Shown here: positions 1-61,190 of the stretch, in pieces
Numbering within the stretch: position 1 is the stretch's first letter
Layout of the letters: the number at the start of each line of letters is the position of its first letter
Source of the DNA: a virus
Taxonomy: Duplodnaviria > Caudoviricetes
Strand: one strand, 5' to 3'
IMG/VR virus record: IMGVR_UViG_3300009001_000002
Location: 1 to 61,190 of that record
Length of the DNA: 61,190 nt
Notes under the pieces: model-generated
What the model saw: the letters and a program-made list of their open reading frames with translations, nothing else
Told to the model about the DNA's origin: nothing
The model's database searches: none
Program-made: the position numbers and the translations under genes

Positions 1-123
1 AAAGCAATTGAGTTAATGAGTGATAGTGAATTAAAAGATTATCGGGATAAGCAACTATTAGACTATGAGGACGTATTTTGGTCTAAAGAGGAATTAAAAA
101 ACTTTATAATAGATTTACTATGA
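1..123. repeat. 123-bp terminal direct repeat, left copy (circular-assembly overlap)
   Basis: 1-123 is identical to 61068-61190; it encodes the 3' end of the last ORF, whose TGA overlaps the ATG at 120 (ATGA). Confidence 0.95.
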
Positions 124-671
124 ACGGAATATTAATTGTAGAAGGGCCAGATGGTGCTGGTAAGACTACATTAATAAATCAACTTAGAGAACACTGGTTA
201 TTTAAAACTCGCTATATGCATCTTCGAGTGCATAAAGAAATGGAAAAGTGGCATTGCGCTACTGCGAGAAGAGCCATTCGATTATCAAAAGATTATCTTG
301 TTATACTAGATCGACACTGGCCGAGTGAACAAATCTATTCTTATGAACGATCACCTGGTCCAAGCTACGACCCTACGAATATGGTTGATTGGCTAAAGAG
401 TCATGGAGCAATCTATATATGGGCTATACCAGAAGATTATGAAAGATTAATTGAAGAACATAAAACTAGAAGAGAAGAAAGACACGAAGAGTACCACGAT
501 ATATCTAAAGTTGTTAAAAGATATTACGATCACTGGTACGGTACTTATGAAGGACCAGATAATTATTTAAAGAAGATACAACCATTAAATAAAAGAGATG
601 ACTTCATACGATACGATCGGTTTACTGATAAAGATATTTTAGATAAAATAATAGATAGATTAAGACCATAG
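120..671 (+). CDS. P-loop dNMP kinase (thymidylate-kinase-like)
   Basis: IVEGPDGAGKTT Walker A and ILDRHW (DR) motif; adjacent to the TS homologue. Confidence 0.8.
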   Translation: MNGILIVEGPDGAGKTTLINQLREHWLFKTRYMHLRVHKEMEKWHCATARRAIRLSKDYLVILDRHWPSEQIYSYERSPGPSYDPTNMVDWLKSHGAIYIWAIPEDYERLIEEHKTRREERHEEYHDISKVVKRYYDHWYGTYEGPDNYLKKIQPLNKRDDFIRYDRFTDKDILDKIIDRLRP

Positions 672-684
672 AAAGGAAGAAAGA

Positions 685-1464
685 ATGCCTATGAATCATG
701 CTAATGAAGTTTATCGCAATCTAATTGATGAAGTAGAAGATAGAGGATTCGGAGCAAACCCTCGTGGTATGTTTACGAAAGAGATTATCGGACACACGAC
801 TAGATGCGATATGAGTTCACCTATCGTTACGATACCAGAAAGAGAACTTGGATATAAGTTCATGTTCGCTGAAGCACACTGGATATTATCAGGTGATAAT
901 CGAGTATCGACAATTAAACCTTACTCTAACGTTATTAAAAGATTTAGTGATGACGGAGTATTTTATTTCGGAGCCTACGGCCCTAAGATCGTAGATCAAT
1001 TACCTTATATCTGTAAAGCTTTAAGTGATGATATAGATACTCGTCAAGCTTGTATTAATATATGGAGAGAGAAACCACCGGTATCGAAAGACGTACCTTG
1101 CACGTTATCTTTACAGTTCTTAGTTCGCAGAGATACTTTATATGTTATTGCGAATATGAGAAGTAATGATATATGGCTCGGTTGGCCTTACGATAACTTT
1201 AACTTTAGTATGATTGGCTTATCTGTCTGTCTTTTAATGAAAGAAATTCATGGTAAAGATCTTAAATTAGGAATGCTTACTAATAATGCTGGTAGTAGAC
1301 ATCTTTATAAAGAGAACTTTGAAAAGGCTTTTAAAGTTGTGGATTCTGAAGAAATAGGAAAATCTTATCCTACTTTTAAACCTGAGAACTTTAACAGCTT
1401 CGAAGATTTAAAGTATCGTTTACACGCATGGAAAGATAATCCTGATGAATTTTTTACAGCATAG
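685..1464 (+). CDS. Thymidylate-synthase-family enzyme, probably a dCMP hydroxymethylase/methylase/hydroxylase
   Basis: DTRQA, VPC catalytic Cys139, MRSNDIWLGWPYD with Asp170 where dUMP-specific ThyA has Asn; HLY motif. Confidence 0.8.
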   Translation: MPMNHANEVYRNLIDEVEDRGFGANPRGMFTKEIIGHTTRCDMSSPIVTIPERELGYKFMFAEAHWILSGDNRVSTIKPYSNVIKRFSDDGVFYFGAYGPKIVDQLPYICKALSDDIDTRQACINIWREKPPVSKDVPCTLSLQFLVRRDTLYVIANMRSNDIWLGWPYDNFNFSMIGLSVCLLMKEIHGKDLKLGMLTNNAGSRHLYKENFEKAFKVVDSEEIGKSYPTFKPENFNSFEDLKYRLHAWKDNPDEFFTA

Positions 1465-1906
1465 ACCTTCGAAAGATGAATACTTTATGGATATGGCACT
1501 TCTTGTGTCAGAGAGAAGTACGTGTCTTAGAAGAAAAGTTGGTGCTGTTTTAATTAATAAAAGAAAACATGTTCTTGCTACAGGGTATAATGGTGTGGCA
1601 TCAGGGCAACCTCATTGTTTAGATATACCATGCATTGGTGCTAACTCAGCATCAGGAACTGATTTAGATTTATGTGAAGCTGTTCATGCGGAACAGAACG
1701 CATTACTTCAGTGTAGAAATGTGTTTGAAATCGATACTTGCTACGTTACAGTATCTCCTTGCATGACGTGTACTAAGTTATTATTAAATACGAGTTGTCA
1801 GACTATTATCTTTGAAGAAGATTACGTTGATCAGAAAGCAAGACTATTATGGGAACGACACGATAGAAAGTGGGTAAGGATTGACGGATCTTTTCAAACC
1901 CACTAG
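1445..1906 (+). CDS. dCMP deaminase
   Basis: RSTCLRRKVGA, TGYNG, HAEQNA and SPCMTC zinc motifs. Confidence 0.92.
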   Translation: MNFLQHRPSKDEYFMDMALLVSERSTCLRRKVGAVLINKRKHVLATGYNGVASGQPHCLDIPCIGANSASGTDLDLCEAVHAEQNALLQCRNVFEIDTCYVTVSPCMTCTKLLLNTSCQTIIFEEDYVDQKARLLWERHDRKWVRIDGSFQTH

Positions 1907-3743
1907 CAATTGGACACCTCCTACAGTACTTCCTGATCTCTCTCCCTCTAAAATAATCGGAGTTGATTTAGAAACATTCGACCCAGGCTTAAAGAAGTAT
2001 GGACCTGGAAGCATCAGAAAAGATGGTCAAGTTGCAGGAATCAGTGTAGCAGGAGATAATGGTAAAGGTTATTACCTTCCTATCGCACATCAAGATGGTG
2101 GCAATCTTCCTAAACCTTTAGTTATAAATTACTTAAAAGAATTACTTGCGACTGATACTCCGAAAGTATTTGCGAATGCTTTATACGATTTAGAATGGCT
2201 TCATAACTTAGGAATTAAAGTTAATGGTAAATGCTATGACGTTCAATTACTAGAACATCTTATAGATGAAAATCAGAAAGATTATTCATTACAAGCTTTA
2301 GGAAAAAAGTATGTCGGTGACGGTAAAGATGAAACTTTATTAACTGACGCTGTTCGAGCACACTTCGGAAAGAAAGATGTTAAGGGAAATATATGGCGCC
2401 TTCATAGTAGTTATGTAGGACCGTATGCGGAACAGGATGCGATACTTCCTGTAAAGATTATTAAGGAACAGTGGAAACAGATAAAGCAACAAGAACTAGA
2501 AAGAATTGTAAGATTAGAAACAAACTTAACTCCGATGCTTTTATCTATGAGAGTACAGGGAGTGAGTGTAGATTTAGATAACGCAGAGAAAGTATCGAAA
2601 AGATTAGAACTACAGGAACATGAAGCAAAAGATATTTTAAATAAGAAATCAGGGATTGACTGTAACGTATGGGCAAATGAAAGTTTAGGAAGAGCCTACG
2701 ATAATTGTAGTATTCCTTACGGTCGTACTCCTACAGGAAAGCCTAGCTTTACTCAAGTCTTTCTTGATCAAGCTGAAGATGAATTATCAAGCTTAGTATT
2801 AAAAGTCAGGAAACTAAATAAGCTACGCACGACATTTATTCATGGCATGATTTTAGAGAAACATGTAAACGGAAGAGTGCATTGTCAATTCAATGCGAGA
2901 GGAGCAGTAACAGGAAGATTTAGTTCAAGTAACCCGAATCTACAGCAAGTACCTGCTCGTGATGAAGAACTGTCTAAATTAATACGAGGCCTCTTTTTGC
3001 CAGAGCAAGATCAGAAATGGTACTGTATTGACTACGCACAACAAGAGCCGAGATTATTAGTTCACTTTGCGTCAAGATTAAAATTACCAGAAAGTATTAC
3101 TGCGTTATCAGCTTATAAGACTGATGAGAAAACTGACTTCCATACGATGGTCGCATCGATGGCAGGAATAAAAAGAAAGCAAGCTAAGACGATTAACTTA
3201 GGACTATTCTATGGTATGGGTAAAAAGAAATTAGCAAGTCAGTTAGGACTTGAATGGAATGAAGCAGAATCTTTATTTAAGAAATATCATACACGTGTTC
3301 CTTTCGTGAGAGGTCTATACGATAGAATGTTAAACTATGCAAGTAAGAGTGGTTACATAAAAACTTTACTCGGTCGCAAACGACACTTCGATCTATGGGA
3401 AGATGCTACTGACTTCGGAAGCATGGGTCATCCATTAGAACGAGCAAAAGAAATTTATAAAGGAAAACCGTTAAGACGTGCTTATACGCATAAAGCATTA
3501 AATTCTTTAATACAAGGAAGTGCTGCTGACGTAACGAAAGCGGCCATGCTAAAAGTCTATGAAGCAGGACTATTGACGCCTTTATTAACAGTTCATGATG
3601 AACTCGATTTCTCAATACCGCAAGATAGTAAGGGTTTCGAGCAGTTGAAAGAGATCGTGCATGAAATGAAGAACTGCGTTGACCTGGACCTACCTCTCCA
3701 GGTTGACGTAGAATCAGGGAAAGATTGGGGTAACATTGAGTGA
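1881..3743 (+). CDS. polA: DNA polymerase family A with 3'-5' exonuclease
   Basis: DLET exonuclease motif, TGRFSSSNPNLQQVP, DYAQQEPR (motif A), KTINLGLFYG (motif B), VHDEL (motif C); TTG start. Confidence 0.95.
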   Translation: MTDLFKPTSNWTPPTVLPDLSPSKIIGVDLETFDPGLKKYGPGSIRKDGQVAGISVAGDNGKGYYLPIAHQDGGNLPKPLVINYLKELLATDTPKVFANALYDLEWLHNLGIKVNGKCYDVQLLEHLIDENQKDYSLQALGKKYVGDGKDETLLTDAVRAHFGKKDVKGNIWRLHSSYVGPYAEQDAILPVKIIKEQWKQIKQQELERIVRLETNLTPMLLSMRVQGVSVDLDNAEKVSKRLELQEHEAKDILNKKSGIDCNVWANESLGRAYDNCSIPYGRTPTGKPSFTQVFLDQAEDELSSLVLKVRKLNKLRTTFIHGMILEKHVNGRVHCQFNARGAVTGRFSSSNPNLQQVPARDEELSKLIRGLFLPEQDQKWYCIDYAQQEPRLLVHFASRLKLPESITALSAYKTDEKTDFHTMVASMAGIKRKQAKTINLGLFYGMGKKKLASQLGLEWNEAESLFKKYHTRVPFVRGLYDRMLNYASKSGYIKTLLGRKRHFDLWEDATDFGSMGHPLERAKEIYKGKPLRRAYTHKALNSLIQGSAADVTKAAMLKVYEAGLLTPLLTVHDELDFSIPQDSKGFEQLKEIVHEMKNCVDLDLPLQVDVESGKDWGNIE

Positions 3744-4137
3744 AGCGAATCTGTGGAATCTTACAAGAAAACATCTCAATGATTTCTTTTTACAACGAAT
3801 AGAAACAGCGATTGAAAGAGGTATTCCTGATCTCTTTTACTGTACGCCTGAAGGCGTTTGTGGCTGGATTGAAGGAAAGTATGCGGATAAACCCGTTCGA
3901 GAAACATCGAAAGTAAGACTCAAAGTATCAGTAGAACAGATGGCGTGGCATCGCTCTTTTTCTCGATTTAAAGGGCGTGTATATATCTTAGCTAAAGTTA
4001 GTAAAGAAATCTATTTATACCGGCCAGAAATGGCTGAAAAGCTGATTTCTGGCGTAGTTTATACTGATTTAAAGGGTCTATCAATAGCTTCCGATTGGGA
4101 TTCAATAAAAAAGGCCCTCTCCGAAGAGAAGGCCTAA
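3736..4137 (+). CDS. PD-(D/E)xK nuclease, VRR-NUC/resolvase-like
   Basis: GIPDL...WIEGK...EQMAWH; directly after polA. Confidence 0.75.
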   Translation: MSEANLWNLTRKHLNDFFLQRIETAIERGIPDLFYCTPEGVCGWIEGKYADKPVRETSKVRLKVSVEQMAWHRSFSRFKGRVYILAKVSKEIYLYRPEMAEKLISGVVYTDLKGLSIASDWDSIKKALSEEKA

Positions 4138-4267
4138 CGTCTTTTTACTTAAATCTAGGAGGACTTAATGTTCAAAAAGAAACTTTATTGTACTCAAATC
4201 TAAGATAATTGCGACAAAATTCTTTTCTTCGTATATAATAAATTTAAGATAAAGAAAGGAGAATCCA

Positions 4268-5029
4268 ATGGCCGATATTGAAGCTATTAAAAAGAAGATC
4301 GCAAAACTACTTGCGATGGCTAACGATTCAGGTGCTTCCGAAGCTGAAGCACAGATGGCTTTTGAAAAAGCACAGGAGTATCTTGCGGAGTATAATTTAA
4401 ACGCAGAAGATGTTACTAACGATTTAGAACATGAAGATATTACTGATGAAGCTTTTACAGAGCAAGTAAGAGAGAACTGGCAGATTAGTTTACGAACTGC
4501 TACTGCTCGTCTTTACTTTTGTAAATACTATTATTCTACAGGAGTGTTAGACGAGAACTACAAGAAAGCTACGGAACATAATTACGTAGGGAGACCGCAT
4601 AATATAGCGGTTGCAAAGTCGATGGTATCGTATCTTATTAATACGATCAAGAAACTAGGAGAAGAACATGTCGCTCCTATTGCCGGCGATAAACGTATGC
4701 TTAATGGTATTCGAAGAAACTTCGAACTAGGTTGTGCTTCTAAAGTTACATCGAGAGTAAACGAAAGATACCGAGAGATTGAATCACAAGATCCCGGGCA
4801 TTATCAAATTGCGGGAGAGAAAAGTAATCTTCCTGCTCTTTATAAATCAGAACTAGCTTTATGCCAAGATCACTTAAAGAATCAAGGCATTCATCTTACT
4901 ACTTCGAGAACAAAACGTAACGTCACGAATGGTATGGCTTATTCACGAGGTAGATCAGCGGGTGAGAAAGTATCACTAAATACACAGTTGAATAAGAGCA
5001 GTTCTCGTTATATGTTAGGGAATGGCTAA
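4268..5029 (+). CDS. DUF2786-type protein
   Basis: KIAKLLAMA...SEAEAQMAFEKAQEYLAEYNL N-terminus; AAAGGAG RBS. Confidence 0.7.
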   Translation: MADIEAIKKKIAKLLAMANDSGASEAEAQMAFEKAQEYLAEYNLNAEDVTNDLEHEDITDEAFTEQVRENWQISLRTATARLYFCKYYYSTGVLDENYKKATEHNYVGRPHNIAVAKSMVSYLINTIKKLGEEHVAPIAGDKRMLNGIRRNFELGCASKVTSRVNERYREIESQDPGHYQIAGEKSNLPALYKSELALCQDHLKNQGIHLTTSRTKRNVTNGMAYSRGRSAGEKVSLNTQLNKSSSRYMLGNG

Positions 5030-5282
5030 AATAGAAGATTGCGATATCGTTCATGTCATCTGGTGGGATGCGTTTGACGCATTAGGAGCCGGGTGGCATG
5101 AATGGGAAGATATCGATAAAAAAGCAGTCTTAGCTAAGTGTAATAGTGTTGGCTATTTATATAAGGAAGATGACGAAAAGATCGTGCTTGTAGGAGATGA
5201 AACCGGCGAGTTCGGTTCAAGAATCACGGTCATCCCGAAAGCATGGACGATTGAGATTAAGATATTGAAGGCAAAAAAATGA
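5022..5282 (+). CDS. Conserved phage hypothetical protein
   Basis: VIWWDA...W...SVGYL...IPKAW pattern; coupled to the upstream gene. Confidence 0.6.
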   Translation: MAKIEDCDIVHVIWWDAFDALGAGWHEWEDIDKKAVLAKCNSVGYLYKEDDEKIVLVGDETGEFGSRITVIPKAWTIEIKILKAKK

Positions 5283-5506
5283 AACAGACGTTTCCGTATC
5301 GTGTTAAGATCTATTATGAAAAAGATGGTAAGCTATTATCCATTGAATTACTTGAATATGACGATCTTGAATACACGAATATTGGAAAAATAATGCAGAG
5401 AATGGAAGATAAAATAGGGGTTGATGTTATTAAAAACATTCTCGTTACGCCCGATGTCCCTAATTTAACGACTTTCGGTCATCAAACGTCTTTAACGATT
5501 CATTAA
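5279..5506 (+). CDS. Hypothetical protein
   Basis: ATGA overlap with the previous ORF. Confidence 0.55.
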   Translation: MKQTFPYRVKIYYEKDGKLLSIELLEYDDLEYTNIGKIMQRMEDKIGVDVIKNILVTPDVPNLTTFGHQTSLTIH

Positions 5507-5564
5507 CTGTTTAGACTGTTTCATTAAGTAAATATACTTTAGAATTAAGAAAGGAATAACAGAG

Positions 5565-5843
5565 ATGAAAATACGATATGCGCAACTTACTTTATTGGAG
5601 TTTATTAACCAATGGAGTTTACAGCACCACGACCATGGCTACGATCAATCATGTTTTAAAGATTTAGAGAAAGACATGAACTTTCCTGTAAAAGAAATAC
5701 AAGAGGTAAAGAATCGAGAAGATGTAAAGTTCGTCACGTTTTTATTAGATGATGAAGGAACACATGCGAATCTATATATGAGAGACACTGATTTAAATGC
5801 TCTTCCAATCTTTGATACGGGAGAAAGCATCACGCTTCATTAA
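5565..5843 (+). CDS. Hypothetical protein
   Basis: AAAGGAA RBS and promoter-like upstream sequence. Confidence 0.6.
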   Translation: MKIRYAQLTLLEFINQWSLQHHDHGYDQSCFKDLEKDMNFPVKEIQEVKNREDVKFVTFLLDDEGTHANLYMRDTDLNALPIFDTGESITLH

Positions 5844-5846
5844 TGA

Positions 5847-6050
5847 ATGAAATTCTTTTTGGTAGGATGGGTTTGTCTCGGGCTAGGTATTGATCAGCAG
5901 TGTGTCAGAATGGGATCTGAAGTAATACATGAATCGTATGATCAGTGTAATCAATACTACCAAGCCATAACTCGAGACCTAGAGGACCTTGATACAGTAA
6001 CATTAAAATTTACTTGCGTTCAAGCAGGGTTGATTGAAGATATATTATAA
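5847..6050 (+). CDS. Small Cys-containing, possibly exported protein
   Basis: Hydrophobic N-terminus and 4 Cys. Confidence 0.5.
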   Translation: MKFFLVGWVCLGLGIDQQCVRMGSEVIHESYDQCNQYYQAITRDLEDLDTVTLKFTCVQAGLIEDIL

Positions 6051-6224
6051 GGTTCTTCTGATAAAGTTAGGAAATTTGCCTTCTTGCTTATACGTCATAT
6101 AAGCGGCATACCAATCTTTCTTGTATTCAGCTTGACAAAAATCTTTAATCGTTTCGTCTTGATCATCAGATTTAAAAAAGTTTAGAAAGTGATTCATTGC
6201 CTTGTTTGTTAAATTAAACATCAT
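6045..6224 (-). CDS. Unannotated 59-aa protein MMFNLTNKAMNHFLNFFKSDDQDETIKDFCQAEYKKDWYAAYMTYKQEGKFPNFIRRTL
   Basis: Translated by hand; strong AAGGAG RBS on the minus strand (6232-6237); just below the ORF-track cutoff. Confidence 0.7.
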   Translation of the reverse strand: MMFNLTNKAMNHFLNFFKSDDQDETIKDFCQAEYKKDWYAAYMTYKQEGKFPNFIRRTL

Positions 6225-6311
6225 ATTATTTCTCCTTATGCGATTCTTATATTTAGGTTGATCGCTAAAGAAAATTGTTTATTTTGCACAGCAGATATAT
6301 TATTTTTGAAT

Positions 6312-6413
6312 TGGCGGCATTTAAATTAACAATTAAAATCCGTGTATATATAGCAAAAATCGCTAGTCACAGATGCCCTGCATCCTTTCAACAGTGATTA
6401 GTACGTGCCGCCA
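6312..6413. ncRNA. Candidate structured RNA or DNA element
   Basis: Nested stems TGGCGGCA/TGCCGCCA, CTAGTCAC/GTGATTAG and GATGC/GCATC in AT-rich intergenic DNA. Confidence 0.35.
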
Positions 6414-6475
6414 CTTAAAGATTCTTGTATCTTATTCTTTAAATAAATTTTATTATAAATAAAAAGGAGAAAGTA

Positions 6476-6796
6476 ATGACGAATAAAAAAGCAGTGTACG
6501 TTATACAAGCAGACGATCAGGAAATTCCTAAAGCGATTGGCGATCAAAAACCCGATCTAAACGATCTTCAAGAACTTGTAGGTGGTTATATTCAAGTGCT
6601 CCCCGGTCGATTGAACGGTCGCTCTGTTTCATTAGTTATTAATGAAGAGGGTAAACTTTACGGTTTTCCTAAAAATGAACTGGCCACGAAGTTATGGTTA
6701 GATTTCTATAAATGGAAACACAATGCGAAAGATGAGGATTTCAACGGGGATTATCTCGCTGGCCCTACTGTCGTCTTAGAAGGTTATCGTTTATGA
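6476..6796 (+). CDS. DUF3846-like protein
   Basis: LQELVGGYIQ...INEEGKL...N.LAT...LAGP motif. Confidence 0.7.
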   Translation: MTNKKAVYVIQADDQEIPKAIGDQKPDLNDLQELVGGYIQVLPGRLNGRSVSLVINEEGKLYGFPKNELATKLWLDFYKWKHNAKDEDFNGDYLAGPTVVLEGYRL

Positions 6797-7128
6797 GCGG
6801 TAGAGAAAAAGCTTTAAGTGTTGCGAGGGATTATCTCTCGCATCACATTCAATCGGAAATGATCGATGTTCATTACTTCGATAACGACCTTACGATTGGT
6901 TGGGCTGAGGCGGAAGAAAAATACTATATGCGTATCGGTGAATTATCTACGCATTGGGGAACTGCGAAAGATATGCGTAAGTGGTTAGACACGATTGAAG
7001 ATCAAAGAATCATCAGCATGTTTTGTTATTTATTTAAAGATTGGGATTTAAATACATTTGAAATTATCCAAGAGATTTATGAAATGTATAGTGATCCTAA
7101 TAGAGAGGAAAATGATGGCAACAAATAG
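6793..7128 (+). CDS. Hypothetical early protein
   Basis: ATGA coupling. Confidence 0.55.
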   Translation: MSGREKALSVARDYLSHHIQSEMIDVHYFDNDLTIGWAEAEEKYYMRIGELSTHWGTAKDMRKWLDTIEDQRIISMFCYLFKDWDLNTFEIIQEIYEMYSDPNREENDGNK

Positions 7129-7402
7129 AAAAGATTATATGGTTAGCTATATGCGAGGCTATATGAGGAACAAGAAAGTCTATTACCTCAATGACATCAC
7201 GGATGCTTGCATGGAGAAAATTTTATATCACTGGCAGCGCCGTGCGGAAAAAGAAGGAATAGTCGGTAAGATCAGTAAAGGTTTAATATTGAATCATATC
7301 GTGCAAGACTATATGAAGAAATCGGTTCCTAATGGTACGGAATTTCTTTATAATAAAATAAAGGAGAAAGAAGATGCGAAAAGTAGAGATCAAGACAGTT
7401 GA
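7058..7402 (+). CDS. Hypothetical early protein (true start probably near 7112-7115)
   Basis: GAGGA RBS before MMATN. Confidence 0.5.
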   Translation: MKLSKRFMKCIVILIERKMMATNRKDYMVSYMRGYMRNKKVYYLNDITDACMEKILYHWQRRAEKEGIVGKISKGLILNHIVQDYMKKSVPNGTEFLYNKIKEKEDAKSRDQDS

Positions 7403-7583
7403 GTCAGTCGATACGAAGTTAATTATCAATCAACTCGAAGGTATCTTTCGTGCTCATGTTAATATTAGCACGGAGATAAACATGCTTCGAAATTCATTAA
7501 ATAAGATCATGTCGAATATTTATAAGGAGGTCGAGATTGGCGATAATAAAGAGAATACACATCAATCAAGCGATCATTCGTAG
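7374..7583 (+). CDS. Hypothetical early protein
   Basis: AAGGAGAAAG RBS. Confidence 0.55.
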   Translation: MRKVEIKTVESVDTKLIINQLEGIFRAHVNISTEINMLRNSLNKIMSNIYKEVEIGDNKENTHQSSDHS

Positions 7584-7818
7584 AAATCGTAAGACAGGGG
7601 AACGAGAGCCTTGCATCACGATTAAAGCGAGAGGTCGATCTATCTATGCTCATAACGTAGATATTATGGGCGAATCGGAAGTCATTTATTCACCCGATAA
7701 GCCTTTAGATTGCGGCGCTCAAGTATGGGTAGAAACGAAAGCACCCGTTTGGTATTTACCACCGGGCTATAAAAGCATGGTATTACTGGCAGAGAAAGGA
7801 GAAAGTAATTATGTATAG
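7537..7818 (+). CDS. Conserved phage hypothetical protein
   Basis: IHINQAIIRRN...YSPDKPLDCGAQVWVET; AAGGAGG RBS with TTG start. Confidence 0.6.
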   Translation: MAIIKRIHINQAIIRRNRKTGEREPCITIKARGRSIYAHNVDIMGESEVIYSPDKPLDCGAQVWVETKAPVWYLPPGYKSMVLLAEKGESNYV

Positions 7819-7901
7819 CTTTAAACATTTAGAAGAATGTCTTATTCGTAAGTACGGATGGGATCGAATTCCATGGTTCAAGAGTTGGAAGGAGGTCTAC
7901 A

Positions 7902-8246
7902 TTGTCAGACGAGTATAGCAAATATAGAAATATCGAGCATTGGGTCACTGATACGCAAGATAAACAGACGATTCGAGAAATCTGTAATCACGGTTGCGTT
8001 TCAGGTATCGTGAGTGAACTGATCTATTATAGCGACACGGTGAAGTTCTACGATGCTTTTGAGGACGAGATATGGAATCGATTAGATGCTGCAGCTACGA
8101 ATATCGGAAGTAGTGATATCATTTCATTTATCGGAACATATCTAGATACGAAACATATCGGAAGCTTAACACAATTCAAGAATGCTTTAGCTTGGTGGGC
8201 GGTCGAAGATACAGCAAACGATTTAGCAAATAGAGAGGAGATATAA
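7902..8246 (+). CDS. Conserved phage hypothetical protein
   Basis: HGCVSGIVSELIYYSDT...KNALAWWAVE; AAGGAGG RBS. Confidence 0.6.
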   Translation: MSDEYSKYRNIEHWVTDTQDKQTIREICNHGCVSGIVSELIYYSDTVKFYDAFEDEIWNRLDAAATNIGSSDIISFIGTYLDTKHIGSLTQFKNALAWWAVEDTANDLANREEI

Positions 8247-8605
8247 TGGACGATGTAGGAAGTAAAGGTTGGATTCAAGCTAGATTAGAACTAGCTGATG
8301 ACTATCTGACCAGTAACGATTGGGAGATCATCTTTAAAGCAGGAGATCTACTAGCCGATCCCGATGGTTTAATGAGAGTAGCCTCGAAAAAGCACGACAT
8401 GTATAAGTATTATGAATCATTATGTGGTATTTATAAGACTAAACAAGCGGATGTCTTTCGAAAAATCCGAGAAAGGCGAAAGCTTTTAGATGTTAAACAC
8501 ACGCTAAAGGTAATCGTAAAGGGTGGAATGGTTGAAGAGATTGAAAACCTTCCGAATTGGATGGATTACGTAGTAGAAGATCACGATATGGAGGGTTATA
8601 GATGA
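8246..8605 (+). CDS. Hypothetical protein
   Basis: GAGGAG RBS, TAATG coupling. Confidence 0.55.
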   Translation: MDDVGSKGWIQARLELADDYLTSNDWEIIFKAGDLLADPDGLMRVASKKHDMYKYYESLCGIYKTKQADVFRKIRERRKLLDVKHTLKVIVKGGMVEEIENLPNWMDYVVEDHDMEGYR

Positions 8606-8808
8606 AAGATCCAAGGGTCATCCAAGATAAAATATCACGCATTTATGATAAGCTACAGATCAATGAAAGATACAGATTTAGCCAAGAGGAGTTATCTTTG
8701 ATAAAAGAAGCTGCAATGCTTGATTTACTTACAAGTAGTCAGTTACGAGGCTTGATTTTAGTACTTTGTGACGAATACGTCATAAATCGTGATTATACTA
8801 GTGAATAA
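8602..8808 (+). CDS. Hypothetical protein
   Basis: GGAGG RBS, ATGA overlap. Confidence 0.5.
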   Translation: MKDPRVIQDKISRIYDKLQINERYRFSQEELSLIKEAAMLDLLTSSQLRGLILVLCDEYVINRDYTSE

Positions 8809-9017
8809 AAAAGCAATTTAGATTTTTATAAAAAGTGAAACGCAGAATGGCAATCCCTAATCCCAAGTGGTTACTTTTATTGTATATCAATAGGAATATA
8901 GGGATTACTATGAATTTTAGAGGCAATCCAGGTAATCCTACCGGAGGCAGTATTAACCCCTCTGAAGGTTTTTTATATTTATGAATTGGTCTCTATATAG
9001 TATAGAAAGGAATTTAA

Positions 9018-9080
9018 ATGGACTTAATAGCTTGGATAGTTGTAGCTATTGGAATTTATGTAGTAGTACATCTATCTTAA
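9018..9080 (+). CDS. Unannotated 20-aa hydrophobic peptide MDLIAWIVVAIGIYVVVHLS
   Basis: TAGAAAGGAA RBS; same length, MDLI start and gene context as 13785-13847. Confidence 0.55.
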   Translation: MDLIAWIVVAIGIYVVVHLS

Positions 9081-9088
9081 TAAACTTG

Positions 9089-9117
9089 TTTACTCAGGTT
9101 GTTTTTTATTTTATTAT
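9089..9117 (+). promoter_or_regulatory. Sigma70-like early promoter
   Basis: TTTACT-N17-TATTAT upstream of an AAAGGAGAAAG RBS. Confidence 0.6.
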
Positions 9118-9143
9118 AAACTATATTAGAAAGGAGAAAGCAA

Positions 9144-9506
9144 ATGGCTTTATCAACTAATACCCCTAAGGGTAAATTAAAGACGCCAAAAGCAGTAAAA
9201 GCTAAGGGCGCAAAAGAATCTAAGAGTAAGGTTGTACCTACTCCTAGAGAAAAGCAAGGCACATATAAGTACGACAGAGATGCTCGTATACAAGTATGCG
9301 TAGAGAAGAACCCAAAGAGAGAAGGCTCTAAGGGTTTCAAGATGTTTGAGATCTACAAGAATGGAATTACCATTCGTGAGTTTCTCGAAGCAGGTGGTAG
9401 AACTATTGATATCGATTGGGATAGAGAAAGAGGTTTTATTGCTACAGAAGATAGAGACAAAGAAGGTATGGGAAGTAAAACCCCTAAAGCGACATTCACT
9501 TTATAA
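9144..9506 (+). CDS. Basic NPK-domain protein, putative DNA-binding (paralog 1)
   Basis: Lys-rich N-terminus plus NPKREGSKGF..Y..GITIREF..AGGRTIDIDWD. Confidence 0.7.
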   Translation: MALSTNTPKGKLKTPKAVKAKGAKESKSKVVPTPREKQGTYKYDRDARIQVCVEKNPKREGSKGFKMFEIYKNGITIREFLEAGGRTIDIDWDRERGFIATEDRDKEGMGSKTPKATFTL

Positions 9507-9565
9507 TCGTTGTATACTTTGTTTTTATTATTCTTAGTATTATTTTATATTCATTTTCTTTTTCT

Positions 9566-9592
9566 GATAGGGGTCGTATTCCGGCCCTTATC
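9566..9592. terminator. Hairpin, possible terminator or processing stem
   Basis: GATAGGGGTCG-TATTC-CGGCCCTTATC. Confidence 0.4.
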
Positions 9593-9617
9593 TATCAACT
9601 AACTAAAGGAGGCTTAT

Positions 9618-9803
9618 ATGGCAAATACAGTAGAAGATATTATCAACGATATAGTATGCGATAAGGTTGAGGAAGAAATTAACAACGCTGATATCGAAAC
9701 TATGGTCGAAGATAAGGTCGGCGAATACCTAGACGACAATATTGTCGAATTACTTAAAAACAACTTAGATGACGTAGTTAAACTGCTGAAAGACAAGTTA
9801 TGA
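9618..9803 (+). CDS. Small acidic protein (possible DNA mimic)
   Basis: Very D/E-rich 61 aa; AAGGAGG RBS. Confidence 0.6.
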   Translation: MANTVEDIINDIVCDKVEEEINNADIETMVEDKVGEYLDDNIVELLKNNLDDVVKLLKDKL

Positions 9804-9874
9804 GATTAAATCAGCAAACTACCATTATAGTTTTATTACTGTTATTAGTTTTAAAACAATACGGTGTCTTATGA
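9800..9874 (+). CDS. Unannotated 24-aa hydrophobic peptide MRLNQQTTIIVLLLLLVLKQYGVL
   Basis: Fills the gap with ATGA overlaps at both ends. Confidence 0.5.
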   Translation: MRLNQQTTIIVLLLLLVLKQYGVL

Positions 9875-10401
9875 ATATCTTTGCTCTTTCACGATGTGCT
9901 CAAACGTCAGCTGAATGGCTATGCGATAAGCATGTCGTGAAGATGATATTAGAGACAGGCCAGATGTTATCGACAGCTCATCATGTCTTAGAATCTGAAC
10001 ATCTTGGTAAATATAAATATTACGAACCAGCATACGTAAACCACCCATGTACTGTATGGGCTCGAACTAGTCATGCTAATTATATTTGGCTTTACGAACA
10101 CTTCGAAAGACTATGCCAATTGTATGAAGAGATCTATAACAGAACCCATAAGACTTGGGTTAAGCTTAGTGTTGCTTGTCGTATGAGTCCATTCAAGCTA
10201 ACAGGTAAATATAAAACACCTGATAGTGACGTTCTTAACTTGACTGAGTTTCCTCAGTGTATGCCAGATCAATACAAAGATACTGACCCTCACATTGCAT
10301 ACCGAAGATATTATATAGGTGAAAAGCTACATTTCGCAGAGTACAAGAGTAGAAAGATTCCTGCGTGGCTTGCTTCGAAAGATGTTTATCTTGATAATTA
10401 A
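9871..10401 (+). CDS. Pyrimidine-dimer DNA glycosylase (DenV)-related protein
   Basis: MNIF.L...CDKHVVKMILETGQMLSTAH...NHPCTVW...PQCMPD.YK...AYRRYY. Confidence 0.65.
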   Translation: MNIFALSRCAQTSAEWLCDKHVVKMILETGQMLSTAHHVLESEHLGKYKYYEPAYVNHPCTVWARTSHANYIWLYEHFERLCQLYEEIYNRTHKTWVKLSVACRMSPFKLTGKYKTPDSDVLNLTEFPQCMPDQYKDTDPHIAYRRYYIGEKLHFAEYKSRKIPAWLASKDVYLDN

Positions 10402-10437
10402 TTCTTTATTATAAAATTATTATAAGGAGAAAGAACT

Positions 10438-10635
10438 ATGGCCGATCATTGTAATATATGCGATACTCGTAGACCTGATAGTGGTACTAAAGCTATGATG
10501 CTAGGAAGTATGTGGGTTGAGTTTTGTAATAAGTGTGAAAGCACTGAAATGCGTAATGAAGAAACAAAAGAAGTAATTACAGTTAAGGAACTGTACGACA
10601 GAATAACTTTAAGGAGGACTGAACATGATACTTAG
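10438..10635 (+). CDS. Small zinc-finger protein
   Basis: CNIC...CNKC; AAGGAGAAAG RBS. Confidence 0.55.
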   Translation: MADHCNICDTRRPDSGTKAMMLGSMWVEFCNKCESTEMRNEETKEVITVKELYDRITLRRTEHDT

Positions 10636-10849
10636 ATGTAGAGCACAAATACCATACGAACCAACTAGTGTGAATGATAAAACAAGGTTTTATAACATAT
10701 CGGTAGATATACCTTGCAAAGATTTCGAGTCAGGAAAAAGAGAATTCTATGACACGTTAGAAACTATATGTCCAGCACTTGAAGGTAGCAGATTATGGAA
10801 AGACAGATACTACATGAAAGAATTTAAAGATGTTTCATTGGGTAGTTAA
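10625..10849 (+). CDS. Hypothetical protein
   Basis: AGGAGG RBS. Confidence 0.5.
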   Translation: MILRCRAQIPYEPTSVNDKTRFYNISVDIPCKDFESGKREFYDTLETICPALEGSRLWKDRYYMKEFKDVSLGS

Positions 10850-10861
10850 ATAATTTATAAT
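10833..10861 (+). promoter_or_regulatory. Sigma70-like early promoter
   Basis: TTTCAT-N17-TATAAT; near-identical module at 11371-11398. Confidence 0.6.
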
Positions 10862-10883
10862 AAACAAAAGGAGAAAGTAGAAA

Positions 10884-11360
10884 ATGCGTGACGAATATCA
10901 AGAATTAGAAAACAACCTTATCGATACAGTTCGCTATTTTAAATCTGATAGTAAACTACAAGATAGGGCTTTTAAGAACGCCTACACTATGTTGATATAT
11001 AGACAGATGGATACGATTAATCTTGCTATATCTAGATTACAGAGTTTAGTTCAATCATGGGAACTATGCGATGGCATGGACGATATAAATGAATTACCAG
11101 GTTTCTGTGAGAACTATCCATTCAAACATTCACTAGATGAAATGGATACTATGTGGGGTGATATGAATGATGAGCAACGTAAAGAATATAATGCTAACAA
11201 GTTTATGGAACTAAAACAAAGACGTAGAGAATTAGGAGACAGAAAATATATACCAGATAGTGAGATTGTCGAAGAGCCTGAATCTGAAGATTACAGAAGA
11301 GGTTTTAAAGATGGTGAAGAACGTGCTAGAGAACACTATACTGGTGAAGTCAGAGATTAA
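10884..11360 (+). CDS. Hypothetical early protein (paralog of 11419-11742)
   Basis: Shared M..IN..I.RL...PGF..NYPFK..L.E....WG. Confidence 0.65.
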   Translation: MRDEYQELENNLIDTVRYFKSDSKLQDRAFKNAYTMLIYRQMDTINLAISRLQSLVQSWELCDGMDDINELPGFCENYPFKHSLDEMDTMWGDMNDEQRKEYNANKFMELKQRRRELGDRKYIPDSEIVEEPESEDYRRGFKDGEERAREHYTGEVRD

Positions 11361-11418
11361 AATAAAGAGGTTTCATCTGACGATTAATAGTTTATAATAA
11401 AACAAAAAGGAGAAAGAA

Positions 11419-11742
11419 ATGGACGTAAAAAAGATTTGGCAAGACAAAGAAATTAACTTCTCTATGCAAGAAATGCTTGCTCAGAACTATGAGGAAGTAC
11501 AACATAGAGCGAAAGCATATCGCTATATGGCAATTATAAATGAATCCATAAAGAGGTTAAAAGAAATCCAAGAGAAGTATTGGGTTAGTGTATTAGCTAG
11601 TGATTATAGTGACAAGAAGTTAGAAGATATCCCAGGCTTTGGTTATAACTATCCGTTCAAATGCGATCTATCAGAACTAAAACCTAATTGGGGAGAGTAC
11701 CCATGTTTCGCTCCTGTAGAAGAGGAAAATAACAATGAGTGA
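11419..11742 (+). CDS. Hypothetical early protein (paralog of 10884-11360)
   Basis: Same motif and a duplicated promoter/RBS. Confidence 0.65.
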   Translation: MDVKKIWQDKEINFSMQEMLAQNYEEVQHRAKAYRYMAIINESIKRLKEIQEKYWVSVLASDYSDKKLEDIPGFGYNYPFKCDLSELKPNWGEYPCFAPVEEENNNE

Positions 11743-12037
11743 TTTCAAACGTATCATACATAAAGTAAATCTCTTAATGTTGAATGGTGATGACGAAATG
11801 AAATCGTCAGAGAAAGATGACTTCGAACAATACTGTAAGATTAATTATGATGTTAACGATTTCTATGCTAACATTGAGTTTCACTATAACCCAAAGACTG
11901 AACAGACTTTAGTAGAATTGTTTGACGGAATAGAAGTTGTTACAGCTAGATTTAAGACGTGCCTTAAACCTTCCGAATGGATTATCTGGTACGCAGACTT
12001 AGCAAAGAAAAATGTCGATAGTAATTTAATTGTTTAA
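11735..12037 (+). CDS. Hypothetical protein
   Basis: GAGGA RBS, overlap with the previous gene. Confidence 0.5.
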   Translation: MSDFKRIIHKVNLLMLNGDDEMKSSEKDDFEQYCKINYDVNDFYANIEFHYNPKTEQTLVELFDGIEVVTARFKTCLKPSEWIIWYADLAKKNVDSNLIV

Positions 12038-12090
12038 AACTGTTATTTAAAATTTTATAATAAAGAAACTTTAAAAAGAAAGGTCGAAAG

Positions 12091-12423
12091 ATGAAAGTGT
12101 ATGCAATATTCAATGTCGATTCCGACAATACTTCTATTAGTCACAAAGACTTAAATAATGAAGAAGCTGTCCATAAATATATAACAGTTCCTACTCTAGC
12201 GTGGGCAGATAAAGACAGTGGATTCGTAGAATACGATATGGACAAAGAGAAGATATCACATTTCGTTTTATTCCCTGATTCTAAATCTGCGATAGCCGAA
12301 GCTAAAGAATTATCTGGTCATTCAGGATTAGAATATATAGTCAAGGAATTAGAATTAGATTTAACCGGAGGTTTAAACGTTCCTAACACGATCTTTAGTT
12401 CATATGATGACCACCCATATTAA
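12091..12423 (+). CDS. Hypothetical protein
   Basis: Own promoter TTTAAA-N17-TATAAT (12033-12061) and AAAGGT RBS. Confidence 0.55.
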   Translation: MKVYAIFNVDSDNTSISHKDLNNEEAVHKYITVPTLAWADKDSGFVEYDMDKEKISHFVLFPDSKSAIAEAKELSGHSGLEYIVKELELDLTGGLNVPNTIFSSYDDHPY

Positions 12424-12474
12424 TATAAAAACCTAGTATTTACTTATCGGGCCTTTTAGTTTATAGATAATTCT

Positions 12475-12936
12475 ATGGATAAAGGACCCGATAATATTAT
12501 TGATTTTACTAGTGCCGAAAATAAGATTTTATCAGACAAGGAAAAGAAGTTTGTTGAATTCATATTTCAAGGTTTAGGTAAGAAACAAGCGGCTTTAGAA
12601 GCTGGTTACGCACAATCTGCAGCGCACGTTCAAGCGACACGCCTACTAAAGAAAGATAAAATACGCAAGGCCCTTGATCGATTACGCTCTCTTCAACACC
12701 AACAAACAGTTCATACGATGGACAAGGAGATCGAAGCTATTGATGCCATGATCCAAGAAGCTAGAGACAGAGGGCAAATCGGTGCAGCGGTCCAGGCAGC
12801 TAGACTCAAAGCACAAATGTTAGGGTACCTTGTTGATAAGAAAGAGATTAAGACAACAAACCTTGACACCATGAGCGAGGACGACATCGTCAATTATCTT
12901 GATTCATTAAAAGCATCCTACAGCAACACGCAGTAA
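12475..12936 (+). CDS. terS: Terminase small subunit
   Basis: LSDKEKKFV...KQAALEAGYAQSAAHVQATRLLK HTH, then coiled coil and A...LKAQMLG. Confidence 0.8.
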   Translation: MDKGPDNIIDFTSAENKILSDKEKKFVEFIFQGLGKKQAALEAGYAQSAAHVQATRLLKKDKIRKALDRLRSLQHQQTVHTMDKEIEAIDAMIQEARDRGQIGAAVQAARLKAQMLGYLVDKKEIKTTNLDTMSEDDIVNYLDSLKASYSNTQ

Positions 12937-12942
12937 GCGTGG

Positions 12943-13070
12943 TTGATGGTTGTTGACTGTTGACCCTTGACTCTTGATCCTTAATGTACAACCCGGATCC
13001 AGGAGTACGGAGTACGGGATCATACAACAACATACCAGGATCTTTGTACAAGTCTGTACAACCCGGATCA
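12943..13070. repeat. 7-bp-period repeat array 1 (TTGAYNN, GGAGTAC x2, TGTACAACCCGGATC x2)
   Basis: TTGA at 12953, 12960, 12967, 12974; 15-mer at 12985 and 13055. Confidence 0.75.
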
Positions 13071-13163
13071 ACAAAAAACTAAATGTCATTATTTATAATA
13101 AAGATGTTTACTTATGCGGTTTACTTCGATATATTGGTATTAGAAATAAGAAAGGAAATGACT

Positions 13164-13526
13164 ATGAATAAAAAAACCGAAACTAAACTACCTAGAACTG
13201 TTAATCAGATCGGAAACGATATCTGTCTTTTTAGACTGGTTAACCCTAAACAGCATGGAAGTAAATCTCATGCGATTTACTCAAAAGCACAGAAAGCTAC
13301 TACTATCAAGGAAGCTTTCGAACAGGGATATAGAACTATTGATATCGCATACGATAGCATGAGTAATGGGAAGTTTAAGAAACCTAATGTACTTATCGCA
13401 AGATATCTTAAAAAAGACCATAAGGAATTATACTTGACATTCCTTAAAGAATTTGAGGGCATCAAGCTTTCACCTCAAATGGAAAAGAATGTGAAAGAAT
13501 TCACAGCATTAGTTAACAAATTATAA
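13164..13526 (+). CDS. NPK-domain protein (paralog 2); start reassigned from 13083
   Basis: AAAGGAA RBS, promoter TTTACT-N17-TATATT (13107-13135); RLVNPKQHGSKS...TTIKE...GYRTIDIAYD; ends VNKL. Confidence 0.7.
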   Translation: MNKKTETKLPRTVNQIGNDICLFRLVNPKQHGSKSHAIYSKAQKATTIKEAFEQGYRTIDIAYDSMSNGKFKKPNVLIARYLKKDHKELYLTFLKEFEGIKLSPQMEKNVKEFTALVNKL

Positions 13527-13534
13527 TTCGAATT

Positions 13535-13560
13535 GGGGACCTTCGGGTCCCCTTTTTTTT
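13535..13560 (+). terminator. Rho-independent terminator
   Basis: GGGGACC-TTCG-GGTCCCC followed by 8 T. Confidence 0.92.
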
Positions 13561-13564
13561 ATTC

Positions 13565-13720
13565 TTGATCGATTGATCCCTGTTGATCAGTTGATCCTTG
13601 ACTCTTGATCATTGACGTTTGTCGTTAGACAAAGTACGTAGTTAGTAGTTTGTCTATATTGTATATAATAAACAATCGATTGCGCTTCGTAAGCAAAGCT
13701 CTGCGCAACTCTGATCAACT
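13565..13720. repeat. 7-bp-period repeat array 2, rich in GATC and palindromes
   Basis: TTGA at 13565, 13573, 13583, 13591, 13598, 13605, 13612; CCTTGACTCTTGATC shared with array 1. Confidence 0.75.
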
Positions 13721-13784
13721 AAATAATATTATTTGTTTAGAATTGTCTTTATTTAAAATATTCTAATTTTAGAAAGGAAGAAAT

Positions 13785-13847
13785 ATGGACTTAATACTGT
13801 ATATATTACTAATTGCTTTTATAGCTATTACTACTACGCAATTTTAA
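13785..13847 (+). CDS. Unannotated 20-aa hydrophobic peptide MDLILYILLIAFIAITTTQF
   Basis: Promoter TTTAGA-N17-TATTCT and TAGAAAGGAA RBS; twin of 9018-9080. Confidence 0.55.
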   Translation: MDLILYILLIAFIAITTTQF

Positions 13848-13976
13848 GTTCTTTATAAAGAAATATATTTAATAAAAAAAATTAAAAAAAAGTTAAAAAA
13901 TAATTTTACTTTTTTTAAAAAATATGAAATAAATATACTATTCTTTAATATAAAGAATAAAGAAAGGAAAAAGAAA

Positions 13977-14366
13977 ATGAATAAAACTAAAGTAGAAGAA
14001 AAAGGAAAAGGAAAACTAAATAAATTTCCTTCTTCTTTAATAAGAATTAAAGATAATTTAATTCTTCATAGATTAGTAAACGATAAGAAAGGAAAATCGT
14101 TTACTAGATTAGAGAATTATAAATTCTCTACTACTATAGAAAATTCCGTTAAAAACGGAATGAGTAAAGACGATTACGATTATAATACTTCTAAATTAAA
14201 GACTATCTATTCGATAGATTTAAATAATCTAAGAAAAGAAAATAAACTTAGATACTTAGATACTATTAATCTTAATCTTTCATTTCTTAAAGATAGTAAG
14301 ATAACTAATAAAGATGAATTATTATCTTTAAATAAGAAAGCGTTAGAAGAAGTAAATAAATTATAA
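13977..14366 (+). CDS. Divergent NPK-domain protein (paralog 3), compositionally purged
   Basis: MNKT start, HRLVNDKKGKS...TTIE...G....DY, ends VNKL; AAAGGA RBS. Confidence 0.7.
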   Translation: MNKTKVEEKGKGKLNKFPSSLIRIKDNLILHRLVNDKKGKSFTRLENYKFSTTIENSVKNGMSKDDYDYNTSKLKTIYSIDLNNLRKENKLRYLDTINLNLSFLKDSKITNKDELLSLNKKALEEVNKL

Positions 14367-14376
14367 TCTTAATTTT

Positions 14377-14410
14377 TTCTAGAGAGAGTAAATACTCTCT
14401 CTAGAATTTT
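14377..14410 (+). terminator. Rho-independent terminator
   Basis: 14-bp inverted repeat TTCTAGAGAGAGTA/TACTCTCTCTAGAA followed by TTTT. Confidence 0.75.
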
Positions 14411-14534
14411 CGATTAAGTTTATAGAAAAAAATTTCGTATAAGTTTCAAAAAGCGAAAGGGCGGCTGATAAAGAGGATCGAAGAGCCGCAACAAATGGCT
14501 TTTATGTGTATAAATTTCGTATATAAATAAATAA

Positions 14535-15185
14535 ATGGCTTTTCTCACTGTGAATATTCCCCCTATTGAAGTTTATGTCAAAAAAGAGTATCTTTACGAC
14601 CATGAAAAAGGTCATGGAGAATTTGAAAAAGGCGTGTGGGTCACTGCTAAGTCGATTACCGGCAGAGCTTTGTATTTCGAAACGTACTTATATAATTCTG
14701 GCGCTCTTTATGATAAGTTGCCTATATCTGCTTTCTGTTCAAAGCCAGTAGATAAAGACGATAGCTTACCACTAGAAGAGTTACAGTTATGGGATTGTTT
14801 TAGTTATCATGTAGCTGTAATCCAGAAATGTAATCCCGGGACAGGGCGTTGCAAGTATTTATCCCCAAGTAAAAATTGGCACTACGGAACTTATTTGTTC
14901 ACGATAGATTCTGCTCACCCTGATCCCAATATTCCTGATGTCGGATATTCTGAAGTCCCGAGCCAACATAAGTCGTTTAATATTCTAGAACTAGATAACG
15001 GCCACTATGCGGCGCAACCGAATAACCGAGTTATTTTTTATGACAAGAGTTTATCTCCAAAAGAAATGACGTTCCCTGATTATAAAGTTTCGACTATTGA
15101 ATATAGTGTCGAGCATCATTCTAAATGGGTCGCTGGAGATGATGAAAGTTTCTTTTATGAACTTAGAGATACTACAAAAAGCTGA
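14535..15185 (+). CDS. Conserved phage hypothetical protein
   Basis: NIPP...KEYLYD...LQLWDCFSY...AAQPNNR pattern seen in marine phages. Confidence 0.7.
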   Translation: MAFLTVNIPPIEVYVKKEYLYDHEKGHGEFEKGVWVTAKSITGRALYFETYLYNSGALYDKLPISAFCSKPVDKDDSLPLEELQLWDCFSYHVAVIQKCNPGTGRCKYLSPSKNWHYGTYLFTIDSAHPDPNIPDVGYSEVPSQHKSFNILELDNGHYAAQPNNRVIFYDKSLSPKEMTFPDYKVSTIEYSVEHHSKWVAGDDESFFYELRDTTKS

Positions 15186-16665
15186 ACAAATAATCTTAGA
15201 TAAGAACGCTCCTCAAGAGATTCGAGAAAAAGCGTTCCTGGTCATCAAGAATCAAAAAGAAAAACAGGAAGTATCTGGAGCACAAACTTCGATATTAAAG
15301 TTCGCTCAACACATGTATAATGGGTACTCGACACCTGCTCATATACAATTAATCGCAAAAAATTTAGAAGCTTTAGAACGAGATGAATTTGATCGTCTAG
15401 CGATTTTCATGCCACCAAGACATGGAAAGTCAATGCTATGTTCCGAGATGTTTCCTGCTTGGTTTCTCGGTCGTAATCCTAAAAATTTCGTTATTCAATC
15501 TACGTATGCTCAAGAACTAGCTGATGATTTTGGACGCAAGGTGCGTAACCACGTGAAATCGGAAGAGTTCCTTAAAGTTTTTCCGAACACGACACTGAGA
15601 GATGATTCAACTTCAGCGAAACGTTTTCACACCGTTCAAGGTGGAACGTATTCAGCGGTTGGTGCGGGTGGCGCAATTACCGGTCGTGGTGCACACTTAC
15701 TCATTATTGATGATCCGATTAAAGGGCGTGAAGATGCGGAATCTCAAGTTCAAAGAAGGAATCTCATTGAATGGTATAAGTCGGTTGCTTTCACACGATT
15801 AATGCCGGGCGGAAAAGTAATCATCATTCAAACACGATGGCACGAAGAAGATCTCGCCGGTTTCGTTTTAGAAAATGAACCAGGGCAGTGGAAAGTTTTA
15901 GATCTTCCTGCGATTAATGATAACGGGGATGCTCTCTGGCCTGAAGCCTATCCTCTTGAAAAATTAAAAAAGATTCAAGCGACAGTCGGAGAAAGAGTCT
16001 GGCAAAGTTTATACCAGCAGAAGCCATCAGCAGAACAGGGGCAAATCTTAAAAAGAGATTGGTGGCAAATATGGGATAAGAAAAGATTTCCTGGATGCCA
16101 CACGATCATTCAATCGTGGGATACGGCGTTTTCAGCGAAACAGTCAGCGGACTATTCAGCGAGAACAACGTGGGGAGTGTTTACACATATAGACGAAGAA
16201 GGAAGAGATCAAGCTTGTATAATTTTATTAGAAGCTTGGCGTAATCGTGTCGAGTATCCTGAACTACGAAAAGAGGCTCAACAATCATTTTTCGATTGGA
16301 AGCCCGATGTCGTCTTAGTCGAGAAACGAGCATCAGGACAAAGCTTACTTCAAGATCTACGAAGAGCAGGAATTCCTGTGAAAGAATTTACACCCGATCG
16401 AGATAAAGTTTCGAGAGCCCATGTCGTAGCTTCCATGTTAGAAACGGGACTCATTTGGGTTCCTAATGAAGCGTGGGTAGAAGATTTAATTGAAGAATGT
16501 GCTTCCTTTCCTTATGGAAAGCACGACGATTTAGTCGATACGTCAACTCAAGCGTGGCAGCTTATACGAGATAATTATTTAGTTTCTCACCCGAACGATC
16601 CCGAAGATGAAGAATGGGACGATAAACCTTATCGAGTAATACAGAAAAAGTCCTTTTACAGTTAA
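15097..16665 (+). CDS. terL: Terminase large subunit (true start probably near 15139-15157)
   Basis: MPPRHGKS Walker A, LLIIDDP Walker B, QTRWHEEDL, SWDTA and HDDLVD nuclease motifs. Confidence 0.95.
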   Translation: MNIVSSIILNGSLEMMKVSFMNLEILQKAEQIILDKNAPQEIREKAFLVIKNQKEKQEVSGAQTSILKFAQHMYNGYSTPAHIQLIAKNLEALERDEFDRLAIFMPPRHGKSMLCSEMFPAWFLGRNPKNFVIQSTYAQELADDFGRKVRNHVKSEEFLKVFPNTTLRDDSTSAKRFHTVQGGTYSAVGAGGAITGRGAHLLIIDDPIKGREDAESQVQRRNLIEWYKSVAFTRLMPGGKVIIIQTRWHEEDLAGFVLENEPGQWKVLDLPAINDNGDALWPEAYPLEKLKKIQATVGERVWQSLYQQKPSAEQGQILKRDWWQIWDKKRFPGCHTIIQSWDTAFSAKQSADYSARTTWGVFTHIDEEGRDQACIILLEAWRNRVEYPELRKEAQQSFFDWKPDVVLVEKRASGQSLLQDLRRAGIPVKEFTPDRDKVSRAHVVASMLETGLIWVPNEAWVEDLIEECASFPYGKHDDLVDTSTQAWQLIRDNYLVSHPNDPEDEEWDDKPYRVIQKKSFYS

Positions 16666-16688
16666 TTAAATATCGTTATAGTATTTGA

Positions 16689-16922
16689 ATGGCAAGTATG
16701 TACAAAGCGACCAAGCCCATGCCGGCGAAATCTAGTCCTAATTATGCGAAAGCTTTAGTCGAAGAAGATGATCGTTTCTATGACAAATATCCAAGATGTT
16801 TAAGAGATGATGAGATGCTCGTTGAAGCTATGAATAATCCAGGAAAAGAAATCACTAGCGATAGCATGCAAGAAACACCCATGATGATGAGTGGCATGAT
16901 GGTCATTAAAATAAAAGGGTAG
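16689..16922 (+). CDS. Hypothetical protein
   Basis: First ORF of the late small-gene cluster. Confidence 0.5.
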   Translation: MASMYKATKPMPAKSSPNYAKALVEEDDRFYDKYPRCLRDDEMLVEAMNNPGKEITSDSMQETPMMMSGMMVIKIKG

Positions 16923-16925
16923 AAC

Positions 16926-17045
16926 ATGAAAAAGAAAATGGACTTGAATAAAGACGGCAAACTTTCGTCTTATGAAAAGAAACGAGGCATGGCGATTATG
17001 AAAGCAATGTCGAAGAAAAAGAAAAAGGGCAAGAAGAAAAAATAA
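16926..17045 (+). CDS. Unannotated 39-aa basic peptide with an EF-hand-like loop
   Basis: MKKKMDLNKDGKLSSYEKKRGMAIMKAMSKKKKKGKKKK; TAATG coupling to the next gene. Confidence 0.65.
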   Translation: MKKKMDLNKDGKLSSYEKKRGMAIMKAMSKKKKKGKKKK

Positions 17046-17278
17046 TGGGAAAATACAAAGGAACAAGATCAAGTTTAGGACCAGGTCCTAGTGATCGAGA
17101 AGCTGTAGAAACTGCTGGACGTGTTATGAATAATATGAAAAAACTTTATTCAGTATCTGATGCTGATGTTAAAGCTTTAAAAGATGCTAGTCAGATAACA
17201 ACAAAAGCAAATCCTGACGGTATGGGTAAAGATTCTACAGCAGCGATAAAAGAATTTTTAAAAAATAATAAGGAGTAA
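17045..17278 (+). CDS. Hypothetical protein
   Basis: Translationally coupled. Confidence 0.55.
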   Translation: MGKYKGTRSSLGPGPSDREAVETAGRVMNNMKKLYSVSDADVKALKDASQITTKANPDGMGKDSTAAIKEFLKNNKE

Positions 17279-17281
17279 ATC

Positions 17282-17407
17282 ATGCCAGGATCAAGGTATA
17301 AAGAATTAAAAGAACTTCTCGATAAAGCAGTAGAAGAAGATGATCAAGATCAAATTGATATCATCGAACCTGAACTAGAACAACTAGAACCAGAAGATGA
17401 CGATTAA
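17282..17407 (+). CDS. Unannotated 41-aa acidic peptide
   Basis: MPGSRYKELKELLDKAVEEDDQDQIDIIEPELEQLEPEDDD; AAGGAG RBS; TAATG coupling. Confidence 0.65.
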   Translation: MPGSRYKELKELLDKAVEEDDQDQIDIIEPELEQLEPEDDD

Positions 17408-17688
17408 TGCCTAGAAAACGAGATAAGCAACCTCCTAAGACAAAGAAATATTTTCGCTCTACGAAAAGTGGTGCGGGTATGACTAAAGCAGGAGTTGCTA
17501 GGTATCGTAGAGAAAATCCAGGTTCAAAATTATCGACAGCGGTTACAGAAAAGAAACCTACGGGTAAACGTGCCGCTCGAAGAAAATCTTATTGTGCTAG
17601 AAGTGCAGGTCAAATGAAAAAGTTTCCTAAAGCTGCAAAAGATCCGAATTCTAGATTACGTCAAGCGAGAAGAAGGTGGAGATGTTAA
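17407..17688 (+). CDS. Highly basic protein, DUF6321-like
   Basis: GMTKAG...NPGSKL...RRKSYCARS.GQ...DPNSR...RRWRC. Confidence 0.7.
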   Translation: MPRKRDKQPPKTKKYFRSTKSGAGMTKAGVARYRRENPGSKLSTAVTEKKPTGKRAARRKSYCARSAGQMKKFPKAAKDPNSRLRQARRRWRC

Positions 17689-17718
17689 ATAGATCTTCTT
17701 TTCCAAAACAAATAAAAA

Positions 17719-17952
17719 ATGGCAAAAAGAAAAAAACTAAAAAGAGCACCAAAAGAAAAGGGTGTTCCAAAAAAGTATCTTAGTGGAACTTCTGGTAAAT
17801 TACGTTCAAGAAGGGCTAAAGCTATTAAGAAACGAAATAAAAATTATAAGGGAGAAGGAGCACTTCCTGGCGATCTCGATTCTAAAGGAAGATATAAAGG
17901 CGGTGCTAAGAAAAGTAAACATACAGCAAAATTTAAAAGGATGTACGGTTAA
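17719..17952 (+). CDS. Highly basic small protein
   Basis: K/R-rich; VPKKYL...LPGD...KSKHTAKFKRMYG. Confidence 0.6.
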   Translation: MAKRKKLKRAPKEKGVPKKYLSGTSGKLRSRRAKAIKKRNKNYKGEGALPGDLDSKGRYKGGAKKSKHTAKFKRMYG

Positions 17953-18233
17953 TGTCTAACGTAACGAAAGCACTTCAGAATAAAGCAAAAAAGACAGGGA
18001 AGTCTGTATCTACGTTAAGAAAAATATATAATCGAGGACTAGCTGCACATCGAACTTCAGGTCATCGTACGGGTGCTTCACCACAAGCATGGGCGATGGC
18101 GAGAGTTAATTCAGCGTTAACAGGTGGAAAGGCCGCTAAGGTTGATGCTGATATTTTAAAAGGTAAGAAAAGTAAAAATAGAAAAGCAGATGGCACGAAG
18201 AAAAAAACGAAAAAGAAAGGCAAGAAAAAATAA
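17952..18233 (+). CDS. Highly basic protein, DUF5824-like
   Basis: LRKIYNRGLAA.RTSGHR.GASPQAWAMARVNS. Confidence 0.65.
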   Translation: MSNVTKALQNKAKKTGKSVSTLRKIYNRGLAAHRTSGHRTGASPQAWAMARVNSALTGGKAAKVDADILKGKKSKNRKADGTKKKTKKKGKKK

Positions 18234-18487
18234 TGGCTACTAAAATAGAAAACGAATTAGAAAAATTAAGAAAAGAAAATAAAAGATTAGATAAGGAAGT
18301 TAATAAACTTCAATCGAAAGTTTCACAGAAAGATCAATCATTAAAAGAAAAAGATTTACATATAACATTTCTAACTGATCGTTTATCGAATTGGGCGGAT
18401 AAGTTTTTTGAATTACGAACTAACTTTATAAATTTACCAATCGGAGATAAAGTTAAGCTACAGGAGAGAATGCAAGGTGGAGAATGA
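18233..18487 (+). CDS. Coiled-coil hypothetical protein
   Basis: Heptad pattern; coupled. Confidence 0.55.
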   Translation: MATKIENELEKLRKENKRLDKEVNKLQSKVSQKDQSLKEKDLHITFLTDRLSNWADKFFELRTNFINLPIGDKVKLQERMQGGE

Positions 18488-20807
18488 AGATAACAAATTA
18501 GAAGATGTACTAGAAATAGAATCAGACGGTTCTATTAACGTAGATATTTCTGAAGGTGATGAAGAAGAGGAAGAAGAGTTTGTTAATCCTTATGAGACAG
18601 ACCATTATGCAAACTTAGCTGAAGATTTAGATAAAGATAAACTAGCTGAAATTTCTTCTGATCTTTTAAATAAATTTGAAAACGATAAGTCCTCTCGAAA
18701 AGATTGGGAAGATCAGTATTCAAAAGGTTTAAAAATGCTAGGAGTTATTTCGGAAGAAAGAGATGACCCATTCCCTGGTGCTTCGGGAGTTCATAATCCT
18801 TTAATGGCGGAAGCTGCAACTCAATTCCAAGCGAGAGCAATATCTGAAATGTTTCCACCAGGTGGTCCTGTAAAAACGCAAATTATTGGAAAAGTTACAG
18901 AAGAAAGAGAGATGCAGGCTCAAAGAGTTCAAGAATTTATGAACTATCAAATTACTCAGTTAATGCCCGATTACTTTAGCGAGTTAGATCAGATGTTATT
19001 TAACTTAGCTTTAGCAGGGTCAGCGTTTAAAAAAGTTTATTATGACACTGCATCAGATCAAGTAAGTGCTAAATTCATTCCTGCGGAAGATTTAGTCGTT
19101 TCATATAGTACAACTGAATTAGATACTTCACCTCGATATACACAAATTATGAAATTAACTACTAACGATGTTAGAAAATATATGAAAAGTGGTTTTTATC
19201 GTGATATTAAATTAAGTCAAGCTTCAGATGATGGTGAAGAAAGTCAAATTCAACAAACTTTAGATGAGGTAGACGGAATTAGTCCTGGTAATAACGATCA
19301 AACAAGACAAGTTTTAGAGTTTCATGTCGATTATAACTTAGGAAATGATGAAGATGACTTAGAATTACCTTACGTTATTACGATAGACCGCTCTTCACAG
19401 CAAATTTTAGCGATTAGACGCAATTGGAAAGAAGATAATAAGCTACAAAACAAGAGAGTTTACTTTATACACTATAAATATTTACCGGGTTTAGGCTTTT
19501 ACGGCTTCGGTTTAATACACATGATCGGTGGATTACAACATGCAAGCACGGGGGCTCTTAGAGCGTTACTAGATAGTGCTGCATTTGCAAATTTAAATGG
19601 TGGATTTAAAGCGAAAGGTGCTCGAATTGAAGGTGGAGACATAACAGTATCACCTGGTGAGTGGGTTGAAGTCGAAGCTTACGGCGATGACTTGAGAAAA
19701 TCGTTTATTCCACTTCCATTTAAAGAGCCATCACCTACTTTGATGCAGTTATTAGGAATTTTAACTGAATCTGGACGTAGATTTACTTCAATTGCTGATG
19801 CTATGGTCGGAGATGCAGCTTCATCTGCTCCTGTAGGAAGTATTGTAGCACAAATCGAGCAAGGATCAAAAGTATTTAGTGCGATTCATAAAAGATTACA
19901 CATGGCGCAGGGAAAAGAACTTAAATTAATCGGAGAATTGAACGGAGAATTCCTAGATAACGAATATCCTTACGAAATTATCGGTGATGAGAAGATGGTT
20001 AGACGAAGAGATTTCGATGGACGTGTTGATATTATCCCTGTATCAGATCCAAACATTTTTTCAGCTGCACAAAGAATAGCAATGGCGCAAACTGAACTTC
20101 AATTAGCACAATCTGCTCCTCAAATTATTAATGTACGTAAAGCTTATGAACGATTAGTGCGTGCTTTAAATATTCCAGAGCCCGAAGAACTATTACTTGA
20201 AGAAATGGAACCAAAAAGATTGGATCCTGTTTCAGAAAATATGGCAGTATTAAATGGAAAACCTATAAATGCGTTTATGGATCAAAATCACACTGCTCAC
20301 TTAGCTGTTCATCAACAATTTTTAGCTGATCCACGATTTGGTGGAAACAAACAAGCACAACAAGCTATCTTAGGTCCTATGTTAGCACACATGGCGGAAC
20401 ATTTAGCGTATCAATATAAGATGACAGTACAAAGTATAGGTCAACAAGCAGGAATGCCGATACAAATTCCTAATATAGACTTTAAAGATAAAGATAGTGA
20501 TCAAGAAGAATTATCTCCAGAAGCAGAAAACGCTTTAGCACAGTTTGAAGCACAAACAGCTCAACTTCTAGCTCAAAGTCAACCTCCAAGTGAAGAGGAA
20601 GTTAAACAGCAACAACAAAATCAAAAAGATCAAGCTGAACTTCAATTAAAAGCGAAAGAAATGCAGATAAGAGAAGCTAGGTTTGTAGAAGGCGTGAAGA
20701 AAGATGAAAAAGTTCAGGATAGACTTGAAAGAGAATCAAAATTAAAAGCACTAGATACAGCTATGAAAATGGCGGAAAGGAAAGATGCTGCAAAAAAAGA
20801 GTCTTAG
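18477..20807 (+). CDS. Portal protein
   Basis: 776 aa after terL; PFPGASGVH.PL.AEA..QFQA, GSAFKKVYYD, GFYGFGLIH; Q-rich barrel tail as in P22-type portals. Confidence 0.88.
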   Translation: MENEDNKLEDVLEIESDGSINVDISEGDEEEEEEFVNPYETDHYANLAEDLDKDKLAEISSDLLNKFENDKSSRKDWEDQYSKGLKMLGVISEERDDPFPGASGVHNPLMAEAATQFQARAISEMFPPGGPVKTQIIGKVTEEREMQAQRVQEFMNYQITQLMPDYFSELDQMLFNLALAGSAFKKVYYDTASDQVSAKFIPAEDLVVSYSTTELDTSPRYTQIMKLTTNDVRKYMKSGFYRDIKLSQASDDGEESQIQQTLDEVDGISPGNNDQTRQVLEFHVDYNLGNDEDDLELPYVITIDRSSQQILAIRRNWKEDNKLQNKRVYFIHYKYLPGLGFYGFGLIHMIGGLQHASTGALRALLDSAAFANLNGGFKAKGARIEGGDITVSPGEWVEVEAYGDDLRKSFIPLPFKEPSPTLMQLLGILTESGRRFTSIADAMVGDAASSAPVGSIVAQIEQGSKVFSAIHKRLHMAQGKELKLIGELNGEFLDNEYPYEIIGDEKMVRRRDFDGRVDIIPVSDPNIFSAAQRIAMAQTELQLAQSAPQIINVRKAYERLVRALNIPEPEELLLEEMEPKRLDPVSENMAVLNGKPINAFMDQNHTAHLAVHQQFLADPRFGGNKQAQQAILGPMLAHMAEHLAYQYKMTVQSIGQQAGMPIQIPNIDFKDKDSDQEELSPEAENALAQFEAQTAQLLAQSQPPSEEEVKQQQQNQKDQAELQLKAKEMQIREARFVEGVKKDEKVQDRLERESKLKALDTAMKMAERKDAAKKES

Positions 20808-21006
20808 GCCAACCGGGGAAGAAATAAGACAAGCTAAAAAATTTCTTCAAAATAAAAAAATAAAAACTCAAGTAATAAAGCCTAACTTATTTGCGATGGC
20901 TTCAAAAGAAGTAAATAAAAATTACGATCAAACACTACAATCTATTTTAGAGGTACTACATGTTAAAACTAACGGAAGCAATTCTAGAGGAAATAAAAAA
21001 ACTTAG
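20785..21006 (+). CDS. Hypothetical protein
   Basis: Overlapping ORF in the head operon. Confidence 0.45.
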   Translation: MLQKKSLRPTGEEIRQAKKFLQNKKIKTQVIKPNLFAMASKEVNKNYDQTLQSILEVLHVKTNGSNSRGNKKT

Positions 21007-21163
21007 AAAAGATTTATCTGAACGAACTGTTAATCCAGGATTTGATACTCACGAACAATATATCAAAACTATTGGAATAGTTCATGGTTTAGATAGAGCC
21101 AGAGATATTATTAAAGATATTTCTGAACGATATATGAAAGGAGATATACTCGAAGATGAGTAA
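20960..21163 (+). CDS. Hypothetical protein
   Basis: GAGGT RBS; Y...G...GL motif typical of the gene before phage GroES. Confidence 0.6.
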   Translation: MLKLTEAILEEIKKLRKDLSERTVNPGFDTHEQYIKTIGIVHGLDRARDIIKDISERYMKGDILEDE

Positions 21164-21533
21164 TATTGTAATGAATAATGATTGGCACACTGATAGTGAT
21201 GTTGCCGATCCAAAAGAACTACCAATCCCATGTGGATATCGAATACTTATTCGACCAATCGCACCGATTAAAAAAACGAAAGGTGGAATTATCTTAACAG
21301 ATAAAGCTGTAGAAGATCAAGCTTATCTTAATAGCAAAGGAAGAGTTGTTGCTATGGGAGATGAATGTTACGATAAAAGCCAAAAACCGTGGTGTACAAT
21401 TGGCGACTATGTTGTATATGGTAGATACGCAGGAAGTAAGATTGACGTAGGTGGCGTTAAGATGCTCTTGTTAAACGATGATGAGATATTAGCAGTTTTA
21501 TCAAACCCTGATATCTTAACAACTAAAGTATAG
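21156..21533 (+). CDS. groES: Co-chaperonin GroES-like protein
   Basis: P.GYRILIRP...KTKGGIIL...G.VVAMG...GDYV...YAG...LLNDDEILA. Confidence 0.85.
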   Translation: MSNIVMNNDWHTDSDVADPKELPIPCGYRILIRPIAPIKKTKGGIILTDKAVEDQAYLNSKGRVVAMGDECYDKSQKPWCTIGDYVVYGRYAGSKIDVGGVKMLLLNDDEILAVLSNPDILTTKV

Positions 21534-21574
21534 ACACGTGGCGCACAACCACGCAATACATGGGAGGTTAAACC

Positions 21575-22528
21575 ATGATAGACGAAGAACTAAAGGAAGT
21601 TGAGGTAACTCTTGACGAAGAAAAAGAAGAACAAACAAATCAAAATCCAATTGAAGAAGCAATCAATGCGCAACAGTTGGATAATGAAGGAGATTCTTCT
21701 GAGAATGCAGAATCAGAAAAGCCTGAATTAGAAGTTGAACTTTCTAATCTTAAATCTGAATTAGAAGAAATTAAAAAAGAGCCTTACTCGGAAAGAGTAA
21801 AAAAACGTATCGCAAAAGAAGTTGCTAAGACTAGAGCGGCAGCTGAAAAAGCAAAAATGCTTGAAGAACGTTTAGCTAAAATTGAATCTTCTATGGCAGA
21901 AAAAGAACAAGAAGAAAAAGAAGTTCAATATAAAACAGTAGCACAACAATTAAGAGAAGCTATTGAATCAGGTGAAACTGATAAACAAGTGGAATTAATG
22001 GAAGCAATGTCGGATTTAAGACAAAGAAAATCTAACGTTCAACCTGAGAAACCAGTTGAAAATACTAATAACGTTGAAGATAGAATTAATTCTCTTCCAG
22101 AATTAGCAAAAGATTGGATTGCTAAAAACTCTGGCTGGTGGAATAAACCAGAGCATAGAGATGCTACTACTTTATCTTTTGGCATTGATAATCAATTAGT
22201 AGAAGAAGGATATGATGTAAATGATCCTGAATACTATCAAGAACTTGATAAAAGAATGTCAAAGTATTTTCCTGACTTAATAAATCCGCAACAAACAGCA
22301 GATAAAAACACTTCACAAGATGATAAAAAGATTGTATCTTTAGAACAGAAGAGAGTGCAATCGCCAGTTGCAGGTGTTTCTCGATCTACATCGGGTTCTG
22401 CTAAGAGCGTTAAGCTATCTGCTGATGATTTAGCAAATGCTAGAAAATTTGGAATAGATATTAGCGATCCAGCGGCACTGAAAAGATACGCAAGAGAACT
22501 TGCTAGTCTTTCAATACAGGACAAATAG
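21575..22528 (+). CDS. Capsid scaffolding protein (putative)
   Basis: Acidic coiled coil, YSERVKKRI, EYYQELDKRM; position before the capsid genes. Confidence 0.65.
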   Translation: MIDEELKEVEVTLDEEKEEQTNQNPIEEAINAQQLDNEGDSSENAESEKPELEVELSNLKSELEEIKKEPYSERVKKRIAKEVAKTRAAAEKAKMLEERLAKIESSMAEKEQEEKEVQYKTVAQQLREAIESGETDKQVELMEAMSDLRQRKSNVQPEKPVENTNNVEDRINSLPELAKDWIAKNSGWWNKPEHRDATTLSFGIDNQLVEEGYDVNDPEYYQELDKRMSKYFPDLINPQQTADKNTSQDDKKIVSLEQKRVQSPVAGVSRSTSGSAKSVKLSADDLANARKFGIDISDPAALKRYARELASLSIQDK

Positions 22529-22543
22529 AAAAGGAGCCTGATA

Positions 22544-22975
22544 ATGACAACTAAAGAAACACGAGATGAGTACACTCGTAAAAAGACTTGGAAACCGCCA
22601 TCATTGTTAGAGGCGCCACCAGCGAGGCCAGGATATAAGCAACGTTGGGTAGCGACTAGCATTTTAGGTCAAGATAACCCAACTAATTGGGCGAAACGAA
22701 TGAGAGAAGGTTGGCAACCAAGAGATCCGAAGACAGTGTCTAAAGATTTTGCGGTAGCTACTATTGAACATGGAAAGTTCGCCGGTTACATTGGCGTTGA
22801 AGGAATGGTTCTCTGTGAAATGCCAGAGGAATTGATTTCGCAGCGTAATGAATATTATGCAAACAAAACACGAAATCAAGAACTTGCAGTCGAGCATGAC
22901 TTACATAGATCAGAACAACCAGGTAATCCTATCCAACGAGAACATAGATCTAAAACGACAGTAGGTGGTGAGTAA
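22544..22975 (+). CDS. Conserved head-module protein
   Basis: WKPPSLLEAP.A.PGY..RW...REGW. Confidence 0.6.
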   Translation: MTTKETRDEYTRKKTWKPPSLLEAPPARPGYKQRWVATSILGQDNPTNWAKRMREGWQPRDPKTVSKDFAVATIEHGKFAGYIGVEGMVLCEMPEELISQRNEYYANKTRNQELAVEHDLHRSEQPGNPIQREHRSKTTVGGE

Positions 22976-23007
22976 GGCAATGGCAATTTTAAGGAGGTAA
23001 ATATAAA

Positions 23008-23577
23008 ATGGCTAACGCAGACACACCTAATGGTTTCGTGCCTAAAAGACACTTAACCGGCGGCGTAATCAGAGCCAATGAATACCTAATTGCGAATGGC
23101 AAAGCTGCAAATTTCTTTTCTGGCGATATCGTAGATCTCGGATCAGATGGATATTTAGACACTTTTGCTAATACTGAAAAAGCAATTGGAGTATTTTACG
23201 GCGTTGAATATGTCGATGAAAGTACAGGTGACGTGAAGTTTGTAAAAAAATGGACTTCCGGCACAACAGTAAAAGCTAACACAGAAGTGAAAGCTTATGT
23301 TTATGACGACCCAATGATTACTTACACAGTACAGGCCGGTAACGGTTCTATTGCTCAAGCTAACATTGGTGAGACAGCAAACGTTCTATTAACAGCAGGT
23401 AATTCTACTTACGGTTATTCACAACAAGAATTAGATAACGATACTCTAGCAGCAACTTCACTTGTTCTTAGAGTTCTAAGAAAAGTAGAAGAGCCTGATA
23501 ATGATTTCGGTGAGAATGCTAAAGTTGAAGTAGTTATCAACCAGCACAGATTATCGACTCAAGGCGCAGGAGTATAA
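23008..23577 (+). CDS. Capsid decoration/minor head protein (putative)
   Basis: MAN.D.P.GF.P...GVF.GVEY.D...V.DDP; directly before the major capsid gene. Confidence 0.6.
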   Translation: MANADTPNGFVPKRHLTGGVIRANEYLIANGKAANFFSGDIVDLGSDGYLDTFANTEKAIGVFYGVEYVDESTGDVKFVKKWTSGTTVKANTEVKAYVYDDPMITYTVQAGNGSIAQANIGETANVLLTAGNSTYGYSQQELDNDTLAATSLVLRVLRKVEEPDNDFGENAKVEVVINQHRLSTQGAGV

Positions 23578-23583
23578 TAAGTT

Positions 23584-24492
23584 ATGGCATTAAATAGATC
23601 TTTATTTACAAAACAGCTTAACTTAGGCCTCAACACTATTTTTGGTATGGAATACGACCGTTACCCAGAACAGTGGAGAGAAATATTCTCTGTTGAGCAA
23701 TCACAAAAGGCTTTTGAAGAAGATGTACAGATGATTGGTTTCGGTGCAGCTCCTACTAAAGCAGAAGGCGCAGCCATCTCTTACGAATCAGGAAGAGAAG
23801 GTATTGTAGCAAGATATACCCACGAGACAATCGCATTAGCATTCTCAATTACTGAGGAAGCTGAAGAAGATGGTCTTTACGGTTCACTTGGTGCAAAATA
23901 CGCTAGAGCTTTAGCAAGATCAATGCAGCACACAAAAGAAATCAAAGGTGCTAACATCTTAAACAATGGCTTTAACACAGTAGTCGGTGGTGACGGAGTA
24001 AGCATGCTTAATGCATCTCACCCACTTGGCGGTGGCGGAACAGCTTCAAACATTCTCGCAACTGCAGCTGACTTATCAGAAACATCTCTAGAGACAATGT
24101 TAATTCAGATTTCTGAAATGACAGATGACAGAGGTATTCCTGTTGCAGCTACAGGTCAGAAATTGATCGTTCCACCAGAGTTAATGTTTATTGCTGAAAG
24201 AATCATTAACAGTAATTTAAGACCAGGGACAGCTGACAACGATCTTAACGCTATGAAATCTATGGGCATGATCCCAGGTGGCGTAGCAGTTAATCAACGT
24301 TTAACTGATCCAGATGCGTTCTTCTTAATGACAGACGTGCCAGATGGTATGAAGCATTTCGTAAGACGTTCTCTTAAAAAAGCTGTTGAAGGTGATTTTG
24401 AGACAGGGAACTTACGCTACAAAGTATCAGAAAGATACTCTTTCGGTTTTACCGATTGGAGAGGTGTCTTCGGTACTCCAGGCGCAGCCTAA
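23584..24492 (+). CDS. Major capsid protein (Mu gpT-like, HK97 fold)
   Basis: GLNTIFGMEY...FEED...K.EG..I.Y...HETIALAFSITEEA.ED.LY...ERYSFG.TDWRG.FG. Confidence 0.88.
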   Translation: MALNRSLFTKQLNLGLNTIFGMEYDRYPEQWREIFSVEQSQKAFEEDVQMIGFGAAPTKAEGAAISYESGREGIVARYTHETIALAFSITEEAEEDGLYGSLGAKYARALARSMQHTKEIKGANILNNGFNTVVGGDGVSMLNASHPLGGGGTASNILATAADLSETSLETMLIQISEMTDDRGIPVAATGQKLIVPPELMFIAERIINSNLRPGTADNDLNAMKSMGMIPGGVAVNQRLTDPDAFFLMTDVPDGMKHFVRRSLKKAVEGDFETGNLRYKVSERYSFGFTDWRGVFGTPGAA

Positions 24493-24505
24493 TAATTAAA
24501 AAACT

Positions 24506-24533
24506 AAGAGAGGGTGTTATCGCCCTCTCTTTC
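24506..24533 (+). terminator. Hairpin after the capsid gene (probable leaky terminator)
   Basis: AAGAGAGGGTG-TTAT-CGCCCTCTCTT. Confidence 0.65.
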
Positions 24534-24544
24534 TCAACGTAACA

Positions 24545-24600
24545 AGTTACATAAACTGAGTTGAGCGGACGGTATAGAGATTATGTAACTAGGTCTATAC
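24545..24600 (+). ncRNA. Pseudoknotted RNA element downstream of the capsid gene (candidate Mu-gpT-DE motif)
   Basis: AGTTACATAA/TTATGTAACT stem plus loop GTATAGA pairing with TCTATAC just before an AAGGAGG RBS. Confidence 0.55.
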
Positions 24601-24615
24601 ACCAAGGAGGTTAAT

Positions 24616-24843
24616 ATGGCTAACACTACTTTTTCGGGACCAGTTATTTCAAATAACGGTTTTACAGCTACAGCAATTCTTTTTGCAGATTTGCCAACAG
24701 CTTCAGAAAATACAGGTCGTATCTTATTTGTATCAGATGCATTAAAAGCTTCTGAAACAGCAGGTAACGGTACAGGAAACTTAGTTTTTTCTGACGGTTC
24801 GAACTGGATTAGAGTAGATACTGGCGCAACTGCTGGTGACTAA
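24616..24843 (+). CDS. Small virion protein (head-fibre-like)
   Basis: MANTTFSGPV.S.NGF; G.LVFSDGSNW. Confidence 0.6.
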   Translation: MANTTFSGPVISNNGFTATAILFADLPTASENTGRILFVSDALKASETAGNGTGNLVFSDGSNWIRVDTGATAGD

Positions 24844-24848
24844 TTAAT

Positions 24849-24876
24849 ATAGGGCCTGTTAAAGGCCCTATTTATT
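24849..24876 (+). terminator. Rho-independent terminator
   Basis: ATAGGGCCT-GTTAA-AGGCCCTAT followed by a T-rich tail. Confidence 0.7.
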
Positions 24877-24894
24877 GTATATAGTTGTGAAATC

Positions 24895-25359
24895 ATGTCA
24901 AGTTATATAGATCAATTCATTTATGATCCAAATAGAGATACTCAAAGAACATTTGAAGAAGCTCAAGCAGAATTAAAAAGTAATAAAGCTTATTCAGTTG
25001 AAGAAGAAAAATTAGACGTAGATTTAGAAAACGAAGATACTGAAAAAGATAATGAAAAAGTTGATGAAGCTTTAGAAAAAGCTGAAAAGAAAACCGATGA
25101 AGCTGTATCTCAATTAGCTAAATATGCTGATGCTTATAAAAAAATAGCTTCTTCTTCCTCTGCTACAAAACCAATTACAGGGCAAAATTTAATGGGAACA
25201 CCTAGTTCAATGGGAGCGTTTGGACCAATGAGTCAAGTACAACAATCTACTAGTCCTTATTTTGCAAGTCAAGGAGTTTTGTCAGCTGCCAAAATGAAAG
25301 AACTAGATTCAAAAATAGCTACATTAAGAAAAATTTTACAAGGAGGTGTCAATGTCTAG
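24895..25359 (+). CDS. Hypothetical protein
   Basis: Long ORF in the structural module. Confidence 0.55.
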   Translation: MSSYIDQFIYDPNRDTQRTFEEAQAELKSNKAYSVEEEKLDVDLENEDTEKDNEKVDEALEKAEKKTDEAVSQLAKYADAYKKIASSSSATKPITGQNLMGTPSSMGAFGPMSQVQQSTSPYFASQGVLSAAKMKELDSKIATLRKILQGGVNV

Positions 25360-25639
25360 TTCAGATATTTTCGCTAAAAGCACTACAACAACAGGAAGTG
25401 ATGTTACTTTATTCGCTGGCCCAATAAGAATAAAAGGATTCATTATAACTCCTACGGGCTCAGCAGGTACTGTTACTTTTAAAGATGGTAGTACTACACT
25501 ATTCGCACTAAGCACAGCTGCATCTGCATCATCTGGTCCAGTTCAGATTTCATTACCATCTGAAGGTATCAAATGTTCAACTAATGCTACTGTAAACTTA
25601 ACTGCAGGTGTATCAGCGATAACAGTATTTATGGCGTAA
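25346..25639 (+). CDS. Small beta-rich virion protein
   Basis: S/T/G-rich; GGAGG RBS before Met 25352. Confidence 0.55.
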   Translation: MSMSSSDIFAKSTTTTGSDVTLFAGPIRIKGFIITPTGSAGTVTFKDGSTTLFALSTAASASSGPVQISLPSEGIKCSTNATVNLTAGVSAITVFMA

Positions 25640-26322
25640 TGGCAACATCAGGAACAGCTACGTTTAATCTAACGGTTAATGATGCGATTCAAGAAGCTTT
25701 AGATCGTATCGGAGGCGATCCCGTTTTAGGTTATGATATACGTTCAGCGAAACGTAGTCTTAATGTTATGTTTGCTGATTGGGCAAATCGTGGTGTTAAT
25801 CAATGGACACTTGAAAAGAAAACAGTAACTGTAACACAGAACACTCCTACTTATACTTTAGATTCCGACACTGTTGATATCGTAGATATGTATGTTACTA
25901 GAAGTAGTACTGATTATAGCGTAGAGCGTATTAGTTTAACTGATTATAACGCTTATCCTAATAAATTAACGACAGGGAGAGCAACTCAATTTTATTTACA
26001 AAAAGATAGAACGCCTGAATTATATATCTATCCAACACCTGATAATTCTACTGATGTTATTACTTATTGGAGAATAAGAAAAATACAAGATATTACAGCA
26101 CTTAGTGCGAGTGGAAGTGAACAAGATATTGATATTCCTTTTCGATTTTATGAATGTATGGTTGCTGGTTTAGCTTATTATATGGGAATGAAAAGACCGA
26201 ACATAGATTTAAATAAATTATCGTATTTAAAAGCTGAATACGAAACTGCATTTACGAGAGCGAAAGACGCAGATTTAAACGAAACATTTAGAATAGTTCC
26301 AGGTTATCGAAGTGGCTTTTAA
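25639..26322 (+). CDS. Head-tail adaptor / tail tubular protein (putative)
   Basis: MATSGT..F...SAKRSLN.MFADWANRG.N.W...YPTPD...AGLAYY. Confidence 0.65.
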   Translation: MATSGTATFNLTVNDAIQEALDRIGGDPVLGYDIRSAKRSLNVMFADWANRGVNQWTLEKKTVTVTQNTPTYTLDSDTVDIVDMYVTRSSTDYSVERISLTDYNAYPNKLTTGRATQFYLQKDRTPELYIYPTPDNSTDVITYWRIRKIQDITALSASGSEQDIDIPFRFYECMVAGLAYYMGMKRPNIDLNKLSYLKAEYETAFTRAKDADLNETFRIVPGYRSGF

Positions 26323-26686
26323 TAAACGTGGACCGACTAAAGCACCATCTTTTCCTTTTGCTAGAGGAAAATATGCTAGAGCAATTTCAGATCGTTCAGG
26401 ATTAGAATTTCCTTATTTAGAAATGGTTCGTGAATGGAACGGACTACTAGTTCACACTAGCGAGTATGAACCAAAACAACCACAACTCGATCCCATAGTT
26501 TTTAGTGATCCAGAAGCACTAAAGAATGCCAGACCTCAGGCTCCTCTTTCAGCTACAGGAGGCGTACCTAATCAATTATCAGTAATCTATCCGGGCACTT
26601 TTGGAGACACAGGACAAGAAGTAGGAGTAGCTACCGGAAACCAAACAGAATTGGAGTTAGGAAATGTCTCAGTCGTCATCAGCTAA
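26312..26686 (+). CDS. Conserved structural-module protein
   Basis: GKYA.AISDRSG..FPY..M..EWNG...EPKQPQL. Confidence 0.6.
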   Translation: MAFNKRGPTKAPSFPFARGKYARAISDRSGLEFPYLEMVREWNGLLVHTSEYEPKQPQLDPIVFSDPEALKNARPQAPLSATGGVPNQLSVIYPGTFGDTGQEVGVATGNQTELELGNVSVVIS

Positions 26687-27449
26687 AGATGCATATATAA
26701 TGCTTTGTACACCATGTTATGGTGGTATGATGCATGAAGCTTACTTTCATAGTGTAGTAAAATTATTTCAAGAAGCAAGAGATAAAAATTTTAAAATTCA
26801 TTTAAATACTATGGGAAACGAAAGTTTAATTACTAGAGGAAGAAACACGATGGTATCTCAATTTATGGATAATGAACACTGCACTCATTTATTATTTGTA
26901 GATTCCGACATCGCTTTCTATCCTGAATTAGTTACTAAATTATTAGAATTTGATAAAGATGTTGTAACAGCTATCTATCCTCGAAAAACTATCGAATGGA
27001 AGAATTTAGAGTACTACGTTAAAAAAGGAGATCTAAAAACTATGGAGCAGAAGTTATTAGGATATAACTTAAACTTTCCTGATCCTTTAAATATAGACGT
27101 ACAAGACGGATTCGTAGAAGTATTAGATGCCGCTACAGGTTTCATGCTTATTAAAAAAGATGTATTTGTAAAAATGAGAGAAGCGTATCCTGAATTAAAA
27201 TATACTTCTGATCAGATTATTAATAATAAAACGTATTCTAGTGATTGGTGTTATGCTTTTTTCGATTGTATGATTGATCCTAAAAGTAATCGATATCTAA
27301 GTGAAGATTACACATTCTGTCGTAGATGGCAGCAAATAGGTGGAAAAATATACGCTGAAATAACATATCCATTAACTCATTACGGAACTTACGGTTTTAG
27401 AGGAAATGTATCGCATAAATTTGCAAAAAAAGATAGTATAGACATATAA
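26664..27449 (+). CDS. GT-A-fold glycosyltransferase-like protein
   Basis: TPCYGG, ESLITRGRN, LLFVDSDI (DxD), ATGFMLIK, LSEDYTFC, H.G. Confidence 0.72.
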   Translation: MSQSSSAKDAYIMLCTPCYGGMMHEAYFHSVVKLFQEARDKNFKIHLNTMGNESLITRGRNTMVSQFMDNEHCTHLLFVDSDIAFYPELVTKLLEFDKDVVTAIYPRKTIEWKNLEYYVKKGDLKTMEQKLLGYNLNFPDPLNIDVQDGFVEVLDAATGFMLIKKDVFVKMREAYPELKYTSDQIINNKTYSSDWCYAFFDCMIDPKSNRYLSEDYTFCRRWQQIGGKIYAEITYPLTHYGTYGFRGNVSHKFAKKDSIDI

Positions 27450-28102
27450 TGGCAACAACTTATTCAGCTTTAAAAACCGACATTCAAACCTGGATGCAGA
27501 ATACAGGAACTGATTTTACTAATCAGTTAGATACGTTTATTAATAACACGGAACAGCGATTATTAAGGGAAATAGATCCTGAAGCTTTCGTTTTTAATAA
27601 ATTTACTGCTTTAACAAGTGGTAGTCGTTTTTTAAATAACCCAAGCGATCTTCTTATTATTAAAAATCTTTTAATAGAAAACGGAGATGATAGAATTTTT
27701 CTTGAGATGAAAACTGATGAATTTATATATGAATACTGGCCTGATGATAGTCAAACTGCTCTTCCTAAATATTTCGCTAATTATGACGATGATATAACAT
27801 TAATAGCACCTACGCCAGATTCGAATTATAGAGTAGAAATGCAGTATGTTGGAAGAATTGAAACTCTTTCTGCGACCAATACGACTAATTGGTTAACAGA
27901 AAATGCTGATGACGCATTACTTTACGGTTGTTTATCGGAAGCTTCTATCTTTACAAAGAATATGGAAGATTATGCGTTATATGATAAAAGATATCAGGAA
28001 ATCGTTGCGGGATTGAATAATCAATCTAGAAGGCGCAGACGAACTGACTACAAATTCCCTGCTAGCCCTGCTGGCACGGACACCTTGACAGGAAGCCAAT
28101 AA
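27449..28102 (+). CDS. Tail adaptor/tubular protein (putative)
   Basis: P.Y.A...APTPD..Y...TNWL..NA.DALLYG.L.EA. Confidence 0.6.
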   Translation: MATTYSALKTDIQTWMQNTGTDFTNQLDTFINNTEQRLLREIDPEAFVFNKFTALTSGSRFLNNPSDLLIIKNLLIENGDDRIFLEMKTDEFIYEYWPDDSQTALPKYFANYDDDITLIAPTPDSNYRVEMQYVGRIETLSATNTTNWLTENADDALLYGCLSEASIFTKNMEDYALYDKRYQEIVAGLNNQSRRRRRTDYKFPASPAGTDTLTGSQ

Positions 28103-28114
28103 GGAGGTAACATC

Positions 28115-28534
28115 ATGGCAATAACTCAAGCACTCTGTACTGTATTTAAGCAGGATTTAATGGACGCAGGGCAAGACTTAACTTCAGCGACATTAAAGAT
28201 AGCTTTATATACCAGTTCAGCAACTTTAGACGGAACTACTTCCGCCTATTCTACATCTAATGAAGTAACCGGAACAGGTTACACTGCGGGTGGAGAAACA
28301 TTAACAAACGTAGTCGTTGCAACAGACGGAACGACAGCATATCTTGATTGTGATAACGCATCATGGTCAAGTGCTACGATTACAGCAAGAGGAGCGTTAA
28401 TTTATAATAACTCTAACTCTAACTCAGCTATTTGTGTTTTAGATTTTACGGAAGATAAATCATCTTCAAACGGAACATTTGAAATACAGTTTCCAGCCCC
28501 TGGTGCAAGCACTGCTTTAATTAGAATTGCTTAA
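28115..28534 (+). CDS. Virion structural protein
   Basis: KIALYTSSATL...Y...NEV.GTGY.AGG...TARGALIYN. Confidence 0.6.
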   Translation: MAITQALCTVFKQDLMDAGQDLTSATLKIALYTSSATLDGTTSAYSTSNEVTGTGYTAGGETLTNVVVATDGTTAYLDCDNASWSSATITARGALIYNNSNSNSAICVLDFTEDKSSSNGTFEIQFPAPGASTALIRIA

Positions 28535-28983
28535 TGGCATTAATAGTAAACGATAGAGTAAAAGAGGAAACAACCACGACTGGTACGGGCACTGTCTCAC
28601 TAGATGGTGCTGATACCGGTTTTGAAACTTTTGTTACAGGTATTGGAACAGGAAATGAAACGTATTACTGTATTGCAGCCGGTTCCGAATTTGAAGTAGG
28701 AAGAGGAACTGTTACAAGTGGAACTCCTGATACTTTATCTCGTGATACTGTTATTTCTTCTAGTAATTCTGACGCTTTAGTTAATTTTTCTGCAGGAGCC
28801 AAATCAGTTTTTTGTACATATCCAGCAAGTCAAGCACCTTCACCAAGTATGGATGCTACGACTTATATTAACACTCATAACTCAACAATTTCTGAAGATC
28901 AAAATATTGACTCTGCTGTTTTAGCAGGACCAGTGACAATCACAGGAACAGTCGTAGCAACAGGAACACTGGCGATCATCTAA
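28534..28983 (+). CDS. Tail-associated protein
   Basis: DRVKE.TTTTGTG...EVG.GT...LSR.TV.SSSN...F.AG.K.VF.T.PA. Confidence 0.6.
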   Translation: MALIVNDRVKEETTTTGTGTVSLDGADTGFETFVTGIGTGNETYYCIAAGSEFEVGRGTVTSGTPDTLSRDTVISSSNSDALVNFSAGAKSVFCTYPASQAPSPSMDATTYINTHNSTISEDQNIDSAVLAGPVTITGTVVATGTLAII

Positions 28984-30701
28984 TGTCATTACTCGAAGTT
29001 AATAAAATTACCCCTCAATCAGGAACAACTCTCACACTCGGAGATACAGGTGATACCATTAACTTTGGCAGTGGTGTTCTTCCTAATTTTGAAAATTTAA
29101 CAGTCACCGGCGATCTTACTGTTGATACAAATTCTTTAAAAGTTGATAGCACGAACAATAGAGTAGGTATCGGAACAGCGAGTCCTAGTGCTACTTTACA
29201 TGCACAAAGTTCTACAAACACTCTTTTATTTATTGATAGCACAGACGCAATTTCTGGATTGGCTATGGCGGATACCACAGGTTCAATTTTAATGAGAACA
29301 GCAAGTAGTGGTATTTTACAATTTTACATAGGTGGCGATGCTTCTACGACCGGATCAAATTCCTCAGAAGCTATGCGCATTGATAGTTCTGGTAATGTAG
29401 GAGTGGGTGAAAGTAGTATAGAGAGTAAATTTCACGTCAAAGATAATTTAGCTTCTACAGGAGTAGGTACTTCTTCTAATCCTATTGTTATTATTCAAAA
29501 TGAAAGATTGAATACAGGAACTAGTTCTGCTGTATTAAGATTTGATACCAATGAAATTGCGGGTAGCCAACAACACCCAAGAGCATCTATTGCAGCTGAA
29601 CTTGGTAGTCAATCTAGTAATGTAGATGGTAGATTATTATTCGCTACAACAGATGTTTCTGGAAATATGACAGAACGTATGCGTATAGATAGTTCTGGTA
29701 ATGTCGGTATTGGTACAACTTCAATAAGTACTTTGGGTAGTAATCACACTACATTACAAATTAATGGCACAAGCATAGACAGAACTGGTGCTTTAAGATT
29801 ACGTTCATCTAATGACAGTGTAGATAGTGCATTGTGGGCATCTACTACTTCAACTTATTTAGCCACTATATCAAACCATCCTTTACAATTTCGTACTAAC
29901 AATACAGAACGTATGCGTATAGATAGTTCTGGTAATGTAGGTATTGGAATGACACCTGCACCATTAACAGGTACAAACACAGTTTTATCTTTATATAATA
30001 GTTCAACACCAAGAATAAAATTACATAACTCTACCACAGGAACAACAAGTACAGATGGTGCAGAAATTAATATGTCATCTTCTGATTTGATTATTGAAAA
30101 TAGAGAATCTGGTAATCAAAGATTTTATACTAATGGTGGGGAACGTATGCGTATAGATAGTTCTGGTGATACATCAATGGGTGTCACAAGTGTTTATGAT
30201 GGCTCAAGATTAAGTGTTGAGAAAGCAGGTAAAGTTGCATCATTTTTTACAACATCTACATTTACTCAGGACATTATTAATATTGGAAATAAAAATGGTG
30301 GATATTCTTCTAAACCACTCAGATTTTGGAATGGTAACCCAGAGGGTAGTGGAAGTATTGTTGGTGAAGTTGTTTGTAGTACAACAGCTACATCTTACAA
30401 CACATCTTCAGACTACAGACTAAAAGAAAATGTAAACTATGACTTTGACGCACCAACAAGATTAAAACAATTAAAACCTGCAAGATTTAATTTCATAGCT
30501 GATGCCAATACAACTGTAGATGGTTTCCTAGCACACGAAGTTTCAGATATTGTTCCAGAAGCTATTACAGGAACAAAAGATGAAGTAGATGGCGAAGGTA
30601 ACCCTGTTTATCAAAGCATCGATCAAAGCAAATTAGTCCCTTTATTAGTGGCCACTATTAAAGAACTAGAAGCAAGAATAGAGGCGTTGGAAAATGCTTA
30701 A
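28983..30701 (+). CDS. Tail fibre 1 with C-terminal S74 intramolecular chaperone
   Basis: ERMRIDSSGNVGIG repeats; TSSDYRLKENV...GFLAHEV...DQSKLVPLLV. Confidence 0.85.
   Translation: MSLLEVNKITPQSGTTLTLGDTGDTINFGSGVLPNFENLTVTGDLTVDTNSLKVDSTNNRVGIGTASPSATLHAQSSTNTLLFIDSTDAISGLAMADTTGSILMRTASSGILQFYIGGDASTTGSNSSEAMRIDSSGNVGVGESSIESKFHVKDNLASTGVGTSSNPIVIIQNERLNTGTSSAVLRFDTNEIAGSQQHPRASIAAELGSQSSNVDGRLLFATTDVSGNMTERMRIDSSGNVGIGTTSISTLGSNHTTLQINGTSIDRTGALRLRSSNDSVDSALWASTTSTYLATISNHPLQFRTNNTERMRIDSSGNVGIGMTPAPLTGTNTVLSLYNSSTPRIKLHNSTTGTTSTDGAEINMSSSDLIIENRESGNQRFYTNGGERMRIDSSGDTSMGVTSVYDGSRLSVEKAGKVASFFTTSTFTQDIINIGNKNGGYSSKPLRFWNGNPEGSGSIVGEVVCSTTATSYNTSSDYRLKENVNYDFDAPTRLKQLKPARFNFIADANTTVDGFLAHEVSDIVPEAITGTKDEVDGEGNPVYQSIDQSKLVPLLVATIKELEARIEALENA
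29673..29699 (+). repeat. Exact 27-bp repeat GAACGTATGCGTATAGATAGTTCTGGT (also at 29907, 30141, 35897)
   Basis: Read directly; the first three copies are 234 bp apart. Confidence 0.85.
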
Positions 30702-30745
30702 ATTCTTTTATACTAACCCTAAAAACACCAAGGAGGTGAATTAAA

Positions 30746-31054
30746 ATGGCAATAACCTACGAATGGAGCTTCCCTAATTTTGAAGTTGATGGCTCTGATA
30801 ATGTAAAAACAGTCCATTGGAGACTGACCGCTACTGACAGCGAAGTTGATGCTGACGGTAACGCTTATACAGCATCCATGTATGGAAGCTGCAATGGTGC
30901 AGACATGACGTTTGCTACCATGACAAAACAGAACGCAATTGATTGTGTGATCGAACACGGAGGTCAAGCAGAAGCAGATATGCAAGCTAATCTTGACAGC
31001 CAGATCGCAGCATCAAAAGCGCCTGCAACAACAAGTAAAACGAAGGAGTTTTAA
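30746..31054 (+). CDS. Tail-fibre-associated small protein
   Basis: TYEW...V..VHWR..ATD; AAGGAGG RBS. Confidence 0.55.
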   Translation: MAITYEWSFPNFEVDGSDNVKTVHWRLTATDSEVDADGNAYTASMYGSCNGADMTFATMTKQNAIDCVIEHGGQAEADMQANLDSQIAASKAPATTSKTKEF

Positions 31055-31269
31055 TGTTTACTTTTGACGACAAAGAATATGACGAAACCAAACTGAATCA
31101 GCAAGGACAAGAGGCGTATGGCCACTTGAAGCTGATTGCGAGTCAAGAACTCGATCTCCAAGTGAAGATTAATCACTTATCAATATTGAAAGCACACTAT
31201 ACAAGTGCCTTAAAAGAAAATCTTCCGACTGTCGAAGAGAAAAAAGAAGAGGAAGAGAAAAAGGAATAA
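31054..31269 (+). CDS. Small coiled-coil protein (fibre-chaperone-like)
   Basis: Coupled; DDKEYD...L. Confidence 0.5.
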   Translation: MFTFDDKEYDETKLNQQGQEAYGHLKLIASQELDLQVKINHLSILKAHYTSALKENLPTVEEKKEEEEKKE

Positions 31270-31275
31270 GGCAGT

Positions 31276-33495
31276 ATGGCTAGCGAATTAAAAGTAAATA
31301 AGATTTCTCCCGAGTCAGGCACCACCCTGACTCTGGGTGATTCTGGAGATACGATTAATTTCGGTAGCGGCGTACTGCCTAACTTTGAAAACCTCACGGT
31401 CACGGGTGATCTGACCGTTGATACAAATTCTTTAAAAGTAGATTCTACCAATAATTTTGTCGGTATTGGTACTGCTTCACCAAGTGTCGCTTTGGATGTG
31501 GTCGGAGCCATTACCGCTACAGGTAATATCACAGGAACACTCGCAACAGCTTCTCAACCGAACATTACATCAGTAGGAACTTTAAGCAGTTTATCTGTTA
31601 GTGGAAATATCACAGGAACTTTAGCCACCGCAGCACAACCTAATATTACAAGTTTAGGAACACTCACAGGATTAACCACAACAGGGAATATTAATTTAGG
31701 TGATAGTGATCGATTACGATTAGGTGCCTCACAAGACTTACAAATTTTTCACGATGGATCACATTCTAATATTATAGATAATGGTTCTGGTAATTTAAGA
31801 CTGGGAGGAGACACTCAAATTTACTTAGGTAGATTTTCCGGGGACACTCCAAGTGAGGCATATGCAACATTTAATTCTAATGGTGCTGTTAATTTATATT
31901 ATGATAACGCAGTTAAACTATCCACCACATCTACAGGTATAGATGTTACAGGAACCGTGGTTAGTGATGGATTGACTGTTGATGGTAATGCTACTGTAAG
32001 TGGTAACTTAACCGTTGATACAAACACTTTTTTTATTGATAGCGTAAATAATATCGTAAGAATTGGGGATAATTCTAGTTACACTCCCAACACATCAGCA
32101 GATGATCTTATTGTTGGAACCACTACCTCTGGTTCAAAAACAGGTATAACTATTTTATCTTCAAATGATGTAGCATTTTCAAGAGGAAGTATTTATTTTG
32201 CTGATTCTGCCGCAGATTCTGTTGGCAGAATAGAATACAATCATGGCACTTCTGATACTGATGTAATGAAGTTTTTCACTAATACCACAGAAGCCATGCG
32301 TATAACCAGTGCTGGTCGTGTGGGTATTGGTACAACAAGTCCAACTAACGAATTAATGGTAGCTGGTGGAACAGACACCAGAATTACTATTGATGGTAGT
32401 TCTTCATCGGGTTTATATATAACCGATAGTGGTGCTAGTGGAGTTACTATTAGAAACACTAATGACGGTGATTTAGAGTTTTTAGGAGTAAGTGGAAAAT
32501 CATTTGTATTTAATCAAGCAAGTGTAAACACAGATTTTAGAATTGAAAGTGATGCAAATGCCAACATGTTTTTTGTTGATGCTAGTACTAATAGAGTTGG
32601 TATTGGTACAAATAGTCCTAGTTCTTTACTTGACCTTGTTTTTTCAAGTACAAATACCTCACCAACACCGGGTAATTCTACTTTAAGAATTAGACAAACA
32701 GCAAGCGGCACTAATGGATATTTTTCTGCCATAAATTTAAGCACAGCAACGGTTGGAGATAGTGCTGATTCTTTAATTGTCAATTATGGAATTACAAATG
32801 GACAAAGTGCTTTAGCCTTTTTTACAGATAATTTAAATACTTGTTCTGAAAGAATGAGAATAGATCAAAATGGTCGTGTCGGTATTGGTACAACGAGTCC
32901 TGAATCTACTTTGCATGTTCAAGGTTCTGAAATAAAAGCAAAAAATTCAACTAGTGCTTTTGTAACTATTGAAGCTGGTTCAGCAAGTTACCAATCAATA
33001 TTACAATTTTCTGATGGAGGTGCTTCAGGTGCATTAATTTATGATCACCCAAGTAATTACTTAGCAACTAAAGTCAATGGCTCAGAAGCTATGCGTATTA
33101 GTAATTCTGGCAATGTCGGTATTGGTATAACTTCACCCGGTGTTGCTTTAGATGTATCTGGTGCGATTAGAGCAACAGGTGATATTACAGCGTTTTATAC
33201 TTCCGATAGATCTTTAAAAACTAATATAGAAAATATTTCTGATCCTATAAATAAAGTAAAAGAATTAAACGGTGTTTCTTATAACTGGACTGAAGCTGCA
33301 CAGAAAAAATACAGTCATCTTAATGATCAAAAAGAAATTGGTGTCATTGCTCAAGATGTAGAAAAAGTTTTACCTGAAATGGTAGCACAAAGAGAAGATG
33401 GCACAAAAGCAGTTCGTTACGAAAGAATGTGTGCTTTATTAATTGAATGTGTAAAGGATTTACAAAATCAAATAGATGAATTAAAGGATAAATAA
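31276..33495 (+). CDS. Tail fibre 2 with S74 chaperone
   Basis: Shared N-terminal module, TAAQPNITS.GTL repeats, MRI...G.VGIGT repeats, TSDRSLKTNI...GVIAQDVEKVLPE. Confidence 0.85.
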   Translation: MASELKVNKISPESGTTLTLGDSGDTINFGSGVLPNFENLTVTGDLTVDTNSLKVDSTNNFVGIGTASPSVALDVVGAITATGNITGTLATASQPNITSVGTLSSLSVSGNITGTLATAAQPNITSLGTLTGLTTTGNINLGDSDRLRLGASQDLQIFHDGSHSNIIDNGSGNLRLGGDTQIYLGRFSGDTPSEAYATFNSNGAVNLYYDNAVKLSTTSTGIDVTGTVVSDGLTVDGNATVSGNLTVDTNTFFIDSVNNIVRIGDNSSYTPNTSADDLIVGTTTSGSKTGITILSSNDVAFSRGSIYFADSAADSVGRIEYNHGTSDTDVMKFFTNTTEAMRITSAGRVGIGTTSPTNELMVAGGTDTRITIDGSSSSGLYITDSGASGVTIRNTNDGDLEFLGVSGKSFVFNQASVNTDFRIESDANANMFFVDASTNRVGIGTNSPSSLLDLVFSSTNTSPTPGNSTLRIRQTASGTNGYFSAINLSTATVGDSADSLIVNYGITNGQSALAFFTDNLNTCSERMRIDQNGRVGIGTTSPESTLHVQGSEIKAKNSTSAFVTIEAGSASYQSILQFSDGGASGALIYDHPSNYLATKVNGSEAMRISNSGNVGIGITSPGVALDVSGAIRATGDITAFYTSDRSLKTNIENISDPINKVKELNGVSYNWTEAAQKKYSHLNDQKEIGVIAQDVEKVLPEMVAQREDGTKAVRYERMCALLIECVKDLQNQIDELKDK

Positions 33496-34493
33496 TGCCT
33501 ACACCTACAGGTCAAATAAGTTTATCTGACGTCAATGTAGAACTAGGAAATAGTTCTACCGCTCAAATCAACATGGGATCTTCTGCTGTTAGAGGATTAG
33601 CAGATGTCGCTTCAGGCGCAATCACTATGAATAATCTAAGAGGTAAATCTTCTTGGTCAAATTATACAATTACTTACGTCATTATCGCAGGTGGTGCGGA
33701 AGGAGGTAATTGGGTTGGTGGTGGCGGTGGAGCAGGTGGTGTTGTAACAGGTTCAGGTTCTGCTTCAACCATGGGTGGTGCTTCTGCTCCTACTCAACTA
33801 ACAGTCACTGTTGGTGCTGGTGGTTCTAATGGTGCTATCGGTGGAGCAACGGGGGCTAATGGTTCCAACTCTTCTATAACAGGAGCAACTACTGCTCAAG
33901 GCGGTGGAGGTGGTGGTGCTAATGGAGGCAATGGTAACGGTGCTGACGGTGGTTCTGGCGGTGGCGGAGGTAAGTTTGGTAATGGTAGTGGAGGTAATAA
34001 TGCTTCTGGCCAAGGTAATATTGGAGGTTCTGGTAACAGTAGTCTTGACGGTTCTGAAGGTGGTGGAGGTGGTAAAGGCTCTGCTGGTGGAAATGCAGGT
34101 CAAAACGGTGGATCAGGTGGATCAGGCGCATCTATTACAATATCAGGAGTGAGTAAAGGTACAAAAGCCGGCGGTGGCGGAGGCTGTGCTCAAGCAAATC
34201 GAACTGGTGGTTCTGGTGGTTCTGGTGGTGGAGGTAACGGTAAAGCAGATGATGAAACTACTTTAGGTTCAAGTATTAATGGTGATACAAATACAGGTTC
34301 TGGTGGTGGAGGCGCAAGAAATAGAAAAGATGAAGGAGATAGAGGAATTCCGGGCACGGGTGGATCTGGTATTATTTATATTAGTGTTCCGACTTCAAAT
34401 TACTCAGGAACCACAACAGGGAACCCTTCCGTACAAACATCTGGATCCAATACTATTTTAACATTCACAGGTTCAGGGAGTTACACAACATAA
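33495..34493 (+). CDS. Glycine-rich tail-tip/adhesin protein
   Basis: P.GQISLSDVNVELG N-terminus and polyglycine GGGGG/GGSG repeats. Confidence 0.7.
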   Translation: MPTPTGQISLSDVNVELGNSSTAQINMGSSAVRGLADVASGAITMNNLRGKSSWSNYTITYVIIAGGAEGGNWVGGGGGAGGVVTGSGSASTMGGASAPTQLTVTVGAGGSNGAIGGATGANGSNSSITGATTAQGGGGGGANGGNGNGADGGSGGGGGKFGNGSGGNNASGQGNIGGSGNSSLDGSEGGGGGKGSAGGNAGQNGGSGGSGASITISGVSKGTKAGGGGGCAQANRTGGSGGSGGGGNGKADDETTLGSSINGDTNTGSGGGGARNRKDEGDRGIPGTGGSGIIYISVPTSNYSGTTTGNPSVQTSGSNTILTFTGSGSYTT

Positions 34494-34855
34494 TGGCACA
34501 TTTCGTACAGTTAGATGAAAATAATAAAGTAATACAAGTAATCGTTGTTAATAATGATGTTATAGTCGATGGTGAAGGAAATGAACAAGAATCTTTAGGT
34601 ATTGCTTTTTGTCAGTCTTTATATGGCGATAATACAAATTGGAAACAAACGTCTTACAATGCTAGTTTTAGGGGTAAGATGGCAGGAATAGGTAGCACTT
34701 ACGATAGTGAAAATGATATTTTTATTCCACCTCAGCCCTTTCCTAGTTGGACTTTAAATGATATAAATATATGGATACCACCTGTTCCTTATCCTACAGA
34801 TGATACCGTTACGTATCTTTGGGACGAGGAAAACACACAGTGGGTTCAAGGTTAA
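34493..34855 (+). CDS. Conserved partner of Gly-rich fibre proteins
   Basis: MAHF..LDENN.V..V.VV...WKQTSYN..FR...AGIG..YD...F..PQPFPSW. Confidence 0.65.
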   Translation: MAHFVQLDENNKVIQVIVVNNDVIVDGEGNEQESLGIAFCQSLYGDNTNWKQTSYNASFRGKMAGIGSTYDSENDIFIPPQPFPSWTLNDINIWIPPVPYPTDDTVTYLWDEENTQWVQG

Positions 34856-34858
34856 AAA

Positions 34859-36700
34859 ATGAGTGAACTTAAAGTAGATAAAATAACCCCGAGACTCGGT
34901 ACTACCTTAACGTTAGGTGATGCAGGGGACACGATCAATTTTGGTAGTGGCGTTTTACCGAACTTCGAGAACTTAACGGTGACAGGAGATTTAACCGTTG
35001 ATACGAATAGTTTAAAAGTTGATAGCACGAATAACTTCGTGGGTATTGGCACGGCATCACCTAGCGTGGCCTTAGATGTCGTAGGAGCGATCACAGCCAC
35101 AGGAAATATTACAGGAACTTTAGCAACAGCTTCTCAGCCTAATATTACTTCGGTTGGCACACTGACTTCGGCTACAATATCAGGCGATCTAACAGTAGAT
35201 ACAAACACATTGTATGTGGATAGCACAAATAATCGTGTGGGTATTGGTACAACTAGTCCTCAATCTGGTTTAGATTTAACCTCATCTATAAAAGGTTCGT
35301 GGACATCGGGAAATGTATATTCTTATCCAACAGGTAATGCTTATATAAAAGTACAAGGCACTTCAAATGAACATAATTGGATTGGTATATCGGGGGTATA
35401 TGATGATAACTCAAGTTCTGCTAACTTATTACTTCAGGCAAATTTACGAAATACAAATGAACAAGCAGGAAATTATATAGGTTCTGAAGCACAAACATCT
35501 ACCTCAGCACATTTAACTTTTGGTAAATTGATTGGTGGTTCTGCTGTTGGAGTAAATGCCACAAAAACTGAAGCTATGCGTATAGATAATTCTGGTAATG
35601 TCGGTATTGGTACAACAAGTTTAGGTACTTATAAATTATCTGTTGATAGTGGAACAGCAGGAAATACAAATGCTGAAGCAGGCTTATATTTAAGTGGTAC
35701 TAGAGCAGGAGTTGTTTACAACATTGTTTCTAATACAGCAAATACAACTACAGATAAAGGTAGTGGTATTAAATTCCAAAATGGTGGATTTGATACAGGT
35801 GCAATAATTATTAGAAATGATGGTGCGTCTGTTTCTGGTGATTCAGCAGGATATATGACCTTTCATACATCAGATGACGGAACTGAAAATCTTTCAGAAC
35901 GTATGCGTATAGATAGTTCTGGTAACTGGATGGTAGGTAAGACGAGTGTTGACCTTGGTGTTACAGGAGTTGAATTTAGAGCAGGTTCTTACAATGCTAT
36001 GACTAATGATGGTGGTGTTCCTCTTTATTTGAATAGATTAACCTCGGATGGTGGTATTCTTGAATTTAGAAAAGATGATGCAACAGTAGGTAGTATCAAT
36101 GCTTCTGGTTCACGATTAGGAATAGGTAGTGGTAGTGTTGGTCTTTGGTTTGATAATACAAGTTATGGTGCTGTGCGACCTTTTAATGTATCTACAAACA
36201 GTGATAACGATAATGTAGTTGATTTAGGTTCTTCTGGTTCAAGATTTAAAAACGCATACTTATCCGGCAACGTCTATCTCGGTGGAACAGGAAGTGCCAA
36301 TGCCTTAGATGATTATGAGGAAGGTACATTTACTCCATTAGTAGAAGGTACTACTACATCAGGTTCAGCTACTTATACAACAAGAGTAGCAAAATATACT
36401 AAAGTAGGAAATATTGTACATTTTAATATATTTATTAGATGGCAATCAGGAACTGGTTCAGGTCCTTTTATAATAACAGGATTACCCTTTACTTCAGTAG
36501 GTTCTAGTTATCATAGTGCAGTCACTATCGGTTGGATGAATGATTACGATTACACGAATGGAAAAATTCCAAGAGCATACGTACCAAGTAGTATTAGTAG
36601 AATTAATTTTGAAGAATCTACCGACAATGGTGGTTCAACTAATTTAAATTATGATTCTCAAGCGGGATTAATTTTATCTGGAAGTTATGAAACAAGTTAA
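34859..36700 (+). CDS. Tail fibre 3
   Basis: Shared N-terminal module; ANALDDYEEGTFTP...YTKVGN.V...GLPF C-terminal domain. Confidence 0.85.
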   Translation: MSELKVDKITPRLGTTLTLGDAGDTINFGSGVLPNFENLTVTGDLTVDTNSLKVDSTNNFVGIGTASPSVALDVVGAITATGNITGTLATASQPNITSVGTLTSATISGDLTVDTNTLYVDSTNNRVGIGTTSPQSGLDLTSSIKGSWTSGNVYSYPTGNAYIKVQGTSNEHNWIGISGVYDDNSSSANLLLQANLRNTNEQAGNYIGSEAQTSTSAHLTFGKLIGGSAVGVNATKTEAMRIDNSGNVGIGTTSLGTYKLSVDSGTAGNTNAEAGLYLSGTRAGVVYNIVSNTANTTTDKGSGIKFQNGGFDTGAIIIRNDGASVSGDSAGYMTFHTSDDGTENLSERMRIDSSGNWMVGKTSVDLGVTGVEFRAGSYNAMTNDGGVPLYLNRLTSDGGILEFRKDDATVGSINASGSRLGIGSGSVGLWFDNTSYGAVRPFNVSTNSDNDNVVDLGSSGSRFKNAYLSGNVYLGGTGSANALDDYEEGTFTPLVEGTTTSGSATYTTRVAKYTKVGNIVHFNIFIRWQSGTGSGPFIITGLPFTSVGSSYHSAVTIGWMNDYDYTNGKIPRAYVPSSISRINFEESTDNGGSTNLNYDSQAGLILSGSYETS

Positions 36701-36712
36701 AGGAGCAAAACA

Positions 36713-36970
36713 ATGGCAATAACAAAAGAAACAACTATCGCTAAAATAGAAGTCGTAGGTGATTACAAAGCTGTGCAAATTGCTACTGATACAGTCATCA
36801 AAGAAGATGGTGTAGAGTTATCAAGAAGCAGACACAGACATACAGTTCACCCAGACCAAGATATTACAGGCGAAGATGCAGAAGTACAGGCAGTATGTAA
36901 TGCTGTTTGGACACAAGCAGTGAAAGATGCTTGGACTGCGTTTCAAGCTGAGCAACAAAATAATATCTAA
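36713..36970 (+). CDS. Tail-fibre-associated small protein
   Basis: KIEVVG....Q......EDG.ELSRS.HRH...VQAVCNAVWT. Confidence 0.6.
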   Translation: MAITKETTIAKIEVVGDYKAVQIATDTVIKEDGVELSRSRHRHTVHPDQDITGEDAEVQAVCNAVWTQAVKDAWTAFQAEQQNNI

Positions 36971-36978
36971 TTTAAACA

Positions 36979-37875
36979 ATGTCGTTTTCTAGCGTTTCAT
37001 TTTCTGAAGCACCGTTTTCCGCAGAAGGAAAAATAAATATTGAAATCCTTATTACAGGACTTCAAGCGAGTACTTCTTTAAATTCCGTTACAGTATCTAC
37101 GGAACAGTTTATTTCCGTTACAGGAGTAGAAGCAACTACTACTCTTTCAGATGAAATCGTAGTCGGAAACGCTGTTATTATTGAAACAGGTGAAGAAGCG
37201 ACTGTTTCATTAGGAAACGAAGCAGTAATCGGAAGTGCTAATATTTCTATTACAGGATTAGAAGCAACTACTACTCTTTCAGATGAGGTTGTCGTAGGAA
37301 ATGCTGTCGTTATCGAAGAAGGTGTTGAAGCGACAGGAAACGTTTCTAGTGTTACAGTTGCTGTAAATCAAATATTCAGCGTAACAGGTGAAGAAGCACA
37401 AAGCGTGCTTTCAGATGAAGTTGTAGTCGGAAATGCTGTAATCGTCATTACGACAGGGGTTCAAGGAAATACTCAATTAGGAAACGAAACAGTTGTAGCG
37501 GATGCAAATGTCGTAGTTACAGGTGAAGAATTAACATCAGCTTTAAGTGGAGTTGAAGTATCAACTGATCAAATTTTATCCGTAACAGGTCAAGAATTAA
37601 CATTAACTTTAAATAATGTAGTAGTTTCAACTAGTGCTTTAGTTACAGCTACAGGAAATGAATTACAATTAATTCAAGGAAACGTTACAGTATCTACTGA
37701 ACAAATTCTTCCAATTTCTGGATTTTCTGCTAATATAAGTTTAGGTTCACCTAATATCTGGCAAGCAATACCAGGAATTAGTAATACTTGGACGGAAGTA
37801 GATGCATCTTCGACTAATACATGGTCAAATGTAAATACTTCAAGCACAAACACATGGACAAAGGTAGCGGCATAA
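36979..37875 (+). CDS. Repetitive V/T/G/E-rich virion protein
   Basis: About 21-aa V.VTG.EAT..L repeats. Confidence 0.6.
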   Translation: MSFSSVSFSEAPFSAEGKINIEILITGLQASTSLNSVTVSTEQFISVTGVEATTTLSDEIVVGNAVIIETGEEATVSLGNEAVIGSANISITGLEATTTLSDEVVVGNAVVIEEGVEATGNVSSVTVAVNQIFSVTGEEAQSVLSDEVVVGNAVIVITTGVQGNTQLGNETVVADANVVVTGEELTSALSGVEVSTDQILSVTGQELTLTLNNVVVSTSALVTATGNELQLIQGNVTVSTEQILPISGFSANISLGSPNIWQAIPGISNTWTEVDASSTNTWSNVNTSSTNTWTKVAA

Positions 37876-37876
37876 A

Positions 37877-38866
37877 ATGGCATCAACTTATTCAGATCGA
37901 TTAAAATTAGAACTTATGGAAGCTGGCGCAAACGCTGGTATTTGGGGAAATAATACAAATGATAACTTACAAGTTATCGATGCTGCAGTAGGAGGTTATC
38001 TTACTAAAAATGTTTCAGGTAGCACAAATGTTACTTTAAGTCAAGCGAATAGAGACCCTGACGTAGAAACGACTAATGAATCAGCAAATAAAGTAATTGA
38101 ATTTACAGGAACATTAACAGGAAATATTTATGTTTACGTTCCTGCAGTAGAAAAAGAATACGTCTTTCATAATAATACTTCCGGTAGTTATACTTTAACA
38201 GTAGCACCAACAGGGCATACCGCTAATGGAGTTGCTGTAAGTCAAGGCGCACATACGATTATGTATAATAAAAACGGAAATGAAATGGTAGATCTTTTCG
38301 CTAACTCTTTAGGAACGTTAAGTGCGGATACAATTAATGCGACTACGTATACAGGAGATGGATCTTCTTTAACAGGAATTCAACCTTTTACTTCTGGAAC
38401 AAAAATGTTATTTCAACAAACATCAGCGCCAACTGGTTGGACGAAAGACACAACTCACGATAATAAAGCGTTACGTGTCGTTACAGGAACAGCAAGTTCA
38501 GGTGGTAGTAATACTTTTTCAGGCGCATTTAATACAGCTCAAACTGTTAGTGGTACATCGGGAGGCACTTCCGTTACTATTACAGGAAGCACTGCGGGTC
38601 ACGTTTTAACACAAGCACAACTTCCCGATTACATTTTAGTACCAGATCAAAAAGCGAAAACGGAAGATAAAGGTCCTTTAAATAGAGGTTCTTCTTCTGG
38701 CGGTGGAGCGAGTTATGAACTTTTAGATATTCCTTCAGGTGGTTCTGATCAAGCACACAGTCACGGCGTAGGTACTTTAGCCGGTTCATCTCACACTCAC
38801 ACATTCAGTGATGATTTCAATCTAGACGTTCAATATGTCGATTTAATTATCGCTTCGAAAGATTAA
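37877..38866 (+). CDS. Tail/baseplate-like protein with collar-type domain
   Basis: MASTYS..LKLELM..G.N.G.WG..TN.NL; F.QTSAPTGWTK; HSH/HTH motifs. Confidence 0.65.
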   Translation: MASTYSDRLKLELMEAGANAGIWGNNTNDNLQVIDAAVGGYLTKNVSGSTNVTLSQANRDPDVETTNESANKVIEFTGTLTGNIYVYVPAVEKEYVFHNNTSGSYTLTVAPTGHTANGVAVSQGAHTIMYNKNGNEMVDLFANSLGTLSADTINATTYTGDGSSLTGIQPFTSGTKMLFQQTSAPTGWTKDTTHDNKALRVVTGTASSGGSNTFSGAFNTAQTVSGTSGGTSVTITGSTAGHVLTQAQLPDYILVPDQKAKTEDKGPLNRGSSSGGGASYELLDIPSGGSDQAHSHGVGTLAGSSHTHTFSDDFNLDVQYVDLIIASKD

Positions 38867-38868
38867 CA

Positions 38869-39147
38869 TTGAAAATTGAAGTTAAAGATAACTGCCCTCT
38901 TAATAACTTTAAACCTTGTAAAAAATTTGACTGTGCTTGGTTTATACAGATAAGAGGAACGCATCCTCAAACGGGTGAAGAATTAGATGAGTATGGTTGT
39001 GCGATGGCGATGATGCCATTACTTATGATTGAAAATTCAAGACAAACAAATCAAGCAGGCGCTGCAATTGAAAGCTTTCGTAATGAAATGGTGAAAGCTA
39101 ATTTAGTAACGACTGCTAAATTATTAAATAAGAAAGATGCTGAATAA
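38869..39147 (+). CDS. Conserved Cys-containing protein
   Basis: CPL...C...CAWF..IRG..PQTG...GCA...AAIESFRNEMV. Confidence 0.6.
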   Translation: MKIEVKDNCPLNNFKPCKKFDCAWFIQIRGTHPQTGEELDEYGCAMAMMPLLMIENSRQTNQAGAAIESFRNEMVKANLVTTAKLLNKKDAE

Positions 39148-40996
39148 AGTTCAATTTAGACCTGGGATAGATAAAGAAAACACTGAATATGGTGCGGAAG
39201 GAACATGGGTTGATTGCGATAAAGTTCGTTTTCGATTCGGACTTCCTCAAAAAATAGGAGGTTGGCTTCGTATCGCAAGTTCAGCGATGGTCGGAGCTGT
39301 TCGAGGAATTAAAGCTTGGTTTGATTTAGACGGAAGTCGATATATCGGACTCGGTACGAATAAAAAAGTTTACGTTTTTAACGGTGGAAATCTTTACGAT
39401 ATTACTCCTATTCGTCAAACAAATACGTCTTTAACCAGTTTATTTACGTCTACAAATGGTAGTTCAAACGTTACTGTTCATATTAATAGTCACGGCGCTG
39501 GTTCAGGTGATTTTGTTATTTTTGATAATATTTCTAGTTTAACGGGAAGTACTTCATACACTGTTTCTGATTTTGAAACAGGAGAATTCGAAGTTCAAAG
39601 TGTCGCTAACGGCGATGCTTTTTATATTGAGATGCCGTCTGCAGAATCAGGAGTAGGTATTACAACAACCGGAAGTGGCGATGCGGAATTTGAAGAAACA
39701 GTAGAACCTGACGTTCAAACAGTAGGATATGGTTGGGGTACATCTACTTGGGGATCAGAAGCATGGGGAACTGCTCGTTCCGTTTCTAGTGTTACTCTCG
39801 ATATGGGAATGTGGAGTTTTGATAACGCTGGTGAAGATTTATACGGTTGGAAAAAGAATGGTGGAACTTACGTATGGGATACTTCCGCAGGACTAGATAA
39901 TAATCGAATGACTCAAGTTAGTAATGCTCCTACCGCTTCTATTACAGGATTAGTTTCTACTCCTGATCGTCATTTAATTTGTTTCGGAACAGAACTAACG
40001 ATAGGAACTCCAAGTACACAGGACACAATGTTTATTCGCTGGTCGGATCAAGAAAACTTTACTCAATGGACTGCTTCTCCTACAAATACAGCAGGTTCTC
40101 AAAGATTAGGTGAAGGTAGTAAAATTATTTCTGCGAAAAAAACTAGAAATGAAATTTTAGTATGGACTGATTTAGGACTTCATAGTATGCAGTTTATCGG
40201 TCCTCCTTTTACTTTTGGCTTTCGATTATTAGGAACAGATTGTGGAGCTGTTGGTTTGAATTCTACAGTAGTCGTTAATGATACAGCATACTGGATGTCG
40301 GAAGGTCGATTTATGGTCTATCGAGGTTCTATTCAAGAACTTCCTTGTAGTGTTAAATCGTATGTATTTAATGATATTAACACATCTCAAAATCCTCAAA
40401 TATATGCAGGCGAGAATAATGAATTTAATGAAGTTATCTGGTTTTACTGTTCAGCAAATTCAAGTCAAGTAGATCGATATGTTATTTATAATTATCAAGA
40501 AAATGTATGGTATGTTGGAACTATGAATCGTAGTACTTGGGTCGATCAAGGAGTATTTTCTATTCCTCAAGCTACGGAATATTACGCTAGTTCTACTGCC
40601 GCTACTACTCAAACATTAAACGGAGTATCACCCGGTCGTAGTTTTATTTATGAACATGAAACAGGAACAACTAAAAATGGTGATATTATGGAATCGTATA
40701 TTACAAGTGGAGATGTAGATATCGCAGACGGAGATCAATTTATGTTTATTCGAGGATATATTCCTGATTTTAAAAACTTACAGGGAACAGTGAAAATGAA
40801 TTTATTATCAAGAGAGTTTCCTGCTGATACTCAAACGGAATCAGGAGAAATTAATATTACTTCTAGTACAAGAGATGTAAACACAAGAGCGAGAGGAAGG
40901 CAAATTGCAGTAAAAATATTAAGCGATTCTAGTTTAGATGATAATTGGAGATTCGGAACTTTACGAGTTGATGCTCGACCCGATGGTAAACGTTAA
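39137..40996 (+). CDS. Tail tubular protein B / P22 gp10-like nozzle
   Basis: Beta-propeller-like; IRWSDQE, WFY, RYV.YNY.E..W, RARGRQ, DGKR end. Confidence 0.7.
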   Translation: MLNKVQFRPGIDKENTEYGAEGTWVDCDKVRFRFGLPQKIGGWLRIASSAMVGAVRGIKAWFDLDGSRYIGLGTNKKVYVFNGGNLYDITPIRQTNTSLTSLFTSTNGSSNVTVHINSHGAGSGDFVIFDNISSLTGSTSYTVSDFETGEFEVQSVANGDAFYIEMPSAESGVGITTTGSGDAEFEETVEPDVQTVGYGWGTSTWGSEAWGTARSVSSVTLDMGMWSFDNAGEDLYGWKKNGGTYVWDTSAGLDNNRMTQVSNAPTASITGLVSTPDRHLICFGTELTIGTPSTQDTMFIRWSDQENFTQWTASPTNTAGSQRLGEGSKIISAKKTRNEILVWTDLGLHSMQFIGPPFTFGFRLLGTDCGAVGLNSTVVVNDTAYWMSEGRFMVYRGSIQELPCSVKSYVFNDINTSQNPQIYAGENNEFNEVIWFYCSANSSQVDRYVIYNYQENVWYVGTMNRSTWVDQGVFSIPQATEYYASSTAATTQTLNGVSPGRSFIYEHETGTTKNGDIMESYITSGDVDIADGDQFMFIRGYIPDFKNLQGTVKMNLLSREFPADTQTESGEINITSSTRDVNTRARGRQIAVKILSDSSLDDNWRFGTLRVDARPDGKR

Positions 40997-41247
40997 TGAC
41001 TTTTAAAAGACCTCCTACGATTCCTTTAAGTCGAAATAAAGACGATATAAACGAGATATATAATCGAGCGGTTACTGACTTAGAGCAGTACTTATTAGAG
41101 ATTACTCAGCCTGCTGGCACTGGTTTTTCTACGAGTAACGTTACTACGACTAAGGATCTAGATGCATCCACCGCTACTTTATCTGATGTAGCTAACGTTC
41201 TAGGAACGCTTATAGACGCTTTAAAATCGAAAGGATTACTTGATTAA
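40996..41247 (+). CDS. Hypothetical structural protein
   Basis: Coupled to the previous gene. Confidence 0.5.
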   Translation: MTFKRPPTIPLSRNKDDINEIYNRAVTDLEQYLLEITQPAGTGFSTSNVTTTKDLDASTATLSDVANVLGTLIDALKSKGLLD

Positions 41248-41683
41248 CTATCGCAAAGCGACTTTAGATGATGTACGACCTATTAGGAATTTACTCCTTG
41301 ATTGGTTAAAAGAATCGCCTTTAAACTTAGGAAAGCCTAATACAGGAAAGGGAGATGCTTATATACACGATATTATCTATAATCATTTCGTTATTGTGGC
41401 TGAAAAAGAGGGTAAAATTATAGGAACGATATCTTTAGTATTAGGAGATATGTGGTACACAGATAAGAAGTTTTATCGAGTAAATTGGCTCTATGTAGAT
41501 AATAAAAAAAGGAATAGTAGAATAGCAAAAAAATTGCTAGAATATGTTAAAGAATACGTTAAACTAACGAAAATGCCTTTAATACTTGAAATGACACAAG
41601 GACACGATATCGATAGAAAACATCAATGGCTAATGAGACAGAACTTCGAATATCTAGGCGGAACATACGGAGATAATTTATAA
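41240..41683 (+). CDS. GNAT acetyltransferase
   Basis: YRKATLDD...VAEKEGKIIG...LYVD..KRNSRIAKKLL. Confidence 0.75.
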   Translation: MINYRKATLDDVRPIRNLLLDWLKESPLNLGKPNTGKGDAYIHDIIYNHFVIVAEKEGKIIGTISLVLGDMWYTDKKFYRVNWLYVDNKKRNSRIAKKLLEYVKEYVKLTKMPLILEMTQGHDIDRKHQWLMRQNFEYLGGTYGDNL

Positions 41684-42795
41684 TGGGAAGTTTATTTAAA
41701 CCAACTTCAACTGTAGTACAAGCACCAAGTCAAAGTCAAGTACAATATGAAATTCCACAGTACTTTAAAGATTTACAGGAATCTGTATTTTCGAGAGCGA
41801 ATGCTGCAAGTCAACAACCATTTCAAGCATATACAGGAGATCGTATTGCAGATTTAACAGCTTTGCAAAACGCTGCAATAACTCAAGCACAAACAAATTT
41901 AGGTCAATTCGGAACATCAGGAGTTATACCGGAAGCACAACAAAGAGTATCTGCCGCGGCGGATATAGCAGGAATGCAGTTTACTCCTCAAATGGCTCAG
42001 CAGTATATGAATCCTTATACTCAACAAGTTACGAATGCCGCAATAAGAAATTTACAAGAACAATCAGCTTTAGCTTCACAAGGACAACGAGCACAAGCGG
42101 CACAACGAGGTGCTTTTGGTGGAGCAAGACAGGGAATACAAGAAGCTGTACTTCAAGCTGAAACAGCAAAGAAAGCTGGTGATATTACAGCTCAGTTACA
42201 ATCTCAAGCATTTTCTGAAGCTGCAGGAAGATTCGCTCAAGACCGTGCTGCCGCTGCAACTGGTCAGATGCAAGCTGCACAAGCAATTCCTGCGTTACAA
42301 GCACAGTTAGGTCAAGTAGGACTTCAAGAAGCTGCCGCTGCAACTCAGTTCGGTGGTTTACAGCAAGCAGTAGAACAACAACGATTACTAGAAAATTATC
42401 GTGACTTTGTAGAACAGCAAGGTTTTGAAAGAGGTCAACTTGGATTTTTATCGAGTATTCTTACAGGTGCTCCGATTCGTTCTTACGGTGAAGAGCGTTC
42501 TGGTACAGTAGGTCAGGTAATAGGTGGAACTTCACCATTTGGTCAAATTGCAGGCGCCGCTGGAGCATTCTATGGTATGGGTGGCATGCCTAGTGATGTA
42601 AGATTAAAAGAAAATATTGAACTAGTAGGACAATCTCCGTCAGGAATAAATATTTATGAATTCAATTATATAGATAGTCCTCATAGATATCAAGGAGTAA
42701 TGGCTCAAGAAGTACCAGAAGCTTCGTTTGAAGTTAAAGGATATTTAGCTGTAGATTACAGTAAAGTAGATGTAGACTTTAAAAAGCTGAGTTAG
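41683..42795 (+). CDS. DNA ejection/pilot protein with C-terminal S74-like domain
   Basis: A/Q-rich helix, YMNPY, GAFGGARQG; SDVRLKENI...GVMAQEV...VDYSK. Confidence 0.65.
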   Translation: MGSLFKPTSTVVQAPSQSQVQYEIPQYFKDLQESVFSRANAASQQPFQAYTGDRIADLTALQNAAITQAQTNLGQFGTSGVIPEAQQRVSAAADIAGMQFTPQMAQQYMNPYTQQVTNAAIRNLQEQSALASQGQRAQAAQRGAFGGARQGIQEAVLQAETAKKAGDITAQLQSQAFSEAAGRFAQDRAAAATGQMQAAQAIPALQAQLGQVGLQEAAAATQFGGLQQAVEQQRLLENYRDFVEQQGFERGQLGFLSSILTGAPIRSYGEERSGTVGQVIGGTSPFGQIAGAAGAFYGMGGMPSDVRLKENIELVGQSPSGINIYEFNYIDSPHRYQGVMAQEVPEASFEVKGYLAVDYSKVDVDFKKLS

Positions 42796-42796
42796 C

Positions 42797-44716
42797 ATGG
42801 CAGCAGCTTTAGATATAAAAGAAGATTTTAATATTCTTCAAGGTTTCTTTAAAGACAATAATCAAGAAGGCATAGATAGTATTTATGATAAATATGGTGG
42901 AAAAGAAAAATTTGAACAAGCGATTGTAAATTACGATACAGCTAATGAAGCACCGCCGGGAACGGAAGAAAGAATATCTACTGAGGAAGTTCTTGCTCAA
43001 ATGGATAAACAAGAAGATATATCTACTAGCCAAGCTGGTGGTCAAACTATATTTCAAGATTTAGAAAAATTTAAAGACGCTGAAAAACAATTTCAAGACT
43101 ATGAAGAAAAACTAGCAGTTGCTGATAATATTATTAATATTGCTGGATTAACTGACGATCAAGGAGATGCTTTAAAGAAAAGTTTAGGTCTTAATACTAA
43201 AGGTATTATGGGAACTTTAAAAGAAGTTGCTTCTGGATTTGGTGAAATATTTACAGGAAGAACTAACGTAGATTTAGAAAATCTTCAAGCTGCCGGCAAA
43301 GTTGCGGGTGCTCTTCCTATGACTGGTAATCAAGCTGGCACTTTATATCAAACAGCTTTTTCCGAAGATACGGGACGTGATGTTTTTGCAGAAAGATTAA
43401 CTGATCCTAGAACTCAATTCTTTTTAAGATTAGCGAGAGAATCAGGAACACCTTCTTTCGCTTCTCCATTTGCACGTGTTGCTAATGCTGCACTTCAAAC
43501 AGGTGAAGCTGAACAACAAAAATTATTAAACTTATTACGATATGGACAAAAAGATAAAACAACTGGTCCTAAATATGAAACAAAACAAATAAGATACACA
43601 ATTCAAAAAAATGATCCTTACTTTTCTGAATTAGGCTTTGCTCCAAATACAGCAGGATATGCGACAGTTCAATTAAAAGACGGAAAAGTTGATGAGTATT
43701 TAGATTTCGCTTTATCTACTCAAAAAGTTCCTGGTTCAGAACCATTTGATCCAAGTAAATTTCCTTATATTGAAGAAGAAGATAAAAGAATCGTTGGAGT
43801 TGATTTAAATGAATTAACTAAGCAGAAAGATTTATTATCTGAAAATGTAAGATTAGCTTCTTCGATTGAACGAGGTCCTGAAGGTATTACTAACGCTGAT
43901 AGATTACTTTCACCTGTTGTTGAATTTGTTAGTACCAAAAGTCCAGATCTTGCTAATGCGATAGCTGAAATAGCAGGAAGAGATAAAAAAGATTTTTCTA
44001 TATTTAAAGATATGGAAGCAAACGTTTTCGATTTATTGTTAAATGATCTTAAAAACTTATACCCTGTTTCTGATAACGACATGAACGTTATTAAAGCTTC
44101 TAAACCTCTTGGTGCATTTGGATTTGGTTTACGTTCATCTCAGTTACTTTCTTTTAAAGAATATGATATTTTACTAAATCAAGCTGAAAGAGATTTTATT
44201 AATAAAAATTTCCAACTAAATCAAATGCCAACTTCAGCGAGTCCAAAAGGAATTGAGTTTAACGGTAAGAAATATTACTCAGCTTCAAACTATGCGAAAG
44301 CTGTTATAGAAAGTCAAGTTAATCAAGCATTTAAAGAATCAGGTGTAACAGAAGATCAAATGAAAACATGGGGATTTCAAAAAGAAAAAGGAGATTATAA
44401 CGTCTTTACTAAATTAATGGTAATGAACGGAATGGATGTAGCTAAACAATTTAATCAAGATCCGGCTAAAATATTCTTATCTAAATCTGATGCAGCAACT
44501 AATTTATTAGAAAGTTTAAATCTAACACAAGATCCGGAAGATTTAACAGACGCTCAAGCATTGGCAATCGCAAATGATGAGAAAAAACGTAGATCTATTA
44601 TTAGTCAAAACTTAGATGAAGATAGTGCTGAATACAGAAAATGGACAGAAAAATATCCTGGATTAGATATTAACGAATCAATCTTATCGCAACTTTATCC
44701 TAATTATAACTTCTAA
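42797..44716 (+). CDS. Internal virion/ejection protein (putative)
   Basis: Large helical ORF in the ejection-protein position. Confidence 0.55.
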   Translation: MAAALDIKEDFNILQGFFKDNNQEGIDSIYDKYGGKEKFEQAIVNYDTANEAPPGTEERISTEEVLAQMDKQEDISTSQAGGQTIFQDLEKFKDAEKQFQDYEEKLAVADNIINIAGLTDDQGDALKKSLGLNTKGIMGTLKEVASGFGEIFTGRTNVDLENLQAAGKVAGALPMTGNQAGTLYQTAFSEDTGRDVFAERLTDPRTQFFLRLARESGTPSFASPFARVANAALQTGEAEQQKLLNLLRYGQKDKTTGPKYETKQIRYTIQKNDPYFSELGFAPNTAGYATVQLKDGKVDEYLDFALSTQKVPGSEPFDPSKFPYIEEEDKRIVGVDLNELTKQKDLLSENVRLASSIERGPEGITNADRLLSPVVEFVSTKSPDLANAIAEIAGRDKKDFSIFKDMEANVFDLLLNDLKNLYPVSDNDMNVIKASKPLGAFGFGLRSSQLLSFKEYDILLNQAERDFINKNFQLNQMPTSASPKGIEFNGKKYYSASNYAKAVIESQVNQAFKESGVTEDQMKTWGFQKEKGDYNVFTKLMVMNGMDVAKQFNQDPAKIFLSKSDAATNLLESLNLTQDPEDLTDAQALAIANDEKKRRSIISQNLDEDSAEYRKWTEKYPGLDINESILSQLYPNYNF

Positions 44717-47667
44717 TGTCAATAGAAATTTTAAAAAAAATTAATTCTTCAAGTGATGAAGAACTAGATACAATTATTGGTAATCTCTCTGGAAATGTAA
44801 AAGAATCTAAAGAACTAGAAACTCTTGGCTACGATATAGATAAAATGAAAGCAGGAGTAGAAAATTATAATAAAGAACTTGAAAGATATTTAATAGATCA
44901 AGAAGTACAATATAAATTTCCATTTGAACCAGGTACTACTGAATTTGCAAATATAGAATTTCCAGAGGAAAAGAAATATGAAGCAATTGGGGATTTTAAA
45001 CCATCAAAATCAACATCTCTTCAATTACTAGGTTTAAACGCTGAAGAAACAGATGACTTAGCTAATTTTGCATATAATCTAATGTACGGTGCTTCTTCTC
45101 AAATGCCTAGAGATACTACTAAAGAATATGTAGGAAATGTTATTCAATATTTTAATCCTGATTCATCTATTGAAATGGCATACGCTAATGAATTACAACC
45201 AGAAACGCTTAAAGATATTAACAGAATACAGGAATTAGATGACTTAGGTTACAATCTAAATGTTAATGACGATCTTTTATTATACAGAACTGATGGTGGA
45301 AACTGGTCAGTTGTAAATGCGCCGGGTATGTCTAAAGGAGATATTGGATATTTTGGAAAAGATATTGCAAGTATTTTATTAGAGATACCAGCATATGCTG
45401 GCGGAGGTGCTGTTGGTGCTGGTATAGCGGCAGGTGTCGTTGAATCATCTGCTCAATTATTAGCTTGGTACACTAATGCTAAATTATCAGGTCAAGAACC
45501 TACTGCTGAAGAAGGTGTTCAAGTATTTATTGATTCACTTCCTGATGCCGCTATTACAGGAGTATCTACCGCTGTTTTAACGAAACTAGGAGATAAAGTA
45601 TTTAGGTGGGTGTTAAGTAAAGCAGGAAAGAAAACTTTACCAGAAGGAGAGATAGAAGATTCAGCGGCAGCAATAGCTGCCGGTCAAACTAACGTAGATA
45701 AGTTAAATAAAATTAATCAAGAAATACAAGAAACTACAAAAGATTCTAGTAAAGGAGTACAACTTACATTAGGAGAAGCTACGGGTGGATATGAACAAAT
45801 AATAAAAGAAAATACTATTTCAAAGATACCTGAATTAGCCCCTAAATATAATCAAGCATATAAAAATAAAATAAACAAATCTCAAGATGCTTTAGAGACA
45901 TATTCAAAAACTTTATTTGACACTGACGTTGCTCCTCGTACAGCGGTAGTTAGTGAAATGGGGCAAGACATACAGAAAGGATTAACTGAAGGTGTAGAGA
46001 AAGATGTGCAAAGAATACTAGATTCTTACACTACTGATTTTGCTAGTGTTACTAAAATATATGACTTAGTAAGTAAAACAACGGGTCAAGCATCCGATTT
46101 ATTAGATGATTTTGGATTTATTCAAAAAGTATTTCAAGATCAAAATAAAATAATTCAAGGTGAATTAAAAACAATAGAAGATTCCGTTTCTAATATATTA
46201 AATAAATATGGACCTGAAGTAACTGATAATTTAGTTAAGTTATCTACTTTTCAAAAAACTTTAAAACAAATTGATGCTAATCGATCTTTTTTAAATAAAT
46301 TAGAACCGGGTACGAATGAGCATACTTTATTTAAAAACTTTTTAGAATTTACTAAAGACGGAAGAAAAGTAAAAAATTTAACTCTTCAAGAAACTCAACA
46401 ATTAATCCAATACATAGATGCTTTATCTGGAGATGCTTTTTCTTCAGCGTTAAAAGGTGTTCCCGATGCTAAAAAAGGAGAATTTAAACAATTACTTTTC
46501 GCTTTAAGAACTGATTTAAAACGATCTTTAAAAAAGAATTTAAAAGGCGATGCTGACGCTATCTTTGATGCATATGAAAATATGAAAAATATTCGTAGAG
46601 ATTTTGATAATAACGTAGTAAATCAGTTATTTCAAAAATCTAATTCTGGTAAACTTAAATTATCAGACGGAAACATAATTAATCATGTATTAAGTGATCC
46701 TCGTTTCTCTGGTGAAATGGCAAGTATCTTAGATCAAACTCCTAACTTTGCGAAAAAGGCAGCTTTTGAACAATCAATTATTGATGACTACTATAAAAAT
46801 GTTTTAAATGATATGAGTTTGTCGCCTAATGAAATAGCTAAAAAAGCAGAAGCTTGGTTAAAGAATAATAAATATGTTGATAATTTCTTCACTGGTGAAA
46901 ATAGAAATATTTTAAAACAGATGAAAAGCCCGTTAAAATTTAAACAGTTAGTAGAAGCTAATAAAAAAGCTAGTGATCGTGCTTTACAAAAAGTTCAAAG
47001 AGAATTTGAAGGAATTATGGGATTAGACCCTGCTAATTATTTAGATTTCTTTCAAAAAAATCCTACATCTTTTAATCGAGTAATTAATTTAATAAGAACA
47101 GCTGATGCTGGATTAGCTAGAAATATAGAAAAACAAACTAAAGAATTCTTTTTAAAGCAGTTCTTTGAATCAACTTCTGCTTATGATTCAAGAGCAGGTA
47201 TGTATGCTTTTAATGGAGAAAAGTTAAAAGAATTTTTAAACGTAAACAATAATAAAGAAATGCTTAAAAATATCTTCGGAACTCAAAAAGCAGATAAATT
47301 CATTAATACTTTTTCAGATATTGCTGATTTATTAAATACTTTTCAAAAGAAAATAGTTGATGCTGAAAAAGAACCAGTTATTGCTAGAAGTATTCAAAAT
47401 TTATTTCTCGGTCAGTTAGATAGAAAACGCACAATTATTCGTGGTATAAAACAATCAGCTAAACTATTAGGGGCTGAAGAGTATCTTGATAATGTTTTAG
47501 ATTTTGAAAAGTACGCTAAATTACTAGGAGAACAAGAATTTTTAAATCCTAGAGCTACAGTTGTAGCGGCGCAGTATGTAGAAGCTGAAGAACCTGCGGA
47601 AGATTCTATGATAGATAAAATTACAGAAGGCATTATTAGTAAAGGTGGAGAATACGTTAACCCTTAG
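44716..47667 (+). CDS. Large internal virion/ejection protein (putative)
   Basis: 983 aa with a GA-rich hydrophobic stretch; last gene of the virion module. Confidence 0.55.
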   Translation: MSIEILKKINSSSDEELDTIIGNLSGNVKESKELETLGYDIDKMKAGVENYNKELERYLIDQEVQYKFPFEPGTTEFANIEFPEEKKYEAIGDFKPSKSTSLQLLGLNAEETDDLANFAYNLMYGASSQMPRDTTKEYVGNVIQYFNPDSSIEMAYANELQPETLKDINRIQELDDLGYNLNVNDDLLLYRTDGGNWSVVNAPGMSKGDIGYFGKDIASILLEIPAYAGGGAVGAGIAAGVVESSAQLLAWYTNAKLSGQEPTAEEGVQVFIDSLPDAAITGVSTAVLTKLGDKVFRWVLSKAGKKTLPEGEIEDSAAAIAAGQTNVDKLNKINQEIQETTKDSSKGVQLTLGEATGGYEQIIKENTISKIPELAPKYNQAYKNKINKSQDALETYSKTLFDTDVAPRTAVVSEMGQDIQKGLTEGVEKDVQRILDSYTTDFASVTKIYDLVSKTTGQASDLLDDFGFIQKVFQDQNKIIQGELKTIEDSVSNILNKYGPEVTDNLVKLSTFQKTLKQIDANRSFLNKLEPGTNEHTLFKNFLEFTKDGRKVKNLTLQETQQLIQYIDALSGDAFSSALKGVPDAKKGEFKQLLFALRTDLKRSLKKNLKGDADAIFDAYENMKNIRRDFDNNVVNQLFQKSNSGKLKLSDGNIINHVLSDPRFSGEMASILDQTPNFAKKAAFEQSIIDDYYKNVLNDMSLSPNEIAKKAEAWLKNNKYVDNFFTGENRNILKQMKSPLKFKQLVEANKKASDRALQKVQREFEGIMGLDPANYLDFFQKNPTSFNRVINLIRTADAGLARNIEKQTKEFFLKQFFESTSAYDSRAGMYAFNGEKLKEFLNVNNNKEMLKNIFGTQKADKFINTFSDIADLLNTFQKKIVDAEKEPVIARSIQNLFLGQLDRKRTIIRGIKQSAKLLGAEEYLDNVLDFEKYAKLLGEQEFLNPRATVVAAQYVEAEEPAEDSMIDKITEGIISKGGEYVNP

Positions 47668-47941
47668 TAAAGTGGTTAAAGGAACATCAGCAGAATACGC
47701 TGGTATTTCATGGTTACTAAAGCAAGGTTATCATGTTTTTAAAAACGTTCATGTTACTGGTTTTATTGACGTTGTTATATTTGACGGCAAGAAACTCATA
47801 GGAATAGATATTAAAAGTGAAACATTTAGAAAGAAGAATGGACAAAAAATTTATCGAAAACCTTCTAGCAAACAAAAACAATATAGTGTAAAATTACTCT
47901 TTGTAAAAGACAACGGAGAGTGTTATTTTGGAAACGATTAA
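47645..47941 (+). CDS. Small PD-(D/E)xK endonuclease-like protein
   Basis: KG...E......L...GY.VF.N....G.ID......IDIKS. Confidence 0.6.
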   Translation: MENTLTLSKVVKGTSAEYAGISWLLKQGYHVFKNVHVTGFIDVVIFDGKKLIGIDIKSETFRKKNGQKIYRKPSSKQKQYSVKLLFVKDNGECYFGND

Positions 47942-48350
47942 AGAACGTATTATTAAGCACGAAGGCAAGATTAATAAAATATATAAAGATTCTCTAGGTC
48001 TAAAAACTTTCGGTGTAGGACATTTAGTGTTGAATGAAGATGAACTAGAAGAAGGTATCGAATACTCAGATGAAGTTGTCATGCGATATTTTGAAAAAGA
48101 TTTTGAAATAGCAGTCGGAGATGCTAATAAATTTATAGATAAAGACGAACACCCAGAAGATATTTATGGTGTAATTATCGAAATGTGTTTTCAACTTGGC
48201 TATCCTCGTCTTTGTGGCTTTAAAAAGTTTAAGGCCGCTTTAGAAGATAAAGATTATACTACAGCGGCAGATGAGATGTTAGACAGTCGATGGGCGAAAC
48301 AAACACCTAATCGTGCAAACGGACTAGCTGACATAGTGAGGGAAGCATAA
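47928..48350 (+). CDS. Endolysin, GH24/T4-lysozyme-like
   Basis: HEG....YKDSLG..T.GVGHL (E-x8-D-x5-T), M.FQLG, EMLDSRWAKQTPNRA. Confidence 0.9.
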   Translation: METIKERIIKHEGKINKIYKDSLGLKTFGVGHLVLNEDELEEGIEYSDEVVMRYFEKDFEIAVGDANKFIDKDEHPEDIYGVIIEMCFQLGYPRLCGFKKFKAALEDKDYTTAADEMLDSRWAKQTPNRANGLADIVREA

Positions 48351-48736
48351 TGCTTTGGGGACTATTAGGAACTGTAGCAAAGGGGGCTGTTGATGTTATT
48401 AAAACTCGAACTGAAACTAAAAAGCTTATGGCGGAAGCTGAGCAAACACATATTCGTAAAATGGCTCAAGGCGAAATTGATTTTGCTATTGCCAGTCAAA
48501 AGAACATGCAAAACTCGTGGCGAGATGAATGGTTCACGGTCATCCTTTCACTCCCTTTATTAATAGTCTTTGGTGCTATTTTCTTTGGAAAACCTGAATG
48601 GATTCATAAGTTAAAAGAAGGATTTGATACTTTAAATCAATTACCCGACTGGTATATATGGGCGTTAATGGCCGCTATTGCTAGTTCATTTGGATTAAAA
48701 GTAACTGATCTTGCAGTTAAAAAATTTAAGAAGTAA
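48350..48736 (+). CDS. Holin-like membrane protein
   Basis: Follows the lysozyme; SWRDEW and two TM segments. Confidence 0.6.
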   Translation: MLWGLLGTVAKGAVDVIKTRTETKKLMAEAEQTHIRKMAQGEIDFAIASQKNMQNSWRDEWFTVILSLPLLIVFGAIFFGKPEWIHKLKEGFDTLNQLPDWYIWALMAAIASSFGLKVTDLAVKKFKK

Positions 48737-49146
48737 TGAAGATATCTGACGATACTGCATTATCGATGCCTATCAGAAATTTGTTAGGAATTATAGCTGC
48801 AGTGGCAGTAGGAGTTTATGCTTACTTTGGAATTATGGAAACATTAAATCAACATTCTACTAGATTAGAACTTATGGAAAAAGACTTAGAACTTAATACA
48901 GATTTTAGAATTAAGTGGCCTAGAGGTTTAATGGGAAATTTACCTGCCGATGATGAACAGTTCATGTTATTAGAATTCTTAGCAGGTCAAGTAGAAAAAC
49001 ATCAAGCTATTTTAGATGAAAATTTACACTCTAAAGTAATGATTGAACATCTAGAAGATATGGTTAATCAGTTAGAAAAAGACGTAGAAAAATTAAAAGA
49101 TGCGACTAGAGATATTAAATTTGCAAACGGAAATGGGGCACACTAA
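48736..49146 (+). CDS. Membrane-anchored coiled-coil protein
   Basis: N-terminal TM, then FRIKWPRG..G.LPAD.EQFML. Confidence 0.55.
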   Translation: MKISDDTALSMPIRNLLGIIAAVAVGVYAYFGIMETLNQHSTRLELMEKDLELNTDFRIKWPRGLMGNLPADDEQFMLLEFLAGQVEKHQAILDENLHSKVMIEHLEDMVNQLEKDVEKLKDATRDIKFANGNGAH

Positions 49147-49370
49147 TGATTAAAACAGTATTAGCTTTATGTCTATTTTCTAATGGTATTTTAATTGAAC
49201 ATACTATTCAAGATTCTGTTAGCGAATGTTTAAAATCTAAAAGAATTATGGAAAGAAATATGCAAGGAGCACAGATTGTCTGTGGACAAGTAGAAGCTGA
49301 AATTGATATTAAAATTATTAACGGAAAAGAATATGAATTCATTAAAAGTATAGCCAAATCAAAAAGTTAA
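49146..49370 (+). CDS. Hypothetical protein
   Basis: CL..KR...R....C pattern; coupled. Confidence 0.5.
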   Translation: MIKTVLALCLFSNGILIEHTIQDSVSECLKSKRIMERNMQGAQIVCGQVEAEIDIKIINGKEYEFIKSIAKSKS

Positions 49371-49385
49371 TGGTAAAATAATGTT

Positions 49386-49610
49386 ATGAATCTAGATCTC
49401 AAAACAGTAACTCCTTATATAGTTATGATAGTAGGATTTGCTGCCTCTTGGGGAATGTGGAAATCTAGATTAGAAGCTGTAGAAACGAAAGTAGATACTA
49501 TAACTCAAATGCAGTTAGATATAGCTGTTATAAAAGAAAGAATGATTCAATTAGATAATAGAACTCAATTCATAGAAGAGTACTTAATTAAGCTTTACGA
49601 TGGCGAATAA
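49386..49610 (+). CDS. Small membrane coiled-coil protein
   Basis: One TM and a coiled coil. Confidence 0.5.
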   Translation: MNLDLKTVTPYIVMIVGFAASWGMWKSRLEAVETKVDTITQMQLDIAVIKERMIQLDNRTQFIEEYLIKLYDGE

Positions 49611-50337
49611 ACCAGTATCGTCAATAACTAGAATAGGTCAAACGGAACCTTTTGAACTACAAGTATCAAGAGATCAAATCGCATATCATGAAGTAAGAAA
49701 TATATTTGGTTGGCAATCATCCGTTTCAACTACTTTTATTCCTTTATGGGAAAATGCTACTGCTTATACGTATCCTACATCAGCTTTACAAATGACTGTT
49801 ACTTCAGCGTCAGCTTCAGATGACGGTGGAACTATTTTAATTAAAGGATTAGATATTAACTATGAAGAAATTACAGAAGTAGTTACTTGTAATAATGCTA
49901 CTCCACCGACAACTACGAAAGGATTTTTTAGAATTAATGATGTTATTTTTACTAATTCTTCAGGTGCGAATGTAGGAATTATTACTATCGCAAACGGCGG
50001 AACTACTTATGCTAAAATACTCGCAGGAGTAGGAAGAAATCAAGCAAGTATTTTTACCGTGCCCGCAGGAAAATGTTTTTTCTTATATCGTATTGATGCG
50101 TTTTCAAATGATAGTACTGCCGCTAAACCTGGTTTATTTAGAAACTATGTTCAATATGATACCGGTGCTATTTATACTGTAGCAAGAACTACTTTTACAG
50201 GGAACATGAACATCCAAAGAAGATTACCTTTTAAGTATAATGAAAAGACAGATATACAATTTCAGTTACAAACTAATTCGGGTTCTCACGAAATGAACGT
50301 GTTCGGAGAAGGTATTCTTCTTAGAGATACTGTCTAA
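49600..50337 (+). CDS. Conserved beta-rich hypothetical (possibly virion) protein
   Basis: FELQVSR.QI..H...FG...GLD.NY...RIN...TVPAG...EKTDI. Confidence 0.6.
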   Translation: MANKPVSSITRIGQTEPFELQVSRDQIAYHEVRNIFGWQSSVSTTFIPLWENATAYTYPTSALQMTVTSASASDDGGTILIKGLDINYEEITEVVTCNNATPPTTTKGFFRINDVIFTNSSGANVGIITIANGGTTYAKILAGVGRNQASIFTVPAGKCFFLYRIDAFSNDSTAAKPGLFRNYVQYDTGAIYTVARTTFTGNMNIQRRLPFKYNEKTDIQFQLQTNSGSHEMNVFGEGILLRDTV

Positions 50338-51809
50338 ATCCACTCTTTCCAATTATCACCTGTAATACTATCTGCTAAAGATTTTTTATTTCTTAATGCT
50401 TCAAATATTTTTTCATCAATAGTCTTAGGAGTTACAAAATCAATATAAGTAACTTTATTAGTTTGACCAATTCTATGAGGTCTATCTTCCGATTGTAGTC
50501 GTACTTCTAAATCGTAGCTATTCGCATAGTAAATAACAGTAGTGGCGTTAGTTAAAGTTAATCCATAACCACCCGTTCTAGGTTGCCCTATGAAATAATC
50601 TATTTTACCAGCTTGGAATTCGGTTACTATTTCCTGTCTATTTTCCGATTTTGTATCACCATAATAAGTGGCGCAAGTTTTATTAGGTAGATGTTTCTTA
50701 ATAGCGTTTTCTATATCGTGAATAGATCTAGTATAGTTAGACCAAATAATAGCTTGGCCTTCCGTTTCTTCGAGTACTTGTAATAGTTCCGTTATTCGAG
50801 GATTGACTTTATCTATTTCTTCTTCTCTTCCGTCATCATACTTTACGAAGCCACACATGATTTGTTGTAATCTTAGTAATCGTGTAATAACTAAAGGAGC
50901 GGTTACAGACTTTTCTTCCGATAACTCAATATATGCTTTACGTTTTAATATATCATACACTTTCTTCTGTTTCGGAGTCATTTCGATTTCTCTTTTCGTG
51001 TAAACTTTATCTGGTAAATCTAAACATTCAGCTTTCGTTACACGATAAGAATAAGGTTTTAAGATATCTTGTAATTCATCTAAGTTCTGATAATCTACGA
51101 TTTCATCAAAAGTTCTCATATTAATAGTTCGCCTACGTAAGACACAGTAACGATTACGAAAACCATAAAAAGAAGATTGTAAAATATTATCAGAAAGAAA
51201 AGACATCTGAGTATAGATATCTATGGGCCCTGCCGTTACAGGTGTTCCTGTTAATATTCTACGATACTTTGCCATATTCGCTATCTTTAATAAATTCTTC
51301 GTTCTTCGAGCAGTCTTATGCTTTATTGTTGATGATTCATCAATCACGACCATAGACTTATGAACATTTAAAAATCGTTGCGTATAGTGAAGTCCCTTTA
51401 ATGTACTAAAAGCTTCTATATTAATAATAAAAACTTTAAGACCGTTATGATTCACTTTTATAAAATCAGTTAGTCTTTCTATATTCTTTTTCGTTTCCGT
51501 AGGATTCCATAGTTCCATGTAGATAGAATCAAGGACATCATCGGGCATGTGAATTGGTATTTCTTGCTTTAGCCAGTTACGATAAACACCTTTCGGTGCT
51601 ACAATAATCGCACTATCGATACTGCCTTTTCTTGCAAGATGAGTTATTGTGTCTACAATAACTTTAGATTTACCAGTACCTTGTTCCATAAACAAGGCGT
51701 AGTATTCCTCATCACGAGAAGTTTTAAAGACGTCCCATTGATGTTTAAATGGTTTCGTCTTATATTTATAATCTATAAATTCATCGTCACTAAAAGATAC
51801 TTGCGTCAT
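50334..51809 (-). CDS. SNF2-family (SF2) helicase
   Basis: MEQGTGKS, IDESS, LTGTP, GGYGLTL, QSEDRPHRIGQ. Confidence 0.92.
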   Translation of the reverse strand: MTQVSFSDDEFIDYKYKTKPFKHQWDVFKTSRDEEYYALFMEQGTGKSKVIVDTITHLARKGSIDSAIIVAPKGVYRNWLKQEIPIHMPDDVLDSIYMELWNPTETKKNIERLTDFIKVNHNGLKVFIINIEAFSTLKGLHYTQRFLNVHKSMVVIDESSTIKHKTARRTKNLLKIANMAKYRRILTGTPVTAGPIDIYTQMSFLSDNILQSSFYGFRNRYCVLRRRTINMRTFDEIVDYQNLDELQDILKPYSYRVTKAECLDLPDKVYTKREIEMTPKQKKVYDILKRKAYIELSEEKSVTAPLVITRLLRLQQIMCGFVKYDDGREEEIDKVNPRITELLQVLEETEGQAIIWSNYTRSIHDIENAIKKHLPNKTCATYYGDTKSENRQEIVTEFQAGKIDYFIGQPRTGGYGLTLTNATTVIYYANSYDLEVRLQSEDRPHRIGQTNKVTYIDFVTPKTIDEKIFEALRNKKSLADSITGDNWKEWI

Positions 51810-51879
51810 TATATTATTCTTTCTGTATACTTTATAAAATTAATTTATATTATATCGTAAAAATAAGAAAGGAGAAACA

Positions 51880-52218
51880 ATGAGTTCTAAAGTATTTATC
51901 GTACAAGAGAATCCATCGGTGAACGTTATGCCTGCCGCTAGATTCGGTGAACTAGATGTTATCTTTCCTTTCGGAAGTCAAATTGTATTTTCATCTAATC
52001 GAGCAGTAACTGCTGTACGGAAAAAGTTAAAAGACTTTACCGATGATGACTATATTTTAGCTATGGGAGATCCCGCTGCAATCGCCATAACGGCCATGGT
52101 GGCCGGTGAAATTAATAATGGCTATATGAAATTACTGAAATGGGATAAGCAAACGAAAGCTTACTATTCAGTATCAATTGACTTATTCGGAAGAAAGGAG
52201 AAAGACAATGTCAACTGA
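51880..52218 (+). CDS. Conserved phage replication-module protein
   Basis: A..FGE...L.DF..DDY.L..GDP...LLKWD; strong RBS, divergent from the helicase. Confidence 0.65.
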   Translation: MSSKVFIVQENPSVNVMPAARFGELDVIFPFGSQIVFSSNRAVTAVRKKLKDFTDDDYILAMGDPAAIAITAMVAGEINNGYMKLLKWDKQTKAYYSVSIDLFGRKEKDNVN

Positions 52219-52789
52219 GATATTTAGTAGTCTTGAAGAAGATGCTAAACAACAACGTGAGATACCGACAGATGAAAAGCTAGGAAAACTAAATTTAGTT
52301 TGTCGTAAACTCGTAGAAAAAGAACGTCAGTATGCTGAGTATAAAACTTTAGCTAGTCAAACGTATGACGAAATTAAAGATGTTAAAGAAAAAGAAATAC
52401 CAGATGTAATGGCGTCTTTAAATATTAGTAAATTCGTTATGGATGATGGCACGGAAATTGCTATTAAAGATGAATTATATGCTAGTATTAAAAAAGAAAA
52501 GGAAAAAGAAGCTTTAGGCTGGCTTGATAGTCAAGGTTTAGGAGATATCATTAAACATGATATAACTTTATCCTTTGCTCGTGGTGAGCATGAAGAAGCT
52601 GAAAAGCTAAAAGAAGTATTGAAAGAGAATGGTCAAAATAACTATGACGAAAAAGCTTCAGTACATCCACAAACTTTAAAAGCTACTTTTAAAGATCTTC
52701 GAAATAAGGGTGAAGATATACCAGAAGATTTATTTAATTGGTATGAAACACCTTTAGCGAAAGTAAAATTATCGAAAGGAGAAAAATAA
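52178..52789 (+). CDS. Conserved replication-module protein (true start probably 52208)
   Basis: AAGGAG RBS before MSTE; WL...G.GDIIK...VHPQTLKA. Confidence 0.65.
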   Translation: MTYSEERRKTMSTEIFSSLEEDAKQQREIPTDEKLGKLNLVCRKLVEKERQYAEYKTLASQTYDEIKDVKEKEIPDVMASLNISKFVMDDGTEIAIKDELYASIKKEKEKEALGWLDSQGLGDIIKHDITLSFARGEHEEAEKLKEVLKENGQNNYDEKASVHPQTLKATFKDLRNKGEDIPEDLFNWYETPLAKVKLSKGEK

Positions 52790-52793
52790 CGAT

Positions 52794-53555
52794 ATGTCAG
52801 AAGAAAAACAAGTTGCTAAAAAAGAAGCAACTAACGTAGTACTAGCTGAATTAGCAGATCAAATTATCGCTGATGCTGGTAAAGGACTTCAGAATGTAAA
52901 AACTGAAGATATGAGTATTCCAAGATTGGCGATTGTTCAATCAGGAAGCCCTCAAAGGAAGAAGAAAGACGACAAATATATAGAAGGTGCTGAAGAAGGA
53001 CACGTCTTTAATACAGTAACAGGTACTTTATATAAAGGGTCGATTAAAGTTGTTCCTTGTGAGTTTATGAAATCCTATGTAGAATGGGTTCCTCGTGAGA
53101 AAGGTGGTGGTTTAGTTCAAACACATGAATCTCGACCTTCCGATCTAACGAAGAATGAGAACGGTCGCTTTGTACTTCCTAATGGAAATGAAGTTGCTGA
53201 TACAGCAGACCATTACGTTATGGTCGTTAATGAAGATGGTTCCTACGAACCTGCTGTAATGTCGATGACAGGGTCTCTTTTATCCGTTTCTAGAAACTGG
53301 TTGACTAGAATGAAACTACAAAAAGAAGTAGTGAATGGTAAAATGATCGAACCTCCGACATTTTATTACGCATGGGAAATCTCTACAAGAGAGAAAGATA
53401 ATGATAAGGGTTCATGGTTCGTTTACAATGTAGGAGATCCATCACCTATCACTAACGCAGATTTATATAAAGATGCGAAAGCTTTATCGGAATCTATTAA
53501 AAGAGGTGAGAAAAAAGCTGCAGCAGTAGAAGATGGCGATGACATTCCATTCTAA
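52794..53555 (+). CDS. Single-stranded DNA-binding protein (putative)
   Basis: IPRL.I.Q..SP, YVEW.PR..GGG, acidic DGDDIPF tail. Confidence 0.7.
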   Translation: MSEEKQVAKKEATNVVLAELADQIIADAGKGLQNVKTEDMSIPRLAIVQSGSPQRKKKDDKYIEGAEEGHVFNTVTGTLYKGSIKVVPCEFMKSYVEWVPREKGGGLVQTHESRPSDLTKNENGRFVLPNGNEVADTADHYVMVVNEDGSYEPAVMSMTGSLLSVSRNWLTRMKLQKEVVNGKMIEPPTFYYAWEISTREKDNDKGSWFVYNVGDPSPITNADLYKDAKALSESIKRGEKKAAAVEDGDDIPF

Positions 53556-55069
53556 TGCTAGCAGAAAATTTTTATAATTTATTTAGTGGTTTAGACCGTG
53601 CTTACGGCAGATATGATTTAGATACAGATCAATCTGGCGTAAAGCGGTCTGGTACAGCAAGAACAATAGCTGAAAAGCTAACGTTACAGCAATGGGAATT
53701 ACACCTTGAAGGAAAGCAAGGCCTTGGTGTAGTTCCTATTCGTGATGATGCAAAAGTTTTATGGGGAGCGATTGATATTGATGAATACGATTTAGACGTA
53801 GATACACTATCAAAGAGTCTAGGAACATCCCCTTTTATACCTTGTTTAACTAAATCTGGTGGAATACATCTTTATGTTTTCTTTAAGAAAGCAACATCAG
53901 CGAAACTAGTAGTTAATAAGCTTAGAGAAATTACATCAGCATTAGGAAAACCTAGCGCAGAGATATTTCCTAAACAAATAAAACTAGTTACTGATCGAGG
54001 AGATGTAGGAAACTGGATCAATATGCCATACTTTGGTGGTAAAAGAACGACACGATATGCGATCTATAACGGAGAACATATTACTAATCCTGAAGATTTT
54101 CTTAAATTAGCTGACATTCGAAAGATAGATAGTATTGATGAAATAAAAATTCCACAACTTAAAGAGCAAGATAAGAAATTATTACCAGATGGTCCACCTT
54201 GTTTAAAGTATTTACTTCAACACGGAATACCAGAAGGAACTAGAAACAATTCATTATATAATATCGGAGTGTATCTAAAGAAAGCACACCCTGACGAATG
54301 GGAAGAAAAGATTGAAGAGTACAATCATAAGTATATTGAACCTCCGTTAAAATCTAAAGAAGTACAGACAATTATTAAATCTTTAGAAAAGAAAGAATAC
54401 AATTATATGTGTTCCGAACAACCCATTAATGCTTTCTGTAATAAACCAGTTTGTTTAACTTGTAAGTTCGGTATAAGCGATCATGGAAATCTACCTGCGA
54501 TTAGTGGAATTACTAAGATTAATACTGATCCACCTACTTATTTCGTTACAGTAAACGATCAGAGAATTGGCCCTATTGATAGCTTAGAGATTATCAACCA
54601 GAAGAACTTTCAAAGGGTTGTATTCGAGAATATGAATACTTTAATGCCTATTGTAGCGCAACCATTATGGCTTGAAACTATTAATGAATTAATGGAAAAA
54701 ATGGAGATTGTAGAGGTAAATTCTGATAGTTCTAATAGAGGAAGATTACTAGAATTATGCGAAAGGTTTTGTACAGGGAGCACTTCTTCTGATATAATCG
54801 AAGATCTATTACGAGGTCATGCGGTAACGCAAGATAACGTAACGATGTTTAGGATTAACGATTTTATGGAATTCCTAGAAAAACATAGATTCAAGGAATT
54901 CAAGTTACACGAAGTAACTGCTCATTTAAAAGAGTTTGGTGCTGAACACATGACTAAAAAGATTAAAGGAAAACACGTTAATCTCTGGTCAATGGCTAAG
55001 TTTGAACGACAGGAAGAGGAGTTTACGAAGCCTGAAATAAAAAATGAAGAAGAGGAAATATCTTTTTAA
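53555..55069 (+). CDS. AEP-type primase with PriCT domain
   Basis: WGAIDID, TKSGGIHLY, EIFPKQ, GNWINMPY, PPC...EGTRNN. Confidence 0.8.
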   Translation: MLAENFYNLFSGLDRAYGRYDLDTDQSGVKRSGTARTIAEKLTLQQWELHLEGKQGLGVVPIRDDAKVLWGAIDIDEYDLDVDTLSKSLGTSPFIPCLTKSGGIHLYVFFKKATSAKLVVNKLREITSALGKPSAEIFPKQIKLVTDRGDVGNWINMPYFGGKRTTRYAIYNGEHITNPEDFLKLADIRKIDSIDEIKIPQLKEQDKKLLPDGPPCLKYLLQHGIPEGTRNNSLYNIGVYLKKAHPDEWEEKIEEYNHKYIEPPLKSKEVQTIIKSLEKKEYNYMCSEQPINAFCNKPVCLTCKFGISDHGNLPAISGITKINTDPPTYFVTVNDQRIGPIDSLEIINQKNFQRVVFENMNTLMPIVAQPLWLETINELMEKMEIVEVNSDSSNRGRLLELCERFCTGSTSSDIIEDLLRGHAVTQDNVTMFRINDFMEFLEKHRFKEFKLHEVTAHLKEFGAEHMTKKIKGKHVNLWSMAKFERQEEEFTKPEIKNEEEEISF

Positions 55070-55215
55070 TGGAAAAGTGTAATAAATGCGGTTGCGATTG
55101 TCATAAAGATACGACTTGTATGTGTGAATGTGCTGGTTGTGATTGTAATAATTGTCAACCAAAACAAGATGCTACTGTTAATGTTACAGGAGTATCGTTA
55201 AACGTTAAACAATGA
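55069..55215 (+). CDS. Unannotated 48-aa metallothionein-like peptide
   Basis: MEKCNKCGCDCHKDTTCMCECAGCDCNNCQPKQDATVNVTGVSLNVKQ; 10 Cys in 26 residues; TAATG and ATGA coupling. Confidence 0.65.
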   Translation: MEKCNKCGCDCHKDTTCMCECAGCDCNNCQPKQDATVNVTGVSLNVKQ

Positions 55216-55343
55216 GAAGAGGCTTATGGGCTAATATCCATGCTAAACGAAAGCGTGGAGAAAAGATGAGAAAGAAGGGAGCGAAAGGTGCGCCTACTAA
55301 AAAAGCTTTTCAAAAGGCTAAAGCAACTTCTAAAAAGAAATAA
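55212..55343 (+). CDS. Unannotated 43-aa basic peptide
   Basis: MRRGLWANIHAKRKRGEKMRKKGAKGAPTKKAFQKAKATSKKK, a recurrent phage motif. Confidence 0.65.
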   Translation: MRRGLWANIHAKRKRGEKMRKKGAKGAPTKKAFQKAKATSKKK

Positions 55344-55348
55344 AGAAG

Positions 55349-55435
55349 ATGAACATTCTCGACATTGGGGAATCGGATCCTAATATCTGTCCCATTTGTC
55401 AATTAGATATTGATGAAGATTGCGAGTGTTTATAA
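55349..55435 (+). CDS. Unannotated 28-aa Cys/acidic peptide
   Basis: MNILDIGESDPNICPICQLDIDEDCECL. Confidence 0.4.
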   Translation: MNILDIGESDPNICPICQLDIDEDCECL

Positions 55436-55450
55436 AGGAAAGGACATGTT

Positions 55451-56233
55451 TTGTATTTATTTTTCGACACCGAAACAAACGGCTTGTGGCGCCGTGATCT
55501 AGAAGCTACTGATCCAAATCAACCACATTTAGTACAAATAGCTGCACAGTTAGTAGATGAAGATGAAAAAGTTGTTAACCAATATTCGATGCTCATTCGA
55601 CCAGAAGGTTGGAGTATTCCTAAAGATGCTGAAGATGTTCATGGCATCTCCAATGAGAAGGCATCTACTTATGGTGTACCTTTGGTTAGTGCCCTCTCTG
55701 TGTTTAATTCTATGGCAGCTTCAGCGCATACAATTGTCGCTCATAACTTAGCTTTTGACTTGCAAATAATTGCAAGAGATTTTCATTATTTAAAGAAACC
55801 TTTTCGACAACCAAAAGACTTGCATTGTACTATGATGAGTACGAAAGATATTCTAAAATTAGAAAGTGATTTTGATGATTATAAATTTCCTAAGTTAATT
55901 GAAACGTATGAACACTTTTTTAATGTAGGATATTTCGATTGGCACGATGCTTTAGCTGACGTTCAAGTATGTCGAATTATTTATTTTCATTTAAAGAATC
56001 AAGGAATTGAGTTAAAAGCACCACGACAGCTTCCTAAAAAGCTGTTAAAAGTAATGAATAATGACGATTATGAAGAATTAATCGGTTTAATTTCATCTAT
56101 AAATAGAGATAATATAAGCGATTGGGAGAGTAATTTTCTCAAAGATCAAGAAGAAAGAATAGAGAAATACAAAGAGAAAGTTATGATCTCCGATAAACAA
56201 ATGAACATTATAAGGAGAATGGCAGAAAAATGA
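55451..56233 (+). CDS. DEDDh 3'-5' exonuclease (DnaQ-like)
   Basis: FDTETNG, VHGIS, AHNLAFD, HDALADV. Confidence 0.88.
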   Translation: MYLFFDTETNGLWRRDLEATDPNQPHLVQIAAQLVDEDEKVVNQYSMLIRPEGWSIPKDAEDVHGISNEKASTYGVPLVSALSVFNSMAASAHTIVAHNLAFDLQIIARDFHYLKKPFRQPKDLHCTMMSTKDILKLESDFDDYKFPKLIETYEHFFNVGYFDWHDALADVQVCRIIYFHLKNQGIELKAPRQLPKKLLKVMNNDDYEELIGLISSINRDNISDWESNFLKDQEERIEKYKEKVMISDKQMNIIRRMAEK

Positions 56234-57186
56234 AACGCATCGTTGTAACCGGAGCAACAGGATTTCTAGGAAGAAATCTATGTGAGAAGTTATTAGAACA
56301 AGGACATCAAGTTATTGGTGTTGATAATCATTTAACAGGGAGTGAATCTAATATTTTAGATGAGGATAATTATAGTTTTTATGAAGCTGATATCGTTAAA
56401 GACGATCTATCAATGCTTCTTCGAGAACATAATAAAAAAGGAATACACTATATCTATAACTTAGCTTGTCCAGCATCGCCTGATCATTATAAAACTCATG
56501 CATTTCAAACTTTAGAAGTTTGCTTTAATGGAATGAAGAATATGATTCAGTATGCGTTAGAACAAGGAAATGTTCGTATGCTTCATACTTCTACAAGTGA
56601 AGTATATGGAGATCCTGAAGTAGATGATCAGAAAGAAACGTATTGGGGAAATGTAAATTCTTTTGGACCTCGTGCTTGTTATGATGAAGGTAAAAGAGTT
56701 GCGGAAGCTTTAATCTATGAATCAATAAATAAATTAAAATCGAATATAGGAATCGCAAGAATCTTTAATACTTACGGTCCTTATATGGCGATTAATGATG
56801 GTAGAGTAATATCGAATTTTATTACTCAAGGTTTACAGGGTAACCATCTTATCATATACGGCGGAGGTTTTCAATCTAGATCTTTTTGTTATGTTGATGA
56901 TACAATAGAAGGTTTAATTCGAATCTGTGAAAGTGATTATAAAGAAATATTTAACGTAGGAAATCCTGATCGTCATGCTATCGTAGAGATAGCAGAAGTA
57001 ATTGCTGAAAAGACTGACGCACCTGGTTGGAAGAACGATGCTCCTTCACCAGATGATCCTATGCATCGAAAGCCTAATATAGATAAGATTCAACACTATC
57101 TAGGTTGGACTCCTCAAGTAAAATTAAATCAAGGATTAGACGACACGATAGAATATTTTAAATATGCTCTCAAAAGACAAAACTAA
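56230..57186 (+). CDS. UDP-glucuronate decarboxylase (UDP-xylose synthase)-like SDR
   Basis: TGATGFLG, LACPASP.HY, TSTSEVYGDP, YWGNVN..GPRACYDEGKRVAE, RIFNTYGP, DGRVISNF, RSFCYVDD, DDP..R.P.I. Confidence 0.85.
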   Translation: MKRIVVTGATGFLGRNLCEKLLEQGHQVIGVDNHLTGSESNILDEDNYSFYEADIVKDDLSMLLREHNKKGIHYIYNLACPASPDHYKTHAFQTLEVCFNGMKNMIQYALEQGNVRMLHTSTSEVYGDPEVDDQKETYWGNVNSFGPRACYDEGKRVAEALIYESINKLKSNIGIARIFNTYGPYMAINDGRVISNFITQGLQGNHLIIYGGGFQSRSFCYVDDTIEGLIRICESDYKEIFNVGNPDRHAIVEIAEVIAEKTDAPGWKNDAPSPDDPMHRKPNIDKIQHYLGWTPQVKLNQGLDDTIEYFKYALKRQN

Positions 57187-58678
57187 AATAATTCTAGGTC
57201 CACCAGGTACGGGTAAAACCACTACATTATTAAATATCTTAGAAGAAGAAATAGAAAGTGGTATAGCACCAGAACGTATTGGCTTCGTATCATTTACACG
57301 CAGAGCGATTAAAGAAGCGAGAGATAGAACACTAGAAAAGTTTAAAGAGATTGATAAAGATCAATTAGACTACTTTAGAACACTTCATAGTTTATGTTTT
57401 AGATCTCTCGGTCTTAATAGTGAAAGAATATTTAAAGGTCTACACGTCACGGAATTTAAAAAGATACTTCGAATCGATATGACAGGCGATGTTGATGAAG
57501 AACAGATCGTTAATAACGGAGCAAGTTTAGGAGATCGCATGTTATTTTGCGATCAGTTAGCTAGGGCAAAGATGTGCCCACTAAAAGATACATGGAGAGA
57601 ATTAAAATGTGATTATTCGTGGGAAGAACAGAAACTATTTTCTGATACTCTCGTTGATTTTAAATTAAAAAGAAATCTTCTTGACTTTACTGATATGTTA
57701 AGTTCATTTCTCGAATCGGAATACACTCCTGATATTGATATTTTATTTGTTGATGAAGCACAAGACTTAACGAAGCTACAGTGGAAAGTAATTGATAAAC
57801 TATCTCATTCCGTTAAGACTATTTATATTGCAGGAGATGACGATCAAGCGATCTATAAATGGGCAGGTGCTGATGTAGATACGTTTCTTAGTCTTGATGG
57901 TGAGATTAGAATACTGCCATTTACTTATCGATTAAAAAAGCGTGTCTTTGATTTAGCGAATCAAGTAACAAAAAGAATTATAAATAGATACGATAAAGAT
58001 TGGTCTAGTTCAGAGGAACAGGGATCAGTAAACTACATTGAATCGTATGAGTATGCTGATATGTCAGAAGGAAGTTGGCTTATCTTAGCTAGAAATAACT
58101 ATCAGTTATATCCGATTGAAAAGTATTTAAAGCAGAAAGGATACATGTTTGAGAGAAAGTTTGGTGGATTCAAAGCTAATAAGTATGTTGTAGCAATTAG
58201 AACTTGGTTAGATTTAATCGAAGGAAAAGAAGTGCCTTACGATTCAATTATGAAGCTTTATAGCTGTATGAGAACAGGAGAAGGAATTACTCGAGGATTT
58301 AAAAACGGAAACAGTTTAGATAAGGAAAAAACATATACTTATAAAGAACTAAAAGATACTCACGGACTTATCGCAGAGGGTAAATGGGAAGAAGCTTTAA
58401 CTTTAATTCCTGATGACGATAAATATTATTATCAAGCTTTAGAAAAGACAGGTGATTTATTTTATAGCGAACCGAGAATACGATTAAGCACAATACATGG
58501 AAGTAAAGGTGCTGAAGCTGAAAATGTAATGTTACTCACTGATGTATCTTATGCTACATGGAAGAACATAAATGATCAATCTGATGATGAACATCGTGTT
58601 TTTTATGTAGGAATTACGAGAGCAAAGAATAATCTATTCATAGTGAATCCACAAGGATTGTATAGTTATCCTATATAA
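57164..58678 (+). CDS. UvrD/Rep-like SF1 helicase
   Basis: GPPGTGKT, SFTRRA, VDEAQD, GDDDQAIY, STIHGSKGAEA, YVGITRAK. Confidence 0.9.
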   Translation: MLSKDKTKIILGPPGTGKTTTLLNILEEEIESGIAPERIGFVSFTRRAIKEARDRTLEKFKEIDKDQLDYFRTLHSLCFRSLGLNSERIFKGLHVTEFKKILRIDMTGDVDEEQIVNNGASLGDRMLFCDQLARAKMCPLKDTWRELKCDYSWEEQKLFSDTLVDFKLKRNLLDFTDMLSSFLESEYTPDIDILFVDEAQDLTKLQWKVIDKLSHSVKTIYIAGDDDQAIYKWAGADVDTFLSLDGEIRILPFTYRLKKRVFDLANQVTKRIINRYDKDWSSSEEQGSVNYIESYEYADMSEGSWLILARNNYQLYPIEKYLKQKGYMFERKFGGFKANKYVVAIRTWLDLIEGKEVPYDSIMKLYSCMRTGEGITRGFKNGNSLDKEKTYTYKELKDTHGLIAEGKWEEALTLIPDDDKYYYQALEKTGDLFYSEPRIRLSTIHGSKGAEAENVMLLTDVSYATWKNINDQSDDEHRVFYVGITRAKNNLFIVNPQGLYSYPI

Positions 58679-58741
58679 TAAAAATCTTTGTTTTAAATGA
58701 AAAATAAATTAATATTATTTAAGTTAGAAAGGAGCACTTAA

Positions 58742-59791
58742 ATGAACGCAATTGGAAGCCACATTTTTGCTGGTGGTTTTACTCTCGGAGTAGAAAAGCA
58801 CTTCAATGTACTGGCACACTTTGAAGGTGATGGTGCCTACGGCGCTGACACATTCGCTTTAAATAGACCGAATATACCAGTTTTTTCTGGACCTTCTAAC
58901 TGGCCGGTTAAGGACTTCGAAGGTAAAGTAGATTTCGTTTACGGCAATCCTCCGTGTGCTCCTTGGTCAACACTAGGAACGGGCGGTCGCAAAGATTTAG
59001 ACTGGCGAGATGATCCTCGCATTGAAGCATGGTCTCATGTCTTTTCCCTTTTACACGATCTACAACCTAAAGCTTTAGCGATTGAGTCCGTTCCGAGAGT
59101 ATTCGCAAAAACAGGTGGAAGGCCAATGATTGAAAGTTTTACAGAAAAAGCAATACAAGCTGGCTATAATGTTACTCATTTTTTAGTTGATGGTCAGTAC
59201 ACGAATTTAAATCATAGTAGAAGAAGATTCTTTTTCTTAGCACATAAAGGAGGCCTATCTTTTCCACGATTGAATTGGAACCCTGCTCCAACTATCGCAG
59301 AAGTTTTAGCAGAAGTACCAGATCCTGGGCACATGAATAGTTTTACTAAAACAGAAGAAGAATTAGTTTCTCAGTGCGGTCAAGGAGAACAGTTAAGAAC
59401 GGTGTGGGAAAAATTAAATCCACCAGAAACTTGGCAACGATCTGAAAAAGGAAGAAGAGGTGTTAAAGGTAGACCTCAATTTATGAAATGGAGATTAAGA
59501 GATAATAAACCTGCGGGTGTTATTGCAGGAGGGTTTTATATTCACCCTACGGAAGATAGATTATTAGGCCATAAAGAATTGGCTCACTTCTCTGGTTATC
59601 CGCAAGATTATAAATGGGCCGGTCCTCCGTCTGGTTGGGGATCATTAATCGCACGATCAGTAATGCCACCTGTCGGTGAGTTCGTTGCGAGAGTAGTAAA
59701 AAATTCAATTGCTTCAGGTGAGCAAGCGAAAGAAGATGTACAGCTAGTGGATTATACAAAGCCACCTGCTATGGAGGATTTATTTGCATGA
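58742..59791 (+). CDS. C5-cytosine DNA methyltransferase-like enzyme with altered cofactor motifs
   Basis: GNPPC (IV), IESV (VI), RRRFF (VIII), IHPTEDRLL...E (IX); motif I is SHIFAGGF and motif X is IARSVMPP. Confidence 0.8.
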   Translation: MNAIGSHIFAGGFTLGVEKHFNVLAHFEGDGAYGADTFALNRPNIPVFSGPSNWPVKDFEGKVDFVYGNPPCAPWSTLGTGGRKDLDWRDDPRIEAWSHVFSLLHDLQPKALAIESVPRVFAKTGGRPMIESFTEKAIQAGYNVTHFLVDGQYTNLNHSRRRFFFLAHKGGLSFPRLNWNPAPTIAEVLAEVPDPGHMNSFTKTEEELVSQCGQGEQLRTVWEKLNPPETWQRSEKGRRGVKGRPQFMKWRLRDNKPAGVIAGGFYIHPTEDRLLGHKELAHFSGYPQDYKWAGPPSGWGSLIARSVMPPVGEFVARVVKNSIASGEQAKEDVQLVDYTKPPAMEDLFA

Positions 59792-60165
59792 GCCAATATA
59801 AAGATATTGATGCTTTTCATAAAAAGTTTAAATTTAATCAAGGTAAAGGAATTAAGTCAATGGATTATAGTTTTGGAAATTGGCGTGTTGACTTTCTTAT
59901 GGAAGAAATTGCTGAACTAACTGATGCTTTAGATAATAAAGATGACGTAGAAATACTAGATGCTTTAGTTGATATCTGCTACGTAGCTATGGGAACAGCG
60001 TGGTTAATGGGTTTACCATTTGAAAAAGCTTGGAAAGAAGTACAGAGATCTAATATGGAAAAGATTAGACAAGCAAGTGAACGATCTGAATTTGACGTAG
60101 TTAAACCTGAAGGTTGGAAGAAACCTGATATACGAGGAATTATTAAGAAATGGCAAAAGTCTTAA
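59788..60165 (+). CDS. All-alpha NTP pyrophosphohydrolase (MazG/PRA-PH-like; candidate dCTPase)
   Basis: EEIAEL...EILDALVDICYV.MG...EVQRSNMEK...KPEGW. Confidence 0.8.
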   Translation: MSQYKDIDAFHKKFKFNQGKGIKSMDYSFGNWRVDFLMEEIAELTDALDNKDDVEILDALVDICYVAMGTAWLMGLPFEKAWKEVQRSNMEKIRQASERSEFDVVKPEGWKKPDIRGIIKKWQKS

Positions 60166-61190
60166 TTACAGGATTCACTGCTAAAGGAATTGGTAGTGGT
60201 GATAATAAATTAAATATCGCAACAAGTGCGAATCTACTTCCGAAAGCACTAAAACTAGCAGGACACGAAGTAGTTCAAAAACCCATTATACCAGGTGATG
60301 ATGTATCGGAATACGATCATGTATTCGTCTTTATGTTTCCACCTAATAGTTTACCAAGTGCTTATACTTATGGTGCGATGTACACTTTAGCTAAAAGACC
60401 GGATGCTATCTGTGCTCTTGATGATTGGCAAACAAAAGACGTTCCTTCTGGTTTCGCTACGTTTGCAAGAGAAGGCCATTGGCGTTTATGGAAAACGCAA
60501 ACAAAGTCTGGTGCTCCTATGAAGAAGCGATACTATGATCAAGCACTTGACTATAAGCAAGAACTAAACGACCTATGCACTACAATGGGATTTGAAGAAT
60601 GGCCTTACAAATGTCTTGCACCAGTGTATAGAACTGGTAATATTGAAGCATTAGGTATAAAAGCGAAAGAATTGATTTCATGGGATCCGACTCCTATTTG
60701 CGATTCCTACATGGAAACGCCTACAGATCTATTTAGTATTGATCAGCAGGTTGACGTGAAAACTAAGGAAAAGAAATGGGTCTATGCTTCTCTTATTCAA
60801 AAGCCAGGTTGGTTAGAAAAAACACATGGTGAATGGGAAGTACAAGCTTATGGTAATAAAAATTTAGGACAGGAAAGAATTAGTGAACATGAATTATATA
60901 AAGTGTATCAGAAATCATGGGGAGTATTAGTACCACCTCATTATCATACTTTAAGAAAGAGTGGTTGGTGGAGAGTACGATACGGCATGATTAGAGATGC
61001 TCAATGCGTTACTGTAGGAGATTCTACGGAACTATCAATCTTCTTTGAAGATAGGGTTAAGTCTAGAAAAGCAATTGAGTTAATGAGTGATAGTGAATTA
61101 AAAGATTATCGGGATAAGCAACTATTAGACTATGAGGACGTATTTTGGTCTAAAGAGGAATTAAAAAACTTTATAATAGATTTACTATGA
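60150..61190 (+). CDS. GT-B glycosyltransferase resembling T4 DNA beta-glucosyltransferase
   Basis: 346 aa; KVLITG start, DVSEYDHVFVF resembling BGT DVNDYDRLIVV, DDWQ; C-terminal Y..SWGVL...WWRVRY; operon context. Confidence 0.55.
   Translation: MAKVLITGFTAKGIGSGDNKLNIATSANLLPKALKLAGHEVVQKPIIPGDDVSEYDHVFVFMFPPNSLPSAYTYGAMYTLAKRPDAICALDDWQTKDVPSGFATFAREGHWRLWKTQTKSGAPMKKRYYDQALDYKQELNDLCTTMGFEEWPYKCLAPVYRTGNIEALGIKAKELISWDPTPICDSYMETPTDLFSIDQQVDVKTKEKKWVYASLIQKPGWLEKTHGEWEVQAYGNKNLGQERISEHELYKVYQKSWGVLVPPHYHTLRKSGWWRVRYGMIRDAQCVTVGDSTELSIFFEDRVKSRKAIELMSDSELKDYRDKQLLDYEDVFWSKEELKNFIIDLL
61068..61190. repeat. 123-bp terminal direct repeat, right copy
   Basis: Identical to 1-123. Confidence 0.95.

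What the first reader, a model, noticed from the sequence alone, without database searches (positions are those of the whole stretch)
13850..14445. An early gene purged of CA/TG, GC and CC/GG, down to its amino-acid content
Seen (hand count over 13977-14366): CA/TG occurs 5 times, always as ATGA/TCAT; GG/CC occurs 6 times, always as GGAA/TTCC; GC occurs once; CG occurs 8 times. The 129-aa protein has no Gln, Cys or Trp and one each of Ala, Pro and His, while its paralog at 13164 uses these residues freely. AT-richness alone would not spare CG while removing CA/TG. Inference: this is probably the first-injected or unprotected segment near the physical genome end, selected to lack host restriction targets or the phage's own modification contexts so it can be expressed at once, for example as an anti-defence gene.
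Basis: partly seen in the sequence, partly recalled or inferred. Interest (0 to 1): 0.8.

Follow-up and report, generated by a model that had tools for sequence, protein, structure and literature searches.

The report
Phage gene cassette missing four dinucleotides
A 600-base gene cassette in an uncultured marine phage, and its counterparts in over a hundred related phage contigs, is written almost without the DNA steps CA/TG and CC/GG, which strips several amino acids from its proteins; this points to an unidentified factor that reads very short DNA words only at this locus.

Summary
The counts are exact and the core signal is real. Window 13840-14446 holds 6 CA/TG against 45 expected (0 of 20,000 shuffles). 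The ban also holds at codon boundaries. This is the only such stretch in the genome.

Not every part of the claim holds. The GC shortage is mostly AT-richness. The CC/GG shortage is weak in this gene alone. The CG excess is a by-product of avoiding TG.

The finding is one mild member of a larger class. There is one purged zone per genome, 600-1250 bp long, between the small terminase gene and the structural operon. I found it in about 100 related contigs. Most have 0-1 CA/TG against about 30 expected. CC/GG, GATC and GANTC are purged as well. The zone proteins lack Gln, His, Cys, Trp, Gly and Pro. The zone also covers the promoter, the terminator and unrelated neighbouring small genes. One allele (L028) is fully relaxed.

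The avoided words form a reverse-complement-closed set, so the constraint acts on double-stranded DNA. My best reading (0.4) is a hypervariable cassette kept invisible to site-reading DNA enzymes, like the leading regions of T5 and T7-type phages. "Early" and "near the genome end" could not be tested. A generic restriction-proofing test was weak.

The parts
12475..12936 (+). Small terminase subunit gene; conserved left flank of the variable region
   Evidence: Pfam Terminase_2 E=2.4e-10 and phrog_51. It is 91-98% nt identical in relatives, while the region to its right is not.
13164..13526 (+). Normal-composition paralog of the purged gene (120 aa)
   Evidence: BLASTP 31% identity, E=1e-6. Same HMM family. 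CA+TG is 38 against 41.5 expected. A TTTACT motif lies upstream at 13107.
13535..13552 (+). Intrinsic terminator of the paralog
   Evidence: 7-pair stem with 6 GC pairs, followed by a T run.
13565..13610 (+). Five TTGATC repeats in 46 bp; a candidate protein-binding array (pac-like or iteron-like)
   Evidence: Relatives carry other TTGA-type or GGATCA clusters at the same place. The function is inferred.
13786..13848 (+). Tiny hydrophobic ORF (20 aa) at the left edge of the zone
   Evidence: Read. Tiny hydrophobic ORFs of 19-24 aa with ribosome-binding sites sit at the same place in distant relatives, inside their purged zones.
13840..14446 (.). The purged zone: 607 bp, 18.8% GC, with 6 CA/TG, 7 CC/GG, 1 GC and 10 CG
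   Evidence: It is the only such zone in the window.
13849..13862 (.). Palindrome TTCTTTATAAAGAA (operator-like)
   Evidence: the pattern TTCTTTA-N0-4-TAAAGAA occurs twice in the window, both here. Expected by chance: 0.01.
13905..13910 (+). TTTACT motif, a possible -35 element without TG or CA
   Evidence: Read. TTTACT is visible upstream of the gene in most distant loci. ATTTAC is the most enriched 6-mer in pooled zones, 58 against 30.7. The promoter role is inferred.
13941..13957 (.). Second palindrome TTCTTTAATATAAAGAA, just upstream of the ribosome-binding site
   Evidence: It is also present in the relaxed allele L028.
13977..14366 (+). The purged gene: a 129-aa basic protein of unknown function
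   Evidence: There are 49 homologues and 30 clusters at 50% identity in 1.84 billion proteins. The AlphaFold2 model has pLDDT 85.3. No Pfam or PHROG family matches. No structural relative was found.
14377..14406 (+). Intrinsic terminator of the purged gene
   Evidence: 13-pair stem followed by a T run.
14407..14446 (+). Two direct repeats (TTTTCGATTAAGTTT and ATTTCGTATAAGTTT) at the right edge of the zone
   Evidence: Read. The pair TCGTATTAAGTTT / TCGTATAAAGTTT is conserved downstream of the terminator in distant relatives.
14505..14515 (+). TGTGTATAAAT, a conserved promoter-like element ahead of the structural operon
   Evidence: unique at this site in the window. It is conserved in relatives. 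The promoter role is inferred.
14535..15185 (+). First gene of the conserved right flank (phrog_3704)
   Evidence: E=1.3e-93. It is 92-100% nt identical in relatives.
15097..16665 (+). Large terminase subunit gene
   Evidence: 42-45% identity to the TerL of phage 023Pt_psg01 and Pelagibacter phage HTVC027P.

Best explanation
The gene belongs to a small, self-contained, fast-varying cassette. The cassette has its own promoter region, operator-like palindromes, a tiny hydrophobic ORF, one or more small proteins and a terminator. It sits once per genome between the small terminase gene and the structural operon in a group of uncultured aquatic phages of about 60 kb.

Strong purifying selection on the double-stranded DNA keeps a defined set of short words out of the whole cassette. 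The set is TG/CA, GG/CC, GATC, GANTC and, more weakly, ACGT, GTAC and CGCG. The proteins have adapted by giving up the amino acids whose codons need those words. The CG excess is a by-product: before a G-starting codon, a C-ending codon replaces a T-ending one.

The most likely reason is that the cassette must work while it is not covered by whatever lets the rest of the genome carry these words. It has therefore been made a non-substrate for enzymes that read short DNA sites. These could be restriction, phosphorothioate or CRISPR-PAM-dependent systems, or methyltransferases. The parallel is the first-entering regions of T5 and T7-type phages.

Shown here: the purge, its extent, its conservation and its strand symmetry. 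Inferred: the selective agent, the timing of expression and the position relative to the DNA end.
For: - The purge is extreme and local. There is one zone in each of the window, G001, G002, G003 and G004. Zones occur only at this locus in 581 kb of related loci.
- It is maintained over deep divergence. Orthologues at 86-99% identity have 4-7 CA/TG against 27-31 expected in 22 of 22 loci. Orthologues at 56% identity have 8-9 against about 32. Among 56 distinct distant proteins from 80 loci, 53 have an observed/expected ratio below 0.3; the median is 0.
- It acts on nucleotides, not codons. In 18 purged genes, 1 of 490 codons before a G-starting codon ends in T, against 44 of 332 in normal paralogs. 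Likewise 1 of 1239 codons before an A-starting codon ends in C, against 109 of 555.
- The avoided set is closed under reverse complement: CA 0.06 with TG 0.10, and CC 0.26 with GG 0.37, plus the palindromes GATC and GANTC.
- The zone includes non-coding DNA about 100-115 bp upstream of the start codon and 60-195 bp past the stop codon.
- It extends over unrelated extra genes where these are present.
- GATC (6 against 69) and GAATC/GATTC (1 against 35.6) are purged in the zones but near normal in the rest of these genomes (observed/expected 0.85-0.89 and 0.83-0.94).
- The cassette is hypervariable between conserved flanks and its gene content varies.
- Relaxed alleles exist (L028 has 33 against 35; L047, L054, L091 and L097 have 12-16), so the protein itself does not need the bias.
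- Precedent exists. T5-like phages are restricted only if sites lie in the first-step-transfer region (PMC10644984, passages read). [quoted passage not shown]
Against: - The physical genome ends and the timing of expression are unknown.
- A pac- or cos-proximal end next to terminase genes is the first-packaged and last-ejected end in lambda, SPP1 and P22. I recall this from general knowledge and did not test it. That geometry would not put the zone in first.
- If packaging is headful, the ends are permuted and no segment is always first.
- The structural operon follows the cassette directly, which is an unusual order for an entry-first end.
- The generic test was weak. The island carries sites for 68 of 617 REBASE-type specificities, against 81.4 +/- 7.7 in shuffles and 76 in the relaxed allele. 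Banning GA/TC would remove more known sites (50%) than banning CA/TG (38%).
- AGCT, TCGA and CTAG are not avoided.
- No known anti-defence family or fold was found for the protein.
Confidence: 0.4

Rival explanations
1. Signal insulation. In DNA that is 80% A+T, host polymerase and ribosomes start easily by accident. The purge would remove the parts of host start signals on both strands: NTG start codons, the GG of ribosome-binding sites, and the TTG/TG of -35 and extended -10 elements. It would also remove the Dam and CcrM regulatory sites. A potent regulator would then be made only from its own controlled promoter and start site.
For: - In many loci the only TG in the whole unit is the start codon.
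- The conserved upstream motif is TTTACT, not a TTGACA-type box.
- No canonical sigma-70 promoter is found in the zone.
- Operator-like palindromes and a position directly ahead of the structural-operon promoter suggest a tightly controlled regulator.
Against: - A near-absolute ban on every TG/CA, whatever its context, is more than promoter or start-site avoidance needs.
- Symmetry on the antisense strand has no clear benefit.
- A crude count found only 10 of 72 residual GG ahead of an ORF start and 21 of 70 residual TG as plausible start codons. That pool includes zone edges and relaxed members.
- Other AT-rich parts of the genome, such as 45990-46596, are not purged.
Confidence: 0.2
2. Modification-free zone. 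The phage modifies its own DNA in short contexts that include the purged words. The cassette avoids those contexts so that it stays unmodified, for host polymerase or for a DNA-binding step. Because it is then naked, it must also avoid restriction sites that the modified remainder can carry.
For: - The phage encodes a thymidylate-synthase homologue, a dCMP deaminase, a nucleotide kinase, a MazG-like pyrophosphatase, a C5 DNA methyltransferase and a nucleotide-sugar epimerase.
- The methyltransferase and the synthase homologue are conserved in 3 of 5 related records, including both records that are at least 90% complete.
- Genome-wide, only CGCG is avoided (2 against 94.7), a site with no A or T.
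- This reading explains a two-tier pattern: contexts plus restriction sites.
Against: - No modification or modification context is known for these phages.
- Other genes that must be read early have normal composition.
- There is no evidence that such a modification blocks transcription.
- The two incomplete records lack the genes, which is uninformative.
Confidence: 0.15
3. RNA-level protection. The transcript avoids cleavage sites of one or more endoribonucleases, such as toxin or abortive-infection RNases, so that it can still be translated when other mRNAs are cut.
For: - ACA is absent.
- The zone roughly matches a transcription unit from promoter to terminator.
- In loci with a tiny upstream ORF, the zone may begin near the transcript start (the start site is not known).
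Against: - The avoided set is closed under reverse complement, which an RNA-only constraint does not predict.
- The purge appears to include the promoter's upstream element (inferred start site).
- GATC and GANTC are DNA enzyme sites.
Confidence: 0.08
4. Local context-specific hypermutation. A cytosine-deaminating or similar process, in the manner of fungal repeat-induced point mutation, acts on this region and removes CpA/TpG. Selection then only keeps the reading frames open.
For: - The pooled zones give (CpA+TpG)/(ApC+GpT) = 104/995 and TpA/ApT = 1.24. By thresholds I recall, these would score as repeat-induced point mutation.
- The region is AT-rich and hypervariable.
- A paralog lies nearby in many loci.
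- The phage has a deaminase-fold gene.
Against: - Loss of GG/CC, GATC and GANTC is not explained.
- C-to-T change at CpA turns Gln codons into stop codons, yet all frames are open.
- Many purged genes have no paralog within 4 kb.
- Coding parts are 95-98% identical between close relatives, like the flanks.
- TA is not in excess (odds ratio 0.96).
Confidence: 0.07
5. Foreign origin or drift. The cassette keeps the composition of a donor with an unusual signature.
For: Its composition differs sharply from its flanks.
Against: - I know of no genome signature with a CA/TG odds ratio near 0 (recalled knowledge).
- The bias persists across lineages whose proteins are under 50% identical.
- It decays in relaxed alleles.
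- No relatives were found in 185,579 species genomes with the patterns used.
Confidence: 0.03

Closest known systems
First-entering ('leading') regions of phages: T5 first-step-transfer DNA and the early-injected region of T7-type phages
   Same: - A short segment lacks sites that the rest of the genome carries.
- The segment is hypervariable.
- It holds small genes of unknown or anti-defence function with their own promoters.
(PMC10644984 passages; PMC12455610 abstract.)
   Different: - Here whole dinucleotides are removed, not single 4-8 bp sites, and the proteins lose six amino acids.
- The zone lies between the terminase genes and is followed by the structural operon.
- Entry order and genome ends are unknown.
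- The protein matches no known anti-restriction family.
Genome-wide restriction-site avoidance in phages
   Same: Selection against short, often palindromic words. The same genomes avoid CGCG throughout.
   Different: The avoidance here is confined to one zone of 0.6-1.2 kb. It includes the non-palindromic dinucleotides TG/CA and GG/CC.
Repeat-induced point mutation in fungi
   Same: CpA/TpG loss, AT-richness, and a duplicated gene nearby in many loci.
   Different: The frames are intact and conserved. GG/CC, GATC and GANTC are also lost. No TA excess is seen. A paralog is not required. The host of the process would be a phage, not a fungus.
Vertebrate CpG islands
   Same: Local CpG excess with a TpG/CpA deficit relative to the surroundings.
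   Different: The zone is 19% G+C. The CpG excess follows from avoiding TG at codon junctions. No link to methylation-driven decay is seen; genome-wide CG is normal.
ACA-less mRNAs that resist MazF-type RNases
   Same: A coding sequence rid of a very short word by codon choice.
   Different: The avoidance is symmetric on both strands and extends into flanking non-coding DNA.

Membership tests
Leading / first-injected phage region with site avoidance | Lies at the genome end that enters the cell first | not testable with these tools
   The 123-bp end overlap lies inside a coding region, so this is an assembly circle. All 24 runs are held as contigs. Contig ends show no sharp common terminus.
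Leading / first-injected phage region with site avoidance | Lacks recognition words that occur freely elsewhere in the same genome | tested here: met
   The zones are purged of TG/CA, CC/GG, GATC and GANTC. The rest of these genomes is near expectation for them. In the window's own 607 bp, GATC and GANTC are 0, but only about 1-2 would be expected.
Leading / first-injected phage region with site avoidance | Hypervariable, with changing small-gene content | tested here: met
   Nucleotide identity is 34-79% inside the region against 92-100% in the flanks. Extra unrelated genes occur in L034, L069 and L071. One to three family members occur per locus.
Leading / first-injected phage region with site avoidance | Transcribed first, by host polymerase | not testable with these tools
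   No RNA reads could be laid. There is no canonical sigma-70 promoter, only a conserved TTTACT motif.
Leading / first-injected phage region with site avoidance | Poorer in known restriction sites than composition alone gives | tested here: inconclusive
   The island has sites for 68 specificities against 81.4 +/- 7.7 in shuffles. The relaxed allele has 76.
Repeat-induced point mutation | CpA to TpA bias leading to stop codons and gene decay in duplicated DNA | tested here: not met
   The composition indices fit. However, the ORFs are intact in all loci. There is no TA excess. Purged genes occur without a paralog.
CpG island | High G+C together with high CpG observed/expected | tested here: not met
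   The CpG odds ratio is 3.7 but G+C is about 19%.
P1-type pac site (for the TTGATC array at 13565-13610) | Cluster of TGATC-containing hexamers near the terminase genes (motif recalled, not from a call) | tested here: inconclusive
   Five TTGATC lie within 46 bp, 630 bp after the TerS gene. Relatives carry different repeats at the same place. Cleavage and methylation dependence cannot be tested here.
Any Pfam / PHROG protein family (129-aa product) | Profile match above threshold | tested here: not met
   The best Pfam match is E=0.73. There is no PHROG match. Structure searches gave Foldseek E of at least 2.4 and VIA Z of at most 4.1.

The most novel reading that the evidence does not exclude
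These cassettes may reveal an undescribed agent that reads double-stranded DNA at the level of a degenerate dinucleotide: 5'-KG-3'/5'-CM-3', that is TG or GG. It could be a widespread host defence, or a phage DNA-modifying or DNA-cutting enzyme. Its pressure would be so strong at one locus that evolution has produced natural, folded proteins written with 12 of 16 dinucleotides and a 13-letter amino-acid alphabet.
Probability: 0.3. Interest if true: 0.9.

Novelty: new variant of a known kind. Interest (0 to 1): 0.85.

Why it matters
- If the purge marks DNA that must survive unprotected, it gives a purely sequence-based way to find the exposed, first-acting cassettes of uncultured phages, and with them new anti-defence or master-regulator genes.
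- The avoided word list (TG/CA, GG/CC, GATC, GANTC) reads out what the unknown hosts, or the phage itself, can recognise.
- The proteins are natural examples of folding with a reduced alphabet: no Gly, Pro, Gln, His, Cys or Trp. That is of interest for protein design and for ideas about early proteins.
- Three literature searches turned up no description of dinucleotide-level purging of a phage gene cassette. These were limited word searches of open-access text.

Tried and rejected
- Paralog dependence. In loci L003-L031, 28 of 29 had the normal paralog upstream plus a purged gene, and only the relaxed L028 lacked it. I rejected a causal link because many distant loci with about 4 kb of upstream sequence have a fully purged gene and no second family member.
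- 'GG only in ribosome-binding sites, TG only in start codons'. A crude count gave 10 of 72 and 21 of 70. I do not claim this beyond the per-locus view.
- Generic restriction-proofing: weak.
- Variant test in the close clade. 43 variant alleles create CA/TG against 71.4 expected (P=3e-5). The control gene gave 39 against 37.2. The flanking parts of that alignment are poor and context was taken from the consensus, so I give it little weight.
- Contig-end positions. They are broadly spread, with a mild pile-up 250-750 bp upstream at the repeat arrays and no sharp shared terminus. Assembly breaks at variable repeats explain this equally well.
- Cultured relatives. There was no DNA match. There was no protein match for the purged gene, a distant member or the paralog in 50,697 phage records (the low-complexity filter was on). 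HTVC027P and 023Pt_psg01 have no purged zone in the 12-14 kb stretches I fetched around their terminase genes. Their lowest 300-bp counts were 39 and 32, against medians of 57 and 60.5. The HTVC027P transcriptome paper (search listing only) therefore does not apply.
- Prophage or host search. No relatives were found in genome contigs with two queries.
- Function. Pfam, PHROG, Foldseek against the PDB, VIA-align wide and the ESM Atlas (paralog only) gave nothing usable. Weak profile hits (E 1e-4 to 7e-4) to a repeated module in long eukaryote-like proteins with PHD fingers are a lead only.
- TTTCGTAT as a repeated promoter word: not enriched in the window (106 against 99.7).
- TGTGTATAAAT as a general late promoter: it occurs only once ahead of a gene.
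- Supplementary files of papers were not consulted. None bears on a claim here.
Full report
WHAT THE WINDOW IS

The window is a whole virus record of 61,190 bases with 35.6% G+C. Its two ends share 123 bases that lie inside a coding region. This is the signature of a circular-type assembly, not of mapped ends.

Almost all genes are on the + strand. Replication and nucleotide-metabolism genes lie at about 49-61 kb and 0-12 kb:
- a family A DNA polymerase, a primase and helicases;
- a thymidylate-synthase homologue, a dCMP deaminase and a nucleotide kinase;
- a C5 DNA methyltransferase, a MazG-like pyrophosphatase and a nucleotide-sugar epimerase.

The small terminase gene is at 12475-12936. The large terminase gene is at 15097-16665, followed by portal and tail genes up to about 47 kb. 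The finding therefore lies between the two terminase genes, directly ahead of the structural operon. It is not in an evident early region.

CHECK OF THE OBSERVATION

The CA/TG shortage is far beyond chance:
- The symmetrised odds ratio is 0.15, against 0.96 for the genome. It is the lowest of all 390-bp windows, whose 1st percentile is 0.51.
- A 608-bp stretch (13839 to 14447) has no CA/TG outside ATGA/TCAT. The next longest such stretch is 92 bp.
- The island has 6 against 45.0 +/- 5.1 in mononucleotide shuffles.
- The gene has 5 against 14.3 when its own synonymous codons are permuted, and 24.7 when the protein is re-encoded with the phage's codon usage.
- In each of these three controls, 0 of 20,000 trials reached the observed value.

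The synonymous-permutation result shows that the ban also holds across codon junctions. It therefore acts on nucleotides, not on codon or tRNA choice.

The other claims are weaker for this gene alone. GC depletion gives P=0.02 to 0.38, depending on the control. CC/GG depletion gives P=0.13 against mononucleotide shuffles. CG excess gives P=0.025 to 0.0005.

THE UNIT

The purged stretch, 13840-14446, is a complete small expression unit. In order it contains:
- an AT-rich upstream region with a TTTACT motif;
- two copies of the palindrome TTCTTTA-N(0-3)-TAAAGAA, which are the only two in the window (0.01 expected by chance);
- a ribosome-binding site;
- the 129-aa ORF;
- a 13-pair terminator hairpin;
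- two direct repeats.

To its left lie a 20-aa hydrophobic ORF, an array of five TTGATC in 46 bp and a normal-composition paralog. The paralog is 31% identical (E=1e-6).

The protein is basic. Its AlphaFold2 model is confident (pLDDT 85.3). It matches no Pfam or PHROG family and no solved fold.

RELATIVES: CLOSE AND INTERMEDIATE

- The protein has 49 homologues in the large protein collection.
- All 22 orthologous viral loci (86-99% protein identity) share the bias, with 4-7 CA/TG against 27-31 expected.
- Three metagenome loci whose protein is only 56% identical still have 8-9 against about 32.
- One locus, L028 (63% identical), is not depleted at all: 33 against 35, with 2 CG.
- The flanking genes of all these loci are 92-100% identical in DNA, while the region in between is 34-79% identical.

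The cassette is therefore a hypervariable insert between conserved genes. The bias is maintained over a depth at which silent sites must be saturated. The protein can also be encoded without the bias.

RELATIVES: DISTANT

A profile search found 30 clusters at 50% identity among 1.84 billion proteins. Most of the distant members lack Gln, Cys, Trp, His and internal Met.

I fetched their DNA: 80 viral loci encoding 56 distinct proteins. They are purged more completely than the window. The median is 0 CA/TG against about 28-30 expected. 53 of 56 have an observed/expected ratio below 0.3 and the other three lie at 0.43-0.45. They carry 6-22 CG against roughly 4 expected.

In many loci the start codon is the only TG from about 100-115 bp upstream of the gene to 60-195 bp past its stop.

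Across 581 kb of loci, low-CA/TG zones occur only at this locus, with one zone of 260-1250 bp per locus. Nine of 109 loci fall below the zone criterion; these are the relaxed or less strict alleles.

In whole related records there is exactly one zone per genome, in G001, G002, G003, G004 and the window. In three of these records (G002, G003 and G004) some 300-bp windows hold none of CA, TG, CC or GG, against a median of about 50. The G005 zone lies at the edge of what I fetched.

WHAT IS PURGED

I pooled 23 dereplicated zones, 17,265 bases in total. The odds ratios are CA 0.06, TG 0.10, CC 0.26, GG 0.37, CG 3.70 and GC 1.19.

Beyond dinucleotides:
- GATC is 6 against 69 expected, both strands summed.
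- GAATC/GATTC is 1 against 35.6.
- GANTC occurs once in all.
- ACGT (0.38), GTAC (0.45) and CGCG (0.19) are lower.
- AGCT, TCGA and CTAG are near expectation.

Outside the zones, the same genomes avoid only CGCG: 2 against 94.7 in the window and 8 against 164 in relatives' flanks. They carry GATC and GANTC at 0.6-0.94 of expectation.

In 18 purged genes:
- Gln, His, Cys and Trp are absent.
- Gly is 1 codon and Pro is 3 codons out of about 2,390.
- Met is essentially the start codon only.
- Normal paralogs have Gln 4.0%, Gly 2.6% and Pro 3.0%.
- A codon before a G-starting codon ends in T in 1 of 490 cases, against 44 of 332 in normal paralogs.
- A codon before an A-starting codon ends in C in 1 of 1239 cases, against 109 of 555.
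- 181 of 305 CG lie across codon junctions. The CG excess is therefore a consequence of avoiding TG.

The window's own gene is a milder member. It keeps four Gly, one Pro and one His.

THE PROPERTY BELONGS TO THE CASSETTE, NOT TO THE PROTEIN FAMILY

Normal-composition family members sit a few hundred bp upstream in many loci (28-46 CA/TG against 40-48 expected). Many fully purged genes have no such neighbour within 4 kb. This removes my earlier idea that the paralog is needed.

Where zones are longer (1.0-1.25 kb), they contain further small genes that are unrelated in sequence, each with the same kind of upstream region. Examples are a 60-aa protein in L069 and L071, an 89-aa protein in L034, and hydrophobic ORFs of 19-24 aa.

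A shared architecture recurs:
1. repeat arrays after the terminase gene or the paralog;
2. a TTTACT motif;
3. an operator-like palindrome;
4. the ribosome-binding site and gene;
5. a terminator;
6. two TCGTATWAAGTTT repeats;
7. a TG..TATAAAT element;
8. the structural operon.

HOW IT MOST LIKELY WORKS

Three points are shown. The avoided words are removed from coding and non-coding DNA alike. The avoided set is closed under reverse complement. The purge is maintained for a long time but can be lost. Together these indicate purifying selection on the double-stranded DNA of the cassette.

An RNA-only constraint or a tRNA constraint does not predict the strand symmetry or the codon-junction effect.

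A hypermutation process of the repeat-induced-point-mutation kind fits the CpA/TpG indices. It does not fit the loss of GG/CC, GATC and GANTC, the intact frames, the lack of a TA excess, or the near-normal divergence of coding parts between close relatives.

What remains is that this one cassette must not contain words that the rest of the genome may contain. The known situation of that kind is DNA that is exposed before the phage's protection is in place.
- T5-like phages are restricted only through sites in the first-step-transfer region. This holds for restriction-modification, CRISPR and Ssp systems (PMC10644984, passages read).
- In a group of Autographiviridae, the first-injected region decides sensitivity, and such regions are highly variable and rich in anti-defence genes (PMC12455610, abstract read).

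The cassette's hypervariability, changing small-gene content, own promoters and position next to the terminase-proximal repeat arrays fit this picture. I therefore take a cassette kept blind to site-reading enzymes as the best reading, at confidence 0.4.

WHAT SPEAKS AGAINST IT

- The ends and the timing of expression are untested.
- The usual geometry of packaging from a site next to the terminase genes would make this end the last to enter. This is recalled knowledge of lambda, SPP1 and P22.
- The structural operon follows the cassette directly.
- A test with 617 REBASE-type recognition sequences shows that the purge removes few sites beyond what AT-richness already removes: 68 against 81.4 +/- 7.7, and 76 in the relaxed allele.
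- Banning CA/TG is not the most efficient choice against known sites.
- A specific, still unknown reader of 5'-KG-3'/5'-CM-3' steps is therefore as plausible as a broad mixture of enzymes. I keep that as the most novel reading.

The rivals are given with odds in their own section: signal insulation, a modification-free zone tied to the phage's own methyltransferase or thymidylate-synthase-homologue genes, RNA protection, hypermutation and foreign origin.

COMPARISON WITH WHAT IS KNOWN, AND NOVELTY

The closest known kinds are leading-region site avoidance, genome-wide restriction-site avoidance, fungal repeat-induced point mutation, CpG islands and ACA-less mRNAs. Each shares one aspect. None shows a near-absolute, strand-symmetric removal of four dinucleotides plus GATC and GANTC from one cassette, with the matching loss of six amino acids.

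There is no cultured relative with the feature. No copy was found in bacterial genomes with the patterns used.

DNA of the stretch, or a part of it, is held by 20 sequencing runs from 14 studies, from estuary, lagoon, salt-marsh, seawater, sponge and soil-labelled samples. One of these runs may be the source of the record. The element is therefore real and widespread, not an assembly artefact.

Three word searches of the open literature found no description of such a purge.

VERDICT

I file it as a new variant of a known kind, namely local site avoidance. There is a fair chance that it reflects something categorically new. Interest: 0.85.

Noticed in passing
whole window outside 13840-14446; also flanks of L-loci: CGCG is almost absent genome-wide: 2 against 94.7 expected in the window and 8 against 164 in 109 kb of relatives' flanks. 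The other palindromic tetramers are near expectation. This suggests a CGCG-specific restriction pressure in the unknown hosts.
   Followed up: partly
window 13565-13610: Five TTGATC repeats lie within 46 bp, just after the paralog's terminator. Relatives carry other repeat arrays at the same place (GGATCA, TTGAGCA, TTGACGG, TGTGGC). These may be terminase small-subunit (pac) sites or iterons.
   Followed up: partly
L050, L058, L062, L067, L086, L093, L110 upstream of the purged gene: Repeats of GAAC-N7-GAAC with an 11-bp period (for example GAACGAAACGAGAAC) lie about 110-170 bp upstream of the start codon. The spacing matches the alphaproteobacterial SOS-box pattern as I recall it. They could equally be iterons for a phage protein.
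   Followed up: no
window 13786-13848 and equivalents in L032, L039, L049, L069, L071, L083: A tiny hydrophobic ORF of 19-24 aa with its own ribosome-binding site precedes the purged gene in many lineages. It looks like a small membrane peptide or a leader peptide.
   Followed up: no
window 120-1906 and 56230-60165: The gene set is typical of phages with a replaced or modified pyrimidine: a nucleotide kinase, a weakly matching thymidylate-synthase homologue, a dCMP deaminase, a MazG-like pyrophosphatase, a C5 DNA methyltransferase and a nucleotide-sugar epimerase. The methyltransferase and the synthase homologue are conserved in related records.
   Followed up: partly
window 10884-11360 and 11419-11742: Two adjacent genes share a C-terminal motif (…PGF..NYPFK…W G…), so they are tandem paralogs of unknown function. 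Neither matches a PHROG family.
   Followed up: no
window 14407-14446 and 14505-14515: Two direct repeats (TTCGATTAAGTTT and TTCGTATAAGTTT) are followed about 60 bp later by TGTGTATAAAT. This arrangement ahead of the structural operon is conserved in distant relatives. It looks like an activator-dependent promoter, and the zone protein is a candidate activator.
   Followed up: partly
P0073, P0075, P0076 (proteins): Long proteins, two of them with PHD fingers, contain one or two copies of a module resembling the conserved core of this phage family (…NPK..GS.S..RYE.YK.ATT…). The E-values are 1e-4 to 7e-4, so this is a weak lead to a DNA- or chromatin-binding domain.
   Followed up: partly
L046 1518-1943 and 2257-2679: One locus carries three family members in a row: one normal, one half-purged (15 against 36.6) and one purged (6 against 34.5). 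This is a natural series for studying how the purge is gained or lost.
   Followed up: no

Follow-up and report, generated by a model that had tools for sequence, protein, structure and literature searches.

How can tandem tail-fibre genes of one phage encode the same N-terminal peptide in largely different codons? The question is raised by a 61-kb marine tailed-phage genome, which is complete, has direct terminal repeats and contains exactly three full copies of an N-terminal fibre module; the window analysed here is the whole stretch of 61,190 nucleotides. An earlier note on this DNA had proposed that the module is under strict protein constraint while its DNA is pushed apart, which would suppress deletion by recombination between the fibre genes. 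These genes are all encoded on the plus strand: fibre 1 (F1; 28983..30701, an ORF of 572 aa with a class A leader, MSLLEVNKITPQSG), fibre 2 (F2; 31276..33495, 739 aa, class B leader, MASELKVNKISPESG) and fibre 3 (F3; 34859..36700, 613 aa, class C leader, MSELKVDKITPRLG). In each of them a class-specific leader of ~22 residues is followed by the common anchor/shaft module of ~50–100 residues, for which we found no Pfam family, and the bodies are unrelated past residue ~70 (F1) or ~103 (F2 and F3). At the C-terminus, F1 and F2 carry the Peptidase_S74 chaperone domain (Pfam PF13884, gathering cut-off 22; 23.5 bits for F1, and 61.4 bits, E=1e-16, for F2), and F1 is also matched by PHROG tail fibre families. 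The Pfam search gave no PF13884 match for F3, which is therefore not a member of the Peptidase_S74 fibre group.

We aligned the modules from the anchor GDTINFGSGV, which starts at 29049 in F1, 31345 in F2 and 34925 in F3. The 80-residue blocks of F2 (31345..31584, plus strand) and F3 (34925..35164, plus strand; GC3 0.40) agree at every one of the 80 residues, which reflects homology, yet 50 codons differ and only 30 are the same, giving a nucleotide identity of 0.758. The differences include TCN/AGY serine switches at block positions 28 (TCT/AGT) and 33 (TCT/AGC). The F1 core copy (29049..29189, plus strand; 47 codons, GC3 0.23) matches F2 and F3 at 46 of its 47 residues, and at 51 of 80 over the whole block, in a third codon set (18 codons identical to F2, 16 to F3). 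The N-terminal domain is thus common to the three genes at 46–47 of 47 core residues. Compared with the genome codon usage for the block's residues, which predicts 14.9±3.5 GC-ending codons, F2 has 25 of 80 (P=0.004) and F3 32 of 80 (P=1.5e-5); the F1 core (11 of 47, 8.7 expected) shows no significant excess. What the earlier note had described by eye, namely 80 identical residues with about 50 recoded codons, the serine switches, some 45 of these residues in F1 with its own codons, and GC-ending codons unusual for this genome, was borne out by these counts.

The interpretation placed on the codon differences fared otherwise. The differences between F2 and F3 are at the level that chance gives at saturation, and not beyond it. 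With the codon usage of all genes, saturation predicts 33.7±4.3 identical codons against the 30 observed (P(≤obs)=0.23), and with that of the structural genes 36.1±4.3 (P(≤obs)=0.09); the simulated nucleotide identity is 0.778 (P=0.23). For F1, 18 of 46 codons are identical to F2 and 16 of 46 to F3, with 20.2 expected at saturation in both cases, and the four-fold sites of F2 and F3 are identical at 16 of 45 positions (11.8 expected). We also shuffled each module's own codons among positions with the same residue. This permutation gave 27.6±3.6 identical codons for F2–F3, 19.8 for F1–F2 and 18.3 for F1–F3, in agreement with the observed 30, 18 and 16, which argues that no position-specific avoidance took place. 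A match with the saturation expectation was the outcome that the earlier note itself had named as overturning its proposal, and the idea that the DNA is pushed apart was therefore not upheld. The dN/dS comparison suggested along with it gave an NG86 pS of 0.83 between F2 and F3 with zero residue differences; at this pS, dS cannot be defined. One null model points the other way: when codon usage is taken from the fibre genes outside the modules, 39.0 identical codons are expected for F2–F3 (P=0.02) and 23.4 for F1–F3 (P=0.015), so that the observed numbers lie below expectation and count against a neutral reading.

Exact matches gave a similar picture. The longest in-register run between F2 and F3 is 14 nt, the same as the simulated median (P(≤14)=0.50), and the runs of F1 with F2 (23 nt) and F3 (21 nt) are on the long side of what chance gives, the simulated medians or means for the three pairs being 13–16 nt. 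Longer repeats occur in the fibre bodies. In F1, the repeats of the motif ERMRIDSSGN (29670..29938, plus strand) include a 35-nt exact DNA repeat at 29670 and 29904, and a 31-nt exact repeat is common to F1 (29671 and 29905) and F3 (35895..35925, plus strand). These body repeats exceed every exact match between the modules, contrary to the expectation that exact matches would be shortened and long direct repeats missing elsewhere. Of 24 public sequencing runs, all of them in the form of contigs, X1–X4 were aligned to 28500–37000. Contigs of run X1 span each module with zero differences, and no module-to-module deletion joint (in-register offsets of 2296, 3580 or 5876) was present among the 15 joints listed of 29; as contigs drop rare variants, this comparison is silent on rare recombinants.

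We then compared the module with 38 related modules found on contigs of other phages, which contain 29 distinct DNA versions of a 37-residue core. Nineteen of these 29 encode one and the same peptide, and the 37 codon columns vary synonymously in 36 cases and in residue in only 7, supporting the strict protein constraint that the earlier note had claimed for the module. Recoding without protein change is thus family-wide and not specific to copies within one genome, and modules of different genomes are separated by recoding of much this degree. In a DNA tree of 30 rows built on leader and core, a single branch (100/100) held class A, another (100/100) class C, and a third (100/100) the three-fibre (A/B/C) lineage's copies of class B. 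Each branch contains one module of this genome together with modules of other contigs, and the class-specific codons are kept across contigs. The fibre genes of this group are also demonstrably mosaic: the class C fibre of contig L002 has a 341-nt stretch 95.6% identical to the F1 body, the co-resident modules of L006 have a 77-nt exact tract in common, and in L014, L015 and L101 the class A core shares runs of 27–44 nt with class C cores.

From the observed counts, saturation test, family-wide pattern, class structure and mosaic tracts, we favour, with a probability of roughly 0.75, old fibre classes that carry a strongly constrained trimeric anchor, with synonymous sites at saturation and with mosaic exchange. 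Through the module all three fibres are presumably attached to one common structure of the virion, in which case nearly every residue change would be removed by selection. The three classes would be old, given that other phages contain modules of each class with its characteristic codons, and drift at their synonymous sites would have reached saturation with the peptide unchanged; in addition, fibre bodies and parts of the module have been swapped between classes and between phages, leaving a mosaic. Selection for DNA divergence is not needed to explain the recoding, and old, strongly constrained paralogues in tandem show just this combination of the same protein and differing DNA. We see no evidence here for a new evolutionary mechanism.

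The nature of the constraint was approached by structure prediction. A trimer model of residues 1–125 (three copies) scored 0.85, against 0.24 for the best control. When the tool was calibrated, with two copies and alignments of its own making, the mark was attained by 20 of 30 solved pairs and by 1 of 23 single chains. Contacts agreed between runs at ≥98%, partner pLDDT was ≥88, and inter-chain contacts extended over residues 1–114. AlphaFold modelled the monomer (residues 1–134) in an extended form with low confidence (pLDDT 71.6, pTM 0.32). The module is most likely an intertwined homotrimer in which nearly all residues would touch another chain. We infer that this interface is the cause of the residue constraint, and that one socket on the virion would receive all three fibres through putative docking of the module.

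Further observations count against the preferred reading of old, saturated classes, among them the low codon identity of co-resident pairs in the three-fibre lineage that is described below. Of the 129 between-contig pairs with codon identity below 0.5, every one differs in at least one residue of the 80-residue block, whereas F2 and F3 differ in none. The GC3 excess of the three-fibre lineage is likewise outside what this reading accounts for. In F2 the excess belongs to a GC3-rich island of ~850 nt (30746..31600, plus strand; GC3 0.34–0.41) made up of a DUF7936 gene (30746–31054), a conserved 71-codon gene (31054–31269) and the F2 module; neither upstream gene is related to the fibre. The arrangement is kept in 6/6 related class B contigs, and the block is 83–87% identical in DNA to L002, L004 and L011. 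A 5' ramp of rare codons was considered as a source of the high GC3 and rejected, since GC3 is nearly flat genome-wide (0.23–0.25 in codons 1–120 and 0.20–0.22 beyond) and a ramp of the size needed is lacking. The islands raise a small question of compositional heterogeneity in AT-rich phage genomes.

An alternative that we regard as unlikely is that selection, or the survivorship of stable genomes, holds co-resident anchor modules apart in DNA, the non-preferred GC-ending codons being used because three distinct codings are hard to build from AT-ending preferred codons alone. Module GC3 is indeed 0.23–0.51 in the three-fibre lineage as compared with 0.09–0.19 in the two-fibre (D/B) lineage, and the 77-nt tract in L006 demonstrates that co-resident modules do recombine. 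The deficit of identical codons under fibre-body usage would also fit. All 7 pairs of co-resident modules in the three-fibre lineage fall below the same-class between-contig mean (for each of them, a fraction of 0.00–0.46 of the between-contig pairs is as low or lower), and L002_1/L002_2 (12/44) is the lowest of all A × B pairs; however, the 7 pairs come from only 3 contigs and are not independent, and in the two-fibre lineage none of the 3 co-resident pairs, also few and not independent, falls below the mean. No avoidance at particular positions is seen once module composition is kept, and the shift in all classes is to a common set of C- and G-ending codons and not to complementary ones. Nor are exact runs shortened, as each F1 pair of this genome has the longest run in its row, and exact repeats of 31 and 35 nt are tolerated in the bodies. 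The F2 excess, moreover, extends over two genes that have nothing to do with the fibre, and at ~76–78% identity further divergence should add little protection. Assembly bias, whereby contigs break at similar repeats and multi-module contigs are pre-selected for divergence, was not shown (11 of 36 modules lie ≤500 nt from a locus end, 8.1 being expected under uniformity; P=0.15) and stays a caveat.

A related idea, a stability filter in which genomes with DNA-alike co-resident modules lose fibre genes by recombination and the GC-ending sets of the three-fibre lineage are thereby maintained, appears to us improbable. If true, it would limit which module alleles can coexist, and co-resident pairs would be systematically more diverged than cross-genome pairs.

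We consider it similarly improbable that a GC-richer phage with the same anchor recently donated the F2 and F3 modules, their codon differences and GC-ending codons being a donor signature that has yet to fade. The limits of the GC3-rich tracts are sharp and coincide with mosaic limits (30706–31585 in L002, L004 and L011; 34855–35085 in L002), and the fibre genes of this group are mosaic. But the block is present in every class B contig of the lineage and dS is 0.83 in the one measured ortholog pair (WIN_2 and L002_2), so that an import would not be recent. In addition, the contigs that encode the identical core peptide all lack a GC-rich background (GC3 of the other ORFs there, 0.12–0.26), and the two GC-richer contigs (L020 and L031; GC3 0.28–0.31) have divergent cores. 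Finally, it is barely conceivable that the antisense ORFs of 82–111 aa that overlie all three modules (29015–29278, 31197–31532 and 34852–35100) are genes shaping the codon choice, since antisense third positions should coincide with sense third positions, an antisense stop should require a sense Tyr, His or Gln codon after a T- or C-ending codon in a module that has no Tyr or His and whose one Gln would close the antisense frame, the antisense peptides differ at every site where the sense codons do, and a second coding constraint would reduce synonymous divergence rather than increase it.

Among known systems, PMC11414711 and PMC13352976 deal with phages that have several receptor-binding proteins and a conserved N-terminal anchor or docking region, as in Ackermannviridae tailspike complexes and the branched KP32/K11/KP34-type systems of Klebsiella phages. 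The present genome resembles these multi-fibre phages in having several fibre genes with a conserved N-terminus and C-terminal parts that are unrelated and exchangeable, the bodies here being swapped. In contrast to the branched systems, its N-termini are the same domain with class leaders and not a primary fibre with a branching domain, and the N-terminus, having no Pfam family, gave no sequence match to either group. N-terminal exchange of the T7 gp17 type is a further related phenomenon. The C-termini of F1 and F2, though not that of F3, recall tail fibres and endosialidase-type spikes with their Peptidase_S74 intramolecular chaperone; this domain has no bearing on the N-terminal block. By profile, the module matches the repeated element 'rvGiGTtaPtsaLhV' of Bdellovibrio fibres (E=6.5e-5 and 5.3e-4), for which the structures are PDB 8ojn, 8onb and 8onc ('cell wall surface anchor family protein') and 8ond (bd2133). 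This element is a short repeat also found along the fibre bodies of this phage, the match spans only ~30–60 residues, and no solved relative was found by sequence for the first 50 residues of the module.

In engineered constructs, synonymous recoding of repeated genes is used deliberately as a means against homologous recombination. The fibre modules are like such constructs in combining an identical peptide with ~76% identical DNA, but the divergence here is that of neutral saturation and is common to copies in other genomes, and nothing indicates that the recoding was selected for. The texts covered in part by a full-text literature search yielded no description of synonymous recoding between co-resident phage fibre genes, which is not proof of absence.

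What stands out is how strongly the shared anchor is frozen: across phages, one 37-residue peptide is written in 19 DNA sequences, and within this genome two genes have the same 80-residue block despite saturated synonymous divergence. This makes the module a good handle to find and classify fibre genes in uncultured marine phages and to ask about a common socket. In a collection of isolate phages, the 9-kb region had only short matches (80–97%) in 7 pelagiphage records, and the module protein only a 45-residue match (64–67%) in 2 other pelagiphage records. The genome is similar in size to pelagiphages of the HTVC023P/HTVC027P type (57–61 kb) and distantly related to them, its large terminase being 42–45% identical to those of phage 023Pt_psg01, HTVC027P and HTVC023P.

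The window carries direct terminal repeats at its ends, the record being rated 100% complete at 61,190 nt, and its genes include a large terminase, a portal, a major head protein and a DNA-ejection-like protein. The terminase shares 42–45% identity with its counterparts in phage 023Pt_psg01 and in Pelagibacter phages HTVC027P and HTVC023P. Three genes with PHROG tail-fibre matches stand in tandem on the + strand: F1 (28983–30701, 572 aa), F2 (31276–33495, 739 aa) and F3 (34859–36700, 613 aa). A Peptidase_S74 chaperone domain lies at the C-terminus of F1 and F2 but is absent from F3. F1 is followed by a DUF7936 gene (30746–31054) and then, in an apparent intergenic gap before F2, by a conserved 71-codon gene (31054–31269; sequence starting MFTFDDKEYDETKLN), whose position is kept in 6/6 related contigs, with a GC3 of 0.37–0.44. 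Between F2 and F3 lie a glycine-rich protein of 332 aa (33495–34493; PF21722 Gly_rich_2, E = 2e-13), whose gene contains many short GGT-rich DNA repeats, and a 120-aa gene (34493–34855). A second small gene (36713–36970, 85 aa) comes after F3 and starts with MAIT, as does the DUF7936 gene; it may be a distant paralogue of the latter, likewise placed behind a fibre.

The three fibres share an N-terminal anchor module, which the earlier note described as one peptide whose DNA had been pushed apart to suppress recombination between the tandem genes. All of its counts were correct on recount. When blocks of 80 residues were aligned on GDTINFGSGV (29049 in F1, 31345 in F2 and 34925 in F3), F2 and F3 were the same at 80/80 residues, with 30 codons the same and 50 different (nucleotide identity 0.758, longest exact run 14 nt); at block positions 28 and 33, serine is encoded by TCN in one copy and by AGY in the other. 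F1 uses a third codon set: 46 of its first 47 residues are common, and it has the same codon as F2 at 18 positions and as F3 at 16.

These differences do not require selection for divergent DNA. With codons drawn from the usage of 58 genome ORFs, modules excluded, two independent encodings of the block are expected to agree at 33.7 ± 4.3 codons, and the 30 observed for F2–F3 do not fall significantly below this value (P(≤30) = 0.23); nucleotide identity likewise agrees with its expectation (0.758 versus 0.778, P = 0.23). The expectation rises to 36.1 with structural-gene usage (P = 0.09) and to 39.0 with usage from the remainder of the three fibre genes (P = 0.02). When each module instead kept its own codons, permuted within each amino acid, 27.6 ± 3.6 matches were expected for F2–F3 against 30 observed, and 19.8 and 18.3 for F1–F2 and F1–F3 against 18 and 16; there is thus no bias to different codons at matching positions. 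The modules deviate from genome-wide saturation only in composition, through a surplus of GC-ending codons. The synonymous distance of F2–F3 (NG86) gives pS = 0.83, so that dS is undefinable, and 16/45 four-fold sites are identical versus 11.8 expected. Two independent codings were simulated to have a longest exact run of median 14 nt, the length observed for F2–F3, and the runs of F1–F2 (23 nt) and F1–F3 (21 nt) lie toward the long end of chance. Moreover, the fibre genes have their longest exact direct repeats outside the modules, in an ERMRIDSSGN motif of the fibre body (35 nt inside F1; 31 nt between F1 and F3, in two places). Taken together, codon identity, exact matches and the longer body repeats give the outcome, identity at the saturation expectation, that the earlier note had itself named as speaking against its proposal: the observation is correct, the strict protein constraint has support, and selected divergence of the DNA is unsupported. 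The ERMRIDSSGN motif is present in nine copies, F2 and F3 included; in F1 (29670–30201) it recurs with a 234-nt period, with copies at 29670, 29904 and 30138 and exact matches of 27–35 nt around it.

The window's modules are an ordinary though clean case: the fibre classes are old, their anchor is frozen, synonymous sites are saturated and segments are exchanged in a mosaic way. From the best 80 of 545 confirmed IMG/VR stretches and the best 80 of 241 from metagenome contigs we obtained 39 modules at ≥70% identity, those of the window included, and compared cores in 38, omitting the divergent L016. The 37-codon core exists in 29 distinct DNA versions, 19 of which encode exactly the peptide GDTINFGSGVLPNFENLTVTGDLTVDTNSLKVDSTNN; synonymous variation affects 36 of the 37 columns and residue variation only 7. 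Serine codon-box switches are polymorphic across the family, with Thr intermediates at positions 7, 44 and 46. Encoding one peptide by many DNAs is therefore a property of the whole family, also among copies never found in one genome.

Modules are preceded by four types of leader: class A (MSLLEVNKITPQSG), found in F1; class B (MASE[LI]KVNKI[ST]PESG), in F2; class C (MSELKVDKITPR[LQ]G), in F3; and class D (MSQLEVDKIIPQSG). Among related phage contigs, all of A, B and C occur in L002, A and C in L095, and D with B in L006, L092 and L093/L094. A DNA tree built on leader and core together (30 rows, without L016 and 8 exact duplicates) gives one branch each (100/100 in every case) for class A, for class C and for class B as it occurs in the three-fibre lineage (classes A/B/C), every one of these branches holding one window module plus modules of other contigs. 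This tree is partly circular, as the leader both defines the classes and sits in the alignment. In the core-only tree, the F2 module stays with its class B counterparts (98/97) and that of F1 joins class D cores (93/85), with no resolved grouping for class C cores or the remaining class A cores. Class-specific codons at core positions 0, 1, 5, 10, 11, 13 and 14 are kept across contigs, indicating that the differences between the window's copies were inherited and are older than the split of these phages.

Several tracts show that the module and its surroundings recombine, both across classes and across phages. The window is 92% identical to L014 and L015 over 25318–29176, falling to 82–87% in the module, with unrelated sequence beyond. 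In the class C fibre of L002, 341 nt are 95.6% identical to the F1 body (L002 7074–7414 versus window 29365–29705), which marks a recent swap of fibre body between anchor classes. The class A cores of L014, L015 and L101 have exact runs of 27–44 nt in common with the class C cores found in the window and in L002. Finally, the co-resident class D and B modules of L006 (2949–3340 and 4752–5150) share a 77-nt exact tract between diverged flanks, which looks like gene conversion between tandem fibre genes.

If co-residence drove divergence, copies in one genome should differ more than copies of the same classes in different contigs. In the three-fibre lineage, all seven co-resident pairs, which come from only three contigs, have codon identities over the 47-codon core (0.27–0.46) that fall short of the between-contig means for the corresponding class pairs (0.45, 0.51 and 0.41); between-contig pairs as low as or lower than each one make up a fraction of 0.18, 0.00, 0.11, 0.15, 0.30, 0.46 and 0.36. 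In the two-fibre lineage (classes D/B), none of the three co-resident pairs (0.55, 0.51 and 0.70) is below 0.50, the mean of 87 between-contig pairs. Longest exact runs show no deficit in co-resident pairs, and the window's F1 pairs are the longest in their rows. A check for an assembly bias against similar repeats did not demonstrate one: 11/36 modules are within 500 nt of the end of a locus versus 8.1 expected (P = 0.15). We regard the deficit in the three-fibre lineage as a residual oddity, small and based on non-independent pairs. Over the 80-residue block, the window pair has no residue difference, against 5, 4 and 4 in the remaining three co-resident pairs; among 129 between-contig pairs with codon identity below 0.5 the mean is 4.5, none being free of differences and six having at most one. 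Both window copies, F2 and F3, equal the family consensus except for Ser at block position 69.

GC-ending codons are in excess in F2 (25/80, P = 0.004) and F3 (32/80, P = 1.5e-5) versus 14.9 ± 3.5 expected, with no significant excess in F1 (11/47 versus 8.7). On the F2 side the excess reaches beyond the module into the two small upstream genes: GC3 goes from 0.37 (DUF7936 gene) through 0.41 (71-codon gene) and 0.34 (module) down to 0.18 (fibre body). The same drop, from 0.33–0.47 to 0.19–0.23, occurs in 6/6 three-fibre class B contigs, and in the 4/4 two-fibre contigs, which lack the two small genes, module GC3 is 0.13–0.17. This island matches a block common to L002, L004 and L011 at 83–87% DNA identity. 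The F3 island runs from the start codon to about codon 120; its module ranks sixth in GC3 among 1176 genome windows of 80 codons, and over the first 105 codons of 53 genes (≥110 codons) F3 leads and F2 comes fifth, with no general 5′ GC3 ramp across the genome's genes. The shift goes to the same C- or G-ending codons in all classes rather than to complementary sets. The excess may reflect a compositional island with its own history or a local bias; either fits better than recoding targeted to the module. Since the island is kept in an orthologue pair with a dS of 0.83, it is not a fresh import. The GC3-rich islands of the three-fibre lineage remain a residual oddity. The genome is compositionally patchy: at 7079–7402, 12475–12936 and 15139–16665, GC3 reaches 0.40–0.48 in 80-codon windows, level with the fibre modules.

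As for the role of the module, Pfam returned no family over it, and a profile of 24 modules had no match but the short 'rvGiGTasPsvaLdV' repeat seen in fibre structures from Bdellovibrio (8ojn, E = 6.5e-5; 8ond, 5.3e-4). Modelled as a monomer it was extended and weak (pLDDT 71.6, pTM 0.32). Three copies of residues 1–125 gave a score of 0.85 versus 0.24 for the best control, with ≥98% contact agreement between runs, partner pLDDT ≥88 and contacts along residues 1–114. This mark was reached in the tool's calibration by 20/30 solved pairs and 1/23 single chains, counts that apply only roughly to a three-copy model because the calibration ran two copies with alignments of its own, and the pass could also stem from resemblance to solved fibres. 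The module is probably an intertwined trimeric shaft with almost all residues at an interface. Such a shaft would seat on a putative virion socket common to all three fibres, the class-specific leaders possibly assigning fibre positions, and this arrangement would account for residue changes being rarely tolerated.

Antisense ORFs of 82–111 aa run over all three modules on the − strand (29015–29278, 31197–31532 and 34852–35100). In this antisense frame only a sense Tyr, His or Gln codon can give rise to a stop, and such codons are almost absent from the module; composition is the most likely origin of the ORFs.

What the first reader, a model, noticed from the sequence alone, without database searches (positions are those of the whole stretch)
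56230..61190. Cytosine-hypermodification operon crossing the circular junction, with a UDP-xylose synthase upstream
Seen: after closing the circle, one tightly packed run reads C5-MTase-like (58742) > NTP pyrophosphohydrolase > BGT-like glycosyltransferase > dNMP kinase (120) > Asp-type TS homologue (685) > dCMP deaminase > PolA. Most junctions overlap. A UDP-glucuronate decarboxylase sits two genes upstream. Known: T4 makes glucosyl-hmC with dCMP hydroxymethylase gp42, kinase gp1, dCTPase gp56, BGT and dCMP deaminase, and each has a counterpart here. Inference: this small podovirus-like phage makes a C5-modified dCTP, incorporates it, then glycosylates it, plausibly with xylose. I know of no described xylosylated DNA base. 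An annotator would miss the operon because the window splits it.
Basis: partly seen in the sequence, partly recalled or inferred. Interest (0 to 1): 0.93.

Follow-up and report, generated by a model that had tools for sequence, protein, structure and literature searches.

The report
Marine phage cytosine-glycosylation operon with xylose synthase
A complete 61-kb marine podophage genome carries a tight operon that most likely replaces cytosine with hydroxymethylcytosine and then attaches a sugar to it, and a phage-encoded UDP-xylose synthase suggests that sugar is xylose, which has not been firmly shown on any DNA base.

Summary
The window is a complete virus record with a 123-nt terminal repeat. 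Closing the circle gives one co-directional, mostly overlapping run: exonuclease > UDP-xylose synthase (UXS) > UvrD helicase > C5-methyltransferase-like > MazG pyrophosphatase > 346-aa protein > P-loop kinase > thymidylate-synthase (TS) homologue > dCMP deaminase > PolA.

The 346-aa protein folds confidently as a GT-B glycosyltransferase, and T4 beta-glucosyltransferase is its best solved match. The TS homologue has the published hydroxymethylase signature (D143, C146, D169, D177), the same as T4 gp42 and unlike RB69 5-hydroxy-dCMP synthase. The SDR is a true UXS.

Related HTVC023P-like contigs that keep the module always carry a nucleotide-sugar enzyme. Two clades have UXS and one has a UDP-sugar dehydrogenase plus NadE. 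More distant phages with the same GT family carry Ugd+UXS or UDP-galactopyranose mutase. Relatives without the module have none.

Glycosylated 5hmC DNA is likely (about 0.8). Xylose as the sugar is plausible but unproven (about 0.45-0.5). A second, GT-A glycosyltransferase in the structural module could instead use the UDP-xylose.

Diverse DNA glycans supplied by phage sugar enzymes are already published. This is therefore a new variant of a known kind. The conserved C5-methyltransferase-like gene is unexplained.

The parts
1..123 (.). Left copy of the 123-nt direct terminal repeat (identical to 61068-61190). It holds the last 40 codons and the stop of the GT gene.
55451..56233 (+). RNase T / DnaQ-type 3'-5' exonuclease. 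This is the first gene of the overlapping run and is context only.
   Evidence: PF00929, 52.1 bits; phrog_192
56230..57186 (+). UDP-glucuronate decarboxylase (UDP-xylose synthase, UXS), an extended SDR. It is the proposed supplier of the sugar donor.
   Evidence: human UXS1 E 2.3e-79, against 7.2e-28 for the next SDR type. The SEVYGDP, YDEGKR and SRSF stretches align with the UXS1 sequence; pN/pS 0.09-0.23.
57164..58678 (+). UvrD/Rep-type SF1 helicase (replication gene, context only).
   Evidence: PF00580, 110.5 bits; homologous helicases stand upstream of PolA in HTVC023P and 023Pt_psg01
58742..59791 (+). C5-cytosine methyltransferase-like protein. It is conserved as the first gene of the module and its role is unexplained.
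   Evidence: PF00145, 81.6 bits; aligns to M.HaeIII with PPC, ESV and RxR retained, and motif I reads IFAGGF; these motifs are conserved across 55 rows.
59788..60165 (+). MazG-like all-alpha NTP pyrophosphohydrolase. Its proposed role is a dCTP/dUTP-ase, analogous to T4 gp56.
   Evidence: PF01503, 54.2 bits; phrog_671; best PDB match DR2231 MazG-like NTP-PPase, 2.3e-9
60150..61190 (+). GT-B fold glycosyltransferase of an unnamed viral family (phrog_14998). It is the proposed DNA 5hmC glycosyltransferase.
   Evidence: AF2 pLDDT 91.3, pTM 0.89; the top 4 PDB hits are T4 BGT, best E 9.1e-7, prob 1.0, TM 0.49.; one nearby Atlas cluster is 40% PF09198.
120..671 (+). P-loop nucleotide kinase, weakly thymidylate-kinase-like. 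Its proposed role is a 5hm-dCMP kinase.
   Evidence: Walker A region only, below the cut-offs; phrog_761 'thymidylate kinase', 9.9e-11; no PDB relative beyond the P-loop.
685..1464 (+). Thymidylate-synthase-family enzyme with the dCMP hydroxymethylase signature.
   Evidence: PF00303; best PDB match is MilA CMP 5-hydroxymethylase, 3.4e-21. D143/C146/D169/D177, the same as T4 gp42.
1445..1906 (+). dCMP deaminase.
   Evidence: PF00383, 75.8 bits; phrog_174, 9.4e-41
1881..3743 (+). Family A DNA polymerase with a 3'-5' exonuclease domain. It is the last gene of the run and must accept the modified dNTP.
   Evidence: (42-45% identity to the HTVC023P-type polymerases)
26664..27449 (+). Second glycosyltransferase, GT-A fold with an invariant DxD motif, in the structural module. 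It is a possible alternative user of UDP-xylose.
   Evidence: Anp1 23 bits, below the cut-off; phrog_34859 'glycosyltransferase', 1.8e-7. FIDADI invariant; pLDDT 87.6; the top PDB hits are the STIV A197 GT and the LH3 GT domain.

Best explanation
The window is the complete genome of an HTVC023P-like marine podophage. Its replication operon contains a two-stage cytosine hypermodification pathway.

Stage 1 acts before replication, on nucleotides, and is inferred.
- The MazG-type pyrophosphatase turns dCTP (and dUTP) into the monophosphate.
- The TS-family enzyme converts dCMP to 5-hydroxymethyl-dCMP.
- The P-loop kinase, together with host NDP kinase, raises it to the triphosphate.
- dCMP deaminase drains the remaining dCMP towards dUMP/dTMP.
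- The phage PolA then builds 5hmC into DNA in place of C.

Stage 2 acts on DNA and is inferred from fold and context. The BGT-fold GT-B enzyme transfers a sugar from a UDP-sugar to the 5-CH2OH group.

Stage 3 tailors the donor and is inferred from comparative genomics. The phage UXS decarboxylates host UDP-glucuronate to UDP-xylose. This clade would therefore make 5-(xylosyloxymethyl)cytosine. The sister clade has a UDP-sugar dehydrogenase plus NadE and would instead use a uronic-acid donor.

The purpose would be protection from restriction and CRISPR nucleases, as for T4.

My odds are about 0.8 that virion DNA carries a glycosylated 5hmC and about 0.45-0.5 that the sugar is xylose. The stated confidence is for the whole chain. 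The conserved C5-methyltransferase-like protein belongs to the module, but its step is unknown.
For: Shown by tools:
- GT fold. The AF2 model has pLDDT 91.3. T4 BGT entries take ranks 1-4 of the PDB search and T4 AGT also appears.
- TS signature. The window and 69 of 73 aligned homologues have D143/C146/D169/D177. The two experimentally typed controls behave as published: T4 gp42 (5hm) has D/C/D/D and RB69 gp48 (5-hydroxy) has E/C/N/D (rule read in PMC13326640, sections 24 and 28).
- UXS. Human UXS1 scores E 2.3e-79 against 7.2e-28 for the next SDR class.
- Operon. The genes overlap and run in one direction. All module genes are under purifying selection, with pN/pS 0.05-0.31.

Comparative evidence:
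- The order C5MT>MazG>GT>kinase>TS>dCD>PolA recurs in 38 of 80 GT-family loci and in 6 close relatives.
- UXS stands between the exonuclease and UvrD in 6 of 6 close relatives and in 7 of 8 loci of the next clade. The eighth locus is cut off upstream.
- The third clade has no UXS there (0 of 24 loci that cover the junction). It has an NDP-sugar dehydrogenase directly after PolA in 23 of the 23 loci that reach that far, and NadE in 20 of those 23.
- More distant phages with the same GT family and an hm-type TS carry Ugd+UXS (L050/L058, where UXS scores E 8.2e-93 to hUXS1; L049) or UDP-galactopyranose mutase immediately after the GT (6 loci, plus DSL-LC01 and Erwinia FBB1).
- A control clade of module-less relatives has none of these genes (0 of 80 loci). 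The whole records of HTVC023P, 023Pt_psg01 and G004 have no PF01370 or PF03721 match.

Published support:
- GT activity on 5hmC strictly depended on the co-encoded sugar 'epimerase' in phage clusters (bioRxiv 10.1101/2023.12.21.572611, passages read).
- TS + PRA-PH + dCMP deaminase co-occur specifically in cytosine-modified viral contigs (PMC8670742, passages read).
- Cultured phage AXL3 carries the closest isolate-borne version of the nucleotide module (TS 46% identity, same signature). Its DNA resisted 35 of 37 restriction enzymes and was cut only by the two with A/T-only sites (PMC7504290, passages read).
Against: - There is no chemical evidence of any kind for this phage.
- The GT has no sequence-level link to T4 BGT: no Pfam hit and hhalign probability 13.6%. 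Its acceptor is inferred from fold and neighbourhood only.
- UXS is separated from the GT by three genes and is absent from the largest clade that keeps the GT.
- The window has no UDP-glucose dehydrogenase, so UXS depends on host UDP-glucuronate, and the host is unknown.
- UXS also occurs in many giant-virus and large-phage contigs that have neither the GT nor the TS nearby (57 of the 63 loci). It is therefore not specific to DNA modification.
- A GT-A glycosyltransferase in the structural module could be the real user.
- A search for GT residues that track the donor gene gave no convergent signature.
- Within the HTVC023P-like group the UXS clades are sister groups. Their co-occurrence with the GT therefore counts as one event rather than 13.
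- The L143D/E rule for hydroxymethyl against methyl products is described by its authors only as a correlation.
- A C5-methyltransferase would have no substrate if C were fully replaced, so its strict conservation does not fit the simple T4-like scheme.
Confidence: 0.5

Rival explanations
1. The phage makes glycosylated 5hmC as above, but the GT uses a host donor such as UDP-glucose. UXS is an auxiliary gene for something else: glycosylating virion proteins or host envelope glycans through the GT-A enzyme at 26664-27449, or reshaping the host UDP-sugar pool.
For: - The GT-A protein has an invariant DxD motif and a confident GT-A fold. Its best PDB matches include protein-glycosylating enzymes.
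- It lies between two SU10-adaptor-like structural genes.
- It is present in the UXS clade and the dehydrogenase clade (G001, G002, G003).
- UXS is common in giant-virus contigs that lack any DNA-modification genes.
- The largest GT-bearing clade has no UXS.
Against: - The GT-A family also occurs in HTVC023P and HTVC027P. The whole HTVC023P record was searched and holds no SDR or dehydrogenase.
- It was not detected in the records behind L049, L050 and L058, which carry Ugd+UXS. Those records are only 27-71% complete.
- UXS sits inside the overlapping replication and nucleotide operon, not beside the GT-A gene.
- The sugar-enzyme gene changes with the GT-B lineage (UXS, dehydrogenase, Ugd+UXS, mutase) in several unrelated phage backbones.
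Confidence: 0.3
2. The TS homologue does not make 5hm-dCMP. It makes 5-methyl-dCMP (as reported for XP12-type phages; this is recalled, not checked here) or another C5 product. The GT-B enzyme then acts on a non-DNA acceptor or on another base.
For: - Product specificity in this superfamily has surprised the field before: RB69 gp48 hydroxylates (PMC13326640).
- The position-143 rule is a correlation.
- The C5-methyltransferase-like gene hints at 5mC chemistry.
- AXL3 has the nucleotide module without any GT.
Against: - All four diagnostic positions equal those of T4 gp42 and of MilA, both hydroxymethylases.
- The best solved sequence match is a CMP hydroxymethylase.
- A BGT-fold GT placed directly between the pyrophosphatase and the kinase/TS pair mirrors the kinase-GT-TS triads of RB69, DLP3 and RL38J1 (PMC13326640 Table 1) and the adjacent gene 42 and beta-gt of T4.
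Confidence: 0.12
3. Modification is only partial or sequence-specific. The C5-methyltransferase-like enzyme is the main DNA-level modifier, and the TS/deaminase/MazG genes serve ordinary nucleotide supply.
For: - The C5-MTase-like gene is strictly conserved with catalytic Cys, Glu and Arg and is under purifying selection.
- No phage-encoded canonical ThyA or ThyX was seen among the 50 window proteins scanned against Pfam.
Against: - An Asp at position 177 makes the TS homologue a poor dUMP enzyme (established for ThyA N177D; cited in PMC13326640 and PMC8670742).
- No TET/5mYOX-like oxygenase that could turn 5mC into 5hmC for the GT was found among those 50 proteins.
- AXL3 DNA resisted all 35 tested enzymes that have G/C in their sites, which is not a single-motif pattern (PMC7504290).
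Confidence: 0.08

Closest known systems
T4 glucosyl-hydroxymethylcytosine pathway (gp56 dCTPase, gp42 dCMP hydroxymethylase, gp1 kinase, Cd deaminase, beta-glucosyltransferase)
   Same: - The logic is the same: deplete dCTP, hydroxymethylate dCMP, phosphorylate, incorporate, then glycosylate on DNA.
- The TS homologue has the same four diagnostic residues as gp42.
- The GT has the BGT fold.
- In T4 too, gene 42 and beta-gt are neighbours next to the polymerase.
   Different: - The GT is not a sequence-level member of the BGT family.
- The kinase resembles thymidylate kinases only weakly and is not gp1-like.
- The pyrophosphatase is closest to DR2231-type MazG.
- The host virus is a 61-kb podophage with PolA, not a T4-like myovirus.
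- A UXS and a C5-methyltransferase-like gene are added.
- T4 uses host UDP-glucose and encodes no sugar-nucleotide enzyme.
Arabinosyl- and galactosyl-5-hydroxycytosine systems of RB69, DLP3 and RL38J1 (PMC13326640; sections 24, 25, 27, 28 and the discussion read)
   Same: - A kinase + GT + TS-homologue triad stands next to the polymerase region.
- Phage-encoded enzymes make the special sugar donor (a UDP-arabinose pathway; UDP-galactopyranose mutase).
- The theme is 'glycodiverse' cytosines built from one nucleotide intermediate.
   Different: - Those TS homologues carry D169N and make 5-hydroxy-dCMP with a flavin. The window enzyme keeps D169, so the sugar would hang on a hydroxymethyl group rather than directly on O5.
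- The donor enzyme here is a UXS.
- The GT families differ: no RB69, Acinetobacter or Rhizobium record was among the 42 phage records hit by the window GT.
MT/TET-dependent phage DNA glycosyltransferase clusters (bioRxiv 10.1101/2023.12.21.572611; abstract and passages read)
   Same: - BGT-like GT-B enzymes act on 5hmC.
- GT activity depends on a co-encoded SDR 'epimerase'.
- Hexuronic-acid-modified cytosine was observed.
- The authors' mining found GT-B contigs mostly associated with TS homologues and sometimes with epimerases and methyltransferases.
   Different: - There 5hmC is made on DNA by a C5-MTase plus TET. Here it would be made as a nucleotide by a TS homologue, and no TET-like gene was found.
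- The main text of that paper has no occurrence of 'xylose', 'pentose' or 'arabinose'.
Shewanella phage Thanatos cytosine-pentose modification (PMC12838424; abstract and passages read)
   Same: - A pentose-type sugar on cytosine is proposed to be xylose-related.
- A phage enzyme makes UDP-xylose in vitro.
- A TS homologue, a dCTPase and a dCMP deaminase are present.
   Different: - Thanatos is T4-like.
- UDP-xylose there comes from a pyrophosphorylase acting on xylose-1-phosphate, not from a UXS.
- The sugar was a deoxypentose of unresolved configuration.
- Xylosyl transfer to DNA was not obtained.
- According to PMC13326640 the Thanatos TS homologue produced 5-hydroxy-dC.
Stenotrophomonas phage AXL3 nucleotide module (PMC7504290; passages read)
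   Same: - The gene order is methyltransferase > NTP pyrophosphohydrolase > kinase > TS homologue > dCMP deaminase.
- TS is 46%, the deaminase 53% and MazG 36% identical to the window proteins.
- The TS signature is the same.
- The DNA is experimentally resistant to enzymes with G/C in their sites.
   Different: - There is no GT and no sugar enzyme.
- Its methyltransferase gave no BLAST match to the window C5-MTase-like protein at E 1e-3.
- It is a siphovirus of a soil host.
- The modification has not been identified.

Membership tests
T4 beta-glucosyltransferase family (Pfam PF09198, GT-B fold) | Significant match to the family HMM or profile | tested here: not met
   no Pfam family at E <= 0.01; hhalign of the 39-sequence profile against T4 BGT gave probability 13.6% over 40 columns. 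A lead only: one nearby ESM Atlas cluster has 40% of members with PF09198.
T4 beta-glucosyltransferase family (Pfam PF09198, GT-B fold) | Two-Rossmann-domain GT-B fold closest to BGT | tested here: met
   pLDDT 91.3. PDB ranks 1-4 are T4 BGT entries (E 9.1e-7 to 1.0e-4, prob 1.00, TM 0.46-0.51). The low TM is expected for a hinged two-domain protein.
T4 beta-glucosyltransferase family (Pfam PF09198, GT-B fold) | Catalytic Asp (BGT D100) and transfer of a sugar to 5hmC in duplex DNA | not testable with these tools
   An invariant DD pair (D91, D92) follows strand 87-90, a position comparable to a catalytic base. No residue-level superposition was available, and activity needs an assay.
[quoted passage not shown] | TS fold/HMM and catalytic Cys146 | tested here: met
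   PF00303, 70.5 bits against a cut-off of 24.3. Cys is present in the VPC motif.
[quoted passage not shown] | Asp at ThyA position 177 (cytosine substrate) | tested here: met
   PYD aligns with the TS PFN and with D of T4 gp42 and MilA.
[quoted passage not shown] | Acidic residue at position 143 (non-methyl product) and Asp kept at 169 (not a 5-hydroxy-dCMP synthase) | tested here: met
   the window has D143 and D169, as T4 gp42 does. RB69 gp48 has E143 and N169. The rule is taken from PMC13326640, sections 24 and 28.
[quoted passage not shown] | Product is 5-hydroxymethyl-dCMP | not testable with these tools
   Needs the in vivo or in vitro assay.
UDP-glucuronate decarboxylase (UDP-xylose synthase, UXS1 type) | Closest to characterised UXS rather than to other extended SDRs | tested here: met
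   four human UXS1 chains score 2.3e-79 to 1.6e-78 over residues 2-316. The next best are UDP-glucose 4-epimerase (7.2e-28) and ArnA (1e-25). No NCBIfam equivalog reached its cut-off; the best was dTDP-glucose dehydratase at 115 bits against 365.
UDP-glucuronate decarboxylase (UDP-xylose synthase, UXS1 type) | Catalytic Ser/Thr-Tyr-Lys triad with the UXS Glu and Arg | tested here: met
   In the alignment, TSTSEVYGDP, CYDEGKR and QSRSF align with identical residues of UXS1. The assignment of these residues as catalytic is recalled, not taken from a call.
DNA (cytosine-5) methyltransferase (PF00145) | Family HMM, catalytic Pro-Cys, motif VI Glu, motif VIII Arg | tested here: met
   81.6 bits against a cut-off of 22. 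PPC, ESV and RRR align with M.HaeIII PPC, ENV and RKR; these are conserved in the family. TIGR00675 is below its cut-off (45.6 against 100.65).
DNA (cytosine-5) methyltransferase (PF00145) | Canonical AdoMet-binding motif I (FxGxG) | tested here: inconclusive
   the motif reads IFAGGF in the window type and LAGF in the L050 type, one residue shorter than the M.HaeIII FSGAGG. Whether AdoMet binds cannot be told from this.
HTVC023P-type pelagiphages | Shared replication and structural genes and genome size | tested here: inconclusive
   - PolA is 42-45% identical to HTVC023P and 023Pt_psg01.
- The primase and UvrD helicase are homologous and in the same order.
- The genome is 61 kb against 59.8-60.9 kb.
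- No whole-genome clustering was done, and the host is unknown.

The most novel reading that the evidence does not exclude
A widespread group of marine HTVC023P-like podophages sets the sugar on its hydroxymethylcytosine by swapping a single nucleotide-sugar gene. The UXS clades would make xylosyl-5hmC, a DNA base not yet demonstrated. The sister clade, with a UDP-sugar dehydrogenase plus NadE, would make a hexuronosyl-5hmC. Actinophage relatives with the same GT family would make galactofuranosyl- or xylosyl-5hmC. In addition, the strictly co-conserved C5-methyltransferase-like enzyme, with its shortened cofactor loop, would not be an ordinary methylase. It would be a dedicated step of the pathway acting on 5hmC DNA or on residual cytosines.
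Probability: 0.35. Interest if true: 0.78.

Novelty: new variant of a known kind. Interest (0 to 1): 0.62.

Why it matters
If the chemistry is confirmed, it would add a pentose (xylose) O-linked to 5hmC to the list of natural DNA bases. It would also place sugar-hypermodified DNA in small podophages of an abundant marine lineage.

Heavy modification of that kind bears on three things:
- how well such viruses are recovered by sequencing
- how marine hosts restrict them
- the enzyme toolbox for labelling 5hmC

The comparative pattern is one GT family on several phage backbones, each with a different donor-making gene. That gives a ready-made natural experiment on how DNA glycosyltransferases change donor specificity.

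The principle is already established: phage GTs are fed by co-encoded sugar enzymes and produce diverse DNA glycans. The gain is therefore a new member or variant and a clean test system, not a new kind of biology.

Tried and rejected
- Sequence-level link of the GT to T4 BGT: none (Pfam and NCBIfam; PDB phmmer; hhalign).
- Donor-specificity residues. I compared 13 GTs from UXS-only loci with 29 from dehydrogenase-only loci, out of 85 aligned. There were 17 fixed differences, but none was shared with the independent UXS lineages L049 and L050. The dehydrogenase clade alone has N10, R28, D144 and E239. This is suggestive at most, and there was no structural mapping.
- Promoter and terminator scans were at or below shuffle expectation and showed no intergenic + strand terminator inside the run. 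They neither support nor contradict a single transcript.
- UDP-glucose dehydrogenase in the window: absent, with working controls.
- Tet_JBP in the window: no match, but the control genomes also gave none, so that call proves nothing. The statement that no TET-like gene is present rests on Pfam scans of 50 window proteins. ORFs under about 100 aa and four ORFs of 139-154 aa were not scanned against Pfam.
- 5-hydroxycytosine route: rejected because D169 is kept.
- Thymidine hypermodification, as described for other HTVC023P-type phages (PMC9599517, passages): rejected because of Asp177, and because no aGPT-Pplase-like family appeared in the Pfam scans.
- UXS phylogeny. The careful tree search did not finish, so the quick tree was used. 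It contains viral sequences only. The branches that separate L049 and L050 from the window clade have SH-aLRT support of only 83-88, so independent acquisition is suggested, not shown.
- The control clade for the co-occurrence test is one narrow lineage (85-98% PolA identity), and 60 of its 80 loci are under 10 kb. It counts as roughly one observation.
- tRNA scan: none found.
- Literature. The searches found no paper that links a UDP-glucuronate decarboxylase to phage DNA modification and none that demonstrates a xylosylated DNA base. The library lacks most subscription journals.
- Rows dropped before counts: BLAST matches covering less than half of the query; minus-strand or short matches (under 150 aa, under 250 aa, under 200 aa); identical sequences.

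Full report
**What is there**

The window is a whole virus record. Its first 123 bases repeat its last 123. The source classes it as having direct terminal repeats and as 100% complete. Nearly all genes are on the + strand, and GC content is 35.6%.

Across the junction lies one run of co-directional genes that mostly overlap by 4-26 nt:
- exonuclease 55451-56233
- an extended SDR 56230-57186
- UvrD helicase 57164-58678
- C5-cytosine methyltransferase-like protein 58742-59791
- MazG-type pyrophosphohydrolase 59788-60165
- a 346-aa protein 60150-61190
- a P-loop kinase 120-671
- a thymidylate synthase (TS) homologue 685-1464
- dCMP deaminase 1445-1906
- PolA 1881-3743

Pfam supports all of these except the 346-aa protein, and supports the kinase only through its P-loop. 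PHROGs and NCBIfam agree. The GT gene itself is complete at the window end.

**The three key proteins**

1. The 346-aa protein. It has no Pfam, NCBIfam or PDB sequence match, but it has at least 56 full-length relatives in metagenomes. With a 39-sequence alignment, AlphaFold2 gives a confident model (pLDDT 91.3, pTM 0.89).
   - Foldseek against the PDB puts four T4 beta-glucosyltransferase entries first (E 9.1e-7 to 1.0e-4, probability 1.00, TM about 0.5). Other GT-B enzymes follow, including T4 alpha-glucosyltransferase.
   - Against viral models it matches its own family, Gordonia phage proteins, generic GT1 enzymes and the SP-15 glycosyltransferase.
   - A profile-to-sequence comparison with T4 BGT is not significant (13.6%). 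The protein works like BGT by fold but is not a member of its sequence family.
2. The TS homologue. Its best solved relative is MilA, a CMP hydroxymethylase (3.4e-21). A recent paper gives residue rules in E. coli ThyA numbering (PMC13326640, sections 24 and 28): N177D selects dCMP, L143D/E goes with a non-methyl product, and D169N marks the flavin-dependent 5-hydroxy-dCMP synthases of RB69 and DLP3. I aligned 73 homologues. The window protein and 69 of the 73 sequences read D143, C146, D169, D177. T4 gp42 reads the same and RB69 gp48 reads E, C, N, D, as published. The hydroxymethylase reading is therefore the best supported. The 5-hydroxy route is rejected. The methylase route is unlikely but cannot be excluded from sequence alone.
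3. The SDR. It matches human UDP-glucuronate decarboxylase at 2.3e-79 over its whole length, fifty orders of magnitude better than any other SDR class, and the active-site stretches are conserved.

**Relatives**

By PolA, primase and helicase, the phage belongs with the HTVC023P-type marine podophages. The cultured members and 023Pt_psg01 go directly from helicase to PolA and lack the whole module.

In IMG/VR, 38 of the 80 loci fetched with the GT family (GT 46-53% identical) show the same order wherever the contig reaches. That order is primase, exonuclease, helicase, C5-MTase-like, MazG, GT, kinase, TS, deaminase, PolA. Six closer relatives (77-98% identical proteins) are fully syntenic with the window. 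All module genes show purifying selection against four of these relatives (pN/pS 0.05-0.31; UXS 0.09-0.23).

**Is UXS part of the pathway?**

The evidence is comparative.
- UXS lies between the exonuclease and the helicase in 6 of 6 close relatives and in 7 of 8 loci of the next clade. The eighth locus starts downstream of that point.
- In the third clade, 0 of 24 loci covering that junction have UXS. However, 23 of the 23 loci that extend beyond PolA carry a 423-aa nucleotide-sugar dehydrogenase immediately after it. It passes the TIGR03026 cut-off, and its best equivalogs are UDP-glucose 6-dehydrogenases. NAD+ synthase NadE follows it in 20 of those 23 loci, and an SDR epimerase is present in three.
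- More distant phages with the same GT family and an hm-type TS carry other donor genes. L050/L058 have C5-MTase-like > UDP-glucose dehydrogenase > UXS in tandem, and that UXS scores 8.2e-93 to human UXS1. L049 has UXS > a dehydrogenase-like gene. Six loci, plus Actinomycetia phage DSL-LC01 and Erwinia phage FBB1, have a UDP-galactopyranose mutase directly after the GT.
- A module-less control clade has none of these genes (0 of 80 loci). The complete records of HTVC023P and 023Pt_psg01 and the 95%-complete G004 have neither an Epimerase-family SDR nor a dehydrogenase.

The weight of this evidence has limits. The two UXS clades are sister groups in a quick UXS tree (SH-aLRT 99), so within this group the association is one event. 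L049 and L050 fall elsewhere, but on weakly supported branches. UXS is also frequent in giant-virus contigs that have no DNA-modification genes.

The published experiments matter here. In phage MT/TET clusters, GT activity on 5hmC strictly required the co-encoded sugar 'epimerase', and a hexuronic-acid cytosine was produced (10.1101/2023.12.21.572611, passages). RB69, DLP3 and RL38J1 encode their own UDP-arabinose or UDP-galactofuranose supply (PMC13326640). SP-15 has a UDP-glucose dehydrogenase in its hypermodification cluster (PMC5977210, passages). A donor-tailoring role for UXS is thus the natural reading.

**What argues against xylose on DNA**

- The window has no UDP-glucose dehydrogenase, so the substrate must come from an unknown host.
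- UXS is three genes away from the GT.
- There is a second glycosyltransferase at 26664-27449, between two SU10-adaptor-like structural genes. It has an invariant DxD motif and a confident GT-A fold. Its best PDB matches are the STIV A197 glycosyltransferase and the glycosyltransferase domain of human LH3.
- This GT-A protein belongs to a very large marine viral family (6,890 relatives at E <= 1e-5). It is present in both the UXS clade and the dehydrogenase clade, and also in HTVC023P and HTVC027P. The whole HTVC023P record holds no such sugar gene. It was not found in the incomplete records behind L049, L050 and L058. It remains a credible alternative user of UDP-xylose.
- I could not find GT-B residues that track the donor gene convergently.

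**Experimental anchor**

Stenotrophomonas phage AXL3 carries the closest isolate-borne version of the nucleotide part: methyltransferase > NTP pyrophosphohydrolase > kinase > TS with the same signature > dCMP deaminase. Its DNA resisted 35 of 37 restriction enzymes and was cut only by the two with A/T-only sites (PMC7504290, passages). MetaGPA found TS, PRA-PH and dCMP deaminase domains co-occurring specifically on cytosine-modified viral contigs (PMC8670742, passages). These results support the claim that this nucleotide module yields globally modified cytosine.

**The unexplained part**

The C5-methyltransferase-like gene is the first gene of the module in all three HTVC023P-like clades. It is also present, in a diverged form, in the DSL-LC01-like loci, where it directly precedes Ugd-UXS in L050. 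It keeps the catalytic Pro-Cys, the motif VI Glu and the motif VIII Arg. Its AdoMet loop is one residue shorter than in M.HaeIII. If C were fully replaced, it would have no substrate. I found no TET-like gene among the 50 window proteins scanned. Its role is open. It might methylate residual cytosines as a back-up, or carry out a step on 5hmC DNA.

**Comparison and verdict**

The system works like the T4 glucosyl-hmC pathway and like the recently described glycosyl-5-hydroxycytosine systems. It differs in four ways: the virus type, a GT family of its own, the hm-type TS combined with a UXS, and the added C5-MTase-like gene.

A xylosylated DNA base has not been demonstrated in the library I could search. 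The nearest report is the unresolved 'deoxypentose, putatively xylose' of phage Thanatos (PMC12838424).

I rate the observation confirmed and the interpretation partly supported. I class the finding as a new variant of a known kind. It is interesting mainly as a clean, testable case of donor switching in an abundant marine phage group.

Noticed in passing
window 26664-27449 (+): A GT-A fold glycosyltransferase with an invariant DxD motif sits between two SU10-adaptor-like genes (25639-26322 and 27449-28102) in the structural module. Its marine viral family has 6,890 relatives at E <= 1e-5. It may glycosylate virion proteins or, like some phage GT-A enzymes, DNA.
   Followed up: partly
L027:14699-16719, and the same place in 22 other loci (for example L026:14724-16750): The sister clade without UXS carries a nucleotide-sugar dehydrogenase directly after PolA. 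NAD+ synthase NadE follows it in 20 of 23 loci. Three loci add an SDR epimerase (L026:17099-17926). This suggests a uronic-acid donor plus cofactor supply.
   Followed up: partly
L050:9938-17729 (also L058): A DSL-LC01-like actinophage contig has the GT, then a 340-aa GT paralogue, then a dUTPase_2/MazG-like gene. Further downstream come a C5-MTase-like gene, a full-length UDP-glucose 6-dehydrogenase, UXS and a denV-like glycosylase. This is a complete phage-encoded route from UDP-glucose to UDP-xylose next to the modification genes.
   Followed up: partly
L004 (OQ999401.1) 8989-12134; L051, L057, L059, L060, L062, L065: In these phages the same GT family is followed immediately by a UDP-galactopyranose mutase and a second GT paralogue. 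Their TS homologues are hm-type, which predicts galactofuranosyl-5hmC, possibly di-glycosylated.
   Followed up: partly
window 56230-57186 against L087-L091: Among close relatives UXS is less conserved (77-84% identity) than its neighbours (exonuclease 85-94%, helicase 90-95%). It is still under purifying selection (pN/pS about 0.22). This points to faster evolution or recombination at this gene.
   Followed up: partly
L003 (Aeromonas phage 25) 3830-7101: Three adjacent genes of about 350 aa stand between motA and nrdC.10 in this T4-like phage. The middle one is a member of the window GT family, and similar hits occur in 19 Aeromonas phage records. They are likely uncharacterised DNA glycosyltransferases of T4-like Aeromonas phages.
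   Followed up: no
window 9871-10401 (+): A pyrimidine-dimer DNA glycosylase (denV-like; PF03013, 30.8 bits). The same family stands right after the methyltransferase or UXS genes in DSL-LC01 and L050.
   Followed up: no
window 50334-51809 (-): An SNF2-family helicase is the only long gene on the minus strand. It lies just upstream of the Pam3 gp33/gp34-like genes and the AEP-type primase.
   Followed up: no
window 28983-30701, 31276-33495, 41683-42795 (+): Three tail-fibre-like proteins each end in a Peptidase_S74 intramolecular chaperone domain.
   Followed up: no
L151 (AXL3) 3653-7687: AXL3 has the nucleotide module without a GT. Its 274-aa methyltransferase gave no BLAST match to the window C5-MTase-like protein at E 1e-3. 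The cytosine modification of this cultured phage, known only from restriction resistance, could probably be predicted as 5hmC or a derivative from the TS signature.
   Followed up: partly
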